64,000 bases of DNA. Origin: Candidatus Collierbacteria bacterium. Lineage in GTDB: Bacteria > Patescibacteriota > Microgenomatia > UBA1400 > JACPES01. The DNA is taken from assembly GCA_016183365.1 (NCBI GenBank), contig JACPES010000003.1, positions 105,467 to 169,466 of the forward strand, read 5' to 3'. A program made the position numbers and the translations under genes. Shown here one piece after another: positions 1 through 64,000 of this stretch; position 1 is the first letter of the stretch, and each line of letters starts with the position of its first letter. The notes beneath the pieces are model-generated. The model worked only from the letters and a program-made list of their open reading frames with translations. It did no database searches and was not told the DNA's origin.

Positions 1-349
1 GTCGATATTGTCGACGACTAAAGTGGGAACATTGTTGGTAGTGCTGGGGGTCCCGATTGTTGACGCTTTATTTATTATAGCCAGAAGGGTAGCGGGCGGA
101 AAATCTCCGGTATGGGGCGACAGGGGCCATTTGCACCATCGGCTTTTGGACGACTTGCACATGTCAAAAAGATCAGTGGCCATAGCTTATTGGGCGACTA
201 CCGCTATTTTGGGATTGATAGCTTTGCGTTTGAATAGCCAGCAAAAGTTCTATACAATGTTAGCGGTATCTTTAATTGTCGGAGGTATTTTATTGTGGAT
301 AAAGTATTTTGGGCGGTTATCAAAACAGCCAGACCGCAAAGGTGGGTAA
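1..349 (+). CDS. C-terminal part of a glycosyltransferase family 4 protein (MraY/WecA-like undecaprenyl-phosphate sugar-phosphate transferase); 5' end lies outside the window
   Basis: ORF runs in from the window start. Translation ends with the family-typical motif VWGDRGHLHHRLL and C-terminal TM helices. Confidence 0.6.
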   Translation, partial: SILSTTKVGTLLVVLGVPIVDALFIIARRVAGGKSPVWGDRGHLHHRLLDDLHMSKRSVAIAYWATTAILGLIALRLNSQQKFYTMLAVSLIVGGILLWIKYFGRLSKQPDRKGG

Positions 350-1224
350 GAAATTTATCCCTGTTTGCGGCTCTGACATTTTCAGGCCAACTATTGGAGC
401 CGGCTTTATTTTGGCGGGTGGCCGCCGCCGCCGCCATTTTTTCCTTGGTCAGTTCGACGGTATATTTTTTCAACGATTTAATTGATGCTCCCCTGGACAG
501 AAAACATCCGTTTAAAATGAAACGGCCGATAGCTTCGGGAGCTCTACAGGCGCCGGTGGCTGTTTTTTTAACCACCATAGGTTTTTTTGTTTCCCTGGTT
601 TTAGCTATAAAACTGTCATATTTCTTTTTTGTAGCCTGCCTGGCGTATTTCGTTTTACAGGCGGCGTATTCTTTAAAACTTAAGCATATTGAGATAATTG
701 ACCTGTTGGTGATTGCCACAGGATTTATTCTTAGGGCATATTCCGGAGCCCTGGTGATTGACAGCCACATTTCCGTTTGGTTTTTGCTGTGTGTAATCGC
801 CGTCAGCATGTTGTTGGCGGTAGGGAAGAGGCGGGCGGAATTATCGCTATTGGCTGAAAAGGCCAGCGAAGTCAGGGCGACTCTCGGAGGCTACCCGGAG
901 CATTTAATGGATGTATGGGTTGGAATGTTCGGAACCATGACAATTTTGTCTTATATCCTTTTCACTTTTCAGCAGCAATTTGACGAGCCCAGCCGCCGGT
1001 TAATTCCGTTATTGTTAATCCTCCCTAGAGCATTAACGGTCCAAAAATGGTTGATGATAACTATTCCGGTGGTTATTTATGGGGTGATGAGGTATTTACA
1101 GCTGATTTACAAAAAAGGTCAGGGCGAGGCGCCGGAAAGAGTCTTATTGACAGACGCTCCTTTGTTGATCAGCGTAGTTCTGTGGGGATTTTTGTCAGTA
1201 GTTGTCCTTTATGTTATAGGCTAG
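295..1224 (+). CDS. UbiA-family prenyltransferase (decaprenyl-phosphate phosphoribosyltransferase-like)
   Basis: 309 aa polytopic membrane protein with the UbiA Asp-rich motif NDLIDAPLDRKHP and a second D-rich region. Overlaps the upstream gene by about 55 nt. Confidence 0.6.
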   Translation: MDKVFWAVIKTARPQRWVRNLSLFAALTFSGQLLEPALFWRVAAAAAIFSLVSSTVYFFNDLIDAPLDRKHPFKMKRPIASGALQAPVAVFLTTIGFFVSLVLAIKLSYFFFVACLAYFVLQAAYSLKLKHIEIIDLLVIATGFILRAYSGALVIDSHISVWFLLCVIAVSMLLAVGKRRAELSLLAEKASEVRATLGGYPEHLMDVWVGMFGTMTILSYILFTFQQQFDEPSRRLIPLLLILPRALTVQKWLMITIPVVIYGVMRYLQLIYKKGQGEAPERVLLTDAPLLISVVLWGFLSVVVLYVIG

Positions 1225-1249
1225 GATTTATCCCGGAATGGTAGAATAG

Positions 1250-1595
1250 ACTTGGTTTGGGGTAGCGAAACGAGGCTCCGATATTATCGGAGAGGAAAGT
1301 CCAGACAGCAGGAAAACAGGGTGTCCCGCGCAAGCGGGATTCTCCCGCCGAATTTTATATTCAGGCGGGGGACAAGACAGGGCCACAGTGACGATTCGGG
1401 TAGCGCCGAGTGAAACGTCCAAGCGGAACCCGCGAAGCTTTACGCGGAGTGGGTCGGCAACCCTCCCCGCTGCAACTCAATAGCCGTTCGTTATACCAGT
1501 TTTCCGGAAGAACGGCGGTAGAGGCGCTAGATAAATCTCGTTATAAGCCCCGCTTAGCGTGGTAAAACAGAATCTGGCTTACAGTCCCAAACTAA
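1250..1595 (+). ncRNA. rnpB: RNase P RNA (bacterial type)
   Basis: Contains GAGGAAAGTCCAGAC (the P4 5' strand, consensus GGAAAGUCCGG) and ACAGAATCTGGCTTAC (the P4 3' strand, consensus ACAGAACCCGGCUUA), with compensatory changes CCAGA/TCTGG. Also has a GTGAAAC element and a GCAA-tetraloop hairpin CCCGCGCAAGCGGG as in E. coli M1 RNA. P1 helix closed by ttggtttgggg ... cccaaac. No ORF on the + strand. Confidence 0.75.
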
Positions 1596-1626
1596 AACTA
1601 GACAGATAAGTTTAGGCCAAAAAAAT

Positions 1627-1676
1627 CCACAAAATCCTGCCTTATATTTAATCTTTAAGGTGAGGATTTTGTGGGG
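1627..1676 (-). terminator. Intrinsic terminator hairpin (12-bp stem ccacaaaatcct/aggattttgtgg) followed by a T-tract on the minus strand
   Basis: Perfect 12-bp inverted repeat. On the minus strand it is followed by TTTTTTT directly downstream of the small zinc-ribbon ORF stop. Confidence 0.55.
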
Positions 1677-1705
1677 GAAACCGGCTTATCTTCAAGAAAA
1701 AGCTA

Positions 1706-1849
1706 TTAAGCTTTTCCCATTATTTTATACATGCCGGTTCCGCATTTCGGACAAACTGATTTGGCGGCCTTGCGACCGTTTTTGGTTACGACTTCCTGAA
1801 AATCGGCGACTCGTTGTTTAGCTCGGCATTTAACACAATACATTTCCAT
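1706..1849 (-). CDS. Small zinc-ribbon protein (47 aa, CxxC...CxxC; DUF5679-like)
   Basis: Not in the ORF track because it is shorter than 60 aa. Hand translation: MEMYCVKCRAKQRVADFQEVVTKNGRKAAKSVCPKCGTGMYKIMGKA. Preceded by RBS GGGGGTG and followed by a terminator hairpin. Confidence 0.5.
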   Translation of the reverse strand: MEMYCVKCRAKQRVADFQEVVTKNGRKAAKSVCPKCGTGMYKIMGKA

Positions 1850-1933
1850 TTTTTCACCCCCTTTCTGTTTAACACGCTTGGACTATAGCATAGCCACAAA
1901 CAGGTTTGCAACCGGAACAGACAAACGATACAA

Positions 1934-2410
1934 TTGATAATTATGTGGTCAGAATCATTGTCAGGAGTCGCCAGCATCGCGGCGCTTATTTTGTCGTCTA
2001 TATCCATATTTCTTTTTTACAGGATTTATTTTATTTTAAAGATATTGAAAACTTCGGACGATCGGCGTTCGATCAATAATGTTTTGACTGATTTAAATAA
2101 TCATCTGAAAGAATCAAAAACCGCGGTGATCGATCTAAAAAAAATAGTTGAGTCTCACCAGCGTTCGTCACTGAAACATCTACAAAAATTCGGGCTTATC
2201 AGATTTAATCCTTTTATTGATACCGGAGGAGATCAAAGCTTTACTCTGGCCATTTTAAATGGACACAATGATGGTTTTGTGATAAGCTCGCTTCACAGTC
2301 GCGATCAAACGCGGACATTCGCCAAATCTGTTAAGGCGGGACTTGGCCAAAAATTTGAGCTATCCAAAGAAGAAAAGTTGGCCATAGAAAAGGCCATAAA
2401 AAGTTTGTAA
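1934..2410 (+). CDS. DUF4446 family protein
   Basis: N-terminal TM helix, then the FNPF-DTGGDQSF ... VISSLH pattern typical of DUF4446. Confidence 0.5.
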   Translation: MIIMWSESLSGVASIAALILSSISIFLFYRIYFILKILKTSDDRRSINNVLTDLNNHLKESKTAVIDLKKIVESHQRSSLKHLQKFGLIRFNPFIDTGGDQSFTLAILNGHNDGFVISSLHSRDQTRTFAKSVKAGLGQKFELSKEEKLAIEKAIKSL

Positions 2411-2418
2411 GGCATTCT

Positions 2419-3633
2419 ATGTTTTCGAAGAGAACGTTAACTCTAATTATTGTTTATATCGGAATTTATTTATTATCCACCGGAGTTTCGGCTTGGGGAT
2501 TCGGGGCTTTCCGCCGGCCCGCATCTGCCCCGGCGTCTTCTTTGCCCGTAACTTCTGCTGACGGGAAAATAGTCGTCAACCCCAGCGAGCCTAAAGATCG
2601 GCCTTGTCCTATTAATGGCGAACTTTTCACTAAATCTGAAGAGGCGGTCTGGAAGAATCGCCGGCCGGTTTTGGCAATAGTGGAGAATCATACCGAAGCT
2701 AGACCGCAATCGGGATTGTCCTCTGCTGATTTAATCTATGAAGCTTTGGCGGAAGGGGGAATTACCAGATTCATGGGAGTATTTTATTGCAAGGCGGTAG
2801 CGGACGGCAATAAAATCGCTCCGGTCAGAAGCGCCAGAATTTATTTTGTAAATATTGCCGCGGAATACAATACTCCGGTTTATGTCCACGTCGGCGGCGG
2901 CAACTGCAGCCGCGATCAAGCCAGCGGCCAATGCACCTCGAACAAAAAAGCTTGGGCTTTGGAAGAAATGATAGACATGGGATGGCGGAAACGCGGAGGT
3001 AATGATTTCGATACTACTCTTGATACCGGCTATCCGGCTCTGGGCCGGGACTACAACCGCTTAGGAGCAGATATAGTTTTAGCGACAGAGCACACCATGG
3101 TCGGATTTCTACCAAAGATTTGGGATCAGGCCGAAAAACGCGGCTATGGCGGAATTAATGAAGACGGCTCTACTTGGGAGTCCGGATTCCGTCAGTGGAA
3201 ATTCCGTGAAGACGCCAAAGAATCTGACCGCGGCAGCGTGCTGGCTATTAACTTTGATTTTTGGGAAGGTTACAAAGATTTCACCGCCCATTGGGATTAC
3301 GACAGGCAGTCAAATTTATATTTAAGGTCTACCGGCGGGCAACCCCATCTGGATTTGGAAACTAACAAACAATTGTCGGCTAAAAATGTGGTGATTCAAT
3401 TTGTTAAAGAACAGGGCCCGTTAGACGAGCACAAGCACATGTTTTATGAGATTATTGGTAAGGGCAATGCCTTAATTTTCCAAAACGGCAATGCTATCGA
3501 GGCTGTTTGGGAAAAACCAAATCAACTTTCCAGGACTTTGTTTAAAGACAAAAAATCAGGGGCAGAAATCGCTTTTGTCAGAGGATCTACTTGGATCGAG
3601 GTTGTGCCTGCCGGCAACGAGATCGTATATTGA
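2419..3633 (+). CDS. DUF3048 domain protein (YerB-like secreted/lipoprotein)
   Basis: Signal/TM N-terminus and the motif RP-LAIVENH-EARPQSGLSSADLIYEALAEGGITRF characteristic of DUF3048. Confidence 0.55.
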   Translation: MFSKRTLTLIIVYIGIYLLSTGVSAWGFGAFRRPASAPASSLPVTSADGKIVVNPSEPKDRPCPINGELFTKSEEAVWKNRRPVLAIVENHTEARPQSGLSSADLIYEALAEGGITRFMGVFYCKAVADGNKIAPVRSARIYFVNIAAEYNTPVYVHVGGGNCSRDQASGQCTSNKKAWALEEMIDMGWRKRGGNDFDTTLDTGYPALGRDYNRLGADIVLATEHTMVGFLPKIWDQAEKRGYGGINEDGSTWESGFRQWKFREDAKESDRGSVLAINFDFWEGYKDFTAHWDYDRQSNLYLRSTGGQPHLDLETNKQLSAKNVVIQFVKEQGPLDEHKHMFYEIIGKGNALIFQNGNAIEAVWEKPNQLSRTLFKDKKSGAEIAFVRGSTWIEVVPAGNEIVY

Positions 3634-4214
3634 TGAGTGATTTATCGGACTTTATAGTCTCGCGCGTCAGAATAAAATTGCTACAGGTCTTACTGTCGTC
3701 TCCGGAGGAATTATTTTACGTCAGACAACTTGGCCGGAAGATTGACGAAGAAATAAACGCGGTCAGGAGAGAACTGCTGCATTTGGCTAAAGTCGGGATT
3801 TTAAAATCCCAACCGCGGGGAAACAGATCGTATTATTGGGTTAACAAAGATTATTTATATTACCCCGAATTGTTGGCTTTGGCGGCTAAATCCACCGGAT
3901 TGGGACAGGCCGTCATTAAACATAAAGATAAATTAGGCCGGATAACATTTTCTTTTATGTCGATGAGGCTGGTGAAACGGTTGGCCGTAAAGACGGGCCA
4001 GGTAGATTTATTAGTTGTGGGCGAAGTGGTTCTGCCGCAGTTGTCGGCTTTGGTAAAAACCGCCGAAGCAGAAACCGGCCGGGAAATAAATTACTCCGTC
4101 ATGTCTTTGGAAGAATTCAGTTTCCGCAAACGCCGCCGCGACCCGTTTTTAATCGACGTCCTTAGAGAATCCAGAGTTATGCTCATTGGCGACGATCAGG
4201 CTTTGGTAGCTTAA
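3633..4214 (+). CDS. Hypothetical protein with an N-terminal winged-helix-like region (putative transcriptional regulator)
   Basis: ATG overlaps the upstream stop (TGATG). No family recognised with certainty. Confidence 0.4.
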   Translation: MSDLSDFIVSRVRIKLLQVLLSSPEELFYVRQLGRKIDEEINAVRRELLHLAKVGILKSQPRGNRSYYWVNKDYLYYPELLALAAKSTGLGQAVIKHKDKLGRITFSFMSMRLVKRLAVKTGQVDLLVVGEVVLPQLSALVKTAEAETGREINYSVMSLEEFSFRKRRRDPFLIDVLRESRVMLIGDDQALVA

Positions 4215-4245
4215 ACCCCGACTTTGCGGTTATAATCAACAAATC

Positions 4246-5637
4246 ATGCGAAAACAAAAGCTATTCGGCCGGTTGTTGACAATCGCGGTAATTTCGCTCT
4301 TATCCCTATATATCAGTTTGCCCAGAAGAATTCCGGTTGATCTTCAATTGGGGAAATGGCGGTTGGGAAAAACCCTTTCTTTGCCGGGGATAGAATGGAA
4401 ATTAGGACCGTTGTCTTTCAGCCGCGACCTGGAAATTAAACAAGGCTTGGATTTAAAGGGTGGAACCCAAATCGTTTTGGAAGCTCAAGTTCAGGATGTT
4501 CCGGAATCGGAAAGAGCCGCCGCGCTGGAGAGCGCCAAGATGGTGATTGCCAGAAGAATTGATTTGTACGGTATTTCCGAATCAGTGATCCAGACCGCCA
4601 AAAATGACCAGACCTATAGATTGATTGTTGAATTGCCGGGGATAACCGACGCCAATGAGGCCAAGTCGCTTATCGGCCAGACCGCCAAGTTGGAATTTTG
4701 GGAAATGCCCCAAGATCAGTTGGTCGAGCATGCGCCAACTGGACCGGAATCGCCGCCACCACAATCTCAACCAACTAATTTAACCGGTCAAGATTTGCAA
4801 AAAGCCGCGGTGGAATTCGAGCAAGCCTCTGGCGAACCGGTGGTGTCTTTGGTGTTTACCGACGAAGGCCGAGAGAAATTTGCCGAGATTACCAAGCGGA
4901 ATGTCGGCCAAAGGGTGGGAATTTATCTGGACGGAACCCCTTTGACGGTTCCGGTGGTCCAGGTTCCGATTACCGACGGCCGGGCCATAATTTCCGGGAG
5001 CATGGGAGTCAAAGAAGCCAAACAGTTGGCCATTAGTCTGAACGCCGGAGCCCTTCCGGTCGGAATGACCGTTGTTAAAGAAACCAATATCGGAGCCACT
5101 TTAGGCAAAGAAAGCATTGCGGCTTCGGTTAGAGCCGGATTGGTGGGATTGTTGGCGGTGGCCGCGTTTATGATTATTGTTTATCGTCACTTAGGAATTC
5201 TAGCCGATATCGCTTTGGTGATTTACGGGCTGATTACCATGGCGATTTACAAACTTTTTCCCATTACCCTAACCTTGCCGGGTGTGGCCGGATTTTTATT
5301 GTCAATCGGGATGGCCACCGATGCCAATATTTTAATTTTTGAGCGCTTAAAAGAAGAATTGGCCCGTGGCTTACCGCTAAGGGCTGCGGTGGAATTGGGA
5401 TTCGGAAGGGCCTGGGATTCGATTAAAGACGCTAACGTTACCACTCTTTTGGTGGCTTTCATTCTGTACAATCCATTTGAATGGCAATTCTTAAACACCT
5501 CTGGAATGGTCAGGGGTTTTGCTTTGACTTTGACTGTCGGAATTTTAATCAGCCTGTTTACCGGAATTGTAGTGTCAAGGACTTTGATTAGGATGTTTTA
5601 TGTTAATGATCAAAAAACAAAAAGCAAAAAACAATAA
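4246..5637 (+). CDS. secD: Protein translocase subunit SecD
   Basis: GLDLKGGTQIVLEA motif, a large periplasmic domain and six C-terminal TM helices. Followed by secF. Confidence 0.9.
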   Translation: MRKQKLFGRLLTIAVISLLSLYISLPRRIPVDLQLGKWRLGKTLSLPGIEWKLGPLSFSRDLEIKQGLDLKGGTQIVLEAQVQDVPESERAAALESAKMVIARRIDLYGISESVIQTAKNDQTYRLIVELPGITDANEAKSLIGQTAKLEFWEMPQDQLVEHAPTGPESPPPQSQPTNLTGQDLQKAAVEFEQASGEPVVSLVFTDEGREKFAEITKRNVGQRVGIYLDGTPLTVPVVQVPITDGRAIISGSMGVKEAKQLAISLNAGALPVGMTVVKETNIGATLGKESIAASVRAGLVGLLAVAAFMIIVYRHLGILADIALVIYGLITMAIYKLFPITLTLPGVAGFLLSIGMATDANILIFERLKEELARGLPLRAAVELGFGRAWDSIKDANVTTLLVAFILYNPFEWQFLNTSGMVRGFALTLTVGILISLFTGIVVSRTLIRMFYVNDQKTKSKKQ

Positions 5638-5641
5638 GCAT

Positions 5642-6535
5642 ATGAAACAAATTAATTTTATAAAACACATCCCACTCTATTTTTCTATTTCCGGAGTAGC
5701 CCTGGCGATCGGGATTTTTTCGCTGGTTGTCTGGAAAGTCCGACCGGCGATTGATTTTACCGGCGGGTCGTTGGTCGAAGTGGAATTGCAGGCCCAAGAG
5801 GGAAATGTAGTTAATGAAGGCACGATCAGATCCACTTTGTCGGACAAAGCAATTGAGATTAATTCAATTCAGCCAGCCGGTGGAAACCGCTGGTTGATCA
5901 GAACGAAAATGGCCGAAGGCATAGACAAAAATGTCCAATCAGCTTTGGCGGAAAAGTTTTCGGTGGTCAATATCACTCGGTTTGAATCAATCGGCCCGGC
6001 CTTGGGGAAAGAGCTTTTGACCAAAACATTTTTCGGGATCACCCTTTCCTCATTGGGAATTCTGTTGTATGTCGCCTATAGGTTCGGCGGCGGCAAGTAC
6101 GGAGTCTGTGCGGTTTTAGCCATGATCCACGACAGTTTGGTGGTTTTGGGAGCGTTCAGTCTGCTCGGGCATTTTTACGGAGCCGAAGTCGACGCCCTAT
6201 TTGTGACGGCCCTGTTAACAATTTTGAGCTTTTCGGTCCACGACACGATTGTGGTTTACGACCGGATCCGGGAAAATTTAAGAAAATTCCCCCAGGAAAA
6301 ATTTGAGCCTTTGGCCAACCGTTCCGTCAATGAAACCTTAAGACGTTCAATCAATAATTCTTTAACCATCATTGTGATGTTGGTAATTTTAACCTGGTTG
6401 GGCGGGGCGACAGTCAGATTTTTCTCGCTGGCGCTTTTAATCGGGACAATTACCGGTACCTATTCATCTCCGTTTGTGGCAGTGCCGCTATTGGTGGTGT
6501 GGAATAAGCGGGCGAACAAAAAGAAAAAATCCTAA
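5642..6535 (+). CDS. secF: Protein translocase subunit SecF
   Basis: SecF-type TM topology and motifs, directly after secD. Start chosen at MKQINF, after the secD stop. Confidence 0.85.
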   Translation: MKQINFIKHIPLYFSISGVALAIGIFSLVVWKVRPAIDFTGGSLVEVELQAQEGNVVNEGTIRSTLSDKAIEINSIQPAGGNRWLIRTKMAEGIDKNVQSALAEKFSVVNITRFESIGPALGKELLTKTFFGITLSSLGILLYVAYRFGGGKYGVCAVLAMIHDSLVVLGAFSLLGHFYGAEVDALFVTALLTILSFSVHDTIVVYDRIRENLRKFPQEKFEPLANRSVNETLRRSINNSLTIIVMLVILTWLGGATVRFFSLALLIGTITGTYSSPFVAVPLLVVWNKRANKKKKS

Positions 6536-6556
6536 AAAATCAGATATAATCTTCTC

Positions 6557-7450
6557 ATGTTTGCCCATTTGATTCGCTCTTGCCTGCATTTATTTACTCC
6601 TCGGCACAGTAATAATCACCGGCCGAAAATTTTCCACCCTAAATCTTTGGTAGTTTTGGCGGCAATGGTCGTCGGTTTAAATAGCGGTATCAGACCTTTG
6701 GCCGGATTCAGCGGCGGAGTTTTGGGATATGCCAGTGATATTCAAATAACCCAAGTTTTTGAGCAGATAAACAGTCAACGGGTTGAGGCCGGATTGCCGG
6801 GATTGAAATTAAATGACAAATTATCCGAAGCCGCCCGCCGTAAAGCTTCGGATATGTTTGTTTCTGATTATTGGGCCCATGTTAATCCGATCACTGGCCG
6901 GGAGCCGTGGTATTTTTTTGATGCAGTCGGTTATGATTACCGTTACGCCGGCGAAAATATGGCCCGTGATTTTTCAACCACAGCACCGATGATTAAAGCT
7001 TGGATGAATTCTACGACTCATCGGGATAATATTGTTTCATCAAGATATCAGGAAACCGGGATTGCCGTCGTCAACGGAGTTTTAAATGGAGTTGAAACCA
7101 CGTTGGTGATTCAGTTGTTCGGAACCAAAAAAACAGCCGTAGCCGCGGTCCCGCAGATAACCAGTACCGGTTTACAAGCTGAATCTTTAGCCAAAGCTCC
7201 GGCGGTTTTACCGGCCGAAACCGAAAAAACATCCGTTGCCGTTCGCTCTCCGCTGGTGTCGCCGTTTGATCTGTCCAAGTCTTTGGCTTTGGCGACCTTA
7301 GGACTGCTGGCGGTAGTTTTGATGGTTGATTCGGTCATTATCTGGCGGCGGCGGATCCCGCGTTTAGTCGGCCACAATTGGGCCCATTTGATGTTCTTGA
7401 TTGCCCTGACCGGAGTTGTGAGTATTATGTCGCAGGGGGTGATTCAATGA
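6557..7450 (+). CDS. CAP (SCP/PR-1-like, YkwD-type) domain protein with a C-terminal TM anchor
   Basis: Motifs NSQRVEAGLPGL, YAGENMA and W-NSTTHRDNI typical of the CAP domain. Start codon uncertain. Confidence 0.6.
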   Translation: MFAHLIRSCLHLFTPRHSNNHRPKIFHPKSLVVLAAMVVGLNSGIRPLAGFSGGVLGYASDIQITQVFEQINSQRVEAGLPGLKLNDKLSEAARRKASDMFVSDYWAHVNPITGREPWYFFDAVGYDYRYAGENMARDFSTTAPMIKAWMNSTTHRDNIVSSRYQETGIAVVNGVLNGVETTLVIQLFGTKKTAVAAVPQITSTGLQAESLAKAPAVLPAETEKTSVAVRSPLVSPFDLSKSLALATLGLLAVVLMVDSVIIWRRRIPRLVGHNWAHLMFLIALTGVVSIMSQGVIQ

Positions 7451-7608
7451 TAGTTTACGCTTTACTGCTTGGTGTTTGTGCCTATCTGATCTGGGGAATA
7501 ACTCACCATTGGCACCGCGGAGACTTACACCCAAAAATCGTGTTAGAATACCTGGGAATTGCGACCTTAGGAACAGCGATCGTTCTTGGAGTCTTAAACT
7601 TGCTTTAA
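7447..7608 (+). CDS. Small membrane protein (about 53 aa)
   Basis: Two hydrophobic helices. ATG overlaps the upstream stop (ATGA). Low confidence. Confidence 0.3.
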   Translation: MIVYALLLGVCAYLIWGITHHWHRGDLHPKIVLEYLGIATLGTAIVLGVLNLL

Positions 7609-7623
7609 TGTTTTAATGATTTT

Positions 7624-8355
7624 ATGAAAGGCATAATTTTGGCAGGCGGACTTGGTACTAGATTGAGACCGCTCACTTTTATAACCAACAAACATTTGCT
7701 TCCGGTTTACGATAAGCCGATGGTATATTACCCGATTCGGACTTTGGTCCAGGCCGGAGTGACCGAAATTATGATCGTAACAGGCGGGCCGCATTGCGGC
7801 CATTTTATGCGGGTATTAAAAAATGGCGAAGAATGGGGAATTACTCATTTGGAATACGCTTATCAGGAAACCGAGGGCGGAATTTCTCATGCGCTTAGTT
7901 TAGCTGAAAGTTTTGCCGACGAGGGGCCGGTAACAGTGATTTTAGGCGACAATACGACTGACGCTGACATCAGTCTGGCGGTAAAATCTTTCGATAAAGG
8001 CGCCCGGATATTTTTGAAAAAAGTTCCCGACCCGCACAGATTCGGAGTTCCGGTTTTTGATAAAAAAGATCCGTCAAAGGTTGTAGAAATAATTGAAAAG
8101 CCCAAAAATCCGGTTAACAATTTTGCGGTGGTCGGGCTGTATATTTTTGACCGTACTGTTTTTGACCGGATCAGAAAATTAAAACCATCTGCCCGGGGCG
8201 AACTGGAGGTTACCGATTTGAACAATTCATATATCGCCGACGGCCAACTGAAATCGGCGGAATTAAAAGGATTTTGGTCCGACGCCGGAACTTTTGAATC
8301 ACTATTTAGATCCAACGAATTTTGGGCCAAAAAAGCTTTAGAAAAATCCGCGTGA
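7624..8355 (+). CDS. Sugar-phosphate nucleotidyltransferase (glucose-1-phosphate thymidylyl/uridylyltransferase-like, short form)
   Basis: N-terminal GIILAGGLGTRLRPLT motif. Confidence 0.7.
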   Translation: MKGIILAGGLGTRLRPLTFITNKHLLPVYDKPMVYYPIRTLVQAGVTEIMIVTGGPHCGHFMRVLKNGEEWGITHLEYAYQETEGGISHALSLAESFADEGPVTVILGDNTTDADISLAVKSFDKGARIFLKKVPDPHRFGVPVFDKKDPSKVVEIIEKPKNPVNNFAVVGLYIFDRTVFDRIRKLKPSARGELEVTDLNNSYIADGQLKSAELKGFWSDAGTFESLFRSNEFWAKKALEKSA

Positions 8356-9506
8356 TGCTTTTGGCTGATTCTTCCCGTCCTTTAAATTTAAACGATTTTA
8401 TCGGCCAAAAACATTTGGTTGGTCCTGATGGCCCGATCCGAAAAATGCTGGCTGCCGGCCAAATTTTTCCGATGATTTTTTGGGGACCGCCCGGCTCCGG
8501 CAAAACCACCCTGGCCCGCATCATCGCCAAGTCCACCGGCGCCGACTACCACGAACTTTCCGCCGTCTCCGCCGGCAAATCAGACATTAAAAAAATTATC
8601 GACACCCCTAATTCCCCCAAAATCTTATTTCTCGATGAGATCCATCGCTTTAATAAAGCCCAACAAGATTATCTATTGCCTTTCGTCGAGAAAGGGATTA
8701 TCACCCTGATCGGAGCCACCACTGAAAATCCCAGTTTTGAAGTTATTTCCCCGCTTCTCTCCCGCTGCCGGACGTATGTGTTTTATGGGTTAACTGAAGA
8801 GGATTTAGGCGAAATTATTAAAAGAGGACTTTCGGAGGTCAAGCTTTCATTAGCCAAAGAAGCGATTGAGATGTTAGCTCAATATTCCAATGGAGACGGG
8901 AGAACGGCGCTCAATGTTATTGATTTAGCCAGAAAATTGTTTCCGAAAAAGAAATTATTGTCGAAGGAAGATTTAGTTCTTGTCATCCAAGACAAACGTT
9001 TGCGTTACGACGCCGCCGGCGAAGAACACTACAATACTATTTCGGCATTTATAAAAAGTATGCGGGCTAGTAATGTCGATTCGGCTCTGTATTATCTGGC
9101 GCGGATGGTTGAATCAGGCGAAGACCCGTTATTTATTGCCCGACGGATGGTGATTTTTGCCAGTGAAGACATCGGCATGGCCCAGCCCACCGCCCTGGTC
9201 GTCGCCAACGAAGTTTTCCGGGCCTGCGAAACCATCGGCTACCCGGAATGCGCGATAAATCTGGCCCATGGCGCAGCTTATTTATCCTTGGCCAAAAAAG
9301 ACCGAGGGGCATACAACGCTTATTTTGCCGCCCTCAACGACGTTAAACAATTTGGCAATCTCCCGATTCCTCTAAACCTTAGGAATGCCCCGACAAAATT
9401 AATGAAAGAATTAGGTTATAGCAAGGGCTACGAGAAATACTCCAAAGAAGATTTGCTCCCCGACAAATTAAAAGGTAAAAAGTATTATTTCTCAAAAATC
9501 AAATGA
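8355..9506 (+). CDS. rarA: Replication-associated recombination protein A (AAA ATPase RarA/MgsA)
   Basis: Walker [20 protein letters not shown], and a MgsA C-terminal region. ATG overlaps the upstream stop. Confidence 0.85.
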
Positions 9507-10477
9507 CAAAAAAGGCTATTATAGACATTCCCCCGACCACAGAAAAAGATATAGCCAGGTGGAATAACCTTAATCCTCAAAACTACGAACGAATTATCTG
9601 GTCATCAATTCGTGATTACAACTATAAAGCACAACTTGATATTTCAGAAATGCTATTCAAAAAGTTACAGGAGCTCAAAAAAGCTGGTAAACAGGATACC
9701 TCTTTAGCAAAAAACATTTCATTCAGGATGATGCAACTATTTTTTGAAGCATCTGACCAGTTTGCTCTCGTATTTATGAGCGTAATTAACAAGGCAATAA
9801 TACCAGTTTTTGAAACCTACGTTGAGGGAAGCAATATTAAAACCAAAGATTTTTTCGCTAAATGCATAAATGGAAAAATCGGTAAAAGGAAGATATTAAG
9901 TGTCTGGGGGCTAGATAAATTAAAGATCAAGTCCATCTCCGACGTTGTAATGAGAATTAAAATGCAAACTATCGTAGATGACACTGTTAAAAAAGAGAAA
10001 AGGAACTTAAAAATTTATGGAAAATCATATGCGGATTACAATAGAAAAACAAAAAAGACAGAATATTCTTCTTCATTGAAAGGCTCTTTTTCTATAAAGC
10101 ACGGATACAAACAAATATCTTCTAACAGCCTATCATTAAGTGTGTGGAAATTCGCTAAGAGTGAACCAATTATTATGGAAGAAATCGTAGAAATAACCAG
10201 AAAAGACAATAACGAAACCAAAAGAGTAATTAAAGTGGGCAGTTTGTTTAATAGTAAAAACAGAGATATTGAAGATATTTGTAAAAGGATTTTAGAGCAT
10301 ATAGCATTTTTATCTAGAGAAATACAAGCAATTGCTAGCATACAACTCTCGCTTATAGATGACCCTTATGGTTCACTAACACTGTATGCAAAAAATGGAA
10401 TATTAAAGATCGGAAGAAACGAATCGTGTCCTTGTAATAGTTTCAAAAAATGGAAAAAGTGTCATGGTAAATACTAA
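9503..10477 (+). CDS. Hypothetical protein with a C-terminal SEC-C metal-binding motif
   Basis: Ends GRNESCPCNSFKKWKKCHGKY (SEC-C motif). Markedly AT-rich and Lys-rich. 4-nt overlap with rarA. Confidence 0.45.
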   Translation: MTKKAIIDIPPTTEKDIARWNNLNPQNYERIIWSSIRDYNYKAQLDISEMLFKKLQELKKAGKQDTSLAKNISFRMMQLFFEASDQFALVFMSVINKAIIPVFETYVEGSNIKTKDFFAKCINGKIGKRKILSVWGLDKLKIKSISDVVMRIKMQTIVDDTVKKEKRNLKIYGKSYADYNRKTKKTEYSSSLKGSFSIKHGYKQISSNSLSLSVWKFAKSEPIIMEEIVEITRKDNNETKRVIKVGSLFNSKNRDIEDICKRILEHIAFLSREIQAIASIQLSLIDDPYGSLTLYAKNGILKIGRNESCPCNSFKKWKKCHGKY

Positions 10478-10858
10478 TACCAATACTATTTTCGCATAAA
10501 TGACACAGCCCTCTCTATGACAAAACTACAAAAATGTACAACCTCAAAAAACTAATTGTTAGACAAAAGAACTTCTCACGAGATAAAAAGGGAAACTAAT
10601 AACAGGAAGTCTGCATAATTCATGGAATGAAAACTATGTACTGACGATTGTTAGATACTTAATCCCAATTAGGCAAATTGGAAATCCGCCCCGGAATCTT
10701 TCGCCAACCTTCTTATCACTTTAATCCACCTCGAAACATATCTCCTCGACCAATTGCTGCGTTCTCTGGAGAAAAAATTCATCACCGAAGGCGGATATAC
10801 CGAGAATTTGTTTAAGAAAAGATTGGATTATCGAAAACAAAATATTGGCTACTAATCT

Positions 10859-11410
10859 TTATTTATTCAAAAGATAAAGGCAAAACGCCACGATGGTCGG
10901 GCCATCAATAACCCTACCACTTTTAATGGCGTTATTTATTTCATTTTCGCTCATTCTAACGGTAATCATATCCACCTCTGATCCTTCAAGTTTCCTTTTA
11001 ATCTTACGGCAATCTAATGCAAGATAAATAAAGAACCCCACTGTATTATGGCCCGGAGCAACATTAGCAAAACCCAATCGGACAAATTTAGCCGCCTTCA
11101 ACCCTACTTCTTCTTCAAGCTCTCGTCGAAGAGCTGACTCTATAGATTCATCTTTTTCTATAGCTCCGGCCGGAAACTCCAAAGACTTTCGCTGGATAGG
11201 ATATCGACATTGCTCGATTAAATAAAAATTGTTGTCTATCTTGGGAATAATCTCTACAAAATGTCGCCCCTCCACTACGCCATAAATTCCCGGTTTCCCA
11301 TCTGGTCTAACTACCTCGTCTTGCCGAACCGTTAACCACGGATTTTCGTAGACTCGCTTCGAGGAAATAGTTTTCCAAGGATTATTTATCATAGTATCAT
11401 CCCAAATCAC
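10859..11410 (-). CDS. NUDIX hydrolase
   Basis: Nudix box GAIEKDESIESALRRELEEEVG. Confidence 0.8.
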   Translation of the reverse strand: MIWDDTMINNPWKTISSKRVYENPWLTVRQDEVVRPDGKPGIYGVVEGRHFVEIIPKIDNNFYLIEQCRYPIQRKSLEFPAGAIEKDESIESALRRELEEEVGLKAAKFVRLGFANVAPGHNTVGFFIYLALDCRKIKRKLEGSEVDMITVRMSENEINNAIKSGRVIDGPTIVAFCLYLLNK

Positions 11411-11463
11411 GCCGAATTAATGACCTTATTTTACTCTATAAACTGCAATGAAAATAAAAAAAT

Positions 11464-12024
11464 CTATATCAATAACTTTTCAATAGTGTCAACAGCAATA
11501 ATAGTATTAGAATCTGTAATTAATCCTCTGGCTGTATCAAAACTCAACCACTTCATTTCATGAAACTCCTTCGTCAACCTTACCTCATCCGGCGAAAAAC
11601 CTGTTTTGTCCACCGGCGCGAAATACCAAATATCATAATGCCGCCGGCAAATTTGCCTGCCATTTGTAATCTCGGTTATTGTCAACAGCGACGGCTCCAA
11701 AGTTTTGGCCGCCGGATGAACAAACCCCCACTCTTCGCCCATCTCTCGCTCCAAAGTTTCCCCCAGAGTTTCACCTCGGTCAACATGCCCACCGTTAAAC
11801 AACCATAAATCAGACTTTTTATGCTGGCCGACAAAAACTTCTCTTACCTTCGGGTCAAAACCGGCAAAATACACCCCAAAATGCGTCGCCGGATTTTCAT
11901 CCCGCGTCAACTTCCCTTCTCCAATCCTTCTTAAAAACTTTTTCGACAGGAGACTACCCGCAAACTTGGTCTCAACCAAACTTCTGATTTCTCTCGCCAA
12001 AGAAATGCGATTCCGAATCTTCAC
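11464..12024 (-). CDS. NUDIX hydrolase
   Basis: Nudix box GGHVDRGETLGETLEREMGEEWG. Confidence 0.8.
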   Translation of the reverse strand: MKIRNRISLAREIRSLVETKFAGSLLSKKFLRRIGEGKLTRDENPATHFGVYFAGFDPKVREVFVGQHKKSDLWLFNGGHVDRGETLGETLEREMGEEWGFVHPAAKTLEPSLLTITEITNGRQICRRHYDIWYFAPVDKTGFSPDEVRLTKEFHEMKWLSFDTARGLITDSNTIIAVDTIEKLLI

Positions 12025-12068
12025 GCCTCCAATTGTAAACCATCACCATCACCATCAACATATAACTA

Positions 12069-12094
12069 GGTTAAATGATTCAAATCATTTAACC
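12069..12094. promoter_or_regulatory. Perfect 26-bp palindrome ggttaaatgattCaaatcatttaacc (family C, copy 1), 45 bp upstream of the NUDIX gene start
   Basis: Inverted repeat read directly. A second copy of the core is at 14053-14072. Confidence 0.4.
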
Positions 12095-12264
12095 TTCATT
12101 TATAAATTTCTTTTCTATGTCCCACCGCCAGAACAATGATGTTTTCCCCTTTAACGTCAACAGTCACCCGATAATCGTTAAGTCAGTCGAATCCACTAAT
12201 TCTTCCCAACCCCCCTCATCCTCTCAAAAAATGTCAAAGAGAATAGAGTAAAATAAATTTATCC

Positions 12265-12839
12265 ATGCCCAAACAAAGCCTCTCCAAGAAACATCTCAAG
12301 CTTCGTCAAGTTATTTACGCCTTTATCGATAGCCAGAATTTGAATTTAGGGACGGGTAAAGATATTTATAAAGGTAAAAAACTTATATACAAAGGTTGGA
12401 AATTGGATTTTAAAAAATTCCGGCAATATTTGTCTGATAAATTCCGCGCCGCAAAGGCGGTTTTATTTATCGGCTACATTAAGCAAAATGAAAAACTTTA
12501 TAGGCAGCTAAAATCATATGGATACGATCTCGTTTACAAACCCACTGTAAAAGATAATCACGGAAAAGCCAAGGGTAACGTGGACGCCGAGCTTGTTCTT
12601 CACGCGGCCGCCATTGAATATTGCATTACGACAAAGCCGTTATTGTGTCAGGAGACGGAGATTTCCATTGTTTATATGAGTATTTAGGAAAGCACAATAA
12701 ACTTTTTGGAATAATCATCCCTAACGAGAAATCAGAATCATCCTTACTAAGACAATTTCAATTATTTAAAACATTTCTCGTTTTTGACAGGAATAAGCTG
12801 GAGTTTAGGCCATTAAAAAATGGAGGGCGTCGCCCATAG
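12265..12839 (+). pseudogene. NYN (LabA-like) domain gene split by a frameshift
   Basis: ORF 12265-12687 carries the N-terminal NYN motifs (IDSQNL, GNVDAELVLHAA). ORF 12621-12839, in another frame, carries the downstream NYN motif DKAVIVSGDGDF. The frame shift is near 12625. Confidence 0.6.
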
Positions 12840-12910
12840 ACACGTAGTCTAAGGTTCGTATTCCTCCTTATGATGAGAGTATTATAGCTGTAGCAAACAC
12901 CTCAAGTCAA

Positions 12911-13477
12911 ATGAAACTTAAACACCACAATTTCCATTGGAGATATAAGAATTTAATCTTGACTTTTATTAGCATACTGTTGGCGGTATCGATTTCAAAG
13001 ATCGAATCAATCCATCAATTTTTAGCCGGTTTGGGAAATTTTGGATACGTCAGCGCTTTCATTGCCGGCGGATTATTCGTTTCCACTTTTACTGTGGCTC
13101 CGGGAGCCATAATTTTATTTTTCTTAGCCGAAACTTTTACTCCTTGGGAAATCGGTTTGTTTGCCGGATTGGGGGCGGTAGTTGGGGATTTAACTATTTT
13201 TAAATTCGTTAAAACCGGCTTGGCCGGCGAAATAACCGATATCTACAACCATGTTGACACCAGACATCATTTGAAAAAACTGTTTCATTCCAGATATTTC
13301 AGCTGGACCTTGCCGGTAGTCGGGGCGCTGATTATCGCCTCGCCTTTACCGGATGAATTGGGAGTGACTCTGATGGGCATTTCCCGTTTAAACAGTTTGC
13401 AGTTTTTAATAATCTCTTTCTTCTTAAACTCCATCGGAATATTCCTGATAATCTCCGGCGCGGCTTTGATTAAATAG
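12911..13477 (+). CDS. Hypothetical polytopic membrane protein
   Basis: 188 aa with 5-6 predicted TM helices. No family assigned. Confidence 0.45.
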   Translation: MKLKHHNFHWRYKNLILTFISILLAVSISKIESIHQFLAGLGNFGYVSAFIAGGLFVSTFTVAPGAIILFFLAETFTPWEIGLFAGLGAVVGDLTIFKFVKTGLAGEITDIYNHVDTRHHLKKLFHSRYFSWTLPVVGALIIASPLPDELGVTLMGISRLNSLQFLIISFFLNSIGIFLIISGAALIK

Positions 13478-13637
13478 CCATTTCAACCAGCTGATTTTCT
13501 TTCCCCCAATCCCCTCATCTCCTGTATCTTCTTCTTGACTTGGATTGATTAAATCCTTCGCCGACTATCGGAAAATGGTGAAACGGAAAGCAAACCTTGA
13601 TGTACAATGATTGATTTAAGAGAAGAAATAATAATTT

Positions 13638-13970
13638 ATGACTGAATATTTTAATTCACCGGCAGAAGCGACGGACGTCAGAAACGAATTAAAAAAAGCC
13701 AAGAAACAAGGAGCGGTTAGTGGCGGAGTGTTTGGGAGTATCTTAAAACCCGGCGGACGTAAACCTAACAGCGATATTGATATCGTTATCAATGATCATA
13801 AGGCGCCATATTTTGGTGAAATCGAGCAGAAAAAGGGCAAGAAGAGCGGAACCTGGCTACATATTTTCAGAAAAAAACCGGGGATGACCGAGGGCAAAAG
13901 CCGTTACGAAGAAATTCTAGATGAGGCTGAAATCGAGGGCAGAAAATTGTTTGGCGGCAAGAAACCCTGA
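13638..13970 (+). CDS. Minimal nucleotidyltransferase (MNT/Pol-beta superfamily) domain protein
   Basis: Signature GS-x(10)-DIDIV in VFGSILKPGGRKPNSDIDIVI. Confidence 0.5.
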   Translation: MTEYFNSPAEATDVRNELKKAKKQGAVSGGVFGSILKPGGRKPNSDIDIVINDHKAPYFGEIEQKKGKKSGTWLHIFRKKPGMTEGKSRYEEILDEAEIEGRKLFGGKKP

Positions 13971-14052
13971 ATATTCAGCAGTCTCCTGAATCAGCATTTT
14001 CTTCGTCAGATTCCCGAAATCCACACCCGTCTCAAATATAGTATAGTAATGT

Positions 14053-14072
14053 AAAATGATTTAAATCATTTT
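14053..14072. promoter_or_regulatory. 20-bp palindrome aaaatgattTaaatcatttt (family C, copy 2)
   Basis: Inverted repeat sharing the AAATGATTyAAATCATTT core with 12069-12094. Confidence 0.4.
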
Positions 14073-14101
14073 ATAGTTTTATTCCAAAATTATCGTGGGT
14101 C

Positions 14102-14335
14102 ATGGGTTTGTACAGACTCTTGATTTGGTTATTTAAAACTGTTTACAATAGAGTTATAATCTGTTTATATGAAAAAGAAGCAAACCCAAAACCAGTTTAT
14201 TTTATAGCTACTAAACATAAGAATAGTCCGGCGAAGGTTGCTTTCTACACAAAAGACGGTGGGCAGGTACCAGAGGATAAGGTAGAGAAAGAACCTACCA
14301 AGTCCGGCGTGCGTCTTTATACTTTTGCGTATTGA
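14102..14335 (+). CDS. Hypothetical small protein
   Basis: ORF only, AT-rich island. No homology recognised. Confidence 0.25.
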   Translation: MGLYRLLIWLFKTVYNRVIICLYEKEANPKPVYFIATKHKNSPAKVAFYTKDGGQVPEDKVEKEPTKSGVRLYTFAY

Positions 14336-14371
14336 TTCTCTCCTCATGTCGAAGAAAAAAATCGAGCCCCC

Positions 14372-14608
14372 TTGCCTCTGTCGATTTTGATATCGGGATC
14401 GGAGAAAATATTCCCTCTACACAGGAAGCCTTTAGAACTGGGACACATTCTTAAGAGGTTAGGAAAGAAGAGAAAAAAAGAATATAGATCTCGCAATATA
14501 GATAATATAGCAAAAACTGTTCTTGACGTTTTAAAAGAGTCGGCCGTCGGCGGAATGATGAAAAGAAACCTAAGCTTTAAGCAACTCCTTGATTCTGTTT
14601 TGCACTAA
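14372..14608 (+). CDS. Hypothetical small protein
   Basis: ORF only. No homology recognised. Confidence 0.25.
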   Translation: MPLSILISGSEKIFPLHRKPLELGHILKRLGKKRKKEYRSRNIDNIAKTVLDVLKESAVGGMMKRNLSFKQLLDSVLH

Positions 14609-14663
14609 GCGTTTCAGGACCGTCAGGCAAACTAATGCTGATAATTTAAGTTATAATAAAGTT

Positions 14664-14855
14664 ATGAATGACAAGCGAGCGCGCACCAGCGAGGGGAAGT
14701 ATCGGTCGATAAGAAGCGATACGAAAGTCGGTACTATTGAGCGAAAGTATGGCGTCGATTTGGGCGTTCGGCCGGATATGAAGCTGGGTAACTATCTTCA
14801 AAAGAAGGGCTATCCGTCGCTATCCAGCATGCTTAGAGATGCCGACTCTAAATGA
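14664..14855 (+). CDS. Hypothetical small protein
   Basis: ORF with a 4-nt overlap (ATGA) to the next gene. Start taken at MNDKRAR. Confidence 0.25.
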   Translation: MNDKRARTSEGKYRSIRSDTKVGTIERKYGVDLGVRPDMKLGNYLQKKGYPSLSSMLRDADSK

Positions 14856-15391
14856 GCAATTTCCCTTTTATCCAGAATCAAATTCTCCGTTTTAATCTAG
14901 ATGAAGCTTTTGTGCATATTGTTGACCTGCTTACCCTTTCCGAATCCGAGTCTTATAAAGGCAAAAATACTCTGGTAAGCAGCTTAAGAAAAACGATTAT
15001 TATTCATACGGCTTCCATAATTGAGGCCTTGCTATTATGGAAATTTAAACAAGTTTGCAATACGACAAAAATCGAACTTGCCGATGAATGGAAATATTTT
15101 TACATCAAACCAATTTATAAGATAAGCGAGTCGCAAGAAGTAATAGCCGGTTTTCGTAGAAAGGAACAAAGAGATATCGACAGAATCGAGTTTATCAGAG
15201 TAACAGAGTTGTGCCAAAAATATAACATTCTTCGTTCAAAGACACTGAGGACCGACATCGATACAGTCAGAGAGTTAAGAAATAAAATGCATATCGGGGG
15301 ACTTCCCGAAACAGAAGAAGAGTATAAGAAAAACGACCTTGAATTTTGTTTTGATGTTGCCAAGCGAATGAAAAAGTTGGTATCAAACTAA
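14852..15391 (+). CDS. Hypothetical protein, possibly a HEPN-like domain
   Basis: Contains an R-x6-H motif within RELRNKMH, resembling the HEPN R-x4-6-H signature. Weak evidence. Confidence 0.3.
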   Translation: MSNFPFIQNQILRFNLDEAFVHIVDLLTLSESESYKGKNTLVSSLRKTIIIHTASIIEALLLWKFKQVCNTTKIELADEWKYFYIKPIYKISESQEVIAGFRRKEQRDIDRIEFIRVTELCQKYNILRSKTLRTDIDTVRELRNKMHIGGLPETEEEYKKNDLEFCFDVAKRMKKLVSN

Positions 15392-15520
15392 TCTTTTTCC
15401 TTCGTGATTTGACTAGCTGAAGCCTTGGCGAAAGAAGGCCGCGGAGAGTTAATGACGAGGGGAATAATGACATTCTCAAATTATTCAGAATATTAGAATA
15501 ATGGATGGGGAGTTTGAAAA

Positions 15521-16246
15521 ATGAGAAATTATTTAACAATTGTTTTTATTGTGGGGATACTGGTTTTGGTGGTGGTCTTTGGCTATCGAAAAATATCTAG
15601 GCAGATAAATCAAGTGCCAAAACCTCAACTGGTGGAGGCGGCTGTTTTTTCCAAATTGGCAAAAGACGAAAACAATTTTCTTTTAGACGTCCATATTCCG
15701 GAGCAGACTCATATTCCGGGAACTAAAAAATTTATTCCATTCGATAAAATCTCTGAAAACTCTGACCAGCTTCCCGATGATAAAAATACTCCGATATTGG
15801 TCTATTGCCGGTCGGGGAATATGAGTAAAATCGCCGCGCAAAAAATTTCCCAACTTGGGTATACAAAAGTTTATGATCTGAAAGGCGGAATTGACGGATA
15901 TAAAGAATCCAATGTTGAGGTAAAAATTTATCCGTCAAGTCAGGATTTAGGCGAAGTAATTTACGGTGATGTGGCAACGACCACTTTTACTTTGACTAAT
16001 TTTTCGCAGGCGTCGTTAAAAATTACCGGAATCTCAACTTCCTGCGGTTGCACCAAAGCCGGAATGGAAAAGAAGGAATTAAAAGCTTACGAGACGGCTG
16101 AAATCAAGGTGTCTTTCGATCCGGCGGTGCATAAAGACGATACTGATTTGGGAGATCTTATCAGAACTATTTATATAGAAACCGACAATCCGAATTTTCC
16201 GCGGCTGACGAGTAACATTACCGCCAAAGTGATTAAGGGGAACTAA
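15521..16246 (+). CDS. Rhodanese-domain protein with a C-terminal DUF1573 domain
   Basis: N-terminal TM helix, rhodanese active-site loop VYCRSGNMS, C-terminal DUF1573-like region with a CGC motif. Confidence 0.6.
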   Translation: MRNYLTIVFIVGILVLVVVFGYRKISRQINQVPKPQLVEAAVFSKLAKDENNFLLDVHIPEQTHIPGTKKFIPFDKISENSDQLPDDKNTPILVYCRSGNMSKIAAQKISQLGYTKVYDLKGGIDGYKESNVEVKIYPSSQDLGEVIYGDVATTTFTLTNFSQASLKITGISTSCGCTKAGMEKKELKAYETAEIKVSFDPAVHKDDTDLGDLIRTIYIETDNPNFPRLTSNITAKVIKGN

Positions 16247-16776
16247 CCTTCCGGTTCGGGGGGTAGAAATTCTTCTCCGCCGGAATCGCTTTTGGAAGCA
16301 TAATCGCCGGGTTTAAGCCATTGGATATAAGTGCAGCCGGTGGCTTCGCGTTTGGCGCTGTCCCAACCGCTGGTGGAGCATTTCTTCATTTTCTTACCCT
16401 TGGCGGTGGTGTAAAACACCAATTTTTTGCCGCATTGCGGGCAGTCTTCGTTAGACTCTTCAGTTTTTCCGCTTATCCATTCGATAAAATCGCAGCCTTC
16501 GGCTTTTCTGGTGTCTTTATTCCAAGTATTAGTTGAACACTTTTTCATCTTCTTGCCAAACCGGGTGACGGCCATAACCAGGGGCGAACCGCACTTGGGG
16601 CATTTTTCATCTAACTCTTGGGGTTGGGGAACCAGCCATTTAACATAATCGCAACCCTCATTTTTCCGGGTGTCTTTATTCCAGTTGCCCTTGGAGCAGC
16701 GCTGGAGTTGGCGGCCGGTCGAAGTTTCCGCAACCGCCGATAAGCTGGCCCCGCATTTAGGACATTTTTCTTCCAT
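16243..16776 (-). CDS. Protein of three tandem topoisomerase-type C4 zinc-ribbon domains (zf-C4_Topoisom-like)
   Basis: Three repeats of CP(K/Q)CG-x-L ... CS-x-W-x ... GC-x-(Y/F)-x-W. Confidence 0.6.
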   Translation of the reverse strand: MEEKCPKCGASLSAVAETSTGRQLQRCSKGNWNKDTRKNEGCDYVKWLVPQPQELDEKCPKCGSPLVMAVTRFGKKMKKCSTNTWNKDTRKAEGCDFIEWISGKTEESNEDCPQCGKKLVFYTTAKGKKMKKCSTSGWDSAKREATGCTYIQWLKPGDYASKSDSGGEEFLPPEPEG

Positions 16777-16832
16777 ATAAATAATATATCAGATTTTGAT
16801 TTGTAAAGATATAGATTATTTTGTCTATCCCT

Positions 16833-16854
16833 AGATATCGATATTTTAAAACAT
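16833..16854. repeat. Family A palindromic motif (partial copy) agatatcgatattttaaaa
   Basis: Matches the left arm and centre of the 26-bp palindrome atatcgatattttaaaatatcgatat found at 25867, 26353 and 35821. Confidence 0.4.
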
Positions 16855-16886
16855 TAAACCTTTGTCAATCAGCATGTTTGGCGGAA

Positions 16887-17762
16887 TTACAGGACTATAC
16901 TTGTTTCGTCGGGGCTGGAATTAAAACCGGGCTTAGCGACGATATAAACATCTTGCTTAAAATCATTGATCCCGACCTGCTCGCCTTTTCCGGCAATTAT
17001 AGCCAAATACGGCTGGCAAACCCGGCAGCCGCTTTCGCCCTGCGGGCATTTAAACCGGTTTAACTGCCGGGCCAGTTTTAGCTGTTTGGCGATTATTAAC
17101 AATTTTTCGTGGGATTCTTTTTTATCCGGCAATTTCATTTCATTCGGCGTTTTAGAGTGGCCCAGGTACCAATAGCTGGCTTTGGCGACGACCCGATCCT
17201 GGCAATTCTCGACTAACAGATAGTAAATCGAGAGCTGAAGGGAGTCAGCGTCTTGTTTCTGCTTGCCGGTTTTAAAGTCTATGATATGAATCTTATCCTC
17301 GTCTTTTAAGTATTCCAGCCAGTCTATTTTGCCACACAAAATAATATTGTCTTCTTCCGACAGCCAAAAATACGGCAGGCCGGCCTTTATTTTAACGGCC
17401 AAATTTTTTAAAGGCCCGGGATTTTCTTCAATCATTTTAAGCATCTTCAAACCCTGATCTTTGTAATGATTTTCCGTCGCAATATCTAAAAATCCGCCCT
17501 GTTTGCCGCTGACTTTTTTCCAAGTAGGTTCAAATTTTTTCCACAACGGCTGTCTGAACCTGTCCTCAACCGCCAAAACCGACAACGATTCAACCACTTC
17601 GTGAACCGCCTGTCCCAAAGCCAATGACGGATTTATTAAAGTAATTTTATGTCCAGTGGCTTTATCGCGGTAAACGTTGTGCAGATAGTAGGCTCGGGGA
17701 CATTTGAGGAAATCCGAAATTGACGAATGCGATACCCAAACTGCGGTAAATTTATCTTTCAT
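16887..17762 (-). CDS. PD-(D/E)XK nuclease family protein (Cas4/RecB-like, DUF83 type) with an Fe-S cysteine cluster
   Basis: N-terminal Cys (CPRAYYL), core IDFKTG, and a C-terminal CPQGESGCRVCQP cysteine triad as in Cas4-like exonucleases. No CRISPR array in the window. Confidence 0.6.
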   Translation of the reverse strand: MKDKFTAVWVSHSSISDFLKCPRAYYLHNVYRDKATGHKITLINPSLALGQAVHEVVESLSVLAVEDRFRQPLWKKFEPTWKKVSGKQGGFLDIATENHYKDQGLKMLKMIEENPGPLKNLAVKIKAGLPYFWLSEEDNIILCGKIDWLEYLKDEDKIHIIDFKTGKQKQDADSLQLSIYYLLVENCQDRVVAKASYWYLGHSKTPNEMKLPDKKESHEKLLIIAKQLKLARQLNRFKCPQGESGCRVCQPYLAIIAGKGEQVGINDFKQDVYIVAKPGFNSSPDETSIVL

Positions 17763-17837
17763 TATTTATATCTTACTACTATTTATAATGGACTCATCTT
17801 CAGCTGATTCTCAGCCGTTTGGGAATATAATTCACTT

Positions 17838-17960
17838 ATGAGGATTTTGGTAGTTGAAGATGAGCGCAAAATTGCCGATTCGATCAAGAAGGGATTAGAG
17901 CAGGAGCGCGCGGAGCGCCGCAAAAAGAAGACTCTCGCTGGGGCGGCGAAGTCGCCAATT
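17838..17960 (+). pseudogene. Truncated N-terminal fragment of an OmpR-type response regulator receiver domain
   Basis: 41-aa ORF MRILVVEDERKIADSIKKGLEQE... matches the receiver-domain N-terminus, then reads into non-homologous sequence. Its stop abuts the 3' end of the CBASS effector gene. Confidence 0.5.
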
Positions 17961-18559
17961 TAAAAACGCTTTCTTAATTCTGTGGTTTCGTATTCAAAAA
18001 ACATATCACCTTGATTCCCTATGCTGTTCCAATAAAAACCTTCAATTCGATTATCTGCTGGAAGATATCGTATTTTCCCACTACCCTTATGTTGTTGCAT
18101 TGTGCCGCATTTTAGTGTGTTAGGGTCATTGTCATATGCATAGAACAAATATATTTCACTATTTAATTTTGTGAATGCACAAACCACACTTTCTGATTTA
18201 GATTTTTCGTAGTACCCCCTTACCAACACGGAAGAAAAAGTTTGTTCTATCTCAAGACAACCTTTTACCTCAACGTTTTTACCATTTTCTTGATAAGAAG
18301 ATCGCTGTTTTCCTTTCCACCGTCTGTTCAAATTGGGAATTGAAACTATCCCAAATGCTGTAAAAATGGGGCACCGCCATAAATATCGATCAAAGAGCAA
18401 GTATATTAATCCGTAACCGTAGATCGGAGACAAAGTGTCCACCCAGTATGGCAAGCTTGGTAAGATTTTACTGAACAGCCATGCTATAAGCAGGCTCAGC
18501 AATGGCATGACGCCTGCAAATAAAATAATGTGGCTTGTCTTTTTAAAATCCACTCCCAT
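17960..18559 (-). CDS. CBASS effector, two N-terminal TM helices plus a beta-rich C-terminal domain (Cap15-like)
   Basis: 199 aa. Two hydrophobic helices at residues about 10-70, C-terminal domain with no catalytic motifs. Sits directly downstream of a CD-NTase gene in the same orientation. Confidence 0.55.
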   Translation of the reverse strand: MGVDFKKTSHIILFAGVMPLLSLLIAWLFSKILPSLPYWVDTLSPIYGYGLIYLLFDRYLWRCPIFTAFGIVSIPNLNRRWKGKQRSSYQENGKNVEVKGCLEIEQTFSSVLVRGYYEKSKSESVVCAFTKLNSEIYLFYAYDNDPNTLKCGTMQQHKGSGKIRYLPADNRIEGFYWNSIGNQGDMFFEYETTELRKRF

Positions 18560-18574
18560 ATACTATTAGTTGTT

Positions 18575-19477
18575 TCAGTTGTTAATGTAATACTGCTCTG
18601 CCAGTGTGAAAAAATTTGATGCATCAAGTTTATTCCATTGCCAGAGTTTATCTCCGAAAAGCTTGTGTTGATGGCTTACCGTCAATAATTGATCCGCATC
18701 GCATTTCCTTAATATAAAATCAAATACGTAGGTAAGCGAAGTTTGATGATCGCCGTTAAAATGACCATTCGGAGCATTATAAATGGCACATTCAATAAAA
18801 TATGAAGGTGCTGTTTTTTGGTCAAAGCATTCACCCTCAACTAACTTTCGGCGTATATTTTTGACCACTCTCACAATATCTTTATACATCTCATCAGTTC
18901 TGTGCTGGGCATTTTTGTCTTCGCCGTGCTGAATATGTACTCGCGGATAATTGATTATTTCCGTGTTTTCTCTAATGGTCCGGAATTTCATTCCCTCTAC
19001 ATAGTCTTTTTTGTTGGATAAATCAAAACTGTTGTAGTTTCGATGTTGGAGACAAGGTACAACGTCTGCATTTAGTAAATTTTGATCTCCAATCAATTTT
19101 ATGCTTTTATTTCCGCTTGTTTTAATTTTTGATGTCCCAAAATGTGAAATTAACGCATTGATAACATCTTGCCGAAAATCTGACCAGTGGTAGGCTGCAT
19201 TGGAATATGTTAAATCAAAAAGGCTTTTTTGAAACGCATTGACCCTGGTGGTGTTGGGTGAAAACGTTGAGTTCAGCTGGACAACGATGTCAACATCACT
19301 GTCTGACTTGGTGTTGGTGCTATTAGCGTAAGAACCCTGCAAGTACACTTCAAAATTTCGGAGTTTGAGAGCCTCACTTAGAGATAGAGCTTTTCTTATC
19401 TGCTCATTGGTATGTTGAATTTTTGCACTCGCAGGTGCGTTTGCCCACGTTTGTAATTGATCGTTGCTAATCGCCAT
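18575..19477 (-). CDS. cGAS/DncV-like nucleotidyltransferase (CD-NTase, SMODS domain, clade-E-like)
   Basis: Nucleotidyltransferase signature GSYANSTNTKSDSDVDIVV, a downstream catalytic Asp in NADVVPC, and a helical C-terminal domain. 300 aa. Confidence 0.7.
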   Translation of the reverse strand: MAISNDQLQTWANAPASAKIQHTNEQIRKALSLSEALKLRNFEVYLQGSYANSTNTKSDSDVDIVVQLNSTFSPNTTRVNAFQKSLFDLTYSNAAYHWSDFRQDVINALISHFGTSKIKTSGNKSIKLIGDQNLLNADVVPCLQHRNYNSFDLSNKKDYVEGMKFRTIRENTEIINYPRVHIQHGEDKNAQHRTDEMYKDIVRVVKNIRRKLVEGECFDQKTAPSYFIECAIYNAPNGHFNGDHQTSLTYVFDFILRKCDADQLLTVSHQHKLFGDKLWQWNKLDASNFFTLAEQYYINN

Positions 19478-19536
19478 ATTTTCCCTATTGACATGAGTAG
19501 TAAAAAAGTAATAAACTAATAATATAACAACTGCCT

Positions 19537-20139
19537 ATGAAAGTCAATGTTCAAATGACCATAACTCCGAAGCAGAAGCGGGTACTTGATTTTATTAAGA
19601 GCTTTGTCAAGGACAACGGTTATTCGCCGTCGCTTCATGAAATAGCGAAACATTTCCGAAAATCCGTCAGTACCGCCCAGCATTTCGTGGAAGAATTGGG
19701 AAACAGGGGATTTCTCCAAAAAACCGATAACATGGCGCGCGGAATTAGCACAACAATTCAGCAATCCGGTCGCATTTTTAAGCTTGGCATCATTGCCGCC
19801 GGAGAACCGATAGAACCGATTGAAAATCCCGAACCGATAGACGTGCCGTTATCCATGATCAGCAGAAAAGGCGATTATTATGCACTCGAAGTTAAAGGGA
19901 CAAGCATGGAGGACGATAATATCCTCGATGGTGATGTTATCGTAGTCCGGCATCAGAAAACTGCGCAGGACAGTGATCGCGTGGTTGCCATAACTGAAAA
20001 AGGCGCAACCCTGAAAGTTTATCGGCAAAAAAACGGAATGGCTTATCTTGAACCCCGAAATAAATCATTGGCGAATATCTATCCGAAAAAGCTTGAAATA
20101 AGAGGAAAGTTTTGTGGTTTAATAAGAAAGGGAGATTAA
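19537..20139 (+). CDS. lexA: LexA repressor (S24 peptidase)
   Basis: N-terminal wHTH (SPSLHEIAKHF), linker AAG, catalytic Ser in GTSM and Lys in RKGD-region. Transcribed divergently from the CD-NTase gene. True start may be the internal Met at about 19555. Confidence 0.8.
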   Translation: MKVNVQMTITPKQKRVLDFIKSFVKDNGYSPSLHEIAKHFRKSVSTAQHFVEELGNRGFLQKTDNMARGISTTIQQSGRIFKLGIIAAGEPIEPIENPEPIDVPLSMISRKGDYYALEVKGTSMEDDNILDGDVIVVRHQKTAQDSDRVVAITEKGATLKVYRQKNGMAYLEPRNKSLANIYPKKLEIRGKFCGLIRKGD

Positions 20140-20166
20140 TGAACAGCTTGCCCGATTTCCAAAAGA

Positions 20167-20568
20167 ATGACAGATGTTTTTTCAAAGAAAAAGCGAAGCA
20201 GCATAATGTCCCTGATCGCCGGGAAAAACACGAAACCGGAGGTTATGGTCAGAAAAATTTTGTTTTCTTTGGGATATCGCTATCGATTGCATGTCTCTAA
20301 ATTACCGGGAAAGCCTGATATAGTTCTCGGTAAACAAAAAACGGCAATCTTCATAAACGGTTGTTTTTGGCATAAACATAATTGCGGTAAAAATGTAAAA
20401 CCAAGTACGAACATCAAGTTCTGGAAAAATAAACTGGATGAAAACGTAGAAAGACAAAAACAAAATATAAAAGAACTCAAAAATCTTGGTTGGAAACCAA
20501 TTATCATATGGGAATGCCAAACCAAGAAACAAAACCGACTGATTAACTTGTTACATAAAAGATTATGA
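20167..20568 (+). CDS. vsr: Very short patch repair endonuclease
   Basis: FINGCFWHKHNC ... FW-NK ... IWECQ motifs. Confidence 0.8.
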   Translation: MTDVFSKKKRSSIMSLIAGKNTKPEVMVRKILFSLGYRYRLHVSKLPGKPDIVLGKQKTAIFINGCFWHKHNCGKNVKPSTNIKFWKNKLDENVERQKQNIKELKNLGWKPIIIWECQTKKQNRLINLLHKRL

Positions 20569-21680
20569 AAAACAATATAAATCCAACATTCATAGATTTA
20601 TTTGCCGGAGCCGGGGGTTTGTCTATCGGACTTGAGCAGGCGGGGTTTAAGTTGGTTGCCGCAACCGATTGGGATCATTGGAGTTGCGAAACGTTGTGTG
20701 CAAATCATAAAAATATCATTGTAGAAGAAGGAGATATTTCCCTAGTTGATCTCGATGTGTTTCAAAAGAAGCTTCCGGTATCTGATGTAGATATGATAGT
20801 AGGAGGGCCGCCGTGTCAAGGATTTAGTGCTTTAGGCAAAAGATTAGTGAATGATCCAAGGAATCAGCTGTGGCGACAATACATGCGTTTTGTTGAGCAC
20901 TTTCTTCCAAAAGTATTTTTAATGGAAAATGTTCCCGAATTACTGAAGAGTCAGGAGTTTGCAGAAGTTAAATCTACGGCGGAACGACTCGGTTATATTA
21001 TTGAAGCAAAAATATTGCATGCAGTTGATTACGGAGTGCCGCAAAAACGGAAACGAGCAATCATAATCGGAAGCAGAATAGGAGCGCCAAAACACCCGGA
21101 GCCAACGCATCATGGCTTTGGTCAAATGTCGATTGATTCAAACGGAAAGGATCCGTGGAGGACAGTGGGTGATGTTATTCGAGATCTTCCGTTGGAGCCG
21201 GATGGAGAGAATTGGCACGTGGGAAGAAACCCAACGGCTAAATCACTAGCTAGATATAAGACAGTGCCTCCGGGCGGGAACAGATTTAATCTGCCGATTG
21301 AGCTCATGCCGAATTGCTGGATAAAAAAGAAAACGGGATCGACGGACGTTTTTGGAAGGTTAGAATGGAGTAAGCCCTCGTTGACAATAAGGACGGAATT
21401 TTTTAAGCCGGAAAAAGGAAGATATTTGCACCCGCAAGCCCATCGGCCGATTACGGTTAGGGAGGCGGCTAGGCTTCAGACATTTCCGGACAATTATATA
21501 TTAGTCGGATCTCATATAAACGTCGCCAAACAGGTTGGTAATGCCGTTCCGTGTGAATTGGCGAGAAAAGTGGGATTAGAAATACGTAAATTATTTGAGG
21601 TTGTTCTTGATGAGATCAAGCAGAAGAGCGTTGACAGTGATGCCTCTTTTCCCCGCGACTTCAGTTATCTTCAAACGTAG
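20565..21680 (+). CDS. dcm: DNA (cytosine-5)-methyltransferase
   Basis: Motif I DLFAGAGGLS, motif IV GGPPCQGFS, ENV, and a C-terminal QVGNAV. 4-nt overlap with vsr. Confidence 0.85.
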   Translation: MKNNINPTFIDLFAGAGGLSIGLEQAGFKLVAATDWDHWSCETLCANHKNIIVEEGDISLVDLDVFQKKLPVSDVDMIVGGPPCQGFSALGKRLVNDPRNQLWRQYMRFVEHFLPKVFLMENVPELLKSQEFAEVKSTAERLGYIIEAKILHAVDYGVPQKRKRAIIIGSRIGAPKHPEPTHHGFGQMSIDSNGKDPWRTVGDVIRDLPLEPDGENWHVGRNPTAKSLARYKTVPPGGNRFNLPIELMPNCWIKKKTGSTDVFGRLEWSKPSLTIRTEFFKPEKGRYLHPQAHRPITVREAARLQTFPDNYILVGSHINVAKQVGNAVPCELARKVGLEIRKLFEVVLDEIKQKSVDSDASFPRDFSYLQT

Positions 21681-22190
21681 GTCATCAGACAGGTTAAGGG
21701 TAATAATTTTATTTTTTGCCGTTTCGGGGTAAGCTAGGAGAGATTTTTTACCCGCATTGCATCTGCTGCAGAGTGTCCATAAGTTATTTTCTGTCGTTTT
21801 TCCTCCGAGTGTTAGCGGCTTTATGTGATCAATCTCCAATTTTACCCGTATCCCATCGGAAGATTTATCCTTATTTGTGTTCCCGCAAGTCTGACAGGTG
21901 TAATTATCCCGTTCAAGAATTTTAGACCGTAGCTTCAGGTTAATATATTTGTCCGCCGACTTTGTAGATTTTTTTACTGATTTAAGAATGTAACCTCTGT
22001 CACTATTTACGTATTTAATTTTCCAGCCCTCCGCGCGCAACTCTCGAATTCTTCGCGCGTAATTGTGTTGGCCGGAAACTTGTATCAATTCCTCGTTGGT
22101 AACGATTTTACCAAGCTTGGCATACAACGCATCGAGCAACTTTTGCCAGACTCCGTTTTTTGAGCTGGTTGGTTTATCGATTGCTTTCAT
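21591..22190 (-). CDS. HNH-family restriction endonuclease (N-terminal winged helix, C-terminal RHH-like tail)
   Basis: HNH core CQTCG ... DHIKP ... NLWTLCSRCN. The 3' end overlaps dcm convergently by 90 bp. Confidence 0.65.
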   Translation of the reverse strand: MKAIDKPTSSKNGVWQKLLDALYAKLGKIVTNEELIQVSGQHNYARRIRELRAEGWKIKYVNSDRGYILKSVKKSTKSADKYINLKLRSKILERDNYTCQTCGNTNKDKSSDGIRVKLEIDHIKPLTLGGKTTENNLWTLCSRCNAGKKSLLAYPETAKNKIITLNLSDDLRLKITEVAGKRGITVNALLLDLIKNNLK

Positions 22191-22402
22191 AAATTATCGA
22201 GTAAGTCAGAAATTCTTATTTTTAGCGCTTTGGCAATTTTTTCGATGTTCTCAAGTGTAATATTTTTTTCCGCACGTTCAATCATTCCTATATATGTTCT
22301 GTGCACTCCCACAATATCTGCAAACTGCTCTTGCGACAATTTTTGTTTAAGTCGCTCTTCGCGGACTTTTTGTCCAAATTTAATAAGGATATCTTTTTTC
22401 AT
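22187..22402 (-). CDS. XRE-family HTH controller (C) protein of the restriction-modification system
   Basis: 71 aa HTH_3 (LSQEQFADIVGVHRTYIGMIERAEKNITLENIEKIAKAL). 4-nt overlap with the downstream HNH gene. Confidence 0.7.
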   Translation of the reverse strand: MKKDILIKFGQKVREERLKQKLSQEQFADIVGVHRTYIGMIERAEKNITLENIEKIAKALKIRISDLLDNL

Positions 22403-22744
22403 TGTTCTGACAAGAATTATAGGTAGTTGCTAACTTTGATGCTACATACTATAGTTAGCGAAGATATTTTTGAAAATTTTTGTGGGGAAGTTTTGGGTTG
22501 AAATTTCAACCGTTCGAACAGGCCCGCATCGCGCAGAACTTTCCAACGTATTCACCCTCTTTGTCATTTCTAGTCGGGTTTTCGGGACCGAAAATTCCGA
22601 CGGCAGCGTGACGGCTCAAAATATTCAACTAGATCCAACACGGGGAGGAATGTTTGGCCAACACTCAGGTAATTGAGATAGATAATGTTGACGTCTAATA
22701 CCCCGGTGGAATATTCTATTTCTTGAGGAAAGGAGGTGAAAAAT

Positions 22745-23011
22745 ATGAAGCATGAACCAAATGCCACTGCCAACGCCGCGGCTGTAACAGTGGCAATAAT
22801 TTTTATTTTTTGCCGGTTGGCTGTGGCTCTTTTACCTGATCTGACGATGGCGATTGCCCAATCGTGGTTCCATGGATTGGAAATAAGCAAGATTTCCGGA
22901 TGGAATCTGTCGCTTAGTTCATTTATCCTGGGATTGGTTACGTCTGCCGGAGGGACTTGGCTAGTTGGCTACGTTTTTGCCAATACTTACAACTATTTTG
23001 TAAAAAAATAG
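22745..23011 (+). CDS. Small membrane protein
   Basis: Strong RBS AAGGAGG 9 nt upstream of the ATG. Two TM helices. The antisense ORF 22570-22890 was rejected. Confidence 0.45.
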   Translation: MKHEPNATANAAAVTVAIIFIFCRLAVALLPDLTMAIAQSWFHGLEISKISGWNLSLSSFILGLVTSAGGTWLVGYVFANTYNYFVKK

Positions 23012-23059
23012 CCGTCAGGAACATTCGATTCATTGAATATTTTCCCGGGGTACTCTATA

Positions 23060-23236
23060 ATGGCGGGGATGAATGGTAAAAAAATCTTTGTCGTCTGTCT
23101 AGGATTGGCCGTTATCGCGGTCATCGCAGTTTCTGTTTTCAAAGTATCTGCCGGAACGTTGTTTTTTGCCGGCGCTATTTTGGCATGTCCGCTTATGCAC
23201 GTCTGGATGATGAAAGATGGAAAACACAAACATTAG
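23060..23236 (+). CDS. DUF2933-like small membrane protein
   Basis: TM helix followed by CPLMHVWMM. Start ambiguous (23033, 23060 or 23069). Confidence 0.45.
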   Translation: MAGMNGKKIFVVCLGLAVIAVIAVSVFKVSAGTLFFAGAILACPLMHVWMMKDGKHKH

Positions 23237-23239
23237 TTT

Positions 23240-24103
23240 ATGAATTCTCTGATCGGCTTTTCGGCAGTTACTTCTTTTATCGCCGGCAGCGCGGCGTTAT
23301 TCGCCCCTTGCTGTATTGGTGTTTTGCTCCCTTCGTATTTCGGTTCAGTCTTCAAACAGAGAACAATGATATTTTTTATGACGTTTGTCTATTTCTTAGG
23401 ACTGTTAACGGTATTTTTGCCGATCGGTTTGGGAATCTCGTTTGTAGGGATTGTTTTAAGGGAATACCACAGTGTCCTTTTTTCCGTAGGAGCTATTTTT
23501 ATGATGCTGTTGGGGATTTTTCTTTTAGCCGGAAAGCAGTTTGCCATACCTTCGCCGGTCCATCCGCGACTATCTAAATATACCGTTGGTTCGATTTTTA
23601 TCCTGGGAATTTTTTCAGCCATTTCGACTACCTGCTGCGCGCCGGTTTTAATCGGAGTATTGACAGTTTCATCTCTGGCCGGATCTTTGATATTGGGCGG
23701 ACTCTATACCGTAAGTTACGTTTTAGGGATGGCGTTGCCGTTATTTCTGATTGCCGTGGTTTTAGATAAAACCGGCATAACCAACAAACTCTGGCTGTTC
23801 CGCCGGAGCATAAAAATTAAAGTTGCTGGAATTAGTTGGTCTATCCTAATTTCCAATTTGATTGCCGGGACAACATTTGTTCTTTTTGGCGCTTATGTTT
23901 TATATTTATCTTTGACAAATAAATTATTAATGCAATCAGACGCGCAATTTAAGGCAAACCTTTGGTTGGCTGGGATTAATCGGACAGCCTCAAATTTAAC
24001 CAGTCCGGTAATTGAGTATCTGGGAGCCGGGCTGGTTATAGCTATCATGATTTTGATTGTCAAATTATCCATTAGACAATTTAAGGAAAGGGGGTGGAAA
24101 TAA
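23240..24103 (+). CDS. ccdA: Cytochrome c biogenesis protein CcdA / DsbD-like thiol-disulfide transporter
   Basis: Polytopic membrane protein with paired Cys motifs (APCCIGVL, STTCCAPVL). Confidence 0.65.
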   Translation: MNSLIGFSAVTSFIAGSAALFAPCCIGVLLPSYFGSVFKQRTMIFFMTFVYFLGLLTVFLPIGLGISFVGIVLREYHSVLFSVGAIFMMLLGIFLLAGKQFAIPSPVHPRLSKYTVGSIFILGIFSAISTTCCAPVLIGVLTVSSLAGSLILGGLYTVSYVLGMALPLFLIAVVLDKTGITNKLWLFRRSIKIKVAGISWSILISNLIAGTTFVLFGAYVLYLSLTNKLLMQSDAQFKANLWLAGINRTASNLTSPVIEYLGAGLVIAIMILIVKLSIRQFKERGWK

Positions 24104-24738
24104 TGAAAAGAAAAGATTGGATATTATTATTGTTTGGTAGCGGTATTTTAACGTCTCTAATAGTACTAATTTTGCGCTTACCTCCGGTTTCGCCCAAGCC
24201 CCAGATCAGTCAGGCCACATCCACGGACGATCACCACAAACCACAACCCGCAAATGAGGCGGTGTTTAAGAACTTGCTGAATAAACCGGCGCCGGATTTT
24301 TCTTTGGTTGACTATAATGGCCGGACCGTCAATCTCAAGTCGTTGCAGGGAAAAAATGTATTGCTGTTTTTTAACGAAGGGCTGATGTGTTATCCGGCTT
24401 GTTGGAATCAAATTGTCGCTTTTGGAAAAGATGCGGCTTTGAAACAAGCCGGGGTGACGATTCTAAACATCACCGTTGATACCAAATCCCAGTGGGCGGA
24501 AGCAATCGCCAAAATGCCGGAATTGGCCCCAGCCACCGTTCTTTTTGACAAAGATAAAAAAGCATCTGCCAGTTATGGTGTTTTGGATCTGGCATCGTCG
24601 ATGCACCGGGGCCAATTTCCGGGGCATTCTTATGTTTTGATTGATAAAAACGGAGAAGTGAAGTTCGTTTGGGATGACCCGCAAATGGCCGTTAGAAATT
24701 CCGAGTTATTGGCCAAGGTTAACGAGTTGCCAAAATAG
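24094..24738 (+). CDS. Thioredoxin-fold (TlpA/ResA/redoxin-like) thiol-disulfide oxidoreductase
   Basis: TM anchor, PAPDFSLVDYNGRTVNLKSLQGKNVLLFF, and an unusual CYPAC (CxxxC) active-site spacing. Confidence 0.6.
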   Translation: MEIMKRKDWILLLFGSGILTSLIVLILRLPPVSPKPQISQATSTDDHHKPQPANEAVFKNLLNKPAPDFSLVDYNGRTVNLKSLQGKNVLLFFNEGLMCYPACWNQIVAFGKDAALKQAGVTILNITVDTKSQWAEAIAKMPELAPATVLFDKDKKASASYGVLDLASSMHRGQFPGHSYVLIDKNGEVKFVWDDPQMAVRNSELLAKVNELPK

Positions 24739-24778
24739 GCTTTGACAAATAGTGGGTCAATCGGCTACATTAGTTTCA

Positions 24779-25615
24779 ATGATGAGAGTCTTAAAAAATT
24801 CCGGCCAAATGGAACCGTTTGACCCCAAAAAGGTCGAGCGGTCTTTGCGGAATTCCGGGGCTGATGATAGATTGATTGATTCAATTTTAATTAAGATCAA
24901 TCAGGAGATATTTGACGGGATTTCCACCCGAAAGCTTTATGAGCGGATTTATGGCTTACTCCATAAAGAGAAACAGTCTGTTGGCGACAGATACAATTTG
25001 AAATCGGCGATTGCGGAATTGGGGCCGACCGGATACCCGTTTGAAAAATTTATCGCCAGGCTTTTGACCCACAGCGGCTATCAAACCCAAACCAACATTA
25101 TCGCTCCCGGAAAGTGCGTCACCCACGAAATTGATGTGGTGGCGATTAAAGGGAAAGAACGGCTGATGGTGGAGTGTAAATTTCATACCCGGCCCGAAGG
25201 CCGGTCCGACGTCAAAGTGGCTTTGTACATTAAGGCCAGATTTGATGATTTGGTATCCGGATCCAAAAAATCTGCCCAAAATTTAAAATTTCATCGGGCA
25301 TGGCTGGTAACCAATACCAAATTGACCTACGACGCCATCACCTATGGAGAATGCGTCGGATTAAAAATGTTGGCCTGGAGTTATCCTAAAATTGGATCTT
25401 TGCAGTATTTAATTGAAGGATCCGGCCTTCATCCGGTCACCTGTTTGTCTTCGCTGTCGGCAGATCAGAAACAGAAACTATTGTCAGCAGATATAGTTTT
25501 ATGCCACGACATGATGAATAAAAAAGATGAGGTGATTAAGCTACTCGGCCTGCCAAGACCAGCCGCCAATCTTCTGTTTAAACAAATATCCGCCCTCTGC
25601 GGAATCGATTCTTAA
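24779..25615 (+). CDS. ATP-cone domain protein fused to a restriction-endonuclease-like (Mrr_cat) domain
   Basis: N-terminus MRVLKNSGQMEPFDPKKVERSL (ATP-cone). Middle region with the PD-(D/E)XK-like motif IDVVAIKGKERLMVECKF. Confidence 0.55.
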   Translation: MMRVLKNSGQMEPFDPKKVERSLRNSGADDRLIDSILIKINQEIFDGISTRKLYERIYGLLHKEKQSVGDRYNLKSAIAELGPTGYPFEKFIARLLTHSGYQTQTNIIAPGKCVTHEIDVVAIKGKERLMVECKFHTRPEGRSDVKVALYIKARFDDLVSGSKKSAQNLKFHRAWLVTNTKLTYDAITYGECVGLKMLAWSYPKIGSLQYLIEGSGLHPVTCLSSLSADQKQKLLSADIVLCHDMMNKKDEVIKLLGLPRPAANLLFKQISALCGIDS

Positions 25616-25866
25616 TTGTGACTTTAGAAGTATTTAGCAATGACCAGCGGGTTTGTTATGTATATAAAAAAATGGGATTTACGGAGTTTGAAGTTTTGCC
25701 AAAGTCAGTGGTTCACCGGGGAGAAATTATTAATTTGATACAAATGTATAAAAAAGATGACTTCTAATCTCCAAAATAAAATCGGAAAATCCCGATTTCT
25801 TACTTCATCATCCCGAAGAATCGGTTAGTCTAATTGCTTCCGAAGCATAGAATATACTTGACAATA

Positions 25867-25894
25867 GATATCGATATTTTAAAATATTGATATA
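25867..25894. promoter_or_regulatory. Family A palindrome gatatcgatattttaaaatattgatata overlapping the putative promoter of the TrpR-like gene
   Basis: Near-perfect 28-bp inverted repeat. TTGACA lies a few bp upstream, at 25858-25863. Confidence 0.45.
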
Positions 25895-26351
25895 TTATAT
25901 GGCGCAAATTTCCCGTCGTTTTATAAAACCAAAAGTCGGAGCCAAGATCCAGAATCTTTTAATTGATTGCATCCAAAGATGCAACGATCAGAAAACTACC
26001 GTTAGTTTTGTTGAAAGTCTGTTGACTGAAACCGAAAAAACAATGTTGGCCAAGCGGATTGCCATCGCCCTAATGATCCTTAAGGGGGAGGATTACGAAA
26101 GAATTGATAATACTCTCAAAGTCTCAAAGGCTACGATTTGGAGGGTAAAAATATGGCTGGATACTAAGGGCTTCGGTTTCCGCTCTTTACTAAACGAAGT
26201 TCTTAAACATGATTCTGCTAAAGACCGTGAGAAAAAAAATCGGCTCGACAATGCAATAAATGATAATCCACTGTGGAGTGGCCCAGGAAACTGGTCGGCC
26301 AGAAAAAAGAACCAATGGCAGAAAGTTAAAGAAGCCGAGGAACCATTTTAA
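25887..26351 (+). CDS. TrpR-like / YerC-YecD family DNA-binding protein
   Basis: LLTETEKTMLAKRIAIALMILKGEDYERIDNTLKVSKATIWRV matches the Trp-repressor-like fold. The start may be MAQISRRF at 25902. Confidence 0.55.
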   Translation: MIYYMAQISRRFIKPKVGAKIQNLLIDCIQRCNDQKTTVSFVESLLTETEKTMLAKRIAIALMILKGEDYERIDNTLKVSKATIWRVKIWLDTKGFGFRSLLNEVLKHDSAKDREKKNRLDNAINDNPLWSGPGNWSARKKNQWQKVKEAEEPF

Positions 26352-26352
26352 T

Positions 26353-26382
26353 TATATCGATATTTTAAAATATCGATATAAT
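26353..26382. promoter_or_regulatory. Family A perfect 30-bp palindrome ttatatcgatattttaaaatatcgatataa
   Basis: Directly after the TrpR-like stop and upstream of the alkD-like gene. Confidence 0.45.
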
Positions 26383-26399
26383 TTATTTTTCAAAACTTT

Positions 26400-27140
26400 T
26401 TGGAAATGGATATAGATTTCGATAATGAACATGATTGGTTTAGAGAGAGATTGAAAGAGTCGGGAGATGAAAAACGGGCAACTGGCGAGAAGAAATATTT
26501 GAAGTCGCCATGGAAGTTTTACGGAGTTTCGGTGCCGCAGCGGTACAAAATTATCAAAGACTGGTTTAAAAAACATCAACCGCTTCAGCCTGATGAGGCC
26601 GGGAAATTAGCAGAAAGTTTATGGGATAGTGAATGGCATGAAGAGAAATCCTTGGCGATTGAAATTCTACAATTGGTTTCCGGTCGTTTGACTGTTAAAC
26701 AAATGCCGCTGGTGGAGAAAATGATTAACGAAGTCACCGGTTGGGACCACTTGGACGAAATCGCCATCCATGTCGTTGGCGCCATGATTGATAATGATAT
26801 GGCGGCATTGAAATATCTGCCCAAATGGACCAAGTCAAAAAATTTTTGGGTTCGGCGGGCGGCGATTTTATCTCAAATTCTGCAATTTAGGCGCCGTGAC
26901 GGTGACAAGAAATTATTTTGCGAACTGGTTGTACCGATGTTTGATGAAGGCGTGCGTTGGTCAAAAGAAGAAAGATTTTTCATCCGCAAAGCCATAGGTT
27001 GGACCTTAAGAGAAATTGCCAATGTTGAACCGGAAGTAGCATTTAACTTTGTCAAGCGGTATAAACATAAAATGTCCGGCCTGACTTTCCGCGAAGCCAG
27101 CCGTAAATTGCCGGTGAAATTTCGCGACCTTCTCGGCTAG
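26400..27140 (+). CDS. DNA alkylation repair enzyme (AlkD/AlkC-like HEAT-repeat glycosylase family)
   Basis: KYLKSPWKFYGVSVPQRYKI, WVRRAAI, and a HEAT-like architecture typical of pfam DNA_alkylation. Confidence 0.65.
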   Translation: MEMDIDFDNEHDWFRERLKESGDEKRATGEKKYLKSPWKFYGVSVPQRYKIIKDWFKKHQPLQPDEAGKLAESLWDSEWHEEKSLAIEILQLVSGRLTVKQMPLVEKMINEVTGWDHLDEIAIHVVGAMIDNDMAALKYLPKWTKSKNFWVRRAAILSQILQFRRRDGDKKLFCELVVPMFDEGVRWSKEERFFIRKAIGWTLREIANVEPEVAFNFVKRYKHKMSGLTFREASRKLPVKFRDLLG

Positions 27141-28048
27141 GCCTTTATTTTGTTTTTTTTAGTCAAGAACCAGGCAATCAAGGAAATCGGCACCCAAACC
27201 GGCGAGTAAACTCCGATCCAGATTATGGCCGAGCCGATATTACGCAGATTGGTAACCAGCGACCGCACTGCTAGTTTAAATACCACATTCGGCCGCCAGG
27301 GATCGGCCGGAGAATACGGCAGCGAAAATTCGTCGGTGGACAGATACACCGTAATTTTCGACAATTTCGCCGACTGCGACAAATACTGCTGCTGGCCTTT
27401 TATCGAATCAATTTGCGACTGCAGATTAATCAGTTCCCGCTGAACATTCAATAAATCCTGCACTTGTGTCGCTTTATCCAAAATTTCTTCAAACTTCGCT
27501 TTTGTTTTATTCAATGTCGCCAACCTAGCTTCCAAATCCACATACTGATCAGTAATATCCCTTCCCGACACATTTTCGTCAACTACTCGCAGTCCCGCCC
27601 GCCGGAATGCCTCCAACGCTTCTGTCAATTTTTCTTCCGGCACCCGCACCGTAATCGTCCCGTTGGCCGATTCCTCCGGTTTAGACAGATGAGAGTTAAC
27701 CATGTATCCGCCCAAACTCTCTGTTTTCTGCTGGATGGTTTTGAGCGACTTGGAAGCGTCTTTGACTACCATAGACAGAGTTGTTTCACGGATTATCAAC
27801 CGATCTTGTCCGGAAGTCGGTGGGGCTTCAGAATCAGGCGGCAAGATTGAGCGCATCATGTTAGCGGCTCCTCCGCCAGTTTTAGGCAAAACCGCACCTG
27901 TCATCATTTCGCCGCCGAAGCGCTGTTGATTGAGTGACAAAGGACGAATCGGTCCGGGATAATTTTGTTGCCACAATAAATAGCCGACGGCGATTATCAA
28001 TACCACCGTCAGTTTATTTGATTTGAGCCAGTTAATTAATTTGCCCAT
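27137..28048 (-). CDS. DUF4349 domain protein
   Basis: N-terminal TM helix, central coiled coil (LNVQRELINLQSQIDSIKGQ), C-terminal TM helix. Confidence 0.55.
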   Translation of the reverse strand: MGKLINWLKSNKLTVVLIIAVGYLLWQQNYPGPIRPLSLNQQRFGGEMMTGAVLPKTGGGAANMMRSILPPDSEAPPTSGQDRLIIRETTLSMVVKDASKSLKTIQQKTESLGGYMVNSHLSKPEESANGTITVRVPEEKLTEALEAFRRAGLRVVDENVSGRDITDQYVDLEARLATLNKTKAKFEEILDKATQVQDLLNVQRELINLQSQIDSIKGQQQYLSQSAKLSKITVYLSTDEFSLPYSPADPWRPNVVFKLAVRSLVTNLRNIGSAIIWIGVYSPVWVPISLIAWFLTKKNKIKA

Positions 28049-28052
28049 AAGT

Positions 28053-28358
28053 TTAGTTTACTGTCCGGCTACCTGTTTGTCCAGTCTTTGAGTTGTTATC
28101 CAATTGATCTTTAAGCACCATCAGGAATTTTTTGGCGTGAGCCGGACTCATTCCGATCCGGGCCACCACTCTGGCTTGGGGAGTATTCCCCACCCGCTGG
28201 CAAAAATCAAATACCACCCCGTCTTCGCCGGCAGTGATCAGAATATTATTGGTATACAGAATTGGAGTCGTGTCCAGATTGATAGCCAGTTGCCCGCTTG
28301 CGGGCGAGGCAGACCCCGAGTTTTTCTTGTCTTCGCTCACAAAAATATTATATACCAC
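28053..28358 (-). CDS. Hypothetical protein (DUF3467-like)
   Basis: 101 aa. Weak resemblance to DUF3467 (VVFDF ... ARIGMSPAHAKKF). Confidence 0.35.
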   Translation of the reverse strand: MVYNIFVSEDKKNSGSASPASGQLAINLDTTPILYTNNILITAGEDGVVFDFCQRVGNTPQARVVARIGMSPAHAKKFLMVLKDQLDNNSKTGQTGSRTVN

Positions 28359-28402
28359 TTTTGTTTGTGTGGTTGGTTAAAGAATAACGACTAATAAGAT
28401 AT

Positions 28403-28755
28403 ATGAACGAAGGCTGGAGAATTTCGTGCGAATGGAGGCTGCAGAATGCCAGATACGGTACGATATCAGGGGGACTACGGGGGAGTATTTGTCCGGAAGG
28501 ACATTTACAGTTTCCGCCTAGAGAAATTTGCCCCGAATGCGCGGCAATTGGATATCATGGCTTGCGCCAATTTGATGAGAAGCCGGGAACTGTTGAAATA
28601 AAGCAATTTGAGCCATTGTTTTATCGGCAGAGACGACTGCTGCCGTAGAAAACTTATGATGAAGATCGTTGAGCTATCAGGCAAAGGAACTATTTATTCC
28701 TGGACAAGAGTCGGGAGGGATCATGCCTCGGCGAATACAAAACTTCAATTATTTA
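28403..28755 (+). pseudogene. Fragmented DUF35-type zinc-ribbon/OB-fold gene remnant
   Basis: One frame has the zinc-ribbon segment LQFPPREICPECAA. Another frame, downstream, has the OB-fold segment MKIVELSGKGTIYSWTRV. Interrupted by stops and frame changes, and truncated at the family B palindrome. Confidence 0.35.
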
Positions 28756-28770
28756 AATAATTGAAGTTTT
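28739..28770. terminator. Family B palindrome aaaacttcaattatttaaataattgaagtttt, a candidate bidirectional terminator
   Basis: 13-bp AT-rich stem flanked by A-tract and T-tract. Overlaps the stop of the convergent NUDIX gene. Confidence 0.45.
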
Positions 28771-29268
28771 TCCCCAGCTTTCAATTGCGGCGACGTTTGA
28801 AGAAAAGGCCATGTCCGGCAAATTATTTGGTTCAAACCAGCCGACTTCGACGACGTCACTGCCTTCGACTGCTTTTATTTCGCCATCGGGAATTTTAACT
28901 TCATAATAAATATCGGTGTTATATACATCTTGGCCTCCGAACGGATAATAGGTTGGTCCAAAAATGCCGGCCAACCTGACAATTTCTATTTCAATTTTCA
29001 GTTCTTCCCGCATTTCTCTTTTTATGCCCTCTTCTGCCAATTCCTGTTCTTCTAAAAATCCTCCCGGCAAATCCCATTTCCCCGCAAACGGCCCGGCCGC
29101 GCGCTTGCACAGCAGTACTTTCTTACTCTTGGCAATAATCGCCGATACCGTCGGCCGGGGATTATGGTAATGGACCCATCCGCATTTGCCGCATTTCTCC
29201 CGTGGAAATCCATCTTCGGTAAACGGCTCCATCCCCGTCCCGCATAAAGGACAAAACCTAAAAGTCAT
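28753..29268 (-). CDS. NUDIX hydrolase with an N-terminal zinc ribbon (NudC-like)
   Basis: CPLCG ... CGKCG zinc ribbon, then the Nudix box GGFLEEQELAEEGIKREMREELKIE. Confidence 0.75.
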   Translation of the reverse strand: MTFRFCPLCGTGMEPFTEDGFPREKCGKCGWVHYHNPRPTVSAIIAKSKKVLLCKRAAGPFAGKWDLPGGFLEEQELAEEGIKREMREELKIEIEIVRLAGIFGPTYYPFGGQDVYNTDIYYEVKIPDGEIKAVEGSDVVEVGWFEPNNLPDMAFSSNVAAIESWGKTSII

Positions 29269-29344
29269 AATTTGATTGTATCGTATCGGATGAAAGACGG
29301 TTTGAGAGGCCTGGCCTTGCGAAGTAAGGCCAGGCCTTATTTGA

Positions 29345-30127
29345 TTAGCAATTTTTTGCCTTGCGCCAGCCGGCAGAGATGGCTTCTGATTCGGCGCAAA
29401 ACCAGCGTTCCCCGCGGGAGTCGTCTATCGCTGTTTTGTCGTATGAGCCACAGCCGGGAAGATGATAAATTTTTTCGCCGGAGGCAGAAATATTGCCTTT
29501 GATAAAACAATCGCCGGAAACTTCCGCATCCAGGCGGACAGGTGAAGAGGTCGGGTCCTGCGGAACAGGATCTCGCTCCGCGAGACAAGAACTCCATAAG
29601 CCCAGATTTTTTTCTCGGGCTTTGGCTTGGGCGACAACGAATAAATCCTGGAATTTCACATCCGGTGGGTAACTGTAAGAATGAGCAAAACCTTGTTTGA
29701 CTAATTCCAAGTTAACGAATACTGACGATTCTTGATCCGGATCGCCTAAATAAACATATCGCAATGATCGGCCGTATTTATCCTTGTCGGTTATATCTTT
29801 GGTTAGCCACACCGGTTTTCCTTCCACCAATTCTCTGTTTTTCTGCGCCGCCTCTTTGCCAAAACACTGGATCGGCTTTCTTGGATCCAAAGTCTCCGGC
29901 GTATCAATCCCGATATATCTAATTTTTTCTCCGTTTTCCAATTCTATGGTGTCGCCATCGATAACCCGTTTAACATTGATACCCTCTGATTTCGTTTCGA
30001 TAGTCAATTGCGGAGACTGCAAAATATTAGGTATAAGGGTTACCCGAGTTCGTTTTCCCAGCCAAAACCCGATCCCCAACAGAATAATTCCCAGCAGTAT
30101 TAAAATCGGCCAGCCTAGCTTAATCAT
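29345..30127 (-). CDS. Thermonuclease (SNase-like) family protein with a C-terminal Cys-containing domain
   Basis: N-terminal TM helix, VIDGDTIELENGEKIRYIGIDTPE, and a C-terminal GDCFIKGNIS ... WFCAESEAISAGWR domain. Confidence 0.7.
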   Translation of the reverse strand: MIKLGWPILILLGIILLGIGFWLGKRTRVTLIPNILQSPQLTIETKSEGINVKRVIDGDTIELENGEKIRYIGIDTPETLDPRKPIQCFGKEAAQKNRELVEGKPVWLTKDITDKDKYGRSLRYVYLGDPDQESSVFVNLELVKQGFAHSYSYPPDVKFQDLFVVAQAKAREKNLGLWSSCLAERDPVPQDPTSSPVRLDAEVSGDCFIKGNISASGEKIYHLPGCGSYDKTAIDDSRGERWFCAESEAISAGWRKAKNC

Positions 30128-30334
30128 TCAATTTGGACTGATCGGCCCTGACACGCTTCTCCCGACAGGCTTGAATTTTTTATTTACTTCGCTAATAGTC
30201 TGTCTCTCATCGGGATTTAAATCTTTAGACCCCCTATTCTTTGCGCTGAACAATTTGGCCAAAAATTCCTCTTCTTCTTTTGAGACCCGATTCCCGCCGG
30301 TGTTCACGGACGGTAAATCTTTTTCGCCTTCCAT
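30128..30334 (-). CDS. Hypothetical small protein
   Basis: ORF only. Confidence 0.25.
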   Translation of the reverse strand: MEGEKDLPSVNTGGNRVSKEEEEFLAKLFSAKNRGSKDLNPDERQTISEVNKKFKPVGRSVSGPISPN

Positions 30335-30340
30335 TCTATC

Positions 30341-31390
30341 TCACCCCCCTGCTAACAAATTTGTTCTCAACAATGTCCATCTGATTTTATCTGCTAAATT
30401 ATAAATAGTATAAATAGGCTGATTGAGGACTAAGTCCCAAGTGCCGACAAATTCAACCAATTTTCCGCCATAACCTTCTTTGAAGCGATGAAATCCGTAC
30501 CACTGGTCTTTGATATCGGGCTCCGGCCCCAAACTTCCCCAGAAGTCGAACATTTTGCAGCCGGATTTTTTGGCCATCAGCAATGCCCGCCAAGCCACCA
30601 GGTTGCTCGCCATCAATTCCCGGTTTTCACTTGAACTGGCGCCGTAAGGATAGTACCCGATGCCATTGAAGAAAAACAAAATCCAGGCGGATAAAACTGG
30701 TTGTTGGTTATTAGTTGTTAGTTGTTGGGGCAGTCTGGCGACCAATAAATGAGCGATGCCAGCGGATTTCATAGTTTTCCACATCAATTGGCGGTATTTC
30801 CGGCCATGGGCGTAAAAGCGTTGGCGTGAAGTTGTTTCTTCCGTCAATTTCTGAAACGCTTCAAACGCTTCATCCGAATTATCCTCCTTAACGACAATCC
30901 CCTTCTTTTCTGCCAGCCGAATGTTGTAACGGGTTTTGGGCCTCATTGTCGCCATCAGCTCGTCTTCAGATTTAGTCAAGTCAAGTTGAAAAGAAAATGG
31001 AGTAAACAAAGACTTCCCAGATTTCAATCCTAAATCTGATAAGGCCTGGCCTTGAAACTCCAAGGTCAAGCCTTTATGGACTTGAATGTTCGGTTCGAAT
31101 TTTACGAATATGCAATTATATTTTTTTACTTCTGATTTAACCGCATCAATCCATTCTTTATCCAACATTATTCCTCTGGGACAATATCCAATCGTCCACT
31201 TCGTGCGGGGAATTTGGTGAATTGAGATTTGTATCCCCTCAATTAATTTGCCACCTGTAAATTTCCCTAAGCGGATAACCTTTTGCCCCAACTTCTCCCG
31301 AAATTCCCCCCAGCTCCAGGATTGGAGAGGGTGGGCTGCTGTTTTGTCAAATTCTTGACGGAAGTCTGTGTCAACTGTTTTGATTTCCAT
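30341..31390 (-). CDS. FemAB-family peptidoglycan interpeptide-bridge aminoacyltransferase
   Basis: MRPKTRYNIRLAEKKG and a YYPYGASS region typical of FemAB/FemX. Carries a low-complexity insert QQLTTNNQQP. Confidence 0.65.
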   Translation of the reverse strand: MEIKTVDTDFRQEFDKTAAHPLQSWSWGEFREKLGQKVIRLGKFTGGKLIEGIQISIHQIPRTKWTIGYCPRGIMLDKEWIDAVKSEVKKYNCIFVKFEPNIQVHKGLTLEFQGQALSDLGLKSGKSLFTPFSFQLDLTKSEDELMATMRPKTRYNIRLAEKKGIVVKEDNSDEAFEAFQKLTEETTSRQRFYAHGRKYRQLMWKTMKSAGIAHLLVARLPQQLTTNNQQPVLSAWILFFFNGIGYYPYGASSSENRELMASNLVAWRALLMAKKSGCKMFDFWGSLGPEPDIKDQWYGFHRFKEGYGGKLVEFVGTWDLVLNQPIYTIYNLADKIRWTLLRTNLLAGG

Positions 31391-31480
31391 AAATTTTTAT
31401 TTTTCCTGTCATTCCTACGAAAGCAGTAATCTATTTATATGATATATAGATTCCGGATCAAGTCCGGAATGACAATGGAT

Positions 31481-33343
31481 TTACACTCTCTCTAAATTCT
31501 CCTCCCCGATTTCAGAAATAAACCGGCTCGGGATCGATATTCCCCTGGATCCAAAATACATCCGGTTTCTGGCGTTAGTCAAATATAAATTATCCATGGC
31601 CCGGGTAATCCCGACGTACATCAGCCGTCTTTCTTCTTCGACGTCCTCTGATTTTAATAAGCTGCGACTATGAGGCAGCAAGCCTTCTTCCAATCCTGAC
31701 AAAAATACCGTCGGGAACTCCAAACCTTTGGCGGCATGAAGCGTCATCAAAGTGACGGCGTCGGTTTCGCCGCTGCGGCGGCGCATTTGTTGATCCTCAA
31801 GTAAAGCCACCTGCTCTAAAAATCTTCCTAAGTCAGGATAATTTTCCGCCACAGACAACAATTCTTTGACGTTTTCTATCCGACCGACGTCTTCCGGGTC
31901 TTCCGGATCCAGTTTATCTAAGTATTTAGTGGCGGCGATGACTCCTTCCAAAATCTCCCGGGTGGTTTTGATGATCAAGTTATCTATGAATTTACGGAAT
32001 TCCTGATAACGTTTTTGGCCGATTTTTAGAGCTCTAGTTAAAGACAGTTTATCTGCCGGATTATAAATTAATCTTAAATACGCCAGACAATCTTTTATTT
32101 CCGCCCGTTCGTAAAATCTGATCCCTCCGACCAAAATATACGGAATACCTGCTCCCAACAGGGCTTCTTCAAAAATCCGGGATTGGGCGTTGGTCCGGTA
32201 CAGGACCGAAAAATCTTTAAACTTAAATTGACCATTTGCCTTGGCCTTTTCATAACCGATTGAGGTGACTACGAATTTGGCTTCTTCCAGTTCTGAAAGA
32301 GCGGTATAAAGCTTTGGTTTGAAAACTGATTTTTTGTCGGTCCAGAGTTTTAAAATCGGATGCTGTTTATTGCGGGAAATCAGGCTGTGGGCGGCGTCTA
32401 ATATCGGTTGATTGGAACGGTAATTTCTCTCCAGCCTGATTTCTTTTAGATTCGGATAATCTTTTTTTAAATTCATTAAATTCCGAAAATTAGCCCCGCG
32501 GAAAGTGTAAATGGACTGCGACATATCTCCGACCACGGTGATATTATTGTATCTACCTGATAATTGCTTGGCCAATTTGTACTGGACGGAATTGGTATCC
32601 TGATATTCATCTATTAATAAATATTTAATTTGCTCCTGATAGCGGGATAATAGCTCCTGATCGCGGTTGAATAATCTAACGGTTTCAAACAGCAAATCGT
32701 CAAAATCCAGTCCGCCGGATTGGGTCAACCGCTTTTGATATTCGCTGTAAATTTTGGCGATGGTTTCCTGCCACTCGCCGCTACTTACCCCCATATATTC
32801 AACCGGAGTCACCATCTCATTTTTAGCCTCGGAGATTATGGCCGAAACCGAATTGGGGCGGAATTTTTTGGAATTTAATTTAGAATCGGAAATGATTTCT
32901 TTAATCAATTGGCGCCGATCCTCCTCGTCGTAAATCAGCCATTCCGGTTTTAATCCGGCGCGGGAGGCATGTTTTCTTAAAATCCAGGCGCACCAGGAGT
33001 GGAAGGTGCCGGAAAATGGTAGGGATAAGTTGTTAGTTGTTAGTTGTCCCGCGAAGCGGGATCCTGCTTCGCCAAGTACAGTCCTGTACCTGGCTTCGCA
33101 GGATTGATTGTTGAGCAGAGTCTCAACTCTGCGTTTCATTTCGCCAGCGGCCTTGTTGGTAAAGGTCAGCAGCAATATTTTATCCGGATCTACCAGTTTT
33201 TCGGACATTAACCAGGCTACCCGGTAAGTTAAGCAGCGGGTTTTGCCGCTGCCGGCTCCGGCTAAGATTAATAGCGGTCCGTCGCCGTGAGTGACGGCTA
33301 ACCGCTGTTCTGGATTTAGCTCTGATAAAAACTCTCGCGTCAT
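31481..33343 (-). CDS. uvrD: ATP-dependent DNA helicase UvrD/PcrA
   Basis: AGAGSGKTRCLT Walker A, TFTNKAAGEM, DEYQDTN and other SF1 motifs. Carries an in-frame insert of about 22 aa between motifs Ia and Ib. Confidence 0.9.
   Translation of the reverse strand: MTREFLSELNPEQRLAVTHGDGPLLILAGAGSGKTRCLTYRVAWLMSEKLVDPDKILLLTFTNKAAGEMKRRVETLLNNQSCEARYRTVLGEAGSRFAGQLTTNNLSLPFSGTFHSWCAWILRKHASRAGLKPEWLIYDEEDRRQLIKEIISDSKLNSKKFRPNSVSAIISEAKNEMVTPVEYMGVSSGEWQETIAKIYSEYQKRLTQSGGLDFDDLLFETVRLFNRDQELLSRYQEQIKYLLIDEYQDTNSVQYKLAKQLSGRYNNITVVGDMSQSIYTFRGANFRNLMNLKKDYPNLKEIRLERNYRSNQPILDAAHSLISRNKQHPILKLWTDKKSVFKPKLYTALSELEEAKFVVTSIGYEKAKANGQFKFKDFSVLYRTNAQSRIFEEALLGAGIPYILVGGIRFYERAEIKDCLAYLRLIYNPADKLSLTRALKIGQKRYQEFRKFIDNLIIKTTREILEGVIAATKYLDKLDPEDPEDVGRIENVKELLSVAENYPDLGRFLEQVALLEDQQMRRRSGETDAVTLMTLHAAKGLEFPTVFLSGLEEGLLPHSRSLLKSEDVEEERRLMYVGITRAMDNLYLTNARNRMYFGSRGISIPSRFISEIGEENLERV
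33027..33102. repeat. GC-rich double-hairpin element inserted in frame inside uvrD
   Basis: gttgtCCCGCgaaGCGGGatCCTGC ... GCAGGa. Same architecture as the copies at 37538-37590, 37626-37678 and 38047-38087. Confidence 0.6.
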
Positions 33344-33358
33344 TGGTATAATCGTACC

Positions 33359-34069
33359 ATGCCCTTTGATCTGATAGTTGCTAATTGGAAAGCCAATAAA
33401 AACGAGAAAGAGGTAATTAGTTGGATGGAGAGGTTTTCTTCCAAGAAGTTTGAATTAAAGAATTTGCAGGTGGCGATTTGCCCGCCGGCGGTTCATTTTT
33501 CGTTAGTTCAATCTTTGATTCAGCAACATAATCTTTCAATTAACGTAACGGTCGGTTTGCAGGACGTTTCTGCGTATCCCGGCGGAGCTTACACCGGGGA
33601 AATCACCGCCAGAATGGCCGCTAAATCAGCTTCTTACGCTATATTGGGACATTCGGAAAGAAGAAAATGGTTTAAGGAAACGGTTCAGCAAACCGCTCAA
33701 AAAGTAATTCAGGCTTTGGACAATAATATTATTCCGATTGTGTCGATGGACCGGGAAAACTTCCGTCAACAATTGGGGCAGTTTGACAATGACATATTGG
33801 CCAAAATTATGATTATGTATGAACCGCCGGAAGCCATTAGCGTTCAGGAGGGGCCGATCGGCAAGGGAAAATCAGCTGAAATTACAGATATTGAAGACAT
33901 GATTAAAGTTTTCAACCATTTGGCGCCAAAAACGAAGATTCTTTACGGCGGAAGCGTCAAAAGCGCCAATATTACCAATTTTTCATCTTTGCCGAGATTA
34001 TCCGGAGTCGTAGTCGGCAGCGCCAGTTTGAATCCTGATGAATTTATCAAAATTATCCGCCAGATTTAA
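33359..34069 (+). CDS. tpiA: Triosephosphate isomerase
   Basis: ANWKAN, AYEPPEAI, and the active-site region. Confidence 0.8.
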   Translation: MPFDLIVANWKANKNEKEVISWMERFSSKKFELKNLQVAICPPAVHFSLVQSLIQQHNLSINVTVGLQDVSAYPGGAYTGEITARMAAKSASYAILGHSERRKWFKETVQQTAQKVIQALDNNIIPIVSMDRENFRQQLGQFDNDILAKIMIMYEPPEAISVQEGPIGKGKSAEITDIEDMIKVFNHLAPKTKILYGGSVKSANITNFSSLPRLSGVVVGSASLNPDEFIKIIRQI

Positions 34070-34073
34070 CGTT

Positions 34074-35207
34074 ATGAAGCGCCAATTGGTGCCCTATAGG
34101 CTGCCGGTTTTTTGGGCGTCGATTATTGTTTTAGTTGTGGCGGTAGGAATTATTTTAGTGAAAATTGTTTTACCGCTGGTTTCCGCGGCCGGAAATTACC
34201 TTTTTAAACCCTTGTCGACAATTTCGATTCTCAAAGATCCGGCCGGGGCCTTAAAATCAAATGACGGCCGGACAAATATTTTAATTTTGGGCCGGGGCGG
34301 AGCGTCGCACGAAGCCCCTGATTTGACGGATACGATGATTGTTTTATCTACCAGGTTAAAAGATAAGCAAATCAGCTCCATTTCAATTCCCCGCGACATT
34401 TGGATCAATTCTATGAAAGCCAAGATAAATTCGGCCTACTATTACGGCGAGAAAAAACAGCCGGGGGGCGGATTAATTTTGGCCCGGGACGCGGTATTTC
34501 AAGTTACCGATCTGCCGATTCATTACGCCATATTGGTTGATTTTGAAGGGTTTAAGAAAGCTATAGATTTGGTTGGCGGGGTGGAGGTGGAGGTAAAGAG
34601 GGGGTTTACGGATGAGAAATACCCTGTGGAACAAGGATTAGCCCCAAACCAATTTTCCTTCGCGCCGGAGGCTTCCAGCCTCGCGCTCGCGAAGAGCGAT
34701 GGTTCGGGGTTCGGACGTACAGGCGTCCCGCTTAACGGGACGGGTCCGTCCGAAGTTTATGAGACGGTGAAGTTTGAGGCTGGATGGCAACAGATGGACG
34801 GAGATACGGCCTTGAGATTTGCCAGGTCCAGATATAGTAATGACCCGGAAGAAGGCAGTGATTTTGCCAGGTCCCGGCGGCAGCAGCAGATTTTGGTGGC
34901 TTTGGCCTTAAAAATAAAGCAAAAAGAAACCGTCTTGAATGCCGATAGAATTAAACAACTGCGTCAGATTTTCGACGACTATACCGAAACCGATTTAGGA
35001 GATGACGAAATGTTGGCTTTGGGGAGAATCGGAATCGGAATAAATTTATCCCAGATCCAACAGATTTCTTTAGACGAAGGAACTAAAGAACAGCAGGGAT
35101 TGTTGATTAATCCGCCGACTTCTAAATATGGACAATGGGTGTTGGAGCCGCGAGCCATGGATTGGTCAGAAGTTCAAAAATATATCAATTCTCAACTTGA
35201 ACAATAA
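34074..35207 (+). CDS. LytR-CpsA-Psr (LCP) family protein
   Basis: TM helix, NILILGRGGASHEAPDLTDTMIV, IPRD, and LDGDTALRFARSR. Contains a GC-rich insert of about 35 aa. Confidence 0.8.
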   Translation: MKRQLVPYRLPVFWASIIVLVVAVGIILVKIVLPLVSAAGNYLFKPLSTISILKDPAGALKSNDGRTNILILGRGGASHEAPDLTDTMIVLSTRLKDKQISSISIPRDIWINSMKAKINSAYYYGEKKQPGGGLILARDAVFQVTDLPIHYAILVDFEGFKKAIDLVGGVEVEVKRGFTDEKYPVEQGLAPNQFSFAPEASSLALAKSDGSGFGRTGVPLNGTGPSEVYETVKFEAGWQQMDGDTALRFARSRYSNDPEEGSDFARSRRQQQILVALALKIKQKETVLNADRIKQLRQIFDDYTETDLGDDEMLALGRIGIGINLSQIQQISLDEGTKEQQGLLINPPTSKYGQWVLEPRAMDWSEVQKYINSQLEQ

Positions 35208-35679
35208 TGATAAGCCTTCAGGATATTAAAGAATCATTGTTAACGAAGAATAAATTTTGGATTGTGTTTACCGGCGATTCGATAACCAGTTGCGAGTGGA
35301 TTCACCCAAAAAGGCTAATAACTGCGGATCGAAAGTAATTTGGTGCACTTCAACTCCGGCCGGAAAAAACTCTAAGAAAAATCCAGAATATGAGTCTTAT
35401 GCCAAAGTCTGCATGAGTATTCCGGAAAATGACAGTCTTCAATTGATTGACTTATTCAATATTTACCAGCAGTTTCCACTGAAAAGAATATTTACATTTA
35501 TATCTGAAGAAAATCAGGTTGAAGGCATTAAGGTCGGAGAGATAGACTTACAGCATCTAAATCAACTCGGCAATGCTTATATCGCCAAGGTAATTTTAGA
35601 AAAGGCTTTTTCCGTCGGATTTGATCCGGAGAAATATATAAAAGAAACTCTGTCCGGTGAAAAGTATCCGGGATATTGA
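35208..35679 (+). pseudogene. SGNH/GDSL hydrolase gene disrupted by a frameshift
   Basis: Frame 1 (35208-35339) carries the block I motif FWIVFTGDSITSCEW and then stops. The 140-aa ORF continues in another frame. Confidence 0.4.
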
Positions 35680-35775
35680 GATTATTGCATTGGATAGGTA
35701 CATAGCAGGAGAAACCAAAAAATAATCTTTCCAAAATAAATATTTTTCAGTCAGTGTTTGCGCCTTACAGAAAAC

Positions 35776-35801
35776 ACTTCAATTATTTAAATAATTAAAG
35801 T
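35776..35801. repeat. Family B palindrome acttcaattatttaaataattaaagt (one mismatch)
   Basis: Inverted repeat read directly. Lies 20 bp from the family A copy at 35821. Confidence 0.45.
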
Positions 35802-35820
35802 AGTATGCCTCACACGCAGA

Positions 35821-35854
35821 ATATATATCGATATTTTAAAATATCGATATATAT
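35821..35854. repeat. Family A perfect 34-bp palindrome atatatatcgatattttaaaatatcgatatatat
   Basis: Inverted repeat read directly. About 350 bp upstream of gap. Confidence 0.5.
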
Positions 35855-36204
35855 CTATTGGCGTAATGTTCCAATATGACAACTAAAAATAGAATTCTGA
35901 TATTGGCTCTATCCTAATTTGACAACCATTAACCAGAAGATATAATAACCGTCACGATGCCAAACAAACAGCAATTTAGCCATTCTCCAGAAGAGATATC
36001 AATGGTGATCCCCAAGATGCTATTGCAGTTATGTTTGCTAATATCCCCGTAGCTAGAGTTAAATTCTCTAGGGGCGAAGTAAAAATCTAAAACTACTTCG
36101 CGTGAAACAATTCTATTGTTATATAGTATAGTATTTCTTTATCAGAAGAAGAACAGAATTAAACCTGTTGCGCTTGAGGTAGAGACAAGATAAGATGAGA
36201 TGTA

Positions 36205-37260
36205 ATGATTAAAATTGCAATTAACGGATTTGGTAGGATTGGAAGAACGGCGGTTAGGATTTTGGCGGAAAAATACGCCGATAAAATCGAGTTAGTGGCC
36301 ATAAATACTTCCGGTTCAATGGAAACGGAGGGTTGGGCGCATTTATTAAAATACGATACCGCTTACGGCCGGTTTAACCGTAGCGTGAAGTTTACGAAAC
36401 TTCACGCTACGGCCGAGGCAACGGATAACGATCCGGTTATCGGACAGTTGATGATCGAGGATTTGTCGGCGCCGATTTTATTGTTGGCCCAACGCGATCC
36501 GGCCAAATTGCCGTGGAAAGATTACGGAATTGATGTCGTGTTGGAATGTACCGGGATATTTGTAACTGCCGAAAAAGCCAAAGCTCATTTAAGTGCCGGC
36601 GCCAAAAGAGTGTTAATTTCCGCTCCACCCAAAGGCGGCGGAATCGGGACTTTTGTTTTGGGGGTCAATCAATACCAAAAAGGTGAAATTATTTCCAACG
36701 CCTCCTGTACTACCAATTGCGTGGCGCCGGTGGCGGCAATATTACACTCTAAATTCGGAGTCGAAAAAGCTTCGCTGTTAACGATTCATGCCTACACCGA
36801 CGACCAAAATTTGCAGGACAATTCCCATAAAGATTTGCGCCGGGCCCGGGCCGCGGCTCATAATCTGGTGCCGACGACTACCGGAGCGGCAATTTCCACC
36901 GCAGAAACAATTCCGGAATTAAAAGGCTTGTTTGACGGCCTGGCTATCCGAGCCCCGGTAATTTCCGGTTCGATTTGCGATATTACCGCGGTTTTAAAAA
37001 AAAACACCACGGTAGAAGAAGTTAATCTTGCTTTTATTGAAGCCAGCCAATCGCCGCGGTGGCAGGGAATTCTGGCAGTGACAGACGAACCCTTGGTCAG
37101 TTCCGATATCATCGGCCGGCCGGAATCGGCGATTGTGGACTTATCCTTAACCCAAGTTATCGGGGGGAATCTGGTCAAAGTTTTAGCTTGGTACGACAAT
37201 GAATACGGCTACTGCTACCGCCTGATCGAACAGACGATAGAGGTGGGTAAAAAGATTTAG
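36205..37260 (+). CDS. gap: Type I glyceraldehyde-3-phosphate dehydrogenase
   Basis: INGFGRIGR NAD-binding N-terminus, active-site ASCTTNCVAP, WYDNEYGY. Confidence 0.9.
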   Translation: MIKIAINGFGRIGRTAVRILAEKYADKIELVAINTSGSMETEGWAHLLKYDTAYGRFNRSVKFTKLHATAEATDNDPVIGQLMIEDLSAPILLLAQRDPAKLPWKDYGIDVVLECTGIFVTAEKAKAHLSAGAKRVLISAPPKGGGIGTFVLGVNQYQKGEIISNASCTTNCVAPVAAILHSKFGVEKASLLTIHAYTDDQNLQDNSHKDLRRARAAAHNLVPTTTGAAISTAETIPELKGLFDGLAIRAPVISGSICDITAVLKKNTTVEEVNLAFIEASQSPRWQGILAVTDEPLVSSDIIGRPESAIVDLSLTQVIGGNLVKVLAWYDNEYGYCYRLIEQTIEVGKKI

Positions 37261-37512
37261 TAGCACGAGTTCCTCACACACTGGCTCGTTGGCGGAATTT
37301 GCTCGTTTGCTGTCACCCCTCGTTGCTACTCGGGGCAAGCCCACTCGCTGTCGCTCGGGGTGGCCTCGGGTGGCAGCTAGCTCACTTCGCAAATTTGCCA
37401 ACTTCGCTAGTGCTCAAACGCGGAACTCATAAGCAGTAGAACGCTGATTTGCGCCAGTTTATATATCTGGCAATATTTGGAAATATTTGGTAAAGACAGA
37501 CTTAGCATTTTT

Positions 37513-37689
37513 GAGGCGCGTGAGGGAATCGAACCCTTGTATAGCGGTTTTGTCCTGCAGAGCAGGATCTAGCTTCGCTAGACAGACAGTTCCCTTCTTT
37601 GAGGCCTGGAAGGGAATCGAACCCTTGTATAGCGGTTTTGTCCTGCAGAGCAGGATCTAGCTTCGCTAGACAGACAGTTCCCTTCTTTG
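37513..37689 (-). repeat. Two tandem 88-bp direct repeats, each a double-hairpin element plus a copy of the tRNA-Cys 3' half (pseudo-tRNA units)
   Basis: 37513-37600 and 37601-37688 are near-identical. Each ends with CAAGGGTTCGATTCCCTTCCAGGCC, identical to the T-arm and acceptor 3' strand of the adjacent tRNA-Cys, but has no D-arm or 5' acceptor strand. Confidence 0.6.
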
Positions 37690-37761
37690 AGGCCTGGAAG
37701 GGAATCGAACCCTTGTATAGCGGTTTTGCAGACCGCCGCGTTACCACTTCGCCACCAGGCC
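37690..37761 (-). tRNA. tRNA-Cys (anticodon GCA)
   Basis: Minus-strand read GGCCTGG..GGCG..GCGGT-CTGCAAA-ACCGC..AAGGG-TTCGATT-CCCTT-CCAGGCC-T folds as a cloverleaf. Anticodon loop CTGCAAA carries GCA. No encoded CCA. Confidence 0.7.
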
Positions 37762-38013
37762 CTATTTCAAACTTTCTTTAATTTGCTTCATCAAATTGTT
37801 CTTCACCGCATGCATTTTCAGTTGTACTTCTCTTTTCGTCGCATCGGGCTTTTCTTTATATGCCTCATAATATACCAATATCCAAGGTCGATAAGACTTT
37901 GTCGATTTAACTTTTCCAGAATTATGTCTGAAAAACCGATTTTTTAAATCATCGGTGCAACCAACATAAAGCCTATGATCAACAGCACTTTTTAACAGAT
38001 ACACGTAATGCAT
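37762..38013 (-). CDS. GIY-YIG nuclease superfamily protein (YhbQ/YazA UPF0213-like, 83 aa)
   Basis: VYLLKS ... RLYVGCTDDLKNRFFRHNSG ... RPWILVY ... KREVQLK. Its stop abuts the 5' end of tRNA-Cys. Confidence 0.65.
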   Translation of the reverse strand: MHYVYLLKSAVDHRLYVGCTDDLKNRFFRHNSGKVKSTKSYRPWILVYYEAYKEKPDATKREVQLKMHAVKNNLMKQIKESLK

Positions 38014-38046
38014 TTATTATTTTAAGGCTGACTTCTCATAAAGAAG

Positions 38047-38115
38047 TTTTGTCCTGCAGGGCAGGATCCCGCTCCGCGGGACAGACCGCCACATTACCCT
38101 GGCTTTGCCAGACCA
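38047..38115 (-). repeat. Double-hairpin element copy fused to a tRNA-Cys-like 5' half, upstream of the GIY-YIG gene
   Basis: Minus-strand read GGTCTGGCAAAGCCAGGGTAATGTGGCGGTCTG. This resembles an acceptor strand, D-arm and anticodon stem 5' strand. It is followed by TCCCGCggaGCGGGATCCTGCcctGCAGGAcaaaac. Confidence 0.5.
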
Positions 38116-38169
38116 TTTACCTTTAGACTATTCTACCAAAGCTGATATACTTAATTCCTAAAGCTTAAG

Positions 38170-39066
38170 ATGAGAAGATTACCGCTATTACTTTTAGTTT
38201 CTTGGTTGTTATCCGGTTGCGCCATTCCGTTTATCGGCGCCGGAAAAGCCGGCTTGAAAGCCGTAACTTCTGTCCCAGCCACGGTAATTCTGGACGGCAA
38301 GCAGGAAGGGACTACACCGTTTGAAAAAACCGATCTGAAATCAAAAACTTACCGTTTGCAGCTTATTCCCCAATCCGGCCAACCGTGGGAAACTACTCTG
38401 ACGCTTCACGATGATTTATTGGCAGTAGTCGAACGGACAACCGGCGATAACGATCAGGAGTCAGAGGGTTATATTATGGAACTGGAAAAAATTTCCGATA
38501 AAACTCAGTCTCAATTAGCGGTGGTGACGATTCCCGATCCGGCCGCCGTCCGGATCGACGGTCAGCCCAAAGGTTTTGCCCCGATTACCATCCCGCTTGC
38601 CACCGACGGGAATCATGAAGTAATAGTTTCTTCGGCCGGATATAACGATAAAAAAGTCCCGTTGGCGGTTCCAAAGGGACATAAATTGACTTTAACAGTC
38701 CAATTATCCCGGACCAAAATTGTGTCTCCTTCTCCGGGAACAACCGAATCGGCTGCGCCGGACGAAACTTCAATTACGCCAACCCCCACTCCGACCGCAG
38801 CTAAGGGTCAAACTAAGGTAATTCCAACTCCAAAGCCGACTCAGGCCGCCCCGACTAAACCCTATGTAGAAATTTTGGATACTCCTACCGGTTGGTTGAG
38901 GGTTCGCGGCGAGCCCAACTCTACTAGCGGCAAGGAGTTGACCAAGATTTACCCCAAAGAAACTTATAAATTCCTGGAATCGACAGATAACGGTTGGTAT
39001 AAGATTAAACTTCCTGACGGACAAGAAGGCTGGATTTCCGGCAAATACGCCAAACTATTCCGTTAA
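38170..39066 (+). CDS. Lipoprotein with PEGA domains, a Pro/Thr-rich linker and a C-terminal SH3b domain
   Basis: Lipobox LLSGC. Two PEGA-like repeats. TPTPTPT linker. SH3b region GWLRVRGEPN ... GWYKIKLPDGQEGWISGKY. Confidence 0.6.
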   Translation: MRRLPLLLLVSWLLSGCAIPFIGAGKAGLKAVTSVPATVILDGKQEGTTPFEKTDLKSKTYRLQLIPQSGQPWETTLTLHDDLLAVVERTTGDNDQESEGYIMELEKISDKTQSQLAVVTIPDPAAVRIDGQPKGFAPITIPLATDGNHEVIVSSAGYNDKKVPLAVPKGHKLTLTVQLSRTKIVSPSPGTTESAAPDETSITPTPTPTAAKGQTKVIPTPKPTQAAPTKPYVEILDTPTGWLRVRGEPNSTSGKELTKIYPKETYKFLESTDNGWYKIKLPDGQEGWISGKYAKLFR

Positions 39067-39132
39067 ATTAACCCATAACTCCTACTTGACCGATTCGTAT
39101 TTCTTCTGTATAACAAAGCCCGAAAGGCAGAT

Positions 39133-40191
39133 GTGATCAAATCAGCTAAACCGGTTAAAGACCATAAGGTTACAGGTCATCCCAAAGACATGGATCAAAG
39201 ATTGGAAGCGGTAAACTTGGCGATGCAACAAATCCAAAAAAATTATGGAGCCGGGGCCATCATGCGTTTTGGCGAAAGCAGTCCCGAGAGCCGTCATGTT
39301 CAGTCCATCTCTACCGGAGTTTTATCTTTAGACCATGCTATCGGAGTTGGCGGCATGCCTCGGGGAAGGATTGCCGAGATCTTCGGGCCGGAATCTTCGG
39401 GCAAGACCACCTTGTGTTTGCACATAATCGCCGAAGCCCAAAAGATCGGCGGAGTCGCGGCTTTTATTGACGCCGAACACGCTCTAGATCCGACCAGAGC
39501 CGTCGGTATCGGAGTTAATTTAGATGAATTGTTAATCAGCCAACCGGATACCGGCGAGCAGGCTTTGGAAATCGCCGATACTTTGATTAGATCGGGTGCC
39601 GTGGATGTAATTATTGTGGATTCAGTGGCGGCCTTGGTCCCAAAGGCAGAATTAGAAGGCGAAATGGGTGATTCCATCATCGGACTTCAGGCCAGATTGA
39701 TGAGTCAGGCCATGAGAAAGTTGGCCGGGGCCATCAATCGCAGTAAAACGGTGATGATTTTTACCAATCAAATCCGGATGAAAATCGGGGTCATGTTCGG
39801 CAATCCGGAAACCACCCCCGGCGGCAAGGCCCTGAAATTTTTCGCTTCGGTTAGATTAGACATGCGGAAAATTGCCAATATTACCGATTCTTCAGACGTG
39901 ATCACCGGCAGCCGCCATCGGGTCAGAGTGGTTAAAAATAAAATTTCTCCGCCTTTTAGGCAGTCGGAGTTTGATATTATGAATGCTGGCGGCATCAGCC
40001 GAACCGGAGATCTTCTAGATTTGGCCGAGGAACATGGGGTAGTTGAAAAGTCCGGTTCGTTCTACAAATTCGACGGTCAGGTTTTAGCCCAGGGCCGGGA
40101 GGGGGCCAAAGACGTTTTAGCCGGGGACCCTAAACTATTCGGCGCGATTAAAACAAAAGTCGTTGAGATTTTATCCGCTAAGAAACCATAA
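39133..40191 (+). CDS. recA: Recombinase RecA
   Basis: Walker [10 protein letters not shown], an L2 loop region, and full-length conservation. Start is GTG at 39133, or alternatively ATG at 39190. Confidence 0.92.
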
Positions 40192-40194
40192 GAT

Positions 40195-40650
40195 GTGATT
40201 AACGAAGAGCTGGAAATGGCCAAAAGGCAAACGCTCCATTTTCTATCATTTAGATTAAGGTCAATTAAAGAAGTTAGAGCGTTTTTAGGAAAGAAGGGCC
40301 ATTTGCCTGAATTAGTTCAAAAGGCAATAGACGAGCTGGCGGAACAAAATTTTTTGGATGACCGTGGATTCGCCGGTTGGTGGGCCGAAGCCAGAATTAA
40401 ACAAGGTTGGGGTCAAGTGAAAATCAAAAACGAACTCAAGATGAAAGGGGTGGAGGAAGAAATTATAAATTCCGTAGTGGATCGGGATTGGGGGAAAATA
40501 ATCAATCAAATGATTGATAAACAGTCCGCAAAATTTGCGGGGTTGCATGGGAGAGATCAAAGGTCAAAGATGAGACAGTGGTTGTTCGGAAGGGGTTTTA
40601 CCTGGAGCCAAATTCAGAGGGCGTTTGACGATATCACCATTAACGGATAA
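40195..40650 (+). CDS. recX: Regulatory protein RecX
   Basis: 151 aa three-helix-repeat protein immediately downstream of recA. Confidence 0.7.
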   Translation: MINEELEMAKRQTLHFLSFRLRSIKEVRAFLGKKGHLPELVQKAIDELAEQNFLDDRGFAGWWAEARIKQGWGQVKIKNELKMKGVEEEIINSVVDRDWGKIINQMIDKQSAKFAGLHGRDQRSKMRQWLFGRGFTWSQIQRAFDDITING

Positions 40651-40707
40651 AATACATCTTAAGGATGACCAACAGACTAAATAATTTTAATCCCCAGAAA
40701 GGATCTT

Positions 40708-42045
40708 ATGAATCGAGTCTCTTACTCCGATCCCAATTCCGGAGTTTCTAATTCTGCCGACGAACTTCTAAAAGTTGCCAAAGAAGAGTTGGCCCAGATT
40801 AAATCCCAAAGCCAACTTATTCAAAAACAAGTCGACGAAGCCAAACAGGATAAAGACGCTTTGGATCGGGCCAGAGAATTATTGTCCCTTGATCGCCAGG
40901 AATTAATTGATAAGTTGGCCAAAATTTCTTCCCTGACTAAAGACGAAGCCAAAAAAGAACTATTAGAAGCAGTTGACAAAGAATTGGACGAAGAAGTGGC
41001 TAAAAAAGTCAGAGGGGCCGCCCAAAGAATTAAACAGGAGTCCGATAGGCTGGGGCGGGAAATATTAGCCGATGCCATGCGTCACGGGGTGACTGAAATT
41101 ACGGCAGAGTACACCATTTCGGCCGTTAAATTATCTGATGAAGGCGCCAAGGGCCGGATTATCGGCCAAGGCGGCCGGAATATCCGGGCTTTTGAAAGGG
41201 CGACCGGAGTTGACGTCGATCTGGACGAAACCCCCGGAGAAATTCGTTTAAGCTCATTTGATTCTGTCCGGCGCGAAATCGCCCGGATTTCACTTGAGAA
41301 ACTATTGCGCGACGGCCGGATCCAACCCTCCAGAATAGAAGAGATAGTCTTTAAGACTAAAGAAGAGGTTGAGAAGATTATGCTCGAGGAAGGCAAGAAA
41401 CTGGCAGAAGCAGTCAAAGTATTCTCGCTACCGACTGAATTATTACAGATACTGGGCAGATTTAAGTATCGTTTCTCTTACGGCCAAAGCATGATAATTC
41501 ACACTTTGGAAGAGACCAAAATCGGGATAGCCTTAGCCCACGAGTTAAAGGCAGACGTAGACACTGTCAGATTGGGATGCTTGTTGCACGACATTGGCAA
41601 GATAGTGGCCGACGAAGAGGGCAGCCATATTGAGTTAGGGGTTAAGCTTTTGAAAAAATTCGGGTTGCCGGATAAAGTTATCCGCTGCGTGGCAGAACAT
41701 CATGAAGATGAGCCGCTTAGTTCGGTGGAGTCGGTCATCGTCTATATTTCCGACGCAATTTCCGGCGGCCGGCCCGGCGCCAGATATGAAGATTATGAAG
41801 AGTACGCCACCAGATTAAAGAAGCTGGAAGATTTGGCAATGTCGTTTGCCGGAGTTCAGGAGGCTTTTGCGATTCAAGCCGGCCGGGAGATCAGAGTGAT
41901 TGTTAAACCGGAAGAAGTAACAGATGCCTCGGTTACCCGTTTAGCCCATGATATCGCCAAAAAGATCGAGACGGAAATGACTTACCCCGGAACGGTCACC
42001 GTCAATGCCATCCGCGAGGTCAGAGCCAGCGATGTGGCCAAGTAA
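40708..42045 (+). CDS. rny: Ribonuclease Y (KH + HD domain), lacking the usual N-terminal TM helix
   Basis: Coiled-coil N-terminus, KH motif IIGQGGRNIRAFE, HD domain HTLEE ... LLHDIGK. Confidence 0.85.
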   Translation: MNRVSYSDPNSGVSNSADELLKVAKEELAQIKSQSQLIQKQVDEAKQDKDALDRARELLSLDRQELIDKLAKISSLTKDEAKKELLEAVDKELDEEVAKKVRGAAQRIKQESDRLGREILADAMRHGVTEITAEYTISAVKLSDEGAKGRIIGQGGRNIRAFERATGVDVDLDETPGEIRLSSFDSVRREIARISLEKLLRDGRIQPSRIEEIVFKTKEEVEKIMLEEGKKLAEAVKVFSLPTELLQILGRFKYRFSYGQSMIIHTLEETKIGIALAHELKADVDTVRLGCLLHDIGKIVADEEGSHIELGVKLLKKFGLPDKVIRCVAEHHEDEPLSSVESVIVYISDAISGGRPGARYEDYEEYATRLKKLEDLAMSFAGVQEAFAIQAGREIRVIVKPEEVTDASVTRLAHDIAKKIETEMTYPGTVTVNAIREVRASDVAK

Positions 42046-42160
42046 TTGGTTATTGACAAAAATTTTCCCCTTGTTATCCTTGTTATATAGGAATGCAAAC
42101 AATTTATTCCGCTATATCTTATTTAAATGGTAAATTAGATTAGAGGGGAGGTGAAACAAA

Positions 42161-42436
42161 ATGACAAAATCAGATTTATACGCTGTTGTAGCTAAAAAAG
42201 CCCATTTGCCGAAGAACGCCGCCGAAGAAGCTGTTAACCTTTTCTTGGAAGAAGTTAAAAAAGCTTTGAAGAAAGGCGAAAAAGTAGTTTTGTCCGGTTT
42301 TGGAACCGTGTACGTATCTAAAGTTGACGACAAAAGAGTTGTTCCATTTGGACGCGAGAAAGAAGCTCGGGTGATCAAAGCTCACAGAGTCGTTAATTTC
42401 AGGGTTGGCCGGCCGTTGAAGAAATTGATTTGGTAG
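42161..42436 (+). CDS. hup: HU-family nucleoid-associated DNA-binding protein
   Basis: RBS GGGGAGGTGA. LSGFGTF-like arm (VLSGFGTVYV) ... R-x-GRNP-like (FRVGRPL). Confidence 0.85.
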   Translation: MTKSDLYAVVAKKAHLPKNAAEEAVNLFLEEVKKALKKGEKVVLSGFGTVYVSKVDDKRVVPFGREKEARVIKAHRVVNFRVGRPLKKLIW

Positions 42437-43043
42437 TTTTAGATTGTTTTAACGGGGCGAAGAAGATAGGGATATGTCGTGGCCCAAAATGCCTCAGGTC
42501 GGATTTATAAACTATGATCCGATGGATGGGAATCTCAAAATCCCGAAGGTTAATTTGGGTATCCTCGATGAGTTGCCGAAGGTCAGAAAATTGGCGATGC
42601 TTCCCCTTTCTTTTGATACGGGCTAAAGTTATATGCGGGGAATAAATATCTCCCGATGTGATAATCTTGATTCCAAATCTCATTAATATATCAATTAGTT
42701 TCTTGGTAAGGAGATTCAGCTTTTCTGATTCTCCGCCTAATCCCACCCAAATAACCGAAGGCCGGTTTATTCTGGGAAAGGCTGAAAGAGAAGTAGGATA
42801 AACCGAGAATTCCGGGATAGAAGCCGCTACAAAGGCAACGGCGCGTTCCACCCGCTTTTTAGTTTCTTCGGATATCCACCCCAAAAAAGCCAAAGTAATA
42901 TGCAGTTGATCGGAATTAACAAAATTTAAATTGGACGAATTTTCGGCCAGATGCCTTTGGACTTTAGCCAGTTCTTTTTTCAGTTCATCCGGAATTTTTA
43001 AGCTTAAAAATATTCTTTCCGGAGATTTTTTTAATGTCCTCAT
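42399..43043 (-). CDS. thpR: RNA 2',3'-cyclic phosphodiesterase (2H phosphoesterase, ThpR/LigT)
   Basis: Two H-x-T-x motifs (HITLAFLG and HITLAR). Start taken at MRTLKK (43043) rather than the extended ORF start at 43112. Confidence 0.7.
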   Translation of the reverse strand: MRTLKKSPERIFLSLKIPDELKKELAKVQRHLAENSSNLNFVNSDQLHITLAFLGWISEETKKRVERAVAFVAASIPEFSVYPTSLSAFPRINRPSVIWVGLGGESEKLNLLTKKLIDILMRFGIKIITSGDIYSPHITLARIKRKGKHRQFSDLRQLIEDTQINLRDFEIPIHRIIVYKSDLRHFGPRHIPIFFAPLKQSKTTKSISSTAGQP

Positions 43044-43110
43044 ACAGGTATTGTACCAATCTGACCAGCAAAATCCTGCCTTTATAAGCCCGGCGGGGTA
43101 AAATAGCCCC

Positions 43111-43893
43111 ATGAGGAAATATTGGGCCCTGGCTAGAGCCGAGCTTTTAGATGCTATTCAGGAGAAAGAAGAAATCTTCATTTGGATCATTATTGAAGCC
43201 ATTCCGGTCTTTGTGATGGGGTCTTTGTGGTTGGCTAATCAGAAAAGCTTGGTTCGGGTCAGCATCTCGGAAATGGTGACATACTATTTAGTAGTAATGG
43301 TTACCGCCAGGTTGACGGAGTTTTATTTTGACGAGTACGTTCAGGAAGATATCAGAGACGGAACTTTTGCCCGGTATTTGATTAAACCTATTAGGTCACC
43401 GGAGCTGTTTATTCCGGTGACCTGGGGTCGGAAATTATTCGCGAATTTAATACTACTGCCGATAATCGCCCTGATGATTATTGGTTTCAGGCAATATTTG
43501 GTGTTCCCGGATTTAGCCGGCGTTTTATTGTTTGCGGCCTTTCTATTTATTTCTTCGTTTATCCGTTACTCGCTGTCAGTTTTAGTGACTACAGGGGCTT
43601 TCTATTGGGAGCAGACTCATTCTTTAGTTCATTTGCGCTGGATTTTGGAAACTGTGGCCGGCGGATATGTCTTGCCGCTGATTTTTTATCCAGATTGGTT
43701 GAGATTTATTCCAGACAGTCTGCCATTTAAGTATATTTATTTTGTGCCGACGGCTGTGTTTACCGGCATGATTACCAATAGTGAAGCCGCCAACAATTTG
43801 CTGCCGGCTTTCTTATGGATGATTGGGTTACTGGTGATTAGTCATTTGGCGTGGAGGATCGGAGTCAAAAGGTACATCAGTGTCGGAGGTTAA
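43111..43893 (+). CDS. ABC-2 family transporter permease
   Basis: Six-TM permease of the ABC-2 type. Paralogous to 46973-47767. Confidence 0.55.
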   Translation: MRKYWALARAELLDAIQEKEEIFIWIIIEAIPVFVMGSLWLANQKSLVRVSISEMVTYYLVVMVTARLTEFYFDEYVQEDIRDGTFARYLIKPIRSPELFIPVTWGRKLFANLILLPIIALMIIGFRQYLVFPDLAGVLLFAAFLFISSFIRYSLSVLVTTGAFYWEQTHSLVHLRWILETVAGGYVLPLIFYPDWLRFIPDSLPFKYIYFVPTAVFTGMITNSEAANNLLPAFLWMIGLLVISHLAWRIGVKRYISVGG

Positions 43894-44685
43894 ATGAAAA
43901 CTTTCTTTCGATATTTATCGCTTTACCGCCGAGTATTCATTCAGGCAGTGATGCAAAATTTGGCATATCCGCAAAATTTCGTGGTTTGGATGCTGGTGGA
44001 TGTTGCTTGGGCTGTCGTGAATATCGGATTTTTCAGGATTATATTATTTAACATCCCGGAAATATCCGGTTGGACTTTTGACCAGCTGGCTATTCCGTTG
44101 GGGATTTTATATTTATTGAATACATTTATATGGGGGTTTTTCTACGGAAATATGAAGTCAATTCCGGAATATGTCAATAAGGGAGAACTAGATTTGCTAT
44201 TGGTTAAGCCGGTAAATTCGCAATTTATGGTTTCAACCCGCCAAATCGGGTTGGGTACTTTGCCTTCCGCGGCTGCCGGGCTGTATTTATTGTGGTATGG
44301 GTTTCAGGTTAACAGCGTTTCTTGGCAAATGGCAGGAGTGGTTCCGTTGGCGTTGCTGGCTTCCGGGATAATCTCGTACTCTTTGTGGTTGATGACTGTA
44401 ACCTTGTCTTTTTGGACCAACCGATTGTATAACGTTCCTGATTTATTTGCCAACGCCGTGGATATAGCCAGATATCCTGTTGCTATTTTCCGCCAGCCGG
44501 CCAAGTTTATCCTGACCTTTATTTTGCCGTTTGCCATATTGGGATTTTTGCCGGCCGAAATTATTCTGGGGAAAATCAGCCCCCTTTGGCTGTTATGGCC
44601 GATGGGGCTGACTATTTTATTGCTATTTATTAGTAGCCGGTTTTGGAAATTCTCCCTGTGCCGCTACCAAAGCGCCAGTTCATAG
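43894..44685 (+). CDS. ABC-2 family transporter permease (ends ...CRYQSASS)
   Basis: Six-TM permease. Paralogous to 47943-48728. Confidence 0.55.
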   Translation: MKTFFRYLSLYRRVFIQAVMQNLAYPQNFVVWMLVDVAWAVVNIGFFRIILFNIPEISGWTFDQLAIPLGILYLLNTFIWGFFYGNMKSIPEYVNKGELDLLLVKPVNSQFMVSTRQIGLGTLPSAAAGLYLLWYGFQVNSVSWQMAGVVPLALLASGIISYSLWLMTVTLSFWTNRLYNVPDLFANAVDIARYPVAIFRQPAKFILTFILPFAILGFLPAEIILGKISPLWLLWPMGLTILLLFISSRFWKFSLCRYQSASS

Positions 44686-44698
44686 TACAATTAGATGA

Positions 44699-45037
44699 AT
44701 GATTATTACCAAGTCAAAACCGTTCACTACAAAAGAAATCGCCAAGCTACGTCAACTATTTGACGTCTATATTAAAACCGTAATTGACGTTCGGAAGAAA
44801 ATTTGTTCCGCCGGATGCGACAGGCACTTCGAATCAGAAAAAGTTCTTCTGGATCAGGGCTCGTCACAAAAAGATTTATGGGGAGGCGGAATTGACCTTG
44901 AAACCAGGATTATCGACTGCAATTCTGTTATCAATATCAGGCCTAATCAAGGTAATACCAGCAACGAAATCCAAGATCCGACCACACGAGCACAGTTTGA
45001 ACAGCTGACAAAATTCTTCGTCCAATCAATCTTATGA
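44699..45037 (+). CDS. Hypothetical protein
   Basis: ORF in an AT-rich insert between permease and ATPase genes. Confidence 0.3.
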   Translation: MIITKSKPFTTKEIAKLRQLFDVYIKTVIDVRKKICSAGCDRHFESEKVLLDQGSSQKDLWGGGIDLETRIIDCNSVINIRPNQGNTSNEIQDPTTRAQFEQLTKFFVQSIL

Positions 45038-45303
45038 ATAACCAAGTTGTCTTAGAATCTCTAGCAAGCGATTTGAGACGAGTCGCCTTAGGTCTTCAAC
45101 GAGGATCAACAACAATGGCCAACCGATTCGCCCAGGAGGCTCTTCGTCGCAGAAATGAAGTTGAAATCTCATCAGTGGACGAATATATCAAGAAACTCTT
45201 AAGGCAATTAGACAAGGCAATGGAAGACCCGGAAGATGCCCTTATGTACAGCACCATTCTCCAAAATTACGCCCTTCATCGCTACCAAAGCGCTTCGTCC
45301 TAA
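45034..45303 (+). CDS. Hypothetical helical protein whose last 8 codons (HRYQSASS) duplicate the permease C-terminus
   Basis: DNA cgctaccaaagcgc is shared with the 3' end of the 43894-44685 gene. Confidence 0.3.
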   Translation: MNNQVVLESLASDLRRVALGLQRGSTTMANRFAQEALRRRNEVEISSVDEYIKKLLRQLDKAMEDPEDALMYSTILQNYALHRYQSASS

Positions 45304-45542
45304 TTTTCATTGTTTCTCTCTTCTTGCATCTTGATCGCCAAAGCTACGCCCGCTCCGATACAAGATTCTGCATCCCTCATTGGCGGCAATTCTTTGTAAA
45401 GGTTTCCTGTTTCCGTTAATTCGGACATACTTTAATGCTAGTATAGATTTTATATTTATATATTCAACCAGAAGTTTAAACATCCTTATTTTTTAAATTT
45501 CCACCCAGATGGTCTTAAATAGAGTTGATATAATCTTTAGAT

Positions 45543-46547
45543 ATGCCGATTATCACAGTCAAGAACCTGACTAAGTATTATAAAATCCATCAGAAGGAAC
45601 CGGGGCTTTGGGAATCGCTGAAATCATTGGTGGCTCGTAAATATTATGACGTTAAGGCGGTGGATGATATTTCTTTTGAAATTGAAGAAGGGGAATTAAT
45701 TGGCTTCATCGGTCCAAATGGCGCCGGCAAAACCACTACCTTAAAAGTTCTCTCCGGCCTGCTCTACCCCACTTCCGGCCAGATCAGCGTTTTGGGTTTC
45801 GAACCCTGGAAACGGGATCATAAATATCTAAAACAAATGAGTTTGGTGATGGGGCAGAAGAATCAATTATGGTGGGATTTGCCGGCCCAGGAAAGTTTTA
45901 TTTTGAACAAAGAAATTTATGAGGTCCCCGACGATCAGTACAAGAAAGTGTTAAACGAGCTGGTTGAATTACTTGATGTAAAGGACGTTTTGAATATTCA
46001 GGTACGGAAGTTATCTCTCGGACAGCGGATGAAGTGCGAATTGATTGCCGCCCTGCTTCACTCTCCAAAGGTATTGTTTTTAGACGAGCCGACCATCGGG
46101 CTAGATGTAGTCATGCAAAAAGCGATGCGCGATTTTATCGCCGAATATAATAAAAAATATAAGGCAACTATTATTTTGACCAGCCACTATATGGAAGACG
46201 TCAAAAAACTGGCCAAAAGAGTGGTCATAATCGACCACGGGAAAATAATTTTTGACGGGAAATTAAAAGAAATCATTGACAAATATGCCGAGCATAAAAT
46301 TTTAACTTTGGAATTTTCAGAAGAATTTCCCAAAGAAAGATTGGAAAAATTCGGAGAAATCGACAGTTGGGAATATCCCAGAGCTGTCATAAAAGTTCCC
46401 CGGCTGGAGGCGTCAAAAAGGGCGGCGGAATTGTTAGAAACTCTGCCTGTGGCCGATATTAATATCGAAGAACCGCCGATAGAAGCGATAATCCGCCGCG
46501 TCTTTAGCGGCGGAAAGAAACAAGAAGCAAAAAGCAAGAAACAATGA
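45543..46547 (+). CDS. ABC transporter ATP-binding protein
   Basis: Walker A GPNGAGKTT, signature LSLGQRMK, Walker B LFLDEPTIGLD. Confidence 0.9.
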   Translation: MPIITVKNLTKYYKIHQKEPGLWESLKSLVARKYYDVKAVDDISFEIEEGELIGFIGPNGAGKTTTLKVLSGLLYPTSGQISVLGFEPWKRDHKYLKQMSLVMGQKNQLWWDLPAQESFILNKEIYEVPDDQYKKVLNELVELLDVKDVLNIQVRKLSLGQRMKCELIAALLHSPKVLFLDEPTIGLDVVMQKAMRDFIAEYNKKYKATIILTSHYMEDVKKLAKRVVIIDHGKIIFDGKLKEIIDKYAEHKILTLEFSEEFPKERLEKFGEIDSWEYPRAVIKVPRLEASKRAAELLETLPVADINIEEPPIEAIIRRVFSGGKKQEAKSKKQ

Positions 46548-46559
46548 CATAAAAAAATT

Positions 46560-46922
46560 ATGCAAAGCGTGTGGAAAGAAAATATCATCTTACGAAAAGC
46601 AAGTTCTCTTGCTCATTTGGTCTACCAAATTATAAAAACATTTCCTACTTCTGAACGATTTGGTCTTACCTCACAACTAAACAGGGCAATTGTTTCTGTT
46701 ATTTTAAACATGATCGAAGGATATTCGAGATTCTCTCGTACAGAACACGCTCGATTTTTGGAGATGTCATTCGCTTCTCTAAAAGAATCACAGTATCTTA
46801 TCGAATTCTGCACAGAAGAAGGTTTTATTAAAGAGGATAACTCGCGCGAACTTTTATCCCAAAGCGAAGAAATATCTAGAATGCTCTACGCTAAAATCAT
46901 GACAATGAGGATAGGAAGGTAA
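46560..46922 (+). CDS. Four-helix-bundle protein (23S rRNA intervening-sequence protein family)
   Basis: FPTSERFGLTSQLNRAIVSVILNMIEGYSRFS ... FLEMSFASLKESQYLIEF matches the TIGR02436-type pattern. Confidence 0.6.
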   Translation: MQSVWKENIILRKASSLAHLVYQIIKTFPTSERFGLTSQLNRAIVSVILNMIEGYSRFSRTEHARFLEMSFASLKESQYLIEFCTEEGFIKEDNSRELLSQSEEISRMLYAKIMTMRIGR

Positions 46923-46972
46923 ATTAGAAAATATCATTGCTTCCCGTTTCTTGTTTCTTGCTTCTTTTTACA

Positions 46973-47767
46973 ATGAAAAAATACCTTACCTTGGCGAAAA
47001 TCTCTTGGTCTAATGGGCTAGTATATCGCCTGAATTTTGTCATGTGGCGGGTAAGACTGGTACTGTCGTTGATGACGGCATACTTTTTGTGGGCGGCGGT
47101 TTTCGGTCAGCATCAGGAATTATTTGGATACACCAGAGATAAAATGTTGGCCTATATTTTTATTTCATGGGTGATTCAATCGTTGGTGTTATCCAGCAGA
47201 TCAATTGACTTGGCGGGAATTATTAATTCCGGCGATCTCTCCAACATTTTAACCAAGCCGTTAAGCAACTTAAAATATTGGTTTTTTCGTGATATAGCCG
47301 ACAAAACCCTGAATTTATTATTTTCTGTCGGGGAGCTGGCATTTTTGTTTTTGATTTTGCGGCCGGAAATTGCGGTTCCGGCACCGGGGAATTTAGGGAT
47401 GTTGGCGATTTTGGTTTTGCCGTTAGCGACCTTGCTGTACTATTTTATTAATTATCTGTTCGGGTTGTTGGGATTTTGGACGCCGCAGGTGTGGGCACCA
47501 CGGTTCTTATTATTCGTGATTCTGCAATTCGTGGCCGGGAGCTTGTTTCCTTTAGACGTTTTGCCGGTCGGGCTGCAAAATGTCCTGAATTGGACGCCGT
47601 TTCCATACCTGATTTATTTTCCGACACAAATATTTTTGGGGAGAACAGGTAACATTGGAATGGTTGGGGGAATCGGATTGACGCTGGTTTGGACGGTTAT
47701 TTTCTACTTGATAGTCAAGTTGGTGTGGAAGAAAGGAATATTAGTTTATTCGGCGGAGGGAAGGTAA
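46973..47767 (+). CDS. ABC-2 family transporter permease
   Basis: Six-TM permease. Start taken at MKKYLTL. Confidence 0.55.
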   Translation: MKKYLTLAKISWSNGLVYRLNFVMWRVRLVLSLMTAYFLWAAVFGQHQELFGYTRDKMLAYIFISWVIQSLVLSSRSIDLAGIINSGDLSNILTKPLSNLKYWFFRDIADKTLNLLFSVGELAFLFLILRPEIAVPAPGNLGMLAILVLPLATLLYYFINYLFGLLGFWTPQVWAPRFLLFVILQFVAGSLFPLDVLPVGLQNVLNWTPFPYLIYFPTQIFLGRTGNIGMVGGIGLTLVWTVIFYLIVKLVWKKGILVYSAEGR

Positions 47768-47942
47768 TGACTGCTTAGCGGGACGGCTTGAAGAGCGGTT
47801 GGTCGACTGGTTCGGACGTGACAACTGATTTTCCGCTGTGCGAAAAATCAGGTCTCGTCCGAAAAAGGAAGATAAAAAAATCATTTAAAATTAATGTCAA
47901 TACTTTATTGCTATAGCTTTAAAGTATTGACGTAACATAAAT

Positions 47943-48728
47943 ATGAAAAAATATTTTAAGGTTTGGCTGCAGCTGGCGCACATCAGTTTCGCCGAACAGT
48001 TGGCGACGAGATTCAGTTCGGTATTATTTTTAATCGGTAAAACCGCCAGATTTGTTTTCTTTCTGGTATTTTTGTTCAGCTTAGTCAACCGGACCGGAGG
48101 GTTGGCGGGGTATACCAAAGAACAGGTGATTATTTTCTTTTTGATGTATAACTTGGTGGATATTTCCACCCAGTTTTTTTTCCGCGGGGTGTATTTTTTC
48201 CGCCAAAAAGTGGTGTCGGGAGAGTTTGATTTTTATTTAGCAAAACCGATGAACCCCCTATTCCGGATTATGGCTGGATACACGGATTTTTTGGATTTGG
48301 TTACCTTAGCGGCTTTGGCGGTTTATGGGGCTTGGTTTGCCGGCCAAAGTTCGATCCGACCTGACCCGATGACAGCAATCTTACTACTAATAATGTTAGC
48401 GGTCAGCTTTTTGATTGCCTTGGCAATTCATATTATCGTAGTGGCTATAGGAGTGATTACCACCGAAGTAGACCACTCGATTATGGTATATCGGGATTTG
48501 ACCAGCATGGCCCGGGTGCCACTGGAAGTTTACAGCCAGCCGGTGAGAATTTTTTTGACTTATTTAATCCCGATTGGATTTATGATCACGGCCCCAGCGA
48601 AGGCTTTATTAGGATTGTTGACGCCGCCAACCTTTTTGTTCTCATTGCTTCTCGCTTCCTGCTTCCTGTTTCTCTCTCTCCGTCTCTGGCGTTACGCCCT
48701 ATCCCAATACAGCAGCGCAAGCAGTTAA
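47943..48728 (+). CDS. ABC-2 family transporter permease (ends ...QYSSASS)
   Basis: Six-TM permease. Confidence 0.55.
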   Translation: MKKYFKVWLQLAHISFAEQLATRFSSVLFLIGKTARFVFFLVFLFSLVNRTGGLAGYTKEQVIIFFLMYNLVDISTQFFFRGVYFFRQKVVSGEFDFYLAKPMNPLFRIMAGYTDFLDLVTLAALAVYGAWFAGQSSIRPDPMTAILLLIMLAVSFLIALAIHIIVVAIGVITTEVDHSIMVYRDLTSMARVPLEVYSQPVRIFLTYLIPIGFMITAPAKALLGLLTPPTFLFSLLLASCFLFLSLRLWRYALSQYSSASS

Positions 48729-48836
48729 TGAGTTGAGAGTAAAGAGTAAGGAGTAGAAAATAATGAGTAATGAAAATCAAGTAGCCGCGAAGCGCACAGT
48801 GTGGAACAAAAAACATGTGAGTCAGCGCGTGGTTTT

Positions 48837-49631
48837 TTATATCCGCGAAGAAGGGCAAAGTTTTTGTAGCGGACAATGCGGGCAATCGGGATTTTGGGCT
48901 TTACAGATGGCACGGCCATGATCTATCAATAAATATGTAAGTGCGAACCAATCTTCTTTTGGAATAATTTTCATAAGTTTCTGTTCAATCTTTTCCGGTG
49001 AGGCGTCTTTGTAATAATCGAGAATGAGATTGCCACGCCCGCGACCCAGGGTCGTGGCTCGCAATGACGGAGAAAGGTTCTTAGTAAAATAGACAGGTTT
49101 TTTGTTGGATCCAATTTTATCTTGAGAAACCAAATGCAGGCGTTGACTCAAGCGCAGGACGTGAGTATCAACCGCAATGCCCTCAACAATTCCGTAAGCG
49201 TTGCCTAAAACTACATTGGCGGTTTTCCGGGCAACACCGGGAATTGTCAGCATTTTTGCCATTGTCTTTGGAAGTTTTCCGTCAAACTTTTCAAGCAGTA
49301 TGCGTGCCGCCGCCTGAATATTTTTGGCTTTATTCCGGTAAAATCCTGTAGATTTGATATCTTTTTCCAATTCTTGTATCGGGGCTGTTGCAAAATTTTC
49401 CATCTCTTGCTCTTCTTCTGTCTTTCCCTTAGCCCTTAGCCCTTGTCCCTTAGCCTTGCGAAGCTTCATAAACAATTTCACCGTCACCTTATTAACTTTC
49501 TTATCCGTACACTGGGCCGAGAGAATGACGGAAACCAGCAATTCCCAGTTGTTTCCATAATTGAGGACAATTTTGGCGTTGGGATAAGTTTGTTTGAGAA
49601 TGTTAATAATTGCAGAGGTGTGTTTGTTCAT
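48837..49631 (-). CDS. nth: Endonuclease III
   Basis: HhH-GPD with FYRNKAKNI, and a C-terminal 4Fe-4S loop CKAQNPDCPHCPLQKLC. Carries a Lys/Gly-rich insert. Confidence 0.8.
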   Translation of the reverse strand: MNKHTSAIINILKQTYPNAKIVLNYGNNWELLVSVILSAQCTDKKVNKVTVKLFMKLRKAKGQGLRAKGKTEEEQEMENFATAPIQELEKDIKSTGFYRNKAKNIQAAARILLEKFDGKLPKTMAKMLTIPGVARKTANVVLGNAYGIVEGIAVDTHVLRLSQRLHLVSQDKIGSNKKPVYFTKNLSPSLRATTLGRGRGNLILDYYKDASPEKIEQKLMKIIPKEDWFALTYLLIDHGRAICKAQNPDCPHCPLQKLCPSSRI

Positions 49632-49642
49632 ACTTAATTTGT

Positions 49643-49674
49643 ATTACTTCAATTATTTAAATAATTGAAGTAAT
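49643..49674. repeat. Family B perfect 32-bp palindrome attacttcaattatttaaataattgaagtaat in the divergent nth/miaB promoter region
   Basis: Inverted repeat read directly. Confidence 0.5.
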
Positions 49675-49774
49675 AATTATATTGTGACTAGGAAGATAAT
49701 GTACAACGGATTTTTTTATGATCATGATTGTTATACTACCAGTTAAAGAAATAATAAGTAAGAAATAATGAGTT

Positions 49775-51007
49775 ATGGGAAAAACATACTTTATTAAGAC
49801 ATTTGGCTGTCAGGCTAATAAATCCGATTCAGAGCGGATCGAGGGAGATTATCAGGCCAGAGGATATAAAAAATCCGCAAGCTGGCGGAAGGCTGACGAA
49901 ATTATCGTCAACACCTGCGCGGTCCGCGAGCGGGCCGAGCACCGGGCGAGAGGGTTTATCCATAATGTTGTTAGTTATTTTGAGATGAATCGTTCGGCTG
50001 CCCTTCTACAAAGTTCCTTCCGCCCGCCAGCGCAAGCCGCAGGCGTTACGGGCGAGGCAGGACAACCCGTCAGAATTAGACCTAAAATAATTTTGACGGG
50101 TTGCATGACGCATCATGGAGAAAAAAAACTACTGGAAATGATTCCGGAGTTGGATCAAGTTTTACCAATCAATGAAGTGGGTTTCAACCAGTCGTCAATA
50201 AGAAGGGATAAAATTCATGCTTGGGTGCCGATTTCCGAAGGGTGTAACTCCTTTTGCACTTTCTGCATTGTTCCCTATTCCCGAGGTCGGGAAAAAAGCC
50301 GGCCGATGGAAGATATTTTAAAGGAGGTGGAAGACTTGGCTAAACAGGGGTACAGGAAGATAACGCTATTAGGACAAAACGTTAATTCTTACGGATTGGA
50401 AAGGATAGGAATTGGATATCGTAAACTTTTATTGAACAATAATTTCACGCGATCAAAAATTCCCCCCAATCAGTCTCAATACATTAAGCCAAAGGGAATT
50501 CCGCCTTTCGTGAAACTATTAAAAGAAATTTCTAAAATTAGAGAAATTGAAAAAATCGGATTTTTAACCAGCAACCCTTGGGATTTCTACGACGAATTAA
50601 TTGAAGAAATTGCCGGAAACACAAAAATTGACAGATTTATTCATTTGCCGGTTCAATCCGGCTCCGACCGGATCTTGAAGTTAATGAATCGGGGATATAC
50701 CCGCCAGGACTATTTGGGATTAATCTTGAGGTTAAGAAAGGCCGTCCCCGACGTAGTTATAGGAACGGACATTATTGTCGGATTTCCGACGGAAACAAAT
50801 GAAGATTTTAAGCAAACGGTTGATTTGGCTAAAAAGGCCGATTTGACAGTAGCTTTTATGGCCCAATATTCTCCCCGGCCGGGAACTGCGGCTTGGAGAA
50901 TCTATAAAGATGATGTTCCGGCTGAAGTAAAGAAAAAAAGGTGGTTAATCCTGGAGAAATTGATTAACAGAAAGAATCTGGACAAAAGGCCGGTATTTTA
51001 TGAATAA
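49775..51007 (+). CDS. miaB: tRNA-2-methylthio-N6-dimethylallyladenosine synthase (radical SAM methylthiotransferase)
   Basis: MTTase N-terminal domain (FGCQANKSDSE), radical-SAM CNSFCTFC, C-terminal TRAM. Carries a GC-rich insert. Confidence 0.8.
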   Translation: MGKTYFIKTFGCQANKSDSERIEGDYQARGYKKSASWRKADEIIVNTCAVRERAEHRARGFIHNVVSYFEMNRSAALLQSSFRPPAQAAGVTGEAGQPVRIRPKIILTGCMTHHGEKKLLEMIPELDQVLPINEVGFNQSSIRRDKIHAWVPISEGCNSFCTFCIVPYSRGREKSRPMEDILKEVEDLAKQGYRKITLLGQNVNSYGLERIGIGYRKLLLNNNFTRSKIPPNQSQYIKPKGIPPFVKLLKEISKIREIEKIGFLTSNPWDFYDELIEEIAGNTKIDRFIHLPVQSGSDRILKLMNRGYTRQDYLGLILRLRKAVPDVVIGTDIIVGFPTETNEDFKQTVDLAKKADLTVAFMAQYSPRPGTAAWRIYKDDVPAEVKKKRWLILEKLINRKNLDKRPVFYE

Positions 51008-51914
51008 ATTGCTGGTTATATCAGGCCCAACCGCAACTGGTAAGACGCAATTAGCATTTAAGCTGGCGAAATTACTCAATGGCGAACTGATCTCTGCCGA
51101 TTCCCGTCAAGTGTATAAAGGTATGGATATTGGCACCGGCAAAGAATTCTCCGCTGAAATTCCAACTTGGGAATGTGATGTCGTCAGACCCGATGAGGAA
51201 TGGAGTGCTGCCCACTTTGTAAAATTGGCGAACAAACTGATTCCTGAAATTCAAAACAGACAAAAACTCCCCATAGTTGTCGGGGGAACCGGATTATATA
51301 TAGTCAATCTATTGAATCCGCCGGAAACCTTGAATATTCCGCCAAATAATGAGTTCCGTCAAAAACTTGAAAGATTGACCTTATCGGAGTTGCAAGGCGC
51401 GTTAAGACATCTTAATGAGAAGCGTTTTAATCAAATGAACGATTCGGATCAACGCAATCCCCGCCGGTTAATCCGTGCTATAGAAGTTGTGAAGTTTCGT
51501 AAACTTCACAAGTCCCGGAACGGTAAGGAGACTCCTTATTATCCTTGTTATAATGTTCTGCACGTTGGTTTAACTGTTCCAATTAAGGAGATAGATCGTC
51601 GAATTGAAGAGAGAGTTCGACAGCGATTACAGAACAGGGTCGAGCAAGAAGTGCGCCGATTGGTTAAGAAATACGGCTGGGATAGCGCCTTGAGCTTTAC
51701 TATCGGATATCAAGAATGGAAACCATACTTTGATGGGGAATGTTCCATAGATGAAGCTGTAAAAAGGTGGACCACTCACGAAAAGCAATACGCCAGAAGA
51801 CAATTGGTGTGGATGGCTAAATATTCCCCGGATAAGTTGTTTGACAGCGGCGAGTCTAACCATTACCAGGATATTGAAGCTCATGTCTGTCGGTGGTATT
51901 ATGGAAAAGAATGA
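51000..51914 (+). CDS. miaA: tRNA dimethylallyltransferase
   Basis: ISGPTATGKT P-loop, SADSRQVYKGMDIGT. Confidence 0.85.
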   Translation: MNKLLVISGPTATGKTQLAFKLAKLLNGELISADSRQVYKGMDIGTGKEFSAEIPTWECDVVRPDEEWSAAHFVKLANKLIPEIQNRQKLPIVVGGTGLYIVNLLNPPETLNIPPNNEFRQKLERLTLSELQGALRHLNEKRFNQMNDSDQRNPRRLIRAIEVVKFRKLHKSRNGKETPYYPCYNVLHVGLTVPIKEIDRRIEERVRQRLQNRVEQEVRRLVKKYGWDSALSFTIGYQEWKPYFDGECSIDEAVKRWTTHEKQYARRQLVWMAKYSPDKLFDSGESNHYQDIEAHVCRWYYGKE

Positions 51915-52912
51915 AATCTATGGCAAAAAATATTCTGTCGGAAGGCCGCCACACTGTAGAAATTAGCCATAAGACAATTGTCTTTGTGGCTTTATTTGTA
52001 GTTTTCTTGGCTGCTTTAAAAAAAATAGACGGGATTTTAGTAGGAATATTCGTTTCTTACTTAATTATGGCTGCGGTTAATCCTTTGGTCAATATTCTGG
52101 AGAAATTTAAGATTCCCCGCTCGATTTCGGCTTTAATAATTTTGATCGGAATTTTGTCCGCTATTGTTTCCGCGATAGCGGCTTTGGTTCCTCCGATAGT
52201 GGACCAGACCGGAGCGTTTTTGTCCCAGTTGCCGAAACTCTTGGGACAATTAGGGGTTCAACTTGATCAATCGTTAGTTAGCAGCCAACTGGGGTCGATT
52301 CCGCAAAATGCTTTTAAAGTGATAAGCGGAGTGTTTTCTAATGCTTTAGCGGTATTTACTATTTTAGTCATGAGCTATTACATGATTCTGGAGCGCCAAC
52401 ATTTATCCGGACGGCTGACCCAGTGGTTTGGCGACAATGAGGTGGTAGTCGAGGATTTATTGGTTAAAATCGAAACTAAAATCGGTGGTTGGATCAGAGG
52501 TCAAATAGTTTTATCGCTGATTATAGGAATAGCTGTATATATAGGTTTGATTTCTTTATCTATACCCTACGCGGTTCCCCTGGCAATCATTGCCGGTTTG
52601 ATGGAGTCTATTCCTAACATTGGCCCGACGGTATCCATGGTCCCGGCGGCGGTGGTCGGTTTTACCATTAGCCCCCTGCACGGCGGGGCGGTAGTCCTGT
52701 TATATTTTTTGATCCAACAATTTGAAAACAATTTAATAGTTCCGTTGGTGATGCGCCGGGCAGTCGGATTAAACCCCCTGATAGTTATAATATCGCTAAT
52801 GGTTGGATTGACTTTGGGCGGTCCGGCCGGAGCAATTTTGTCAATCCCGATTGTATTGATAGGAGAAGTATTAGTTCCTTATTTTATCGGCCGTTCGCGA
52901 AAAATGATTTAG
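51893..52912 (+). CDS. AI-2E family transporter (UPF0118 / PerM-like)
   Basis: Eight-TM architecture and conserved G-rich C-terminal helices. Start codon uncertain. Confidence 0.55.
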   Translation: MVLWKRMKSMAKNILSEGRHTVEISHKTIVFVALFVVFLAALKKIDGILVGIFVSYLIMAAVNPLVNILEKFKIPRSISALIILIGILSAIVSAIAALVPPIVDQTGAFLSQLPKLLGQLGVQLDQSLVSSQLGSIPQNAFKVISGVFSNALAVFTILVMSYYMILERQHLSGRLTQWFGDNEVVVEDLLVKIETKIGGWIRGQIVLSLIIGIAVYIGLISLSIPYAVPLAIIAGLMESIPNIGPTVSMVPAAVVGFTISPLHGGAVVLLYFLIQQFENNLIVPLVMRRAVGLNPLIVIISLMVGLTLGGPAGAILSIPIVLIGEVLVPYFIGRSRKMI

Positions 52913-52943
52913 CGTTTTCAGCTTCTCCGTTATAATTGCCACC

Positions 52944-54497
52944 ATGCGGGTTAGCGACTTAGATTTAGTAAAAGAAAGTTTATCTACCGGATTGCCGTCA
53001 GTTTTGACCGAGGGCGACGCGTCTTATATTGACATTCGGGTTGAAGCCAGTGAGGGAGTTGGGGCGTATTCCGAGAATGGGAATTCTAAAATTACCAGTC
53101 AGGATTGGTCGTTTGCGCTGGGAGTGAGGGCTATCGATAAAGAAGGTTTCTCGGCGGCCGGATTTTATGGTCGTCAGTTGGGCGGAAATGATCTGAAAAA
53201 TTTTACGAAAACTGCGCGGGAAATGATCAGGGTCGCCAAAGTTCGGGCTCGGGCAAATTCTTTAGCCAAGTCAGGGTTTAAAAAGCGCTATGGTAAATTC
53301 GCGGAATCTATAATGCCGACTTTTTTGACTCCGGTTAAAGCTGTTATTGACACCGTTCCGGCCGTCTACGAAAAAGATCCGCGGAAAGTAACTTCCAAAG
53401 AAATGACAGAATTGGCCAAGAGCGTTTCATCTGCGGCTTTGTCTTTTAATGGTTGCATCAAAAGGTCCGATGTGGTGGTTAATACCGGGATAACCAGACA
53501 AATATTTTTTTCTTCCGAAGGGGCCTTGATTGATCAATCCTGGTGCAGCAGCGGAGTAACCATATTCGTTTTAGCTCAAAACGATTCCGGCGACAAACCG
53601 GTTGATCTTTATCACCATACTGGGAATCAATTAGGGCTGGAGGCTTTGATAGATGGCCGGAATTCCCATAACAAAACTGCTGAAGAGTTTGCCAAGCAAA
53701 TTGCCAAAGAAGCGGTGATATTGGCCGACGCCAAACCGGCCCCGGAAATTAACCGTCCGGTAACTGTGGTTTTGGATCCGGACCTGATCGCTCTTTTTGC
53801 TCACGAGATTATCGGTCACCCGTCTGAATTAGACCGGGCCTTAAAAATGGAAACCGGCTACGCCGGCAGATCATGGTTATTCGGGGATATGGAAAATAAT
53901 ATGGCGGGTAAACAAGTCGGATCCTCTATTTTGACCGCGTTTTCCGATCCGACTTTGACAGGGGGATACGGAGTTTATAAATATGACGACGAAGGGACAA
54001 AGGCTAAAAGGGTTTATCATATAAAAAATGGGATATATCACGATTTTATGAATAGTCGGCAAACAGCTTCGATTGTCGGCGCCGCGCCCAACGGCCATTA
54101 CAAGGCTAATAACGCTTCCGCCGTCCCCTTGATTAGAATGTCGGTTTCGGCCATTGCCGGCGGTTCTACTCCGCCTGCAAAAATCATTTCCGAAGTGAAA
54201 AACGGATATTATTGTGTCGGCCACCGGATACCGTCAATTTCGGAAGCGCGGGAAAATTTTCAAATCGCTCCCAGGCTGATTTACGAAATAAAAAATGGCC
54301 GGATCGGCCAAGCTTACCGTGACGGAAGAGTCACGGCGGATTCAAAGGATTTTTTTATGTCAATTGATGCTCTGGGAAATGATTTTACCGTCTTTTCGAT
54401 TCCGAATTGCGGCAAAGGCCAGCCAATGCAAGCCAAACAGGTGGGTAACGGCGGTCCGACGGCACGGGGAAGGGCGAAGATTGCCAGAGGGGAATAA
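52944..54497 (+). CDS. tldD: TldD/PmbA family metalloprotease (peptidase U62)
   Basis: HEIIGHPSELDR (HExxxH). Confidence 0.75.
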   Translation: MRVSDLDLVKESLSTGLPSVLTEGDASYIDIRVEASEGVGAYSENGNSKITSQDWSFALGVRAIDKEGFSAAGFYGRQLGGNDLKNFTKTAREMIRVAKVRARANSLAKSGFKKRYGKFAESIMPTFLTPVKAVIDTVPAVYEKDPRKVTSKEMTELAKSVSSAALSFNGCIKRSDVVVNTGITRQIFFSSEGALIDQSWCSSGVTIFVLAQNDSGDKPVDLYHHTGNQLGLEALIDGRNSHNKTAEEFAKQIAKEAVILADAKPAPEINRPVTVVLDPDLIALFAHEIIGHPSELDRALKMETGYAGRSWLFGDMENNMAGKQVGSSILTAFSDPTLTGGYGVYKYDDEGTKAKRVYHIKNGIYHDFMNSRQTASIVGAAPNGHYKANNASAVPLIRMSVSAIAGGSTPPAKIISEVKNGYYCVGHRIPSISEARENFQIAPRLIYEIKNGRIGQAYRDGRVTADSKDFFMSIDALGNDFTVFSIPNCGKGQPMQAKQVGNGGPTARGRAKIARGE

Positions 54498-54605
54498 ATT
54501 AAAGCGCAAAGTGCAAATATCAAAGCGCAAAGTTAAGCTAAAAGTTAAAAACTTTAAGCTTTGAATTTGGTTTTGATCTTTGAGTTTTGATCTTTTAGTT
54601 TATAT

Positions 54606-56159
54606 ATGATAGAACTATCTAAACTAAAACAAATAACTAAGAATGGGTTAAATTACGTCAAGTCTGAACCAGGGATTATCGAGGCTCTCGTCTACGCTTC
54701 GGTAAACCACCGGACGGTGGGGCGGATTGTTTACACCACTCATTTACCGTGCAATGGCCTGGAAGAGCCAAAATCGGAAGAGGATTCGGGAATCGCCGTC
54801 GAGATTTGGTTTAAAAAAGGAAATAAAAAACTAATCGGGTTTGGCCACGAGCCCAACGATATTTCCTTGGCAGGGGTAAAAAAAGCTTTGGAGAAAGCCA
54901 AAAGGGACGCGGTGGAAGATCTGGATTTTGGCGGATTTTTAAAACCAGATAAAGATGTTTCCAAAATAAAAGAAACTTTTAACAGTAATAAACTGATGGA
55001 TGTTGATTTCAAAAAAGAGGCTGAATTATTGGCCAAATTGAGTTGGGAAGTTATCGAGGGTTCAATTGACGGATTGGAGCAATACGCCAAGAAGAAAGAT
55101 TTGTCTCCCAAAGAACTGGCTTTTATTTTAAACGGCGACAATTTCATTATCCGCGAGCGGATGGCCTTGGCTTCCACTAATGGAATCGAAGATTCTGACG
55201 AATCGACCGTATTTTTATCGTTTTTGACCGCGATGCTGGAAAAAGAAAATGCTAAAGGCTCAGCTTGGGGAAGTGAATCGGCGATTGATGAAGGATTCTC
55301 GACTTACGCAATTGGCAAGAAAGCGGCTTTGGCGGCGGTCAACGCGGTCGGGGGCAAAAGAATCGAGGGCAAAAAATATAGAGTGGTATTCGGGCCGCAG
55401 GCGGTGACGGAATTATTCGGAAATTTGCTTTTGCCAAACCTGAATTTAGGGATGATGGATTTCGGGGCCTCCATATTTACCGCTAAATACGGCCAAGAAG
55501 TGACTTCCCCGCTTTTAACTTTATATGATGACGCGACGCTTTTAGGCGGCGCCGGTAGCAAACGGATCACCTGCGAGGGTTGTTCGACCGGCAAAACGTT
55601 ATTGATTGAAAAGGGGAAACTTGTTGGGTTTTTATCAGATTTCAGAACTACCAGTAAAATGCTAAGAAAATCTAAAGAGTCGACTGCTAAACTAGGTGTT
55701 GATCCCCATGAGATCCGTCACGCCATCAGTCCCAGGAACGGATTTCGGTTTTCCGAAGGCGGCGGCCGGGTGGCGGCGGCATCGGTCGGAATCCACGCCA
55801 CCAATCTGGTGATTGAATCTCATCAGCCGATGACCGAAGGGGAAATTTTAAATAAAGTCGGGGACGGAATTTATATTGGCCGTTTGTGGTACACCTATCC
55901 GGTCGGGGGAATTTCTTCCGGGATTATTTCCGGGACCGCGATTGCCGATAATTACATTATCCGCAGAGGCAAATTGGCCGAGCCGATTTTGCCAAATACT
56001 TTAAGGATAGAAGATAATATCGGCGAGATGATAAAAAGGATTATCGGCATCGGCAACAATCAAATTCCGACCATCCTCTGGGCCTCCGACGAAATCACCC
56101 ACGCCCCCTGGGTAGCGATGGACAAGATCAATTTTGTGGAGATAAATAAGGGAGAGTAA
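54606..56159 (+). CDS. pmbA: TldD/PmbA family protein (second subunit)
   Basis: Paralogue of the upstream gene lacking the HExxxH motif. Confidence 0.65.
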   Translation: MIELSKLKQITKNGLNYVKSEPGIIEALVYASVNHRTVGRIVYTTHLPCNGLEEPKSEEDSGIAVEIWFKKGNKKLIGFGHEPNDISLAGVKKALEKAKRDAVEDLDFGGFLKPDKDVSKIKETFNSNKLMDVDFKKEAELLAKLSWEVIEGSIDGLEQYAKKKDLSPKELAFILNGDNFIIRERMALASTNGIEDSDESTVFLSFLTAMLEKENAKGSAWGSESAIDEGFSTYAIGKKAALAAVNAVGGKRIEGKKYRVVFGPQAVTELFGNLLLPNLNLGMMDFGASIFTAKYGQEVTSPLLTLYDDATLLGGAGSKRITCEGCSTGKTLLIEKGKLVGFLSDFRTTSKMLRKSKESTAKLGVDPHEIRHAISPRNGFRFSEGGGRVAAASVGIHATNLVIESHQPMTEGEILNKVGDGIYIGRLWYTYPVGGISSGIISGTAIADNYIIRRGKLAEPILPNTLRIEDNIGEMIKRIIGIGNNQIPTILWASDEITHAPWVAMDKINFVEINKGE

Positions 56160-56507
56160 ATTTTTATTCGCGACTGCCGACCCGTCTGCAAGCGCCTATA
56201 GCGCTAGCGACTGGCGGGTAGGTCGGCACTGTGGAATAAAGCTCGTGAAATGTAAATAAAACCTTACGATCGTGAGAGAGTATTAACGTTATTCAGTTTT
56301 GGGTTTAAGTGAGCTTAAATCTTCTAATAGAACATTGGCGTAGCCGGTGGCGGCGAGAACCCGATCGATAAACTCGTTTGCTCAAGTAATTTCTGCCGCA
56401 GTCCGCAGTGAGGCCGGGGTGTCGTCGCCAAGTTGCATTTTCCAGATTACCGATTACTCCGTTCCACCATGCCCCCCCTTACTTTATATTGATTGTCCGG
56501 GTTATTG

Positions 56508-57272
56508 CTATGAATAACTTTTGCCGGAATTTCGTCTTTGACTAAATGCCGTATGGCAGCCAAGTGTTTTAAAAGATGGTAAGGACTTTTTAATGGATTG
56601 TATTTTTCTTCCGACATGAGGATATTTTACATCTAGAGATTTTTTTATTCTCGGTAGAGCTTTGGTGACGGCAATTTCGCGGTGGGTCAGGAATTTTTGC
56701 CTTTTTTCAACCGGCATTTGATGGACTTCGCCTAAAACCAATTTCCATTTGGGAATGTAAAATAGGGACTCAAACGGGACGCCTTCAATTCTTAAGGGAA
56801 TTGGTTTTTCCAAAATTTCTCCTTCTAAAATTCCGTCAAATGTCTCAATTCGGCAGTCCGGAGAGGACCGTCCTCCGAAAGCTAAAGTGATCACTGTCCG
56901 GAATCGGGCTCCCCGTTTTCTCTTTGGAACATTTTTCATTTTGTAAAGGCAATAGTCGATCGCCTCCTGATCCGTCATTCTGGTTTTTCCGTCGCGCCAG
57001 CGGCGGGCGTGAATTCCTGGTTCGCCGTTTAAAGCTTCAATTTCCAGTCCGGTATCGTCGGCCATAACCGCATAATTTTCTGCGGCCTTAAAATAAGCTT
57101 TGGCCTTGATGGCTGAATTTTCTTCCAGAGTCGATCCGGCTTCTTCAACTTCAATATCCAGCCCCAAATCTTTTAGGGATACCATTTTTATTCCGTAAGC
57201 CTTAAGAAGTCTGTCAACTTCAAATATTTTTCCCGGATTGGTGGTGGCGTAGAGAATTGTTTTAGAAAACAT
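56508..57272 (-). CDS. rdgB: Non-canonical purine NTP pyrophosphatase (RdgB/Ham1 family) with an unusual C-terminal extension
   Basis: ATTNPGKIFE and a conserved D/E pocket. Flanked by 29-nt direct repeats. Confidence 0.7.
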   Translation of the reverse strand: MFSKTILYATTNPGKIFEVDRLLKAYGIKMVSLKDLGLDIEVEEAGSTLEENSAIKAKAYFKAAENYAVMADDTGLEIEALNGEPGIHARRWRDGKTRMTDQEAIDYCLYKMKNVPKRKRGARFRTVITLAFGGRSSPDCRIETFDGILEGEILEKPIPLRIEGVPFESLFYIPKWKLVLGEVHQMPVEKRQKFLTHREIAVTKALPRIKKSLDVKYPHVGRKIQSIKKSLPSFKTLGCHTAFSQRRNSGKSYS

Positions 57273-57389
57273 AAAAGAATATTATCATTTAAATTCTTTA
57301 TTCCAGACTGTCGATCGGCATCATGGAATAAAGCTCGTGAAATCAAAAAATACATTGAACACTTTTAAGTATTCTGTTAGAGTGGCTTA

Positions 57390-58925
57390 ATGTTAGCCAG
57401 GGTTTTTTCCGGCGCGAATGTCGGTCTGGATAGCTTGGTGGTTGAAGTTGAAGTTGACGTCTCCGAGCATGGTCTGCCTCATTTTGACATTGTCGGTTTG
57501 CCTTCGCAAGCGGTCAAAGAAAGCAAACAAAGGGTTTGGGCGGCTTTAAAAAACAGCGGAATTAAAAATCCGGCCCGGCGGATAACCATTAATTTGGCTC
57601 CGGCCGATCTGCCCAAAGACGGTCCGGCTTACGATCTGCCGATTGCCGTCGGAATCATGCTGGCGTTTAATCAAATTAATTTTGATTCCAGTCAGGCCAT
57701 GTTTTTTGGCGAATTATCTTTGGACGGTTCTTTGCGGCATACTTCGGGAGCCTTACCGTTGGCGCTTTTGGCCAAAGGTCACGGGTTTAAACAGGTGTTT
57801 TTACCAAAAGCCAATGCTAAAGAGGCGGCGGTGGTGGCCGGGATTGAAACCATGCCGGCGGTTTCGATTCAACAATTAATCGGTCATTTTTCAGGGATAG
57901 AAAGTTTAAAAATTTCTCCGCATCCGCCGATTGATTTCGGCCGGATTTTATCCGAACCGACAGCGGAATTTGATATGAGTGAAGTCCGCGGGCAAGAGGA
58001 AGCCAAAGAGGCGGTAAAAATTGCCGCGGCCGGAGGCCATAACGTCTTTTTACAAGGGCCGCCGGGGTCCGGGAAAACCATGTTGGCCCGAGCCATGCCG
58101 TCAATATTGCCGGATTTAACCCAAGACGAAGCCTTGGAAGTTACCAAGATTTATTCGATTTGCGGTTTGGTGCCGGAAGGGGAATCTATCATTAAACTTA
58201 GGCCGTTTCGATCTCCTCACCATACCACCAGCAGGGTGGGCTTAATCGGCGGCGGAACCCATCCCCGGCCCGGAGAAATATCCTTGTCTCACCGCGGAGT
58301 TTTGTTTCTGGATGAATTTCCGGAATTTCCCCGGAATGTTTTGGAGGCCTTGCGCCAGCCATTAGAAGACGGGGTGGTGACAGTTAGCCGGGCGGTGGGG
58401 ACCTGGACTTATCCGGCCAATTTTGTTTTAGTGGCGGCGGCCAATCCCTGTCCCTGTGGTAATTACGGCAGCCGCTGGAAACCCTGCATCTGTCCCCCGG
58501 CAGGAGTGGAAAGATATCGTAAAAGAGTTTCAGGTCCTATTTTAGACAGAATTGATTTACATGTTTCCGTCAAAGAAGTCCGACCGACTGATTTGGAGAA
58601 TTTGTCGTCCGGCGAAACCTCTTTAGTTATCCGCCAGAAAGTTCAAGCAGCCAGAGAACGCCAGACTTTAAGATTTAAGGGGACTAAAATTGTTTGCAAC
58701 GCGGATATGGGGACAAAAGCGGTCAAAACTTTTTGCCGGTTGTCAGCCGAATGCAGTGAGTTGGTAACCAAATTATCTTTGCATTACCGGCTGTCGGCCA
58801 GAGCCCACGTCAAATTAATTAAAGTCGGGAGAACCATCGCGGATTTAGTTGGCGACGATAATATTTTGCCGACTCATTTATTGCAGGCCGTCAGATTCCG
58901 CCAAACCGGGACTATTCCCGCTTAA
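57390..58925 (+). CDS. comM: Mg-chelatase-like AAA+ ATPase YifB/ComM
   Basis: Lon-like N-terminal domain, Walker [10 protein letters not shown]-terminal zinc-ribbon-like region. Confidence 0.85.
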   Translation: MLARVFSGANVGLDSLVVEVEVDVSEHGLPHFDIVGLPSQAVKESKQRVWAALKNSGIKNPARRITINLAPADLPKDGPAYDLPIAVGIMLAFNQINFDSSQAMFFGELSLDGSLRHTSGALPLALLAKGHGFKQVFLPKANAKEAAVVAGIETMPAVSIQQLIGHFSGIESLKISPHPPIDFGRILSEPTAEFDMSEVRGQEEAKEAVKIAAAGGHNVFLQGPPGSGKTMLARAMPSILPDLTQDEALEVTKIYSICGLVPEGESIIKLRPFRSPHHTTSRVGLIGGGTHPRPGEISLSHRGVLFLDEFPEFPRNVLEALRQPLEDGVVTVSRAVGTWTYPANFVLVAAANPCPCGNYGSRWKPCICPPAGVERYRKRVSGPILDRIDLHVSVKEVRPTDLENLSSGETSLVIRQKVQAARERQTLRFKGTKIVCNADMGTKAVKTFCRLSAECSELVTKLSLHYRLSARAHVKLIKVGRTIADLVGDDNILPTHLLQAVRFRQTGTIPA

Positions 58926-59622
58926 GATCTTTTTTGACTCCGTTGTACCATTCTGTTAAAATTTCTTTAACCACATCTTTGCTTCCTAAACCTAAGGCCA
59001 ATCCTAACCCCAGCGAGAGCATGGCAATAGTTCCGGTAATCAGAGTGTTGATAAAATTGGCGGCGATCCCTAATTCTGAAATCGCGGCTAAAGTCGCGAA
59101 AATCATCACGATCCAACTGGCTAGTTTCCCTAAAAATCGGGAAAAGGAAACGGCGACGGAACCGACCGCGCCTTTTACTAAACTCTCGACTAATCCGGCC
59201 AAAAGGACTCCGGCCAATAAAACTATAGCGGCCGAAAAAACCTTAGGCATATAACCCAAGATATTATTTAAAACTTGGGATACGGTAGATAGTCCCAGAA
59301 TGTTGACCGCGGCGATAAAGAAAATAAAAATAGTCAGCCATCTGACAGTACTGCCCAGGATATCCTCTATTTTTCCCATGATTTCGGCCTTTTTTAGAAA
59401 CGAGTCCACTGCTGTTCCGGAAATCAGGGCGTTTAATTTAACCGCGCCTAAAACTTTAGACACTAAAAATTTAAGCCAAGCCCCGACTAACCAGCCGATG
59501 ATTAAGATTAAGATCGCCCCTAAAAAGTTTGGGATAAATATCGCCAGTCGGCTTAAAACAGAAGAACCGGCAACTATGATGGCGTCCTGCCAATTAGAAA
59601 TATTTTCAGGCATTTTTATCAC
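58912..59622 (-). CDS. Conserved-TM-helix-repeat membrane protein (mechanosensitive-channel-related family)
   Basis: Repeated TM helices with a G-rich periodicity. Confidence 0.4.
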   Translation of the reverse strand: MIKMPENISNWQDAIIVAGSSVLSRLAIFIPNFLGAILILIIGWLVGAWLKFLVSKVLGAVKLNALISGTAVDSFLKKAEIMGKIEDILGSTVRWLTIFIFFIAAVNILGLSTVSQVLNNILGYMPKVFSAAIVLLAGVLLAGLVESLVKGAVGSVAVSFSRFLGKLASWIVMIFATLAAISELGIAANFINTLITGTIAMLSLGLGLALGLGSKDVVKEILTEWYNGVKKDLKRE

Positions 59623-60059
59623 CCCCCGTCTGTCTAATTTAGATTATATACCCCTTCACTTTCAAAAATTGCAGGGGTATATGCCCAACGAAGCTTTGAT
59701 TTCTCTCCTGCTTTCGGTTGATAGATAAAACGATAGGTTTATTTTGAAAGCTACGGCAGTGCGCCGCCAAAGCTTTGAGCGACGAGGCGTAGGCATATTC
59801 CAAAACTAAGATTATCTATGGGAAACTCATGGTCGGGGTGGCCGGTACTGCCCCGGCTGCCTCGCGAACCCCATTCGCGCGTTCTGCTATTTGAACTACA
59901 CCCCGATTCCTACTGTTCATATTCTACCCCGCCTTCGCAAAAAAGCCATTGGTTTGATTACGGGGAATTGCGTTTCGGCGGGATGTCGTGTTATTTAAGG
60001 CGTGTCGCTAAGCGCCACGTGTTTTAAGCATAGGACTTCACCAGCAGAGGTGCTACAAT

Positions 60060-62198
60060 TTGGAAGCTATGGGAAGAAGACGCGGGCGGCGGCGGACGCC
60101 ATTCAAATTGGACATTAAAAAAGATACCGTTCTGTCGTTATCTTCATTGCTCATGTTTTTGTGCGGGATATTAATAATGGTCAGTTTTACCCGCCAAACG
60201 ACAGTATTCTCGAGATTAAACACGGATCTGATGAAATATTTGGGTTGGACGGCGTTTGCTTCACCCTTCATCTTTTTTTCTGCCGGTTTAATGTTAACCA
60301 GATTGAAGTGGCGGATCGCCAGCCCCAATCTTTTTTTGGGGAGTTTACTTTTAATGGTTTCCCTAGCGGCTTTGACTAAAGCTGGCAAGATCGGAGTTTT
60401 TGGTTGGGAAAATGTGGCCGTAGTCTTAACCGATTGGGGCAGCGGTATCCTATATACAGTCGTGGTTTTGTTGGCAATAGTCATAATGACTGAAGTCCAA
60501 TTAGACGAGATCTTAATGATTATGGCGGCCATAGTTAATAAAATAAAAATGATATTCGGTTGGTTTTTCAAAAAAAGAGATCGGTCGTGGGAAACCGAAA
60601 ACCCGATAGAAAAGATTAAACTGGATGAGGATAAAAAGTCAGCGGAGGCCGAAAAGCCGACCGGTTCCTCCGATCAATCTTCTCCGGCTGACAACGGGAC
60701 TGAAGTTTTACCCTCTACTGCCCTAATGGCGCCGACTATTCCCGGATCTTCGCCGGTGGTTTGGGAATATCCGCCCTTATCTCTCTTGTCTGATGTTATG
60801 GGTGGCGAGGCCGACAGGGGAGATGTTAAAAAGAGCGCCGAGATTATAGAAAATACTTTGGATTCTTTCGGAATTCAGGCCCGGGTGGTTGACTTGAACC
60901 GCGGTCCGGCAGTGACCCAATATGCCCTGGAAATCGCCCAGGGGACGAAATTAACCAAGATTACTACTTTGCAAAACGATTTAGCTCTGGCTTTGGCGGC
61001 TCCGACAGGACAAATCAGGATCGAGGCTCCGATTCCGGGAAAAAGTTTGGTCGGGATAGAAATCCCTAACCGAACTCCGAAATTTGTGTCGATGAAAGAA
61101 ATGATGGCTTCGGAGGAAATGAAATCCGCTCACTCCAAATTATCTGTAGGTTTGGGTTTGGATGTTTCCGGCAAACCGATAATCGCGGATATCGAAAAAA
61201 TGCCCCACGTTCTGATTGCCGGTGCCACCGGGTCGGGAAAATCAGTGGCCATCAATTCGTTTTTGTGCAATATTTTATTCAGGGCCAGTCCGGAGGAGGT
61301 AAAGTTGATGATGGTTGACCCCAAGCGGGTGGAATTAACCGGCTATAACGGCATTCCGCATTTAATCGCTCCGGTAATAGTTGACCCCAAACAGGTGCTG
61401 TCTGCCTTGAAATGGGCATTAAACGAAATGGAGCAAAGATACAAGCAATTTGCCGAAGTAGGGGCCCGCAACATTCAGGTTTTCAATGAATTGTCTGGAT
61501 TTCAGGCCATGCCGTACATTTTGATTGTAGTCGATGAACTGGCAGATATCATGTTATACGCTCCGGGTGAAGTCGAAACCGCCATTACCAGATTGGCCCA
61601 GATGGCTCGGGCCACCGGAATCCATTTAATAGTTTCTACTCAAAGGCCGTCAACCGATGTCGTTACCGGTTTGATCAAGGCTAACATTCCTTGCCGTATA
61701 GCTTTCAATGTGGCTAGTATGGTTGATTCCAGGGTTATAATTGATATGCCGGGAGCGGAGAAATTATTAGGGAGGGGCGACATGTTGTATATTCCTCCGG
61801 ATCAGGCTAAACCCACCAGAATTCAGGGAACTTACGTTTCTAACAAAGAGATAGACGCTTTGATCAAATATCTTCGGGATCAGGGAGTGCGGCCGATATA
61901 CGACCAGGCGGTGACGGAAAAATATCCGTCAGGAAAGATGATCGTTGCCGCTGACGGAGAAGTCGGAGAATTAGACGAATTGGCTGTCGAGGCTTTGAAA
62001 GTAATGTTTACGGATAAAAGGGCTTCAGCGTCATTGTTCCAAAGACGGTTTAAAATTGGATACACCCGTGCCGCCAGAATTTTAGACCAATTTGAAAAAT
62101 TGCGGATTATCGGACCCGGATCGGGAGCTAAAGCCAGAGAATTGTTGGTTTCCAATATAGAGGAGGGTTTGACGCGCCTTAAGGGGATAGCTAAATAA
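60060..62198 (+). CDS. ftsK: DNA translocase FtsK/SpoIIIE
   Basis: N-terminal TM domain, Walker A GATGSGKSV, C-terminal winged-helix gamma domain. Confidence 0.9.
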   Translation: MEAMGRRRGRRRTPFKLDIKKDTVLSLSSLLMFLCGILIMVSFTRQTTVFSRLNTDLMKYLGWTAFASPFIFFSAGLMLTRLKWRIASPNLFLGSLLLMVSLAALTKAGKIGVFGWENVAVVLTDWGSGILYTVVVLLAIVIMTEVQLDEILMIMAAIVNKIKMIFGWFFKKRDRSWETENPIEKIKLDEDKKSAEAEKPTGSSDQSSPADNGTEVLPSTALMAPTIPGSSPVVWEYPPLSLLSDVMGGEADRGDVKKSAEIIENTLDSFGIQARVVDLNRGPAVTQYALEIAQGTKLTKITTLQNDLALALAAPTGQIRIEAPIPGKSLVGIEIPNRTPKFVSMKEMMASEEMKSAHSKLSVGLGLDVSGKPIIADIEKMPHVLIAGATGSGKSVAINSFLCNILFRASPEEVKLMMVDPKRVELTGYNGIPHLIAPVIVDPKQVLSALKWALNEMEQRYKQFAEVGARNIQVFNELSGFQAMPYILIVVDELADIMLYAPGEVETAITRLAQMARATGIHLIVSTQRPSTDVVTGLIKANIPCRIAFNVASMVDSRVIIDMPGAEKLLGRGDMLYIPPDQAKPTRIQGTYVSNKEIDALIKYLRDQGVRPIYDQAVTEKYPSGKMIVAADGEVGELDELAVEALKVMFTDKRASASLFQRRFKIGYTRAARILDQFEKLRIIGPGSGAKARELLVSNIEEGLTRLKGIAK

Positions 62199-62200
62199 AA

Positions 62201-62830
62201 GTGAAGACTGCCGGAGAAATTTTAAAAGCTGCCAGAAAAGAAAAAGGCTGGACGGTAATTGAGTTGTCGGGACGGACCAAAATCCAGGAAAGATTTATTA
62301 GGGCTTTGGAAAATTCCAATTTGGCAAAGTTGCCGGCCATGCCTTTCGTTAACGGATTTCTAAGGACTATTTCTGTAGAATTGGACCTAAAGCCGGAGGG
62401 AATGGCAGCGGTTTTCCGGCGGGATTTCGGGGAAGACGATGGGAGTAAAATTATCTCTAACGTGTTGGAAAAAAAAGACAAAGGTTTCAGGTGGGCGCCG
62501 TCAACTTCAATCGCGATTGGAATTATAGCCATGATATTGGTTTTCGGTTCTTACCTAATTATCCAGCTGAAAGGTCTATTGGGGGTGCCGACTTTAGAAA
62601 TTTTTCAGCCCCAAGATCAGGCTGTGGTCAGTTTGGAAATTGCGATTGAAGGCCGGACTGACCCCGGTGCTTCGGTTTCGATCAACGGCCAAAAGATTAA
62701 GAAAAATCGAAACGGGACTTTCAGCCAGATTGTTAATTTATCCGAAGGAGTCCAAACCATAACTATCAGTGCTACCGGTCAAAATGGTAAGACAACAACT
62801 ATCGATAGAACTGTTCAGGTAAAAAAGTGA
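62201..62830 (+). CDS. HTH-domain cytoskeleton-associated protein (RodZ-like)
   Basis: N-terminal HTH (KGWTVIELSGRTKIQERFIRALE), a single TM helix, C-terminal beta-rich domain. GTG start. Confidence 0.5.
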   Translation: MKTAGEILKAARKEKGWTVIELSGRTKIQERFIRALENSNLAKLPAMPFVNGFLRTISVELDLKPEGMAAVFRRDFGEDDGSKIISNVLEKKDKGFRWAPSTSIAIGIIAMILVFGSYLIIQLKGLLGVPTLEIFQPQDQAVVSLEIAIEGRTDPGASVSINGQKIKKNRNGTFSQIVNLSEGVQTITISATGQNGKTTTIDRTVQVKK

Positions 62831-63174
62831 TTGAAGTTGAACTTCGGGGACGGTTGACGGCTTCTGCACGCAAAAAAGTATTGGCGTATTGCCGAACGCG
62901 CGGGATATTTCTTGGAGAGTTTCATCAAATTGCCATTTTTTGTGATACCCAAAATGAACGATTGGGGAATTTTTACGATCCGAAAGTCAGAATCGCGCTT
63001 CAATTATCCTACGATATTCAAGATAAGAAAAGAACATTGCAGTTGAAAGTTAAAAACGGCCATTGGGCAAATCCCGGGCGGGAGGAATTAATAACAGACC
63101 AAGATCCTACGGGAACGTCATTTTTTGACTCATATCGCAATGCCGTTTCTTCTCTGTATCCCTTCTATTCTTGA
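62827..63174 (+). CDS. Hypothetical protein, possibly a truncated CYTH-like domain
   Basis: N-terminal MIEVELRGRL ... FYDPKVRIALQ resembles the CYTH start. 115 aa. Confidence 0.3.
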   Translation: MIEVELRGRLTASARKKVLAYCRTRGIFLGEFHQIAIFCDTQNERLGNFYDPKVRIALQLSYDIQDKKRTLQLKVKNGHWANPGREELITDQDPTGTSFFDSYRNAVSSLYPFYS

Positions 63175-63324
63175 TTGTTCAACAATTTCTTCCCGGCTTA
63201 GACCTTCAGAAGCTTTATTCATCAAAATCGTGCCTTCAGTAAAAACCAATATTTTCATAAGTTAAATCCTGATTAATTTTTCCAGCCAAGGAATATTATC
63301 ATTTTTTCTTTTCCACAGTTTTAC

Positions 63325-63350
63325 ACTTCAATTATTTAAATAATTGAAGT
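63325..63350. terminator. Family B perfect 26-bp palindrome acttcaattatttaaataattgaagt between convergent genes
   Basis: Inverted repeat read directly. Confidence 0.45.
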
Positions 63351-63504
63351 AAATGGATTCATAACATTGTAGCAAAGCGTTTTCTTTAATAATATCTAAC
63401 AACGAGAGAAACCGCCTGTGAATATATCCCATTGGTGGTGTGGGATTCTTTTATTAGATTGCTACGTCTCCCTTGACTTTTGCTCGGGATTCTCGCAATG
63501 ACAA

Positions 63505-64000
63505 CTATGAAACTTGTAGATAGATGAAAATCCATTGTTTAAGAGATATGTCTTTGGGTTTGGCGTTGAGATTAAGTTTAAGTTTTTGGGAAAGATTAAT
63601 TATTTGAAATGGGTTAAATTCCCGCCGTAGATTTTGGCGCATCCGCCTGCCGCCTCCGAATATATCTGTAACAAATTTCTGAAATTGCGGTTTTTCTGAT
63701 TCCGGAAGCAGCGGGCAAGGCAGTTTCAAAACTCTCAACATGACGCTTTCGACCTGTGGCTTTGGAATAAAATCACTGCGTTTGAATTTGTGGAAAATTT
63801 CAAAGTCAAACCACGGTTTATGCATTACCGCGAATAATCCGTTTTTAGGAATTCCGGATAGCCTTTTTGCCAATTCTTCTCTCATAATAAGATAACAATC
63901 TTCCGGCGGATTTGCAACATCGATTAATTTGCGGACAATTTTTCCCTCGATTGAAAACGGAATATTGGCGAAAACTTTATATGGTTCGTTTGGCAATGGG
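63505..64000 (-). CDS. rRNA adenine N6-methyltransferase family protein (KsgA/Erm-like), C-terminal part; 5' end lies outside the window
   Basis: VFANIPFSI (the family NIPY-I motif) at the start of the visible portion. Confidence 0.55.
   Translation of the reverse strand, partial: PLPNEPYKVFANIPFSIEGKIVRKLIDVANPPEDCYLIMREELAKRLSGIPKNGLFAVMHKPWFDFEIFHKFKRSDFIPKPQVESVMLRVLKLPCPLLPESEKPQFQKFVTDIFGGGRRMRQNLRREFNPFQIINLSQKLKLNLNAKPKDISLKQWIFIYLQVS

What the first reader, a model, noticed from the sequence alone, without database searches (positions are those of the whole stretch)
17960..19477. Minimal type I CBASS operon: CD-NTase plus Cap15-like two-TM effector
The 300-aa protein has the GS-x(10)-DxD nucleotidyltransferase signature GSYANSTNTKSDSDVDIVV and a helical C-terminal half. 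That is typical of cGAS/DncV-like nucleotidyltransferases (SMODS). The co-oriented downstream gene encodes 199 aa with two N-terminal TM helices and a beta-rich C-terminus, the Cap15-type membrane-disrupting effector architecture. No Cap2/Cap3 or HORMA/TRIP13 genes are present, so this is a minimal type I CBASS. CBASS is rarely reported in reduced CPR-like genomes, and the clade and signal of this CD-NTase are unknown.
Basis: partly seen in the sequence, partly recalled or inferred. Interest (0 to 1): 0.8.

Follow-up and report, generated by a model that had tools for sequence, protein, structure and literature searches.

The report
Type I CBASS beside lexA
This is a genuine but ordinary two-gene CBASS anti-phage system (a clade-E signal-making enzyme plus a Cap15 membrane-disrupting effector) in a tiny-genome Collierbacteria bacterium; its one unusual feature is that it sits back-to-back with the DNA-damage repressor gene lexA, a pairing that recurs in related bacteria.

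Summary
Two co-oriented minus-strand genes encode a 300-aa CD-NTase (18575-19477) and a 199-aa Cap15-type effector (17960-18559), 15 bp apart.

- **Cyclase:** it matches a CBASS cyclase profile end to end (E=2.6e-95). It is closest to RmCdnE (E=8e-55; model TM-score 0.89-0.91), so its clade is E, not unknown.
- **Effector:** it matches the CBASS 2TM effector profile (E=2.3e-52) and the Cap15 receptor domain. Its model has a helical hairpin plus an 8-strand barrel like YaCap15.
- **Type I:** no Cap2/Cap3/HORMA/TRIP13 genes lie nearby.
- **Signal:** the uracil-selecting lid Asn (N176) is invariant, so a uridine-containing cyclic dinucleotide is predicted.
- **Host:** a Candidatus Collierbacteria MAG (CPR). 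The family is common in CPR genomes (at least 23 of the 80 best species-level loci), so it is under-discussed rather than rare.
- **New lead:** lexA lies divergently, 59 bp away, with overlapping promoter-like sites. A LexA-like gene is within 1 kb upstream in 17 of 124 related loci, sometimes fused to DNA methyltransferases. LexA control of this CBASS is plausible but unproven; an integration hot spot beside lexA is the main rival.

Overall this is a new member of a known kind, of moderate interest.

The parts
18575..19477 (-). cdnE: 300-aa clade-E cGAS/DncV-like nucleotidyltransferase (catalytic G48-S49, D61, D63, D138; lid-1 N176; lid-3 position W279-Q280-W281)
   Evidence: PADLOC Cyclase PDLC00788 E=2.6e-95, full length. 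PDB 6E0K RmCdnE E=8.2e-55. AF2 pLDDT 93.5. Foldseek 6E0L TM 0.89/0.91. Invariant residues in A1.
17960..18559 (-). cap15: 199-aa effector with an N-terminal helical hairpin (8-32, 45-68) and a C-terminal 8-strand beta-barrel cyclic-dinucleotide receptor (79-192)
   Evidence: PADLOC Effector 2TM PDLC00703 E=2.3e-52. Pfam Cap15_CD_rec 68.5 bits (cut-off 31.2) and Cap15_TM 20.5 bits (below 28.2). PDB 7N34 E=5.5e-4. AF2 pLDDT 86. Foldseek 7N34 TM(target) 0.82. Hydropathy.
19478..19536 (.). 59-bp divergent intergenic region between cdnE and lexA
   Evidence: Read directly; compared with relatives.
19519..19547 (-). Promoter-like site oriented toward cdnE (TTGACT-17-TATTAT, 10/12); its -35 lies inside the first codons of lexA
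   Evidence: Consensus scan. A prediction only.
19488..19517 (+). Promoter-like site oriented toward lexA (TTGACA-18-TAAACT, 10/12), overlapping the cdnE-directed one back-to-back
   Evidence: Consensus scan. The -35/-10 elements are conserved in L003, L171, L173, L174, L175, L176 and L177.
19498..19515 (+). Candidate LexA operator: direct repeat TAGTAAA-N4-TAATAAA (11-bp period) in the lexA promoter spacer and over the predicted cdnE transcription start
   Evidence: Present in the lexA promoters of orthologs L171, L175 and L177, with both copies changing together in L175. Unique in the window even with 1 mismatch (expected 0.16). Almost confined to lexA promoters among the 177 loci. Defined post hoc, so inference only.
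19537..20139 (+). lexA: 200-aa LexA repressor (winged-HTH + S24 peptidase; Ala88-Gly89 cleavage site, Ser123, Lys160), first gene of a co-oriented lexA-vsr-dcm string
   Evidence: Pfam LexA_DNA_bind 1.1e-13 and Peptidase_S24 6.7e-22. Alignment with E. coli LexA. 100% identical to 'repressor LexA' MBI2309636.1.
20167..22402 (.). Adjacent type II restriction-modification module: vsr (20167-20568 +), dcm C5-methylase (20565-21680 +), HNH restriction endonuclease (21591-22190 -), C-protein (22187-22402 -). This is context, not part of the CBASS.
   Evidence: Pfam Vsr 1.5e-31, DNA_methylase 1.6e-73, HNH 3.3e-12. PADLOC REase_II 3.5e-12, Vsr, MTase_II and Control_protein 1.2e-25. The same block follows lexA in L177 and partly in L176.
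17934..17950 (-). Weak terminator-like hairpin just after the cap15 stop codon
   Evidence: Consensus scan; no more frequent than in shuffles.
16887..17762 (-). Cas4-like PD-(D/E)XK nuclease, co-oriented 197 bp downstream of cap15. Judged not to be part of the system because relatives have different genes in that position.
   Evidence: Pfam PDDEXK_1 1.6e-23. PADLOC Cas4 4e-11. The downstream gene differs in L001, L003 and L174.

Best explanation
The locus is a functional-looking type I CBASS operon, cdnE-cap15, in a Candidatus Collierbacteria (CPR) genome. By homology, CdnE uses UTP plus a second NTP to make a uridine-containing cyclic dinucleotide after phage infection. The signal binds the C-terminal beta-barrel of Cap15, which oligomerises and uses its N-terminal helical hairpin to breach the cell membrane, killing the infected cell before phage release (abortive infection). 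The following is inferred, not shown. The operon is transcribed from a promoter that overlaps, back-to-back, the autoregulated promoter of the divergent lexA gene. LexA would then keep CBASS (and the lexA-vsr-dcm string) low until RecA-stimulated LexA self-cleavage during DNA damage or phage replication lifts repression. That would be a transcriptional priming layer analogous to CapW, CapH/CapP and CapK/CapS. Shown here: gene identity, fold, catalytic and specificity residues, operon conservation, absence of accessory genes, CPR origin, and the recurrent lexA adjacency. Inferred: nucleotide product, phage trigger, membrane killing, and LexA control. My confidence is about 0.95 for the CBASS identity and about 0.4 for the LexA control. 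The figure given covers the identity and core mechanism.
For: Identity: PADLOC cyclase E=2.6e-95 and 2TM effector E=2.3e-52, both full length. Pfam Cap15_CD_rec is above its cut-off. RmCdnE E=8e-55 and only CdnE structures are detectable by sequence. Models have pLDDT 93.5 and 86. Foldseek top hits are RmCdnE (TM 0.89/0.91) and YaCap15 (TM-target 0.82). Catalytic GS/DxD/D and lid Asn N176 are invariant; the role of the lid Asn and of lid 3 is taken from PMC10442399. Operon: Cap15 lies directly downstream in 136 of 159 loci. Type I: no accessory Cap genes. Cap15 mechanism: PMC10442399 states that Cap15 causes inner-membrane disruption on ligand binding and oligomerisation. LexA layer: the intergenic region is 59 bp with overlapping divergent promoter-like sites. 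LexA has the AG site, Ser and Lys. A LexA-like gene is within 1 kb upstream in 17 of 124 loci, with P<1e-7 even if collapsed to 7 groups, and in 8 of 23 CPR versus 1 of 57 other species. All three closest relatives with upstream sequence have it. CdnE is 62-72% identical where LexA is only about 41% identical, so the cassette moved yet stays beside a lexA. A candidate direct-repeat operator is shared by orthologous lexA promoters.
Against: There is no experimental data for this protein pair or for any CPR CBASS. Pfam SMODS (23.2 vs 26.5 bits) and Cap15_TM (20.5 vs 28.2) are below their cut-offs, and NCBIfam CBASS_cyclase_b is far below its cut-off. TM2 is weakly hydrophobic. The donor-pocket motif (W-Q-W) matches neither characterised class, so the second base of the signal cannot be predicted. 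For LexA control, the operator motif was defined post hoc from few related promoters, and no second copy exists in the 64-kb window. In CBASS-free orthologous loci the slot divergent from lexA holds other genes (L176, L177), so the adjacency may reflect an integration hot spot. LexA is linked to DNA methyltransferases at least as consistently as to CBASS. One E. coli transcriptome study found defence expression negatively correlated with recA.
Confidence: 0.9

Rival explanations
1. It is a real type I CBASS, but the lexA adjacency has no regulatory meaning. The region beside lexA is simply a hot spot where defence cassettes (R-M, CBASS, ATPase systems) integrate in Microgenomates and other CPR genomes, and cdnE-cap15 has its own constitutive promoter.
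For: In CBASS-free lexA orthologs the divergent slot holds other cargo: an AAA_15/21 ATPase plus DUF2130 in L177, and DUF2130 plus DUF2188 plus DUF2779 in L176. L177 has a serine recombinase at the island edge. The window's LexA has over 120 orthologs at 64-90% identity, far more than the CdnE has, so it looks like the housekeeping gene. The candidate operator is not found elsewhere in the window.
Against: LexA-like genes accompany CdnE-Cap15 in at least two orientations and in several LexA clades, including a non-CPR WOR-3 genome. With only 59 bp between the start codons and an autoregulated lexA promoter, sharing of the operator is hard to avoid. LexA-methyltransferase fusions in three MTase families argue that LexA is functionally wired into these islands rather than being a passive landmark.
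Confidence: 0.45
2. The pair works by inverse (Panoptes-like) logic. The cyclase constitutively makes a nucleotide that holds the 2TM-beta-barrel effector off, and phage sponges or nucleases that deplete the signal release the effector.
For: Panoptes effectors are 2TM-beta-barrel proteins related to Cap15 (titles and abstracts of PMC12657218 and PMC11974786, listed). The type I CBASS trigger is generally unknown.
Against: The cyclase here is a canonical CdnE with the CD-NTase fold, not a minimal CRISPR polymerase (mCpol). Its nearest characterised relatives (RmCdnE, LpCdnE, EfCdnE, ClCdnE) belong to classical CBASS with Cap15. The effector matches the CBASS 2TM profile end to end.
Confidence: 0.04
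3. The NTase is not a signalling cyclase but another Pol-beta-family enzyme (for example a MNT/antitoxin-type or CCA-adding-like nucleotidyltransferase), and the neighbouring gene is an unrelated membrane protein.
For: The best above-threshold Pfam hit is the generic NTP_transf_2; SMODS is sub-threshold. There are weak NCBIfam hits to cca_archaeal, ANT(9) and MntA, and public records call it just 'nucleotidyltransferase'.
Against: These hits cover only the roughly 40-residue catalytic core. The full-length matches are all to CD-NTases. Homologs carry the CD_NTase_C domain. The partner is a Cap15 receptor-domain protein conserved downstream in 136 of 159 loci.
Confidence: 0.01

Closest known systems
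Rhodothermus marinus CdnE (RmCdnE, PDB 6E0K/6E0L), 3'3'-cUMP-AMP synthase of clade E
   Same: About 37% identity over the full length (E=8e-55). Same fold (TM 0.89-0.91, rmsd 2.0 A). Same catalytic GS/DxD/D residues. The same lid-1 Asn (N176 = RmCdnE N166) that hydrogen-bonds the acceptor uracil.
   Different: The lid-3 position is W279-Q-W281 instead of E265-Q-W267, and T266 replaces C252, so the donor pocket may be narrower. The product has not been determined. The host is a CPR bacterium.
Cyclic-di-pyrimidine CdnE + Cap15 type I CBASS operons (LpCdnE, EfCdnE, ClCdnE; PDB 7X4F/7X4C/7X4A)
   Same: Same two-gene architecture of CdnE followed by a Cap15 effector. Same lid-1 Asn. 26-28% identity, TM 0.84-0.88.
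   Different: Those enzymes carry the (R/Q)xW motif that restricts the donor site to pyrimidines. Here the first position is Trp, conserved across the family (consensus WQW). No E-R/Q salt-bridge pair is evident.
Yersinia aleksiciae Cap15 (PDB 7N34/7N35)
   Same: The C-terminal 8-strand beta-barrel receptor domain (TM-target 0.82, rmsd 2.7 A, 24% identity; Pfam Cap15_CD_rec 8e-19) is preceded by two N-terminal helices.
   Different: Low sequence identity. The second helix is weakly hydrophobic and kinked. The ligand is unknown.
DNA-damage-responsive CBASS regulators CapW (WYL), CapH+CapP (HTH + metallopeptidase) and CapK+CapS
   Same: A repressor gene encoded upstream of, and divergent from, the CBASS operon. 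The predicted logic is derepression on DNA damage through loss of the repressor; for CapH/CapP this is by proteolysis, which resembles LexA self-cleavage.
   Different: Here the candidate regulator is a canonical LexA (winged HTH + S24 serine peptidase). It is apparently the host's conserved LexA rather than a dedicated Cap protein, and it also heads an R-M methylase string. None of the three regulator papers searched (CapW PMC9122588, CapH/CapP preprint, CapK/CapS PMC13373217) describes a LexA or S24 regulator next to CBASS: the CapK/CapS paper has no occurrence of LexA, S24 or SOS, the CapH/CapP preprint has no LexA or S24, and in the CapW paper LexA appears only in a reference title. Regulation is not demonstrated.
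Panoptes (mCpol + 2TM-beta-barrel effector)
   Same: A small nucleotide cyclase paired with a Cap15-like 2TM beta-barrel effector.
   Different: The cyclase family is different (CD-NTase here, not a Cas10-palm mCpol), so classical activating logic is expected rather than decoy logic.

Membership tests
cGAS/DncV-like nucleotidyltransferase (CD-NTase) | Pol-beta NTase core with GS ... [DE]x[DE] ... [DE] catalytic residues | tested here: met
   G48-S49, D61-x-D63 and D138 are invariant in 33 homologs. The model superposes on RmCdnE at TM 0.89-0.91.
cGAS/DncV-like nucleotidyltransferase (CD-NTase) | C-terminal helical lid domain forming the caged active site (CD_NTase_C) | tested here: met
   Helices 178-299 in the model. 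Full-length alignment to 6E0K. PF26305 CD_NTase_C is precomputed on the gene in L085 and on all homologs.
cGAS/DncV-like nucleotidyltransferase (CD-NTase) | Curated family profile reached | tested here: inconclusive
   PADLOC cyclase profile E=2.6e-95 (no curated cut-off). Pfam SMODS 23.2 bits is below its 26.5 cut-off. NCBIfam NF053871 254 bits is below 350, and NF041117 CBASS_cyclase_b 37.9 is below 200.
cGAS/DncV-like nucleotidyltransferase (CD-NTase) | Synthesises a cyclic oligonucleotide | not testable with these tools
   Needs enzyme assay and LC-MS.
CD-NTase clade E (CdnE) | Groups with CdnE reference enzymes rather than with clades A-D, F-H | tested here: met
   The only PDB sequences detectable at E<=1 are five CdnE enzymes. 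Foldseek ranks the Cap15-type CdnE structures first (E 1e-28 to 1e-20), then STING-associated CdnE (about 1e-11), then CdnD/CdnC/CdnG/cGAS (1e-10 or weaker). No formal phylogeny with the full reference set was made.
CD-NTase clade E (CdnE) | Lid-1 Asn selecting a uracil acceptor | tested here: met
   N176 aligns with RmCdnE N166 and is invariant. Its role is described in PMC10442399.
Cyclic-di-pyrimidine-synthesising CdnE subgroup | (R/Q)xW lid-3 motif restricting the donor site to pyrimidines | tested here: not met
   The aligned position is W279-Q280-W281: Trp instead of Arg/Gln at the first position. It is therefore not filed in this subgroup, and the product remains open.
Cap15 effector | C-terminal minimal beta-barrel cyclic-dinucleotide receptor domain | tested here: met
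   Pfam Cap15_CD_rec 68.5 bits against a 31.2 cut-off. 7N34 E=5.5e-4 by sequence. Foldseek TM-target 0.82. Eight strands in the model.
Cap15 effector | Two N-terminal transmembrane helices | tested here: inconclusive
   The model has helices 8-32 and 45-68. TM1 hydropathy is 2.5, but TM2 reaches only about 1.0 with three charged residues. Cap15_TM scores 20.5 bits, below its 28.2 cut-off.
Cap15 effector | Ligand-induced oligomerisation and membrane disruption | not testable with these tools
   Known for YaCap15 (as summarised in PMC10442399). Needs toxicity and membrane assays.
Type I CBASS | Cyclase and effector adjacent, co-oriented, and conserved as a pair | tested here: met
   15-bp gap. 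Cap15 lies directly downstream in 136 of 159 related loci.
Type I CBASS | No Cap2/Cap3 (E1-E2/JAB), HORMA/TRIP13 or other accessory genes | tested here: met
   Pfam or PADLOC scans of the flanking ORFs examined between 11464 and 24738 give LexA, R-M genes, a Cas4-like nuclease and unrelated proteins only.
Type I CBASS | Confers phage resistance | not testable with these tools
   Needs heterologous phage challenge. No host cultivation system exists for Collierbacteria.
LexA repressor | LexA winged-HTH + S24 peptidase with Ala-Gly site, catalytic Ser and Lys | tested here: met
   Pfam LexA_DNA_bind 51 bits and Peptidase_S24 78 bits, both above their cut-offs. A88-G89, S123 and K160 align with E. 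coli A84-G85, S119 and K156.
LexA repressor | Binds an operator in its own promoter and in target promoters | tested here: inconclusive
   A candidate direct repeat TAGTAMA-N4-TARTAMA occurs in four orthologous lexA promoters and is unique in the window. It was defined post hoc, and there is no binding data.
CapW / CapH-CapP CBASS regulators | WYL-WCX repressor, or XRE-HTH plus Zn-metallopeptidase pair, upstream of CBASS | tested here: not met
   The upstream gene is LexA. The only capH-like hit (22187-22402, E=3e-10) fits the R-M control-protein profile far better (E=1.2e-25) and sits beside the restriction gene.

The most novel reading that the evidence does not exclude
In CPR bacteria the SOS repressor LexA itself is the transcriptional gatekeeper of a defence island. 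It sits back-to-back with a CdnE-Cap15 CBASS operon and heads (or is physically fused to) DNA methyltransferases, so RecA-triggered LexA self-cleavage would simultaneously prime abortive-infection signalling and raise protective methylation. This would be a fourth, LexA-based class of DNA-damage-responsive CBASS control, alongside CapW, CapH/CapP and CapK/CapS. It would also imply a previously undescribed family of LexA-methyltransferase fusion proteins.
Probability: 0.35. Interest if true: 0.6.

Novelty: new member of a known kind. Interest (0 to 1): 0.38.

Why it matters
The CBASS pair is a textbook type I system (CdnE + Cap15) and current defence finders detect it. Its value is mostly descriptive. 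It shows that ultra-small, host-dependent CPR bacteria carry abortive-infection signalling systems, and that this CdnE-Cap15 family is common in CPR and also present in archaea, even though public records call the proteins 'nucleotidyltransferase' and 'hypothetical protein'.

Two points could matter more. First, the family has a conserved W-Q-W donor-lid variant that fits neither characterised CdnE specificity class, so the second base of its product cannot be predicted from the known specificity rules. Second, the recurrent pairing with lexA, including LexA-methyltransferase fusions, gives a directly testable hypothesis that the canonical SOS repressor controls CBASS and R-M expression. That would extend the emerging theme that bacterial immune operons are primed by DNA damage.

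Tried and rejected
1. A single-sequence scan of species genomes found nothing; the alignment-based scan was needed.
2. I first read the shared TAGTTTAT and ATGTCAA motifs of the window and L003 as operator candidates. They are simply the -10 (TAAACT) and -35 (TTGACA) of the lexA promoter.
3. A search for a Gram-positive-type GAAC-N4-GTTC box or any perfect palindrome in the window's 59-bp intergenic region found none. Other LexA clades show palindromes (L172 TACTTTCTC-N7-GAGAAAGTA; L003/L173/L174 GGTAAC(A/G)(A/G)TACC), but these do not transfer to the window.
4. The Cas4-like nuclease downstream of cap15 was considered as a third component. I rejected it because the downstream gene differs in relatives.
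5. The 71-aa HTH protein hits PADLOC capH (3e-10). I rejected it as a CBASS regulator because it fits R-M control proteins much better and lies next to the restriction gene.
6. In L001 the HTH_31 plus 295-aa pair upstream of CBASS was considered as CapH/CapP-like. The 295-aa protein gives only a weak transglutaminase-core hit, so this was not pursued.
7. Phage carriage: only 2 distant relatives (37% identity) occur on 2.9 million viral contigs, so the cassette is not typically phage-borne.
8. Base composition gives no clear island boundary.
9. The origin of the NCBIfam name 'DS2_2_antiphage' (best NCBIfam hit, below cut-off) could not be traced in the literature.
10. Literature searches for LexA-regulated CBASS or LexA-methyltransferase fusions found nothing specific.
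Full report
**1. Observation**

The two ORFs are real and lie on the minus strand. The first is 18575-19477 (300 aa) and the second, 15 bp downstream, is 17960-18559 (199 aa). In a 33-sequence family alignment, G48, S49, D61, D63, the third catalytic Asp D138 and N176 are invariant.

**2. What the proteins are: the cyclase**

- It matches a PADLOC CBASS cyclase profile over its whole length (E=2.6e-95).
- Generic Pfam models see only the catalytic core. NTP_transf_2 is above its cut-off, while SMODS (23.2 bits) is below its 26.5 cut-off.
- NCBIfam's best model, NF053871 'anti-phage nucleotidyltransferase', scores 254 bits, below its equivalog cut-off of 350.
- Among solved structures, only five proteins are detectable by sequence, and all are clade-E CD-NTases. 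The best is Rhodothermus marinus CdnE (6E0K, E=8.2e-55, residues 2-291).
- An AlphaFold model built on the family alignment is confident (pLDDT 93.5, pTM 0.87). It superposes on RmCdnE with TM-score 0.89/0.91 and rmsd 2.0 A. Next come the Cap15-associated CdnE enzymes LpCdnE, EfCdnE and ClCdnE and then EmCdnE, and only then the STING-associated CdnE, CdnD, CdnC, CdnG and cGAS.
- The clade is therefore E, not unknown.

**3. What the proteins are: the effector**

- It matches the PADLOC CBASS '2TM' effector profile end to end (E=2.3e-52) and Pfam Cap15_CD_rec (68.5 bits against a 31.2 cut-off).
- It hits YaCap15 (7N34) directly by sequence (E=5.5e-4).
- Its model (pLDDT 86) has helix 8-32, a kinked helix 45-68 and eight strands at 79-192. 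The barrel matches YaCap15 with TM-target 0.82.
- Hydropathy clearly supports the first TM helix. The second is aromatic-rich, contains D57, R58 and R62, and stays below the usual threshold. Cap15_TM is sub-threshold.
- I therefore call the two-TM hairpin likely rather than proven.

**4. System type and conservation**

None of the flanking ORFs I scanned with Pfam or PADLOC, which lie between 11464 and 24738, resembles Cap2/Cap3, HORMA/TRIP13 or other accessory proteins. That makes this a type I CBASS.

The pairing is strongly conserved. Across 159 independent related loci from species-representative genomes and metagenomes, a Cap15 homolog lies immediately downstream of the cyclase in 136. 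The co-oriented Cas4-like PD-(D/E)XK nuclease 197 bp further downstream is not conserved in relatives, so I do not count it as part of the system.

**5. Likely signal**

PMC10442399 summarises two specificity rules for CdnE enzymes:

- The lid-1 Asn (RmCdnE N166) hydrogen-bonds the acceptor uracil, and N166S switches the product from cUA to cAA.
- A C-terminal (R/Q)xW 'lid 3' restricts the donor site to pyrimidines in the cUU-makers. RmCdnE has E265 at that first position, which leaves room for adenine.

In the alignment, N176 of the window protein corresponds to N166 and is invariant in the family. The lid-3 position reads W279-Q280-W281 (family consensus WQW), and T266 replaces RmCdnE C252. 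I therefore predict a uridine-containing cyclic dinucleotide. The second base cannot be assigned, because the protein fails the defining motif of the di-pyrimidine subgroup and also differs from RmCdnE.

**6. Host and distribution**

The effector, cyclase and LexA are 100% identical to MBI2309634.1 ('hypothetical protein'), MBI2309635.1 ('nucleotidyltransferase') and MBI2309636.1 ('repressor LexA'). All three come from a Candidatus Collierbacteria MAG with a 588,265-bp contig. The same locus appears in several groundwater read-set assemblies. The CPR origin is therefore right.

The family is not rare in CPR:

- 923 homologs have E<=1e-10, and several are labelled Microgenomates, Minisyncoccia, Patescibacteria or Saccharimonadales.
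- 407 relatives occur in species-representative genomes.
- Of the best 80 loci, at least 23 carry CPR labels and about a dozen are archaeal.
- Only a handful of papers mention CBASS together with CPR or Patescibacteria. One aquifer 'defensome' survey reports high defence-system density in CPR without singling out CBASS.
- Only two distant relatives were found on viral contigs.

**7. Surroundings**

Immediately upstream and divergent, 59 bp from the cdnE start codon, is a canonical lexA (19537-20139). It has the LexA winged-HTH and S24 peptidase domains, plus the A88-G89 cleavage site, Ser123 and Lys160 aligned with E. coli LexA.

lexA heads a co-oriented string: lexA, vsr, then dcm. That string faces an HNH restriction endonuclease and an R-M control protein. 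The local order is therefore C-protein, REase, methylase, Vsr, LexA | CdnE, Cap15 | Cas4-like nuclease.

A consensus scan places two promoter-like sites back-to-back and overlapping in the intergenic region:

- TTGACA-18-TAAACT, directed toward lexA.
- TTGACT-17-TATTAT, directed toward cdnE.

**8. Is the lexA adjacency meaningful? Evidence for**

- A LexA-like gene lies within 1 kb upstream of the cyclase in 17 of 124 loci that have enough upstream sequence. With a single-copy gene in a 700-3000-gene genome, this is P<1e-7 even if the 17 are collapsed to 7 independent groups.
- It is largely a CPR trait: 8 of 23 CPR-labelled species loci against 1 of 57 others (Fisher P=1.2e-4).
- All three closest relatives of the window's cyclase that have upstream sequence show the same divergent lexA, followed by DNA methyltransferases of different families (L172, L173, L174).
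- In four further loci the LexA is fused in one reading frame to a DNA methyltransferase, and three different MTase families are involved (L038/L151, L072, L143).
- A second architecture has a LexA-like gene (Cys-Gly cleavage site) co-oriented upstream. In L022 and L024 a short intervening reading frame that looks DUF2188-like by eye lies between it and cdnE; it was not confirmed by Pfam or by the phmmer census.
- The LexA and CdnE histories disagree. Where CdnE is 62-72% identical to the window's, LexA is only 40-42% identical. LexA orthologs at 66-78% identity occur in loci with no CBASS. The cassette has evidently moved between lineages while ending up next to a lexA each time.

**9. Is the lexA adjacency meaningful? 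Evidence against**

- The window's LexA has over 120 orthologs at 64-90% identity, many more than the cyclase has, so it looks like the lineage's conserved LexA.
- In three such orthologous loci without CBASS, the lexA-vsr-dcm(-HNH-C) block is retained (L177, L176). The divergent slot instead contains an AAA_15/21 ATPase plus DUF2130, or DUF2130 plus DUF2188 plus DUF2779.
- That pattern is what a defence-integration hot spot beside lexA would look like.

**10. Candidate operator**

Aligning the lexA promoters of the orthologous LexA group on their -35 element shows a direct repeat with an 11-bp period in the spacer:

| Locus | Repeat |
|---|---|
| Window, L171 | TAGTAAA-N4-TAATAAA |
| L177 | TAGTAAA-N4-TAGTAAA |
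| L175 | TAGTACA-N4-TAATACA (both copies changed together) |
| L176 | does not fit cleanly |

In the window the repeat is at 19498-19515. It overlaps the lexA -10 element and the predicted cdnE transcription start. It is the only match in 64 kb even with one mismatch (0.16 expected). Among the 177 fetched loci it occurs almost only at these lexA promoters.

The motif was derived from those same sequences, so this is a lead and not a test. Other LexA clades have different palindromes at the equivalent position.

**11. Mechanism**

- *Core, by homology, high confidence.* CdnE makes a U-containing cyclic dinucleotide on infection. Cap15 binds it through the beta-barrel, oligomerises and disrupts the membrane, which aborts the infection. 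The Cap15 mechanism is as summarised in PMC10442399.
- *Added layer, inferred, about 0.4.* LexA bound in the 59-bp region represses both divergent promoters. RecA-stimulated self-cleavage during DNA damage or phage replication then derepresses cdnE-cap15 together with lexA-vsr-dcm.
- *Parallels.* This resembles the known DNA-damage-responsive CBASS regulators CapW, CapH/CapP and CapK/CapS. None of the three regulator papers I searched describes a LexA or S24 regulator next to CBASS; in the CapW paper LexA appears only in a reference title.
- *Caveat.* One E. coli transcriptome survey found defence expression negatively correlated with recA, a reminder that SOS coupling is not general.

**12. 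Verdict**

The finding is correct and well supported, but the system is a new member of a well-characterised kind: type I CBASS with CdnE and Cap15, detectable with existing defence-finder profiles. The clade is E and the signal probably contains uridine. CPR occurrence is common in the data though little discussed.

This gives a testable hypothesis of LexA-gated CBASS. Interest is moderate (0.38). If the LexA coupling is real it would deserve about 0.6.

Noticed in passing
L038:3400-4923(-), L151:1400-2923(-), L072:1155-3431(-), L143:1026-2891(-): Single ORFs fuse a complete LexA (winged HTH + S24 peptidase) to a DNA methyltransferase. Three different MTase families are involved (N6_N4_Mtase, Eco57I-like N6_Mtase, another N6_N4). 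Each lies divergently upstream of a CdnE-Cap15 pair. I found no literature on such fusions.
   Followed up: partly
L003:5760-5999, L173:4755-4994, L176:3672-3911: A 79-aa DUF2188 gene recurs between lexA and cdnE in relatives, and also in the lexA-divergent slot of a CBASS-free locus. It is absent from the window. Function unknown.
   Followed up: partly
window 20167-22402: A complete type II R-M module sits next to lexA: vsr, dcm (C5-methylase), HNH restriction endonuclease and a C (control) protein. The dcm and HNH genes overlap convergently by 90 bp (21591-21680). The same lexA-vsr-dcm-HNH-HTH block occurs in another Microgenomates genome (L177).
   Followed up: partly
L018, L020, L022, L024, L050, L107, L108, L113, L146 (LexA-like gene co-oriented upstream of cdnE): This second class of LexA-like proteins has Cys-Gly instead of Ala-Gly at the predicted self-cleavage site (as in UmuD). 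Its members are only about 30% identical to the window's LexA.
   Followed up: partly
window 18575-19477, residues W279-Q280-W281 and T266: The donor-pocket 'lid 3' of this CdnE family reads W-Q-W (conserved in the family consensus). This is neither the (R/Q)xW of cUU synthases nor the ExW of RmCdnE, so the donor-base specificity cannot be assigned from the known rules.
   Followed up: partly
L001/L009 (MAG DBS2-1.bin128), L001:4804-12718: Here CdnE-Cap15 sits beside type IV secretion genes (VirB4/TraC-like ATPase, TrbC, T4SS pilin) and a divergent XRE-HTH plus 295-aa transglutaminase-like pair. This suggests carriage on a conjugative element.
   Followed up: no
L011, L028, L034, L040, L045, L046, L057, L060, L074, L076, L083: Close relatives of this CdnE (35-46% identity), mostly with Cap15 downstream, occur in diverse archaea (Bathyarchaeia, Methanoperedens, Nitrosopumilus, Aenigmarchaeota, Thermoplasmatota and others).
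   Followed up: no
L079:4321-5876, L080:4323-5873: In two cyanobacterial loci the gene order is inverted, with Cap15 upstream of CdnE.
   Followed up: no
window 16243-16776 (-): A 177-aa protein made of three tandem Topo-I-type C4 zinc ribbons. Its 3' end overlaps the 3' end of the convergent rhodanese-domain gene (15521-16246) by 4 bp. Function unknown.
   Followed up: no
window 16887-17762 (-): A Cas4-like PD-(D/E)XK nuclease (291 aa) lies just downstream of cap15 with no CRISPR-Cas genes nearby. It is not conserved next to CBASS in relatives.
   Followed up: partly
L177:9169-9186 (-): One extra copy of the candidate operator pattern TAGTAMA-N4-TARTAMA lies within or near the serine-recombinase gene at the edge of the lexA/R-M island.
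   Followed up: no
window 52944-56159: Two tandem 517-aa TldD/PmbA-family metallopeptidase paralogs. The only RNA gene in the window is tRNA-Cys at 37689-37761 (-).
   Followed up: no

What the first reader, a model, noticed from the sequence alone, without database searches (positions are those of the whole stretch)
19478..19554. lexA transcribed divergently from the CBASS operon, suggesting a possible SOS link
Only about 60-75 bp separate the CD-NTase start (minus) from lexA (plus), so promoters and operators must overlap. Some CBASS operons are controlled by LexA-like CapH/CapP modules. Here a bona fide LexA sits in that position, so DNA-damage control of CBASS is a testable hypothesis. I could not recognise a canonical LexA box (neither CGAAC-N4-GTTCG nor CTGT-N8-ACAG) in the spacer. 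The only element shared with the recA upstream region is TATAACAA, which may simply be a -10 box.
Basis: inference. Interest (0 to 1): 0.6.

Follow-up and report, generated by a model that had tools for sequence, protein, structure and literature searches.

The report
LexA-operated promoter slot driving CBASS
In this tiny-genome groundwater bacterium the DNA-damage repressor gene lexA and an anti-phage CBASS operon share one compact two-way promoter carrying a lineage-specific LexA binding site, and related bacteria plug many different defence systems into the same position, which suggests that DNA damage switches on immunity.

Summary
A two-gene CBASS operon (CdnE-like CD-NTase 18575-19477, Cap15 17960-18559, minus strand) lies 59 bp from a full-length, cleavage-competent lexA (19537-20139, plus). 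The organism is a Candidatus Collierbacteria (Patescibacteria).

The spacer plus the first 11 nt of lexA holds two overlapping divergent sigma-70-like promoters. Between their -35 boxes lie three direct repeats spaced 11 bp apart (GTAGTAAA / GTAATAAA / ATAATATA, 19497-19526). In 55 lexA loci from other species, repeats with this spacing occur in every LexA clade and change together with the LexA recognition helix, so I read them as the LexA operator. That explains why no canonical palindromic box was found.

The pairing recurs. A divergent gene lies upstream in 48 of 54 loci (median spacer 72 bp). At least 14 of 55 loci carry CBASS of five architectures there. Others carry a ThsB-like TIR protein, a Piwi-domain (Argonaute-like) protein, OLD-like ATPases or DUF2188. 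Three of five CdnE homologues retrieved independently also face lexA.

recA has no such operator, and the shared TATAACAA is simply the recA -10 box. LexA control of CBASS is therefore well supported by comparison but untested. I class it as a new variant of damage-responsive CBASS regulation (CapW, CapH/CapP, CapK/CapS).

The parts
19478..19536 (.). Spacer between the CD-NTase start codon (19477, minus) and the lexA ATG (19537); 59 bp.
   Evidence: The conserved block in relatives runs from the lexA -35 box to the minus-strand -35 box. The cargo side, left of 19486, is not conserved.
19488..19517 (+). Predicted lexA promoter: -35 TTGACA (19488-93), 18-bp spacer, -10 TAAACT (19512-17). The predicted transcription start is near 19524, which leaves a short leader without a Shine-Dalgarno (SD, ribosome-binding) sequence.
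   Evidence: 10 of 12 consensus matches. An equivalent promoter was found in 49 of 55 loci. TTGAC is invariant in clade A.
19519..19547 (-). Predicted CBASS promoter: -35 TTGACT (reverse complement of 19542-47, inside lexA codons 2-4 'KVN'), 17-bp spacer, -10 TATTAT (reverse complement of 19519-24). The predicted start is near 19512, giving a leader of about 35 nt.
   Evidence: 10 of 12. A minus-strand promoter overlapping the lexA promoter region or first ~20 nt of the ORF was found in 39 of 55 loci, against 13.6 expected from shuffles. GTCAA is invariant in 11 of 11 clade-A loci, including L003 and L004 where these bases are no longer coding.
19497..19526 (+). Candidate LexA operator: three direct repeats spaced 11 bp apart, GTAGTAAA (19497-504), GTAATAAA (19508-15) and ATAATATA (19519-26). 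They cover both -10 boxes.
   Evidence: This is the only exact match to GTNNTAAANNNGTANTAAA in the window. The clade-A position weight matrix (PWM) scores 37.4 bits here against 9.2 bits or less elsewhere in the 64 kb. Self-similarity at a shift of 11 bp is the highest of all shifts tested in all five clades. The repeat sequence changes with the recognition helix.
19482..19486 (-). SD-like AGGGA, 4 nt upstream of the CD-NTase ATG. It belongs to the cargo gene.
   Evidence: Read from the sequence. Each relative's divergent gene has its own SD in the non-conserved stretch next to the lexA -35 box.
18575..19477 (-). CD-NTase, clade E-like (cdnE), 300 aa.
17960..18559 (-). Cap15 effector: two TM helices plus a cyclic-nucleotide-binding beta-barrel; 199 aa. 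Second and last gene of the CBASS operon.
17934..17950 (-). Weak terminator-like hairpin just after cap15.
   Evidence: This is a consensus match only.
19537..20139 (+). lexA, 200 aa (alternative start 19555). Recognition helix SVSTAQHFVEEL, cleavage site A88-G89, catalytic S123 and K160.
20167..21680 (+). vsr (20167-20568) and dcm (20565-21680). They lie 27 bp downstream of lexA on the same strand, with no terminator predicted, so they are probably co-transcribed with lexA.
   Evidence: A DNA methyltransferase follows lexA in about 48 of 55 loci.
21591..22402 (-). Convergent HNH Type II restriction endonuclease (21591-22190) and a 71-aa HTH controller protein (22187-22402).
17838..17963 (+). 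41-codon remnant of an OmpR-type response-regulator gene (MRILVVEDERKIADSIKKGLEQE...) abutting the 3' end of cap15. It probably marks the far edge of the inserted CBASS cassette.
39086..39114 (+). recA promoter, used as a comparison: TTGACC, 17-bp spacer, TATAAC. It has no LexA operator.
   Evidence: In relatives the -35, the -10 and the leader are conserved but the spacer is not. The operator PWM scores 3.6 bits or less across the recA loci of relatives.

Best explanation
The 59-bp spacer plus the first 11 nt of lexA is one compact two-way promoter and operator unit.

Two sigma-70-type promoters fire in opposite directions. One drives lexA-vsr-dcm. The other drives cdnE-cap15. Their -10 boxes lie one base apart, at 19512-17 and 19519-24.

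Three direct repeats spaced 11 bp apart (19497-19526) form the lineage-specific LexA operator and cover both -10 boxes. Bound LexA would therefore repress its own operon and the CBASS operon together.

When RecA filaments form on single-stranded DNA, after DNA damage or during phage replication, LexA should cleave itself at Ala88-Gly89 and both promoters should be released. That would raise CD-NTase and Cap15 levels and prime abortive-infection immunity.

The CBASS genes bring only their own ribosome-binding site. The promoter belongs to the lexA unit. In related Patescibacteria the same position accepts many different promoter-less defence genes.

What is shown: the gene identities, the geometry, the predicted promoters, the conservation, the covariation between repeats and recognition helix, and the recurrence across species. 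What is inferred: LexA binding to the repeats, co-repression of both promoters, and induction by damage.
For: Geometry. The CD-NTase ATG is 10 bp from the lexA -35 box. The best minus-strand promoter has its -35 inside lexA codons 2-4.

Conservation. In 11 clade-A loci with different divergent genes, the block from TTGAC to GTCAA is nearly invariant and both flanks are variable. GTCAA is retained even where the lexA ATG is lost.

Operator.
- Self-similarity at a shift of 11 bp is the highest in all five LexA clades: 0.52 against 0.30-0.36 at other shifts, and 0.33 +/- 0.09 in shuffles.
- The repeat sequence tracks the recognition helix. STAQHF goes with GTCATAAA/GTAATAAA, STVHQH with TTTCGTAAC/TTTCGGTAT, SxPTxxQ with TTAG repeats, and SDGSVxQY with TACGTGTAT repeats.
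- Both repeats change together in L021 and L022.
- PMC7739468 states that Patescibacteria LexA recognises a direct-repeat motif.

LexA is competent. Its domains, scissile bond and Ser/Lys pair are invariant.

Recurrence.
- A divergent gene lies upstream in 48 of 54 loci, against a 17% background rate (p about 3e-31, treating loci as independent). The median spacer is 72 bp.
- At least 14 of 55 loci carry CBASS there, in five architectures.
- Three of five CdnE homologues retrieved through the cyclase also face lexA, and the other two face a small XRE HTH repressor.
- A minus-strand promoter occurs in 39 of 55 loci against 13.6 expected.

Precedent. CapW, CapH/CapP and CapK/CapS show that damage-responsive repressors encoded beside CBASS are a known strategy.
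Against: There are no binding, transcription-start or expression data. The promoters are consensus matches and the operator is inferred.

recA has no recognisable operator in the window or in six relatives, so this LexA may not run a classical SOS network.

The operator is AT-rich and overlaps promoter elements, so some of its conservation could reflect promoter function alone.

Clade-C loci mostly fail the minus-promoter criteria.

The hypervariable cargo, evidence of horizontal transfer, a dip in GC content and a gene remnant would also fit a pure insertion hotspot.

In E. coli strain data, defence expression correlates negatively with recA transcription.

The loci are related by descent, so the p-values overstate independence.
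Confidence: 0.6

Rival explanations
1. This is an insertion hotspot only. The position upstream of lexA is a recombination-prone site where defence cassettes accumulate. CBASS is expressed constitutively, and LexA regulates only its own operon.
For: The upstream genes differ between species whose LexA proteins are 85-90% identical. The L035 and L043 cassettes are 98-100% identical while their lexA genes are 64-78% identical and the outer flanks are unrelated. A response-regulator remnant lies at the far cassette edge. GC content is lower there. Restriction-modification systems occupy the other side of lexA.
Against: A neutral hotspot does not predict the 89% divergent orientation. It does not predict cargo start codons 10-40 nt from the lexA -35 box, which leaves no room for a separate promoter. 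It also does not predict a conserved minus-strand promoter embedded in the lexA unit, with the valine codon fixed as GTC in 11 of 11 loci and retained when non-coding. A hotspot and regulatory coupling are not mutually exclusive.
Confidence: 0.2
2. The 11-bp repeats are not LexA sites. They are AT-rich promoter architecture, such as UP-like or spacer elements, or sites for another DNA-binding protein. LexA binds elsewhere or not at all near this locus.
For: The repeats are A/T-rich and overlap both -10 boxes. No second gene in the window carries them. The published Patescibacteria motif could not be read for comparison.
Against: The repeat sequence differs sharply between clades in step with the LexA recognition helix, while the -35 box stays TTGAC. 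Both repeats change together within a locus in L021 and L022. A signal at an 11-bp shift is seen in GC-containing versions too, such as TTTCGTAAC and TACGTGTAT. A direct-repeat LexA motif is reported for this superphylum.
Confidence: 0.1
3. LexA here is a dedicated controller of the restriction-modification and defence island, like a C protein, and is no longer coupled to RecA or DNA damage. CBASS would then be co-regulated with lexA but not inducible by damage.
For: recA lacks the operator. lexA is co-transcribed with a methyltransferase in about 48 of 55 loci. No other operator was found in 64 kb.
Against: The Ala-Gly site and the Ser/Lys pair are invariant across 25 diverse homologues, which is hard to explain without selection for self-cleavage. 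recA-recX is present and intact. Only about 64 kb of the genome could be scanned.
Confidence: 0.1

Closest known systems
CapH/CapP, CapW and CapK/CapS regulators of CBASS and other immune operons (bioRxiv 10.1101/2022.04.27.489752; PMC9122588; PMC11662680; PMC13373217)
   Same: A repressor gene encoded immediately upstream of the CD-NTase operon controls the shared promoter region. The repressor is inactivated after DNA damage (by proteolysis in CapH/CapP), which raises immune gene expression.
   Different: Those regulators are XRE-HTH plus IrrE-like metallopeptidase, wHTH-WYL-WCX, or kinase plus repressor modules that travel with the immune operon. Here the regulator is the chromosomal self-cleaving LexA, which needs RecA filaments. 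It stays in place while the immune cargo changes. No CapP-like, WYL or kinase gene is present.
lexA-divergent SOS genes of Firmicutes and Actinobacteria (B. subtilis lexA/yneA, S. aureus lexA/sosA, M. tuberculosis lexA/chiZ); from my own knowledge
   Same: lexA is transcribed divergently from a LexA-repressed gene, with the operators in the short shared spacer. The product of the divergent gene arrests or harms the cell.
   Different: In those organisms the divergent gene is a fixed small cell-division inhibitor and the operator is the palindromic GAAC-N4-GTTC. Here the position holds interchangeable phage-defence systems and the operator is a direct repeat.
Direct-repeat LexA motifs: Alphaproteobacteria GTTC-N7-GTTC, Balneolaeota TTACACATATTTTWTACATA, and Patescibacteria (Sanchez-Osuna et al. 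2017, cited in PMC7739468 and PMC8565304)
   Same: Half-sites are arranged head to tail about one helical turn (11 bp) apart rather than as a palindrome.
   Different: The sequence of the repeat differs (GTmATAAA type in this clade). I could not read the 2017 paper, so identity with the published Patescibacteria motif, and whether that study noted defence genes in the regulon, is unknown.
Core defence hotspots flanked by conserved genes (for example in Pseudomonas and E. coli pangenomes); from my own knowledge
   Same: A conserved anchor gene is flanked by hypervariable, horizontally exchanged defence cargo.
   Different: Here the anchor is itself a regulator, and its promoter and operator unit appears to supply transcription to the cargo.

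Membership tests
LexA repressor | N-terminal LexA-type winged helix-turn-helix | tested here: met
   PF01726 at 1.1e-13. Full-length alignment to solved LexA structures 3k2z, 1jhh and 3jso.
LexA repressor | C-terminal S24 peptidase with a Ser/Lys catalytic pair | tested here: met
   PF00717 at 6.7e-22. S123 (KGTSM) and K160 (TLKV) are invariant in 25 homologues.
LexA repressor | Ala-Gly scissile bond in the linker | tested here: met
   A88-G89 in IAAGEPIE, invariant.
LexA repressor | Binds an operator in its own promoter (autoregulation) | tested here: inconclusive
   A conserved candidate operator of 11-bp direct repeats covers the -10 box and changes with the recognition helix. Binding itself cannot be tested here.
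LexA repressor | RecA-stimulated self-cleavage after DNA damage | not testable with these tools
   recA-recX is present at 39133-40650.
LexA repressor | Represses recA and DNA-repair genes (SOS regulon) | tested here: not met
   The recA promoter carries no operator in the window or in six relatives: PWM 3.6 bits or less there, against 37 bits or more at lexA. Only 64 kb of the genome was available.
CBASS type I | CD-NTase with the GS...DxD nucleotidyltransferase core | tested here: met
   PADLOC cyclase at 2.6e-95 over the full length. CdnE structure 6e0k at 1.5e-54. Motif GSYANSTNTKSDSDVD.
CBASS type I | Adjacent effector with a cyclic-nucleotide receptor domain | tested here: met
   Cap15_CD_rec at 8.3e-19 and the Cap15 TM helices. 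PADLOC 2TM effector at 2.3e-52. There is a 15-bp gap to the cyclase gene.
CBASS type I | No Cap2/Cap3 or HORMA/TRIP13 accessory genes | tested here: met
   The neighbouring genes are a PD-(D/E)XK nuclease and a zinc-ribbon protein, separated by 197 bp and a hairpin.
CBASS type I | Protects against phage | not testable with these tools
   The organism is uncultured.
CapH/CapP module | XRE-type HTH repressor paired with an IrrE/ImmA-like zinc metallopeptidase | tested here: not met
   No such domains were found in or around the operon. LexA is an S24 serine peptidase fused to a wHTH.
CapW / BrxR | wHTH-WYL-WCX architecture | tested here: not met
   No WYL domain was found.
lexA-divergent SOS gene pair (yneA/sosA type) | Gene transcribed divergently from lexA with a shared operator-bearing spacer | tested here: met
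   This applies to the arrangement and the candidate operator only.
lexA-divergent SOS gene pair (yneA/sosA type) | The divergent gene encodes a small cell-division inhibitor | tested here: not met
   The divergent genes are cdnE-cap15.
Patescibacteria direct-repeat LexA motif (Sanchez-Osuna 2017) | Direct-repeat rather than palindromic operator | tested here: met
   Self-similarity peaks at a shift of 11 bp.
Patescibacteria direct-repeat LexA motif (Sanchez-Osuna 2017) | Sequence identity with the published motif | not testable with these tools
   The paper is not held.

The most novel reading that the evidence does not exclude
In Microgenomates and other Patescibacteria, LexA is mainly the switch of a defence island rather than of DNA repair. 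A conserved 60-bp two-way LexA-operated promoter unit acts as a plug-in expression slot. On one side it drives interchangeable promoter-less anti-phage cargo: CBASS of at least five architectures, ThsB-like TIR, a Piwi-domain (Argonaute-like) protein, OLD-like ATPases, Schlafen and DUF2188. On the other side it drives lexA together with the methyltransferase of a restriction-modification system. recA lies outside the regulon. Damage signals, from phage replication or from self-restriction, would then raise abortive-infection immunity and protective methylation together.
Probability: 0.35. Interest if true: 0.8.

Novelty: new variant of a known kind. Interest (0 to 1): 0.66.

Why it matters
How toxic abortive-infection systems are kept quiet until needed is an open question. 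The regulators known so far (CapW, CapH/CapP, CapK/CapS) are specialised modules that travel with the immune operon.

Here the universal SOS repressor itself appears to do that job, in a phylum with tiny genomes and very few regulators. It does so through a fixed promoter and operator unit that many different defence systems have been slotted into.

If confirmed, this would link RecA/LexA damage sensing directly to CBASS, ThsB-like TIR proteins, Argonaute-like proteins and restriction-modification in uncultured Patescibacteria. It would provide a natural plug-in expression slot for finding new defence genes, namely the unannotated cargo beside lexA. It would also redefine what the LexA regulon is for in this superphylum.

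The prediction can be tested directly with purified protein and a heterologous reporter, without culturing the organism.

Tried and rejected
- Canonical LexA boxes. I searched for CTGT-N8-ACAG, GAAC-N4-GTTC, GTTC-N7-GTTC, AGTAC-N4-GTACT, TTAC-N3-GTAA and TAGTA-N6-TACTA. There are no exact matches in the window, none with one mismatch or fewer near lexA or recA, and counts at or below chance.
- TATAACAA as a shared operator. Rejected. It is the conserved recA -10 box and leader, and it is not conserved in the lexA spacer of relatives.
- An 11-bp repeat in the window's recA spacer (CGTAT...TGTAT). Rejected as an operator because it is not conserved in relatives and scores at background with the operator PWM.
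- A metagenome scan for close recA relatives returned only hits at 69% identity or less, from unrelated bacteria, and gave no useful footprint. I replaced it with a protein search plus contig look-ups.
- A search for further operator copies. None was found in the 64-kb window, in the +/-6 kb around 39 lexA loci (clades A-C) or in six recA loci.
- The operator 22-mer has no match in IMG/VR viral contigs.
- The 2017 Patescibacteria SOS paper could not be retrieved, so the published motif and regulon were not compared.
- A separate CBASS promoter between the cdnE ATG and the lexA -35 box. Rejected because only 10 bp lie there.
- Mobile-element markers near the island. No integrase or transposase appears among the genes called within about 7 kb on either side.
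Full report
**Anatomy of the region.** The window comes from a Candidatus Collierbacteria bacterium (Patescibacteria, Microgenomates). Its LexA is 100% identical to a protein with that name, and the nearest homologues are Collierbacteria and Gottesmanbacteria proteins. The minus strand carries two genes:
- 18575-19477 is a 300-aa CD-NTase. It matches the PADLOC oligonucleotide-cyclase model at 2.6e-95 over its full length. Its best solved relative is Rhodothermus CdnE 6e0k at 1.5e-54.
- 17960-18559 is a 199-aa Cap15 effector, with Cap15_CD_rec at 8.3e-19 and the PADLOC 2TM effector model at 2.3e-52.

A weak hairpin follows cap15. No Cap2/3 or HORMA/TRIP13 genes are present, so this is a two-gene type I CBASS.

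The plus strand carries lexA at 19537-20139. It has the LexA wHTH and S24 peptidase domains. It aligns over its full length to solved LexA structures. It keeps the Ala88-Gly89 cleavage site and the Ser123/Lys160 catalytic pair, all invariant in 25 homologues. vsr, dcm, a convergent HNH restriction enzyme and a small HTH controller follow lexA.

The spacer is 59 bp, or 77 bp if the second ATG at 19555 is the true start. That ambiguity is real. L003 and L004 have ATA at the first position, and the structural alignment to Thermotoga LexA begins at residue 7.

**Promoters.** The consensus scan finds two strong promoter-like sites in the region:
- Plus strand: TTGACA (19488-93), 18-bp spacer, TAAACT (ending 19517).
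- Minus strand: TTGACT (reverse complement of 19542-47), 17-bp spacer, TATTAT (reverse complement of 19519-24).

Each matches 10 of 12 consensus positions. A third, weaker match (9 of 12) lies on the minus strand inside lexA.

The cdnE start codon is only 10 bp from the lexA -35 box, so the CBASS promoter cannot lie anywhere else upstream. Its -35 box sits in lexA codons 2-4 (K-V-N). The two -10 boxes are one base apart.

**The operator.** No canonical LexA box exists near lexA or recA. I retrieved 56 lexA loci from one-genome-per-species GTDB assemblies; 54 of them, plus the window, gave 55 loci with a usable lexA start. In each LexA clade the stretch between the lexA -35 box and the start codon is strongly conserved and is built of direct repeats spaced 11 bp apart. 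Self-similarity at a shift of 11 bp is the highest of all shifts from 5 to 17 bp in all five clades. The mean is 0.52, against 0.30-0.36 at other shifts and 0.33 +/- 0.09 in shuffles.

The repeat sequence changes with the LexA recognition helix:

| Recognition helix | Repeat sequence |
|---|---|
| S[VI]STAQHFVEEL | GTCATAAA-aaa-GTAATAAA-tta-ATAATAG |
| NLSTAQYFVxEL | CTGTAAA-ttta-TCATAAA |
| ISTVHQHVKAL | TTTCGTAAC-ag-TTTCGGTAT |
| SxPTxxQxVETL | TTAGTAAAAT-TTTAGGTA |
| SDGSVxQYLDAL | TACGTGTATTA-TACGTGTAT |

Within single loci both repeats change together: TTTAG/TTTAG in L022 and TTTCGA/TTTCGA in L021. A paper from the group that studied this superphylum states that its LexA recognises a direct-repeat motif (PMC7739468). 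The primary paper was not available.

In the window the repeats are GTAGTAAA (19497), GTAATAAA (19508) and ATAATATA (19519). This site scores 37.4 bits with the clade-A matrix. The next-best site in 64 kb scores 9.2 bits. The repeats cover both -10 boxes.

**The promoter unit is conserved and the cargo is not.** I aligned 11 clade-A loci whose divergent genes differ (CBASS, DUF2130, ThsB-TIR, a metallo-beta-lactamase-like gene and several unknowns). Near-invariance runs from TTGAC (the lexA -35) to GTCAA (the minus-strand -35). Both flanks are variable. The valine codon is GTC in 11 of 11 loci, and AAAGTCAAT is retained in L003 and L004 where it is no longer translated. This conservation acts on the DNA, as expected for a -35 element.

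Each cargo gene brings its own Shine-Dalgarno sequence in the 10-40 nt next to the lexA -35 box. A minus-strand promoter overlapping the lexA promoter region or the first ~20 nt of the ORF (its -35 lies within the early lexA codons in most cases) is found in 39 of 55 loci, against 13.6 expected from shuffles. Clade C mostly falls below the threshold.

**Recurrence across species.**
- Upstream of lexA the neighbouring gene is divergent in 48 of 54 loci, against 16.6% of other adjacent gene pairs in the same loci. This gives p about 3e-31 if the loci are treated as independent, which they are not fully. The median spacer is 72 bp.
- At least 14 of 55 loci carry CBASS there, in five architectures:
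  - Cap15-2TM: the window, L020, L028.
  - NucC: L019, L026.
  - TRIP13-containing type III: L052.
  - HNH-SAVED: L023, L027, L037.
  - 1TM or SAVED effectors with a large cyclase: L016, L030, L035, L043, L048.
- Other cargo includes ThsB-like TIR (L006), a Piwi-domain protein (L024), AAA_15/DUF4435 OLD-like ATPases (L018, L009), Schlafen/AlbA_2 (L045, L046), PIN-TPR-GreABC (L047) and DUF2188, which corresponds to PADLOC candidate PDC-S16 (seven loci).
- As a reverse test, I took five homologues of the window's cyclase (62-69% identity), chosen only for contig length. Three face lexA (L147, L148, L154). Two of these have DUF2188 as the first gene of the divergent operon. The other two face a 68-aa XRE HTH gene in the same position.
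- L035 and L043 share a CBASS cassette that is 98-100% identical in nucleotide sequence. Their lexA genes are only 64-78% identical and the outer flanks are unrelated. The cargo therefore moves horizontally into this position.
- In the window, a 41-codon remnant of a response-regulator gene abuts cap15, which is consistent with insertion.

**recA and the SOS question.** recA (39133-40191) has a TTGACC-N17-TATAAC promoter. In six relatives with RecA 78-93% identical, the -35 box, the -10 box and the leader TATAACAAAGCCCGAAAGG are conserved in most. The spacer between the two boxes is not conserved. The operator matrix scores 3.6 bits or less across those loci. The TATAACAA shared with the lexA spacer is therefore the recA -10 box, and the match is coincidental. 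Within the DNA I could examine, the only LexA target is the lexA/CBASS promoter unit. The LexA regulon of this organism may be very small and centred on this island, but only 64 kb of the genome was available.

**Downstream side.** In 52 of 55 loci a gene on the same strand follows lexA within 60 bp. In about 48 of 55 loci it is a DNA methyltransferase, or vsr followed by dcm. The families are varied: C5, N4/N6, Eco57I-like and D12. A Type II restriction enzyme of many different families usually follows in convergent orientation. lexA therefore sits between two variable defence positions.

**Mechanism proposed.** LexA bound to the phased repeats blocks both -10 boxes and represses lexA-vsr-dcm and cdnE-cap15 together. 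RecA filaments formed after DNA damage or during phage replication trigger LexA self-cleavage and release both promoters. The gene identities, geometry, conservation, covariation and recurrence are shown. Binding, co-repression and induction are inferred. I put the probability at about 0.6.

The main rival is a defence hotspot without regulatory coupling (0.2). It explains the variability and the horizontal transfer. It does not explain the orientation bias, the missing space for a cargo promoter, or the conserved minus-strand promoter inside the lexA unit.

**Comparison with known systems.**
- In function this resembles CapW, CapH/CapP and CapK/CapS, the damage-responsive regulators encoded beside CBASS operons. 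It is not a member of any of those families, because no XRE/metallopeptidase pair, WYL domain or kinase is present.
- In layout it resembles the lexA/yneA, lexA/sosA and lexA/chiZ divergent pairs of Gram-positive bacteria (from my own knowledge), with phage-defence cargo in place of a division inhibitor.
- The operator type belongs with the direct-repeat LexA motifs of Alphaproteobacteria, Balneolaeota and Patescibacteria.
- I found no paper in the library that links canonical LexA to CBASS or describes defence islands beside lexA in Patescibacteria. The 2017 Patescibacteria SOS paper could not be checked.

**Verdict.** It is a new variant of a known kind of regulation. Interest is 0.66.

Noticed in passing
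window 19537-22402; L001-L054 downstream of lexA: lexA is the first gene of an operon with a DNA methyltransferase in about 48 of 55 Patescibacteria loci. The methyltransferase families vary (C5, N4/N6, Eco57I-like, D12, or vsr+dcm). A convergent Type II restriction enzyme and a small HTH controller gene usually follow. LexA-controlled methyltransferase expression could act as restriction alleviation after self-restriction damage.
   Followed up: partly
window 17838-17963 (+): A 41-codon ORF, MRILVVEDERKIADSIKKGLEQERAERRKKK..., is the truncated N-terminus of an OmpR-type response regulator. It abuts and slightly overlaps the 3' end of cap15. It looks like a scar from insertion of the CBASS cassette.
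   Followed up: partly
L035:3840-5800 vs L043:3840-5800: The CBASS cassette (1TM effector plus a 472-aa cyclase) is 98-100% identical in nucleotide sequence between two species whose adjacent lexA genes are only 64-78% identical and whose outer flanks are unrelated. This indicates recent horizontal exchange of cargo into the same lexA-adjacent position. One breakpoint lies about 120 bp inside the first cargo gene.
   Followed up: partly
L022, L025, L039, L041, L044, L049, L050; L147:2755-2994; L154:2760-2999: A roughly 77-aa DUF2188 protein (PADLOC candidate PDC-S16) is the commonest first gene divergent from lexA. In L147 and in L154/L155 it immediately precedes the cyclase gene (cdnE-cap15 in L154/L155; the L147 contig ends after cdnE). 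It may be the ancestral LexA-regulated gene at this position. Its function is unknown.
   Followed up: no
L150:1804-2906 and L151:2691-2897: Two homologous cdnE-cap15 operons lack lexA. They have a divergent 68-aa XRE-type HTH gene in the equivalent position, next to a PLDc_2 gene, with no CapP-like peptidase visible. This may be an alternative local repressor.
   Followed up: no
window 39086-39132; L141-L146: The recA promoter and leader TTGACC-N17-TATAACAAAGCCCGAAAGG are conserved across most relatives, with recA-recX-rny synteny, but there is no LexA operator. recA appears to lie outside the LexA regulon in this lineage.
   Followed up: yes
window 19524-19557; L003:5590-5620; L004:4180-4210: lexA has no Shine-Dalgarno sequence before either candidate start codon. 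Its N-terminal MKVNVQ extension is absent from solved LexA proteins. In L003 and L004 the first ATG is ATA, yet AAAGTCAAT is kept. The extension seems to exist mainly to carry the -35 box of the divergent promoter.
   Followed up: partly
window 16243-17762 (-): A PD-(D/E)XK/Cas4-like nuclease (291 aa) and a protein with three topoisomerase-type zinc ribbons (177 aa) lie downstream of the CBASS operon on the same strand, after a 197-bp gap. Whether they belong to the defence island is unclear.
   Followed up: no
window 21591-21680: The 3' ends of dcm (plus strand) and the HNH restriction gene (minus strand) overlap by 90 bp, which is an unusually long convergent overlap.
   Followed up: no
window 10000-16000: GC content drops to 38-39.5%, against 42-47% in most of the rest of the window. 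The stretch carries many small ORFs with no family match, plus an NYN-domain gene. It may be a further part of a variable island upstream of the CBASS operon.
   Followed up: no
L148:2939-3000; L147, L154: A sixth LexA clade (N-terminus MLPTKQKEVL) has a different spacer, TTGACATTAAGGTAACAGTACCATAAACTATTAGGTATATCAAG, in which AGGTAAC/AGGTATA and GTACCATA/GTACATA recur about 22 bp apart. This is another lineage-specific version of the operator.
   Followed up: no

Follow-up and report, generated by a model that had tools for sequence, protein, structure and literature searches.

The DNA analyzed here, a 64-kb window from Candidatus Collierbacteria, contains an intact gene for a UvrD/PcrA-type helicase, a thermonuclease gene, and a small GIY-YIG nuclease gene next to a tRNA-Cys gene and several tRNA-Cys fragments (Table 1). 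Inserted among these features are five copies of a short palindromic element, hereafter E: one in uvrD, one in the thermonuclease gene, and three at the tRNA-Cys fragments. E is a 30-nt double hairpin, TCNNGC-GRA-GCNNGA followed by TCCTGC-TYC-GCAGGA, made of two adjoining 6-bp hairpins with 3-nt loops, GRA in the first and TYC in the second. It is the same on both strands, with the GRA loop preceding the TYC loop either way, and it amounts to a single inverted repeat only if NN is CT; otherwise it consists of two tandem hairpins.

Table 1. Positions of the features discussed, numbered along the 64-kb window
Feature	Position	Strand	Description
E copy, TCTCGCGGAGCGAGATCCTGTTCCGCAGGA, in thermonuclease gene	29556-29585	-	Covariance-model match; in frame, sense; encodes LAERDPVPQ in an inter-domain linker
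uvrD/pcrA-type helicase gene	31481-33343	-	620 aa; intact; host of insertion; Pfam UvrD-helicase domains in homologues
Heptamer array AGTTGTT x2.9, adjoining E	33028-33047	+	TRF; encodes QLTTNN on the uvrD strand
E, 57-nt derivative, antisense to uvrD	33047-33103	+	Covariance-model match; read through as SCEARYRTVLGEAGSRFAG
Inner 24-nt hairpin, GCCAAGTACAG-TC-CTGTACCTGGC	33071-33094	+	Within the hairpin 2 loop, duplicated TTC on either side
E copy, identical to that at 37641-37670	37553-37582	-	In second 88-bp unit
E copy, TCTAGCGAAGCTAGATCCTGCTCTGCAGGA	37641-37670	-	GTCTG before; tRNA-Cys 3' half (37640-37600) after
Intact tRNA-Cys(GCA) gene	37689-37761	-	ARAGORN; Rfam, 69 bits; sole intact tRNA gene of the window
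Small GIY-YIG nuclease gene, UPF0213 type	37762-38013	-	83 aa; stop codon abuts tRNA; Pfam PF01541, E value 1.2e-15
E copy at break of tRNA-Cys 5' pseudo-half	38052-38081	-	GGTCTG|E|CAAAAC; 38 nt upstream of GIY-YIG start codon
tRNA-Cys 5' half, diverged, ends at nucleotide 34	38082-38114	-	21/33 positions match intact tRNA-Cys

A covariance model run without filters over the 64 kb recovered these five places and no others. Matches to TCTAGCGAAGCTAGA numbered 2 where 0.04 were expected in the window, those to CCTGCNNNGCAGG numbered 3 against 0.02 expected, and a 20-mer core with ≤3 mismatches was found 4 times against 0.13 expected. A first-pass annotation of this DNA had recognized a double-hairpin family from four copies, overlooking the fifth, in the thermonuclease gene (29556-29585), and the tie to a GIY-YIG/tRNA cassette. 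Its intervals for uvrD (33027-33102) and upstream of the nuclease gene (38047-38087) do contain E, but their limits shift to those of Table 1, with bases 33028-33047 forming a separate heptamer array. The two copies it placed in "tRNA units" are likewise present, though the units are 88-bp repeats carrying tRNA-Cys 3'-half pseudogenes, and the GTCTG prefix it counted as part of the element is the flanking anticodon stem of tRNA-Cys, absent from the uvrD and nuclease copies.

The stems of E are kept complementary. In a set of 51 different copies drawn from many genomes, hairpin 1 shows compensatory change at both of its free stem positions (pair 3-13, UA 27, CG 16, AU 4; pair 4-12, CG 23, GC 10, AU 6, UA 5), and 0 of 500 shuffles scored as high, so that the compensatory changes first inferred from the window hold across the family. 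Predicted DNA folds of E are double hairpins, that of the uvrD copy having an energy of -17.3 kcal/mol (z = -5.1). The basic unit is the doublet, of which 88 were counted whereas solo hairpins amounted to a handful, and a single hairpin as the unit was ruled out by this rarity. A closing stem of TTG with CAA, which would make a three-way junction, was also ruled out, the flanks being uncorrelated within copies (4 observed versus 7 expected). No known RNA family accounts for E, as Rfam at its gathering threshold matches only tRNA in the window. G-U versus C-A mismatches in the stems, which bear on whether E acts as an RNA or a DNA strand, occur in few counts.

The uvrD copy is a lengthened derivative. 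Its hairpin 1 is TCCCGC-GAA-GCGGGA (33047-33061, plus strand), while in hairpin 2 an outer stem of TCCTGC (33062-33067) and GCAGGA (33098-33103) encloses the loop triplet TTC twice (33068-33070 and 33095-33097), bracketing the inner 24-nt hairpin. This inner hairpin is part of another repeat, seen in the neighbor set of locus L076, at two sites in L077, where it has the same GC-TTC...TTC-GC flanks. Candidates for further long variants resembling the uvrD copy were inspected, and none was real.

Comparison of uvrD orthologues with and without the insert bears out the proposal of an in-frame insertion between helicase motifs Ia and Ib. The filled site in the window reads ...AAT CAA[57 nt]CAA CTA..., the empty site in orthologue P0003 reads ...AGT CAA|CAA TCA... 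and that in P0015 is similar, with no target duplication, and P0004 retains a 15-nt chimeric remnant between those same flanks. Since the closest relative, P0001 (86% identity), is without E, the presence of E in uvrD does not track phylogeny. The adjoining AGTTGTT array has units ending in TTG, which is the triplet favored 5' of E, and orthologues without E have arrays at the same site. On these alignments, E landed after a TTG of the heptamer array, in the variable loop between motifs Ia and Ib, and later gained an additional hairpin inside the loop of hairpin 2. E itself accounts for 19 extra amino acids, not about 22 as initially counted, and uvrD is still open; with the array-encoded residues, the insert makes UvrD ~33 aa longer than its shortest orthologues. 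The uvrD copy is probably a solo passenger, translated (by inference) into 19 extra residues and without a function of its own. Insert-derived peptides that translation of E would give include TVLGEAGSR and FAGQLTTNNLSLPFSGTFHSWCAWILR.

The thermonuclease gene likewise remains open with its 30-nt insert, which among 120 homologues compared is limited to the nearest clade. More generally, 42 of 101 copies of E (~42%) lie in long open spans or ORFs, in both orientations (28 antisense versus 14 sense). The variant-frame combinations of E are free of stops in 92% of cases, and the encoded peptides are loop friendly, rich in Ser, Arg, Ala, Gly, and Pro. Being 10 codons long and nearly stop free in six frames, E can therefore survive within genes, but only in tolerant linkers.

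We scanned 185,579 species genomes, one genome per species, for exact matches to E and found 94 stretches. Almost all of the 80 stretches listed are from Microgenomates-group CPR bacteria, and E is thus a dispersed family confined to that group. The first-pass annotation had supposed only that the double hairpins form a family; that reading was to fall if no more copies existed and the uvrD insert were conserved as ordinary protein, which is not what we observe. No exact match was found in 2.9 million viral contigs, and a phage origin was ruled out on that basis. Copy number is uneven: some contigs of 0.6 to 1.2 Mb have one exact copy, other genomes have at least eight, and the window has five in 64 kb. 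Flanking positions of the 101 copies are biased (-3 T, 59%; -2 T, 70%; -1 G, 74%; +1 C/G, 70%; +2 A, 59%). E enters DNA cleanly, in most cases directly after TTG, and the bases that follow it are often CA or GA. It is frequently located in heptamer arrays. Of 101 copies, 3 have exact target duplications at their flanks, each of them in a tandem array, and exact or near-exact 7- to 8-mers flank only tandem-array copies, which rules out target-site duplication as a general feature. The criterion for MITEs, terminal inverted repeats plus a target-site duplication, is accordingly not met.

At orthologous sites E is far better conserved than its flanks (66 to 70% identical), which could alternatively mean selection for a cellular function. 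E might then be a host cis-acting site, for instance, a DNA uptake signal, a site for proteins of the nucleoid or of replication, or a hairpin that governs the processing or stability of RNA. Orthologous copies are nearly identical in three sets of loci (window/L058, L005/L010/L015/L080, and L017/L033/L034), and where the window and L058 differ, in the thermonuclease gene, they do so by a compensatory change in hairpin 1 (TCCCGC in L058 replacing TCTCGC). The likeness of its two strands would allow E to work either way round, and CPR bacteria are thought to rely on DNA uptake. However, the set of conserved orthologous copies was assembled by exact matching to E, which leaves decayed ones invisible. 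Remnant or decayed copies are seen in P0004, P0123, and P0126. A host site also sits poorly with the very uneven copy number among genomes, the presence in uvrD out of step with phylogeny, the lack of a terminator-like T run at E, and an antisense bias in ORFs (28 versus 14) too weak for an RNA role. Finally, DUS and USS uptake sequences have a high, fairly even density of ~1/kb and arise by substitution in genes and spacers, whereas E has five copies in 64 kb and arises as an insertion relative to orthologues. We regard a host function as improbable.

The three remaining copies of E in the window surround the GIY-YIG gene and its tRNA-Cys. The encoded protein resembles the UPF0213 proteins 1zg2 and 1ywl in the PDB, with only a weak match to SLX1, and its catalytic-type residues (Y3/Y5, Y16-x-G18, R26, H30, N31, and E50) do not vary among six sequences. 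The anticodon loop of the intact tRNA-Cys, CTG|CAAAA, equals the flanks of the three neighboring E copies. Each of the 88-bp tandem units holds a tRNA-Cys 3' half, the one after the 37553-37582 copy being an older half (37552-37512) with a different acceptor strand. Hairpin 1 differs between the two E copies that flank the cassette. Upstream of the tRNA-Cys 5' half lies an extended -10-like box, TGGTAGAAT (38138-38130), read by eye only; a consensus promoter scan upstream of this pseudo 5' half gave no minus-strand match.

Copies within tRNA loops raise the question of whether E could be a minute intron, or another kind of intervening sequence, that is cut from tRNA or mRNA and never reaches protein. 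These loops include positions of archaeal and Patescibacteria tRNA introns, group I introns at tRNA position 35/36 having been reported (bioRxiv 10.1101/2025.07.03.662931), and a length that is a multiple of 3 would be harmless whether or not E is removed. We excised every E in silico from ~95 sequences (94 loci plus the window) and reran ARAGORN; no tRNA was restored except an odd tRNA-Ser-like one in L068, so that the criterion for a tRNA intron, recovery of a functional tRNA on excision, is not met. Where E lies in tRNA sequence, the piece that bears it is a half or a diverged copy beside an intact gene, Rfam finds no intron family in the window, E lies in ORFs in both orientations, and 30 nt is far under the size of any self-splicing intron. 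The archaeal splicing endonuclease is not known from bacteria. Splicing is therefore a scarcely credible explanation of E.

The arrangement around tRNA-Cys recurs. In other genomes we found cassettes of the form [tRNA 5' part]-E-[GIY-YIG]-[intact tRNA]-E-[tRNA 3' part], abbreviated A-E-b-[GIY-YIG]-[tRNA]-a-E-B, in which the broken tRNA is the same tRNA as the intact one. The full architecture is present in the window and in L081, L019/L101, L097, L100, and L108, and a partial one (A-E-b-GIY-tRNA) in L103; broken tRNA halves bracket the cassette in many lineages. The breaks always fall in a loop (anticodon 34/35 or 35/36, D-loop, or T-loop 55/56), and their sequences (CTG|CAA, TTTT|CAA, GTT|CAAAT, GTT|CGA, and GGTG|GAA) follow the target pattern of E. 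The two flanking copies of E are identical in L100, 1 nt apart in L108, and in opposite orientation in L081. We examined the neighborhoods of 80 GIY-YIG genes, from -150 to +350 nt, and found perfect 15+15-nt double hairpins at 0.54/kb, versus 0.02/kb elsewhere (~27-fold), with none in shuffles. The double hairpin is often 8 to 39 nt upstream of the GIY-YIG start codon, and unrelated double-hairpin families occupy the same place at breaks in tRNA-Glu, -Arg, -Asp, -Lys, and -Ser. Downstream, a tRNA gene starts within 60 nt of 27 of the 80 GIY-YIG genes. A nearby double hairpin is present at 15 of the 80 loci (27 under a relaxed definition), and ~90 of 101 E copies have no GIY-YIG gene in their 8-kb locus.

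The association could be indirect if cassettes leave dispensable tRNA fragments whose loops happen to suit E. E would then be a selfish palindromic repeat moved by other means, for example, by a single-strand transposase of IS200/IS605-like or RAYT-like kind encoded elsewhere in the genome or by template switching as DNA is replicated, and it would pile up in the fragments owing to the similarity of tRNA loops to its own target. Single-strand transposition of the IS200/IS605 type is recognized by insertion 3' of a fixed short sequence with the target left unduplicated, and E, with TTG bases at -3 to -1 in 59 to 74% of copies, fits that description. As in IS200/IS605 elements and their miniature derivatives (PATEs), both hairpins lie near the ends and on the same strand, like left- and right-end hairpins. 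The same reading accommodates the distance of most E copies from any GIY-YIG gene, the many GIY-YIG loci without double hairpins, and flanking pairs that differ or are inverted. E is, however, far shorter than IS200/IS605 elements, and with hairpins at its very ends it has no room for guide sequences. No TnpA (Y1) or other transposase gene was found among the ten genes scanned around E, in the window only. Furthermore, several unrelated families hold an identical position relative to GIY-YIG genes in different lineages, often only 8 to 39 nt before the start codon, and passive accumulation fits this only if all families share one loop preference. The pairs in L100 (identical) and L108 (1 nt apart), together with 5 to 11 nt of flank, resemble one event. 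A mover unrelated to GIY-YIG is a serious, if unlikely, alternative.

We lean toward the interpretation that E is a 30-nt mobile DNA module serving as the end or attachment module of GIY-YIG/tRNA cassettes, with the caveat that no nuclease activity has been demonstrated and no cut site mapped. In this model, the GIY-YIG protein, a small SLX1-like nuclease, would recognize or cut the extruded double hairpin or the target loop, and the cassette would have the a-E-b repeat as its attachment site or duplicated target. Transcription of the cassette is inferred to start from the promoter of the invaded tRNA gene, and the cassette would supply a replacement tRNA. Solo copies such as that in uvrD may be non-autonomous products of the same nuclease-driven reaction, whether break-and-copy or cut-and-ligate, a logic that would parallel that of REP sequences and RAYT transposases. 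Two features remain awkward for this interpretation. Given that the flanking pair differs in the window and is inverted in L081, a simple duplicated target or single crossover is insufficient without later conversion, and the immunity of the intact tRNA in the cassette is unexplained because its loop has the same sequence as the supposed target.

More tentatively, and with real reservations, we suggest that double hairpins and 83-aa SLX1-like GIY-YIG proteins constitute a previously unrecognized class of bacterial mobile element with an autonomous cassette and a solo non-autonomous form. The autonomous form would be a nuclease-plus-tRNA cassette that invades loops of tRNA genes, relies on the promoter of the resident tRNA, and carries a tRNA to replace it. 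The non-autonomous form would be the solo double hairpin, spread via structure-specific cutting by the nuclease.

Several known systems share features with E. Rickettsia palindromic elements (RPEs), to which the first-pass annotation likened it, are dispersed palindromic repeats found in frame in protein genes and also in intergenic DNA and RNA genes, at permissive surface sites where the reading frame is kept. In-frame insertion without gene disruption is met by E in uvrD (57 nt) and in the thermonuclease gene (30 nt). RPEs are, however, ~100 to 150 bp long and limited to Rickettsia, and they have no known partner gene. E differs in its 30-nt length, its two tandem mini-hairpins, its CPR hosts, its tie to a GIY-YIG/tRNA cassette, and its sequence, which is not known to be related to theirs. 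The likeness thus stands for behavior; it is an analogy and not family membership.

REP/RAYT systems resemble our model for E in having short multicopy hairpin repeats and a single-copy nuclease gene that is flanked by them and thought to spread them. The partner of REPs is a tyrosine (Y1 HUH) enzyme, whereas for E we propose a tRNA-linked GIY-YIG nuclease. REPs are extragenic and have a GTAG or CGTC head (PMC3733652); E starts with TC after a 5' TTG and has 42% of its copies in ORFs, so it does not meet that definition. Mitochondrial double-hairpin elements, repetitive hairpin-forming elements, and yeast mitochondrial GC clusters are short, G+C-rich hairpins, single or double, that spread within their genomes and occur in intergenic DNA, rRNA genes, and protein genes alike (PMC2800124, PMC4478555). 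These organellar elements are unrelated to E in sequence, and no tRNA-loop targeting or GIY-YIG/tRNA cassette has been described for them. In phage T4, the GIY-YIG gene segB lies among tRNA genes, and SegB cuts tRNA-gene DNA and favors inheritance of its own region (PMC2330249). The window gene meets the expectation for a GIY-YIG homing cassette of a catalytic domain with conserved residues. SegB, a phage protein, is larger and includes a DNA-binding domain, whereas the CPR protein is chromosomal and a bare 83-aa UPF0213/SLX1-like domain; the SegB system is also without terminal double hairpins, broken tRNA halves, and solo repeats. Literature searches on the E sequence, on MITE-, REP-, or RPE-like repeats in CPR bacteria, and on GIY-YIG proteins with tRNA or in Patescibacteria returned no description of this system, and the pairing of E with a GIY-YIG/tRNA cassette was not found described in the literature searched; we report it as a new result.

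The hosts of E are ultra-small bacteria from a huge uncultured part of the bacterial tree in which few transposable elements are known. Even if the link to GIY-YIG fails, E remains a clear example, and a widespread one, of proteins outside Rickettsia into which palindromic DNA has been written, and in groundwater metagenomes it is useful as a strain-level marker. If the link is true, a GIY-YIG nuclease of minimal size would, together with a 30-nt DNA structure of defined form, make up a type of mobile element, and the small nuclease, inferred to be structure specific, would come with a candidate substrate open to biochemistry. It would also mean that 10-codon linkers have been inserted in proteins across the Candidate Phyla Radiation, would explain the scattered tRNA gene fragments and the hypervariable loops in conserved proteins of these bacteria such as UvrD, nucleases, and pilins, and would give annotators a means to recognize both.

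The 30-nt form of the double-hairpin element, here termed E, consists of two adjacent 6-bp hairpins with 3-nt loops and has the consensus TCNNGC-GRA-GCNNGA followed by TCCTGY-NNN-GCAGGA. When run without filters, a covariance model derived from 51 distinct copies found five E places in the 64 kb and no others, while counts of the E pattern in the window lay far above shuffled expectation. Two adjacent hairpins were predicted for every copy under DNA folding parameters (z-scores of -3 to -6). The first-pass annotation had read compensatory stem changes as a sign of selection on structure, and the copies bear out such changes: the two free stem positions are complementary in nearly all of them, with four pair types each, and the covariation score was reached by 0 of 500 shuffles. 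Hairpin 2 also covaries where its sequence differs from CCTGC. E is pseudo-symmetric, with loop one GRA and loop two TYC on either strand, and with NN = CT the entire 30 bp form one palindrome; its unit is the doublet and not the single hairpin. Nested in the uvrD copy is an inner 24-nt hairpin (GCCAGGTACAG..CTGTACTTGGC; window 33068-33097), flanked by GC-TTC and TTC-GC. It occurs twice more in L077, a locus from another Patescibacteria MAG (1161-1193 and 6904-6936), where a longer palindromic repeat has it as its apex. This hairpin seems to represent a repeat family of its own that can occupy the GCTTCGC apex of hairpin 2.

Copies of E and associated genes in the window
Feature	Position	Strand	Remarks
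E, 30-nt form	29556-29585	-	in thermonuclease gene
uvrD	31481-33343	-	620 aa; all helicase domains present
E in uvrD, 57-nt derivative	33047-33103	+	TCCCGC-GAA-GCGGGA, then TCCTGC-TTC-[GCCAAGTACAG-TC-CTGTACCTGGC]-TTC-GCAGGA
E, 30-nt form	37553-37582	-	
E, 30-nt form	37641-37670	-	
tRNA-Cys	37689-37761	-	sole tRNA gene in window
GIY-YIG gene	38013-37762	-	83 aa; upstream of intact tRNA-Cys
Spacer, E to GIY-YIG start codon		-	38 nt: CAAAAC + 32 nt
E, 30-nt form	38052-38081	-	
Diverged tRNA-Cys 5' half	38114-38082	-	ends ...GGTCTG; directly precedes E

A scan of one genome per species (185,579 species) with the pattern TCNNGCGNAGCNNGATCCTGYNNNGCAGGA returned exact matches in 94 stretches, so the family proposed from this sequence alone does extend beyond it. 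Among the 80 matches listed, almost all were from Microgenomates-group CPR bacteria, the hosts being Gottesman-, Levy-, Collier-, and Woesebacteria together with MAGs labeled Gammaproteobacteria; no match was found in viral contigs. The window itself is of Candidatus Collierbacteria origin, and its thermonuclease matches an NCBI protein of that name at 100% identity. Many E-bearing TPA MAG contigs (including L003 to L005, L007, and L010 to L012) carry the label "uncultured Gammaproteobacteria." MAGs so labeled not only carry E but also match Gottesmanbacteria loci at up to 83% nucleotide identity (L005 versus L015), and judging from sequence these labels are probably wrong.

The segment of UvrD from motif Ia (TFTNKAAxEM) to motif Ib (GTFHS) is hypervariable across 60 orthologues, the shortest of which have no insert there. 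DNA comparison places the uvrD copy in this segment as a clean insertion without target duplication: the window reads ...AAC AAT CAA [57 nt] CAA CTA ACA ACT AAC AAC..., the homologue P0003 (67% identity) reads ...AAC AGT CAA^CAA TCA ACT ATC AAC... (^ marks the junction), and P0015 (63%) has a similar empty site. With these empty sites and a gene that keeps its helicase domains, the in-frame insert postulated earlier between the two motifs holds. A further homologue, P0004 (65%), carries the 15-nt TCCTGC-TCC-GCGGGA between the same flanks; this piece is a chimera of both hairpins and therefore a deletion derivative of E. The nearest relative, P0001 (86%), lacks E and has a different heptamer array, so the presence of E in uvrD does not track phylogeny. 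The insertion site itself consists of heptamers, arrayed on the coding strand as (CAACNNT)n, and its units thus end in TTG on the E strand. E contributes 19 residues to UvrD, SCEARYRTVLGEAGSRFAG; that they are translated is an inference, without RNA or protein data.

A similar target emerges from 101 copies: TTG lies 5' of E (T 59%, T 70%, G 74%), and C or G, followed by A (59%), lies 3' of it. Few copies have an exact target duplication, and those that do lie in arrays. E lies next to arrays of period 6 to 9 four times as often as random positions do, and period 7 is strongly overrepresented in these genomes; it greatly outnumbers every other tandem period in the fetched CPR loci as a whole (159 arrays; period 6, 26). 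In a second filled/empty pair, L062 and L075, the empty site is again a heptamer array. Arrays thus stand at the "empty" sites of both uvrD and L075, as possible landing pads or footprints. Heptanucleotide arrays are also common in the window (30700-30726, 33028-33047, 48646-48672, 48736-48770, 49426-49455, 54501-54532, and 54566-54601), including within ORFs without E, such as GTTGTTA in a FemAB-like gene and CCCTTAG in ORF 48837-49631.

Long open spans contain 42 of the 101 copies, in both orientations, compared with 68% of random 30-mers, and 92% of variant-frame combinations of E are stop-free. The encoded peptides (SRGARSCSAG, LAERDPAPQ, SRSEILLRR, SCGAGSRSAR, PAEQDLAPR, and LRSRISLRE) are typical of loop sequences. 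The thermonuclease copy occupies a variable linker; among 120 homologues only the nearest clade has it (P0122 and P0128, the latter equal to L058), with remnants in P0123, P0125, and P0126. Strong conservation of E at orthologous sites could suggest a functional cis-site instead, but the conserved copies are subject to ascertainment bias, genomes differ greatly in copy number (one exact copy in some 0.6- to 1.2-Mb contigs, eight or more in other MAGs), and remnants and a distribution that does not follow phylogeny further weaken that reading. We conclude that E, a dispersed element, inserts at a TTG-type target without duplicating it, keeps its hairpins, and persists in frame in genes.

At the tRNA-Cys locus, the intact tRNA begins at the base directly after the GIY-YIG stop codon and is followed on the minus strand by a 12-nt spacer, GTCTG, E, and a tRNA-Cys 3' half. 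This 88-bp unit then occurs again, and the last 3' half is an older version. The unit (3' half, spacer, GTCTG, and E) forms a perfect tandem repeat of 2.3 copies at 37523-37728; mechanically called ORFs overlapping it (37502-37747 and 37687-37947) are spurious. All three E copies here are flanked by the exact sides of the anticodon loop, CTG^CAAAA, at nucleotides 34/35. An intron was considered and rejected, since tRNAs are not restored when E is excised in silico. The 83-aa protein has a GIY-YIG domain with invariant catalytic-type residues, is nearest to the UPF0213 proteins 1zg2 and 1ywl, and weakly matches the structure-specific nuclease SLX1.

The same cassette, A-E-b-[GIY-YIG]-[intact tRNA]-a-E-B, where A and B are the outer parts of the broken tRNA and a and b short loop flanks, recurs in three genome loci (L081, L019, and L076) and in metagenome loci L097 to L103, L108, L125, and L131. 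E sits in the anticodon loop or D-loop in tRNA-Cys cassettes, in the D-loop in tRNA-Leu and tRNA-Ile cassettes, and in the T-loop (TT^CGA) of several displaced 3' fragments. The a-E-b segments are identical in L100, 1 nt apart in L108, mutually inverted in L081, and different in the window. Of 80 metagenome loci with a relative of the window protein, 27 have a same-strand tRNA gene starting ≤60 nt downstream. From -150 to +350 nt of the GIY-YIG gene, the density of perfect 15+15-nt double hairpins is 0.54 per kb, compared with 0.02 per kb elsewhere and 0 in shuffles. These hairpins fall into NNGC (E), NCCC/GGGN, GCC/GGC, and CAGCC types, and in every family the tRNA break in the loop is the double-hairpin position: TTTT^CAA (35/36) in tRNA-Glu, CTT^CGG (34/35) in tRNA-Arg, and, in T-loops, GGTT^CAAAT in tRNA-Asp, GTT^(G)CGA in tRNA-Lys, and GGTTC^AAAT in tRNA-Ser. 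Non-E families also have solo copies in frame in ORFs. E is physically linked to GIY-YIG/tRNA cassettes at tRNA-loop breaks.

Several further observations concern these loci. The tRNAs directly downstream in the 27 of 80 loci (L097 to L176) comprise 15 different tRNA species. The small GIY-YIG genes concerned come from many CPR lineages, and in front of them there is often a piece of the same tRNA, broken off in a loop where it meets a double hairpin whose sequence family is specific to the lineage (e.g., L105 1454-1483, L115 1442-1471, L116 1446-1475, and L141 97-126). In displaced 3' fragments, the T-loop frequently holds an extra double hairpin (at GGTT^CGA; L076 4983-5012, L068 5651-5680, L099 665-694, and L100 1968-1997), and two elements per fragment are therefore possible. 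In L129 (181-210), a GCC/GGC-family copy lies in frame in the apparent leader of a prepilin-type protein (…KNLKLKI-SAQGGSASGG-QNSAGFTLIETLVSI). At the tRNA-Cys 34/35 junction of L103 (~1455-1486) is a variant with 4-nt loops, TCTCGC-TGGC-GCGAGA + TCTGGC-GCAA-GCCAGA, whose length of 32 nt is not divisible by 3.

In behavior, E has several known parallels: its in-frame insertion recalls Rickettsia palindromic elements, and REP/RAYT pairs likewise combine a repeat with a cognate nuclease gene. It is also similar to mitochondrial double-hairpin elements and GC clusters (PMC2800124, PMC4478555) and to SegB of phage T4, a homing endonuclease of the GIY-YIG type encoded within a tRNA cluster (PMC2330249). 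E belongs to none of these, however, differing in size, sequence, host, target, and partner enzyme. The literature searched, on the E sequence, on CPR repeat elements, and on GIY-YIG genes with tRNAs in Patescibacteria, yielded no description of this system; the nearest report, of Patescibacteria group I introns at tRNA position 35/36 (bioRxiv 10.1101/2025.07.03.662931), concerns something different.

How E moves can only be inferred. In the main rival reading, its mobility is due to some other enzyme or process, with tRNA fragments being merely good, dispensable targets. We instead favor the GIY-YIG nuclease. The cassette may be expressed from the promoter of the invaded tRNA, an inference drawn from an extended -10-like TGGTAGAAT that precedes the pseudo 5' half by 15 nt; similar boxes are found in L097, L098, and L108, and a consensus promoter scan made no call at this box in the window. 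The a-E-b segment would represent an attachment or duplicated-target site, and the GIY-YIG nuclease would be the mover of cassette and solo hairpins alike.
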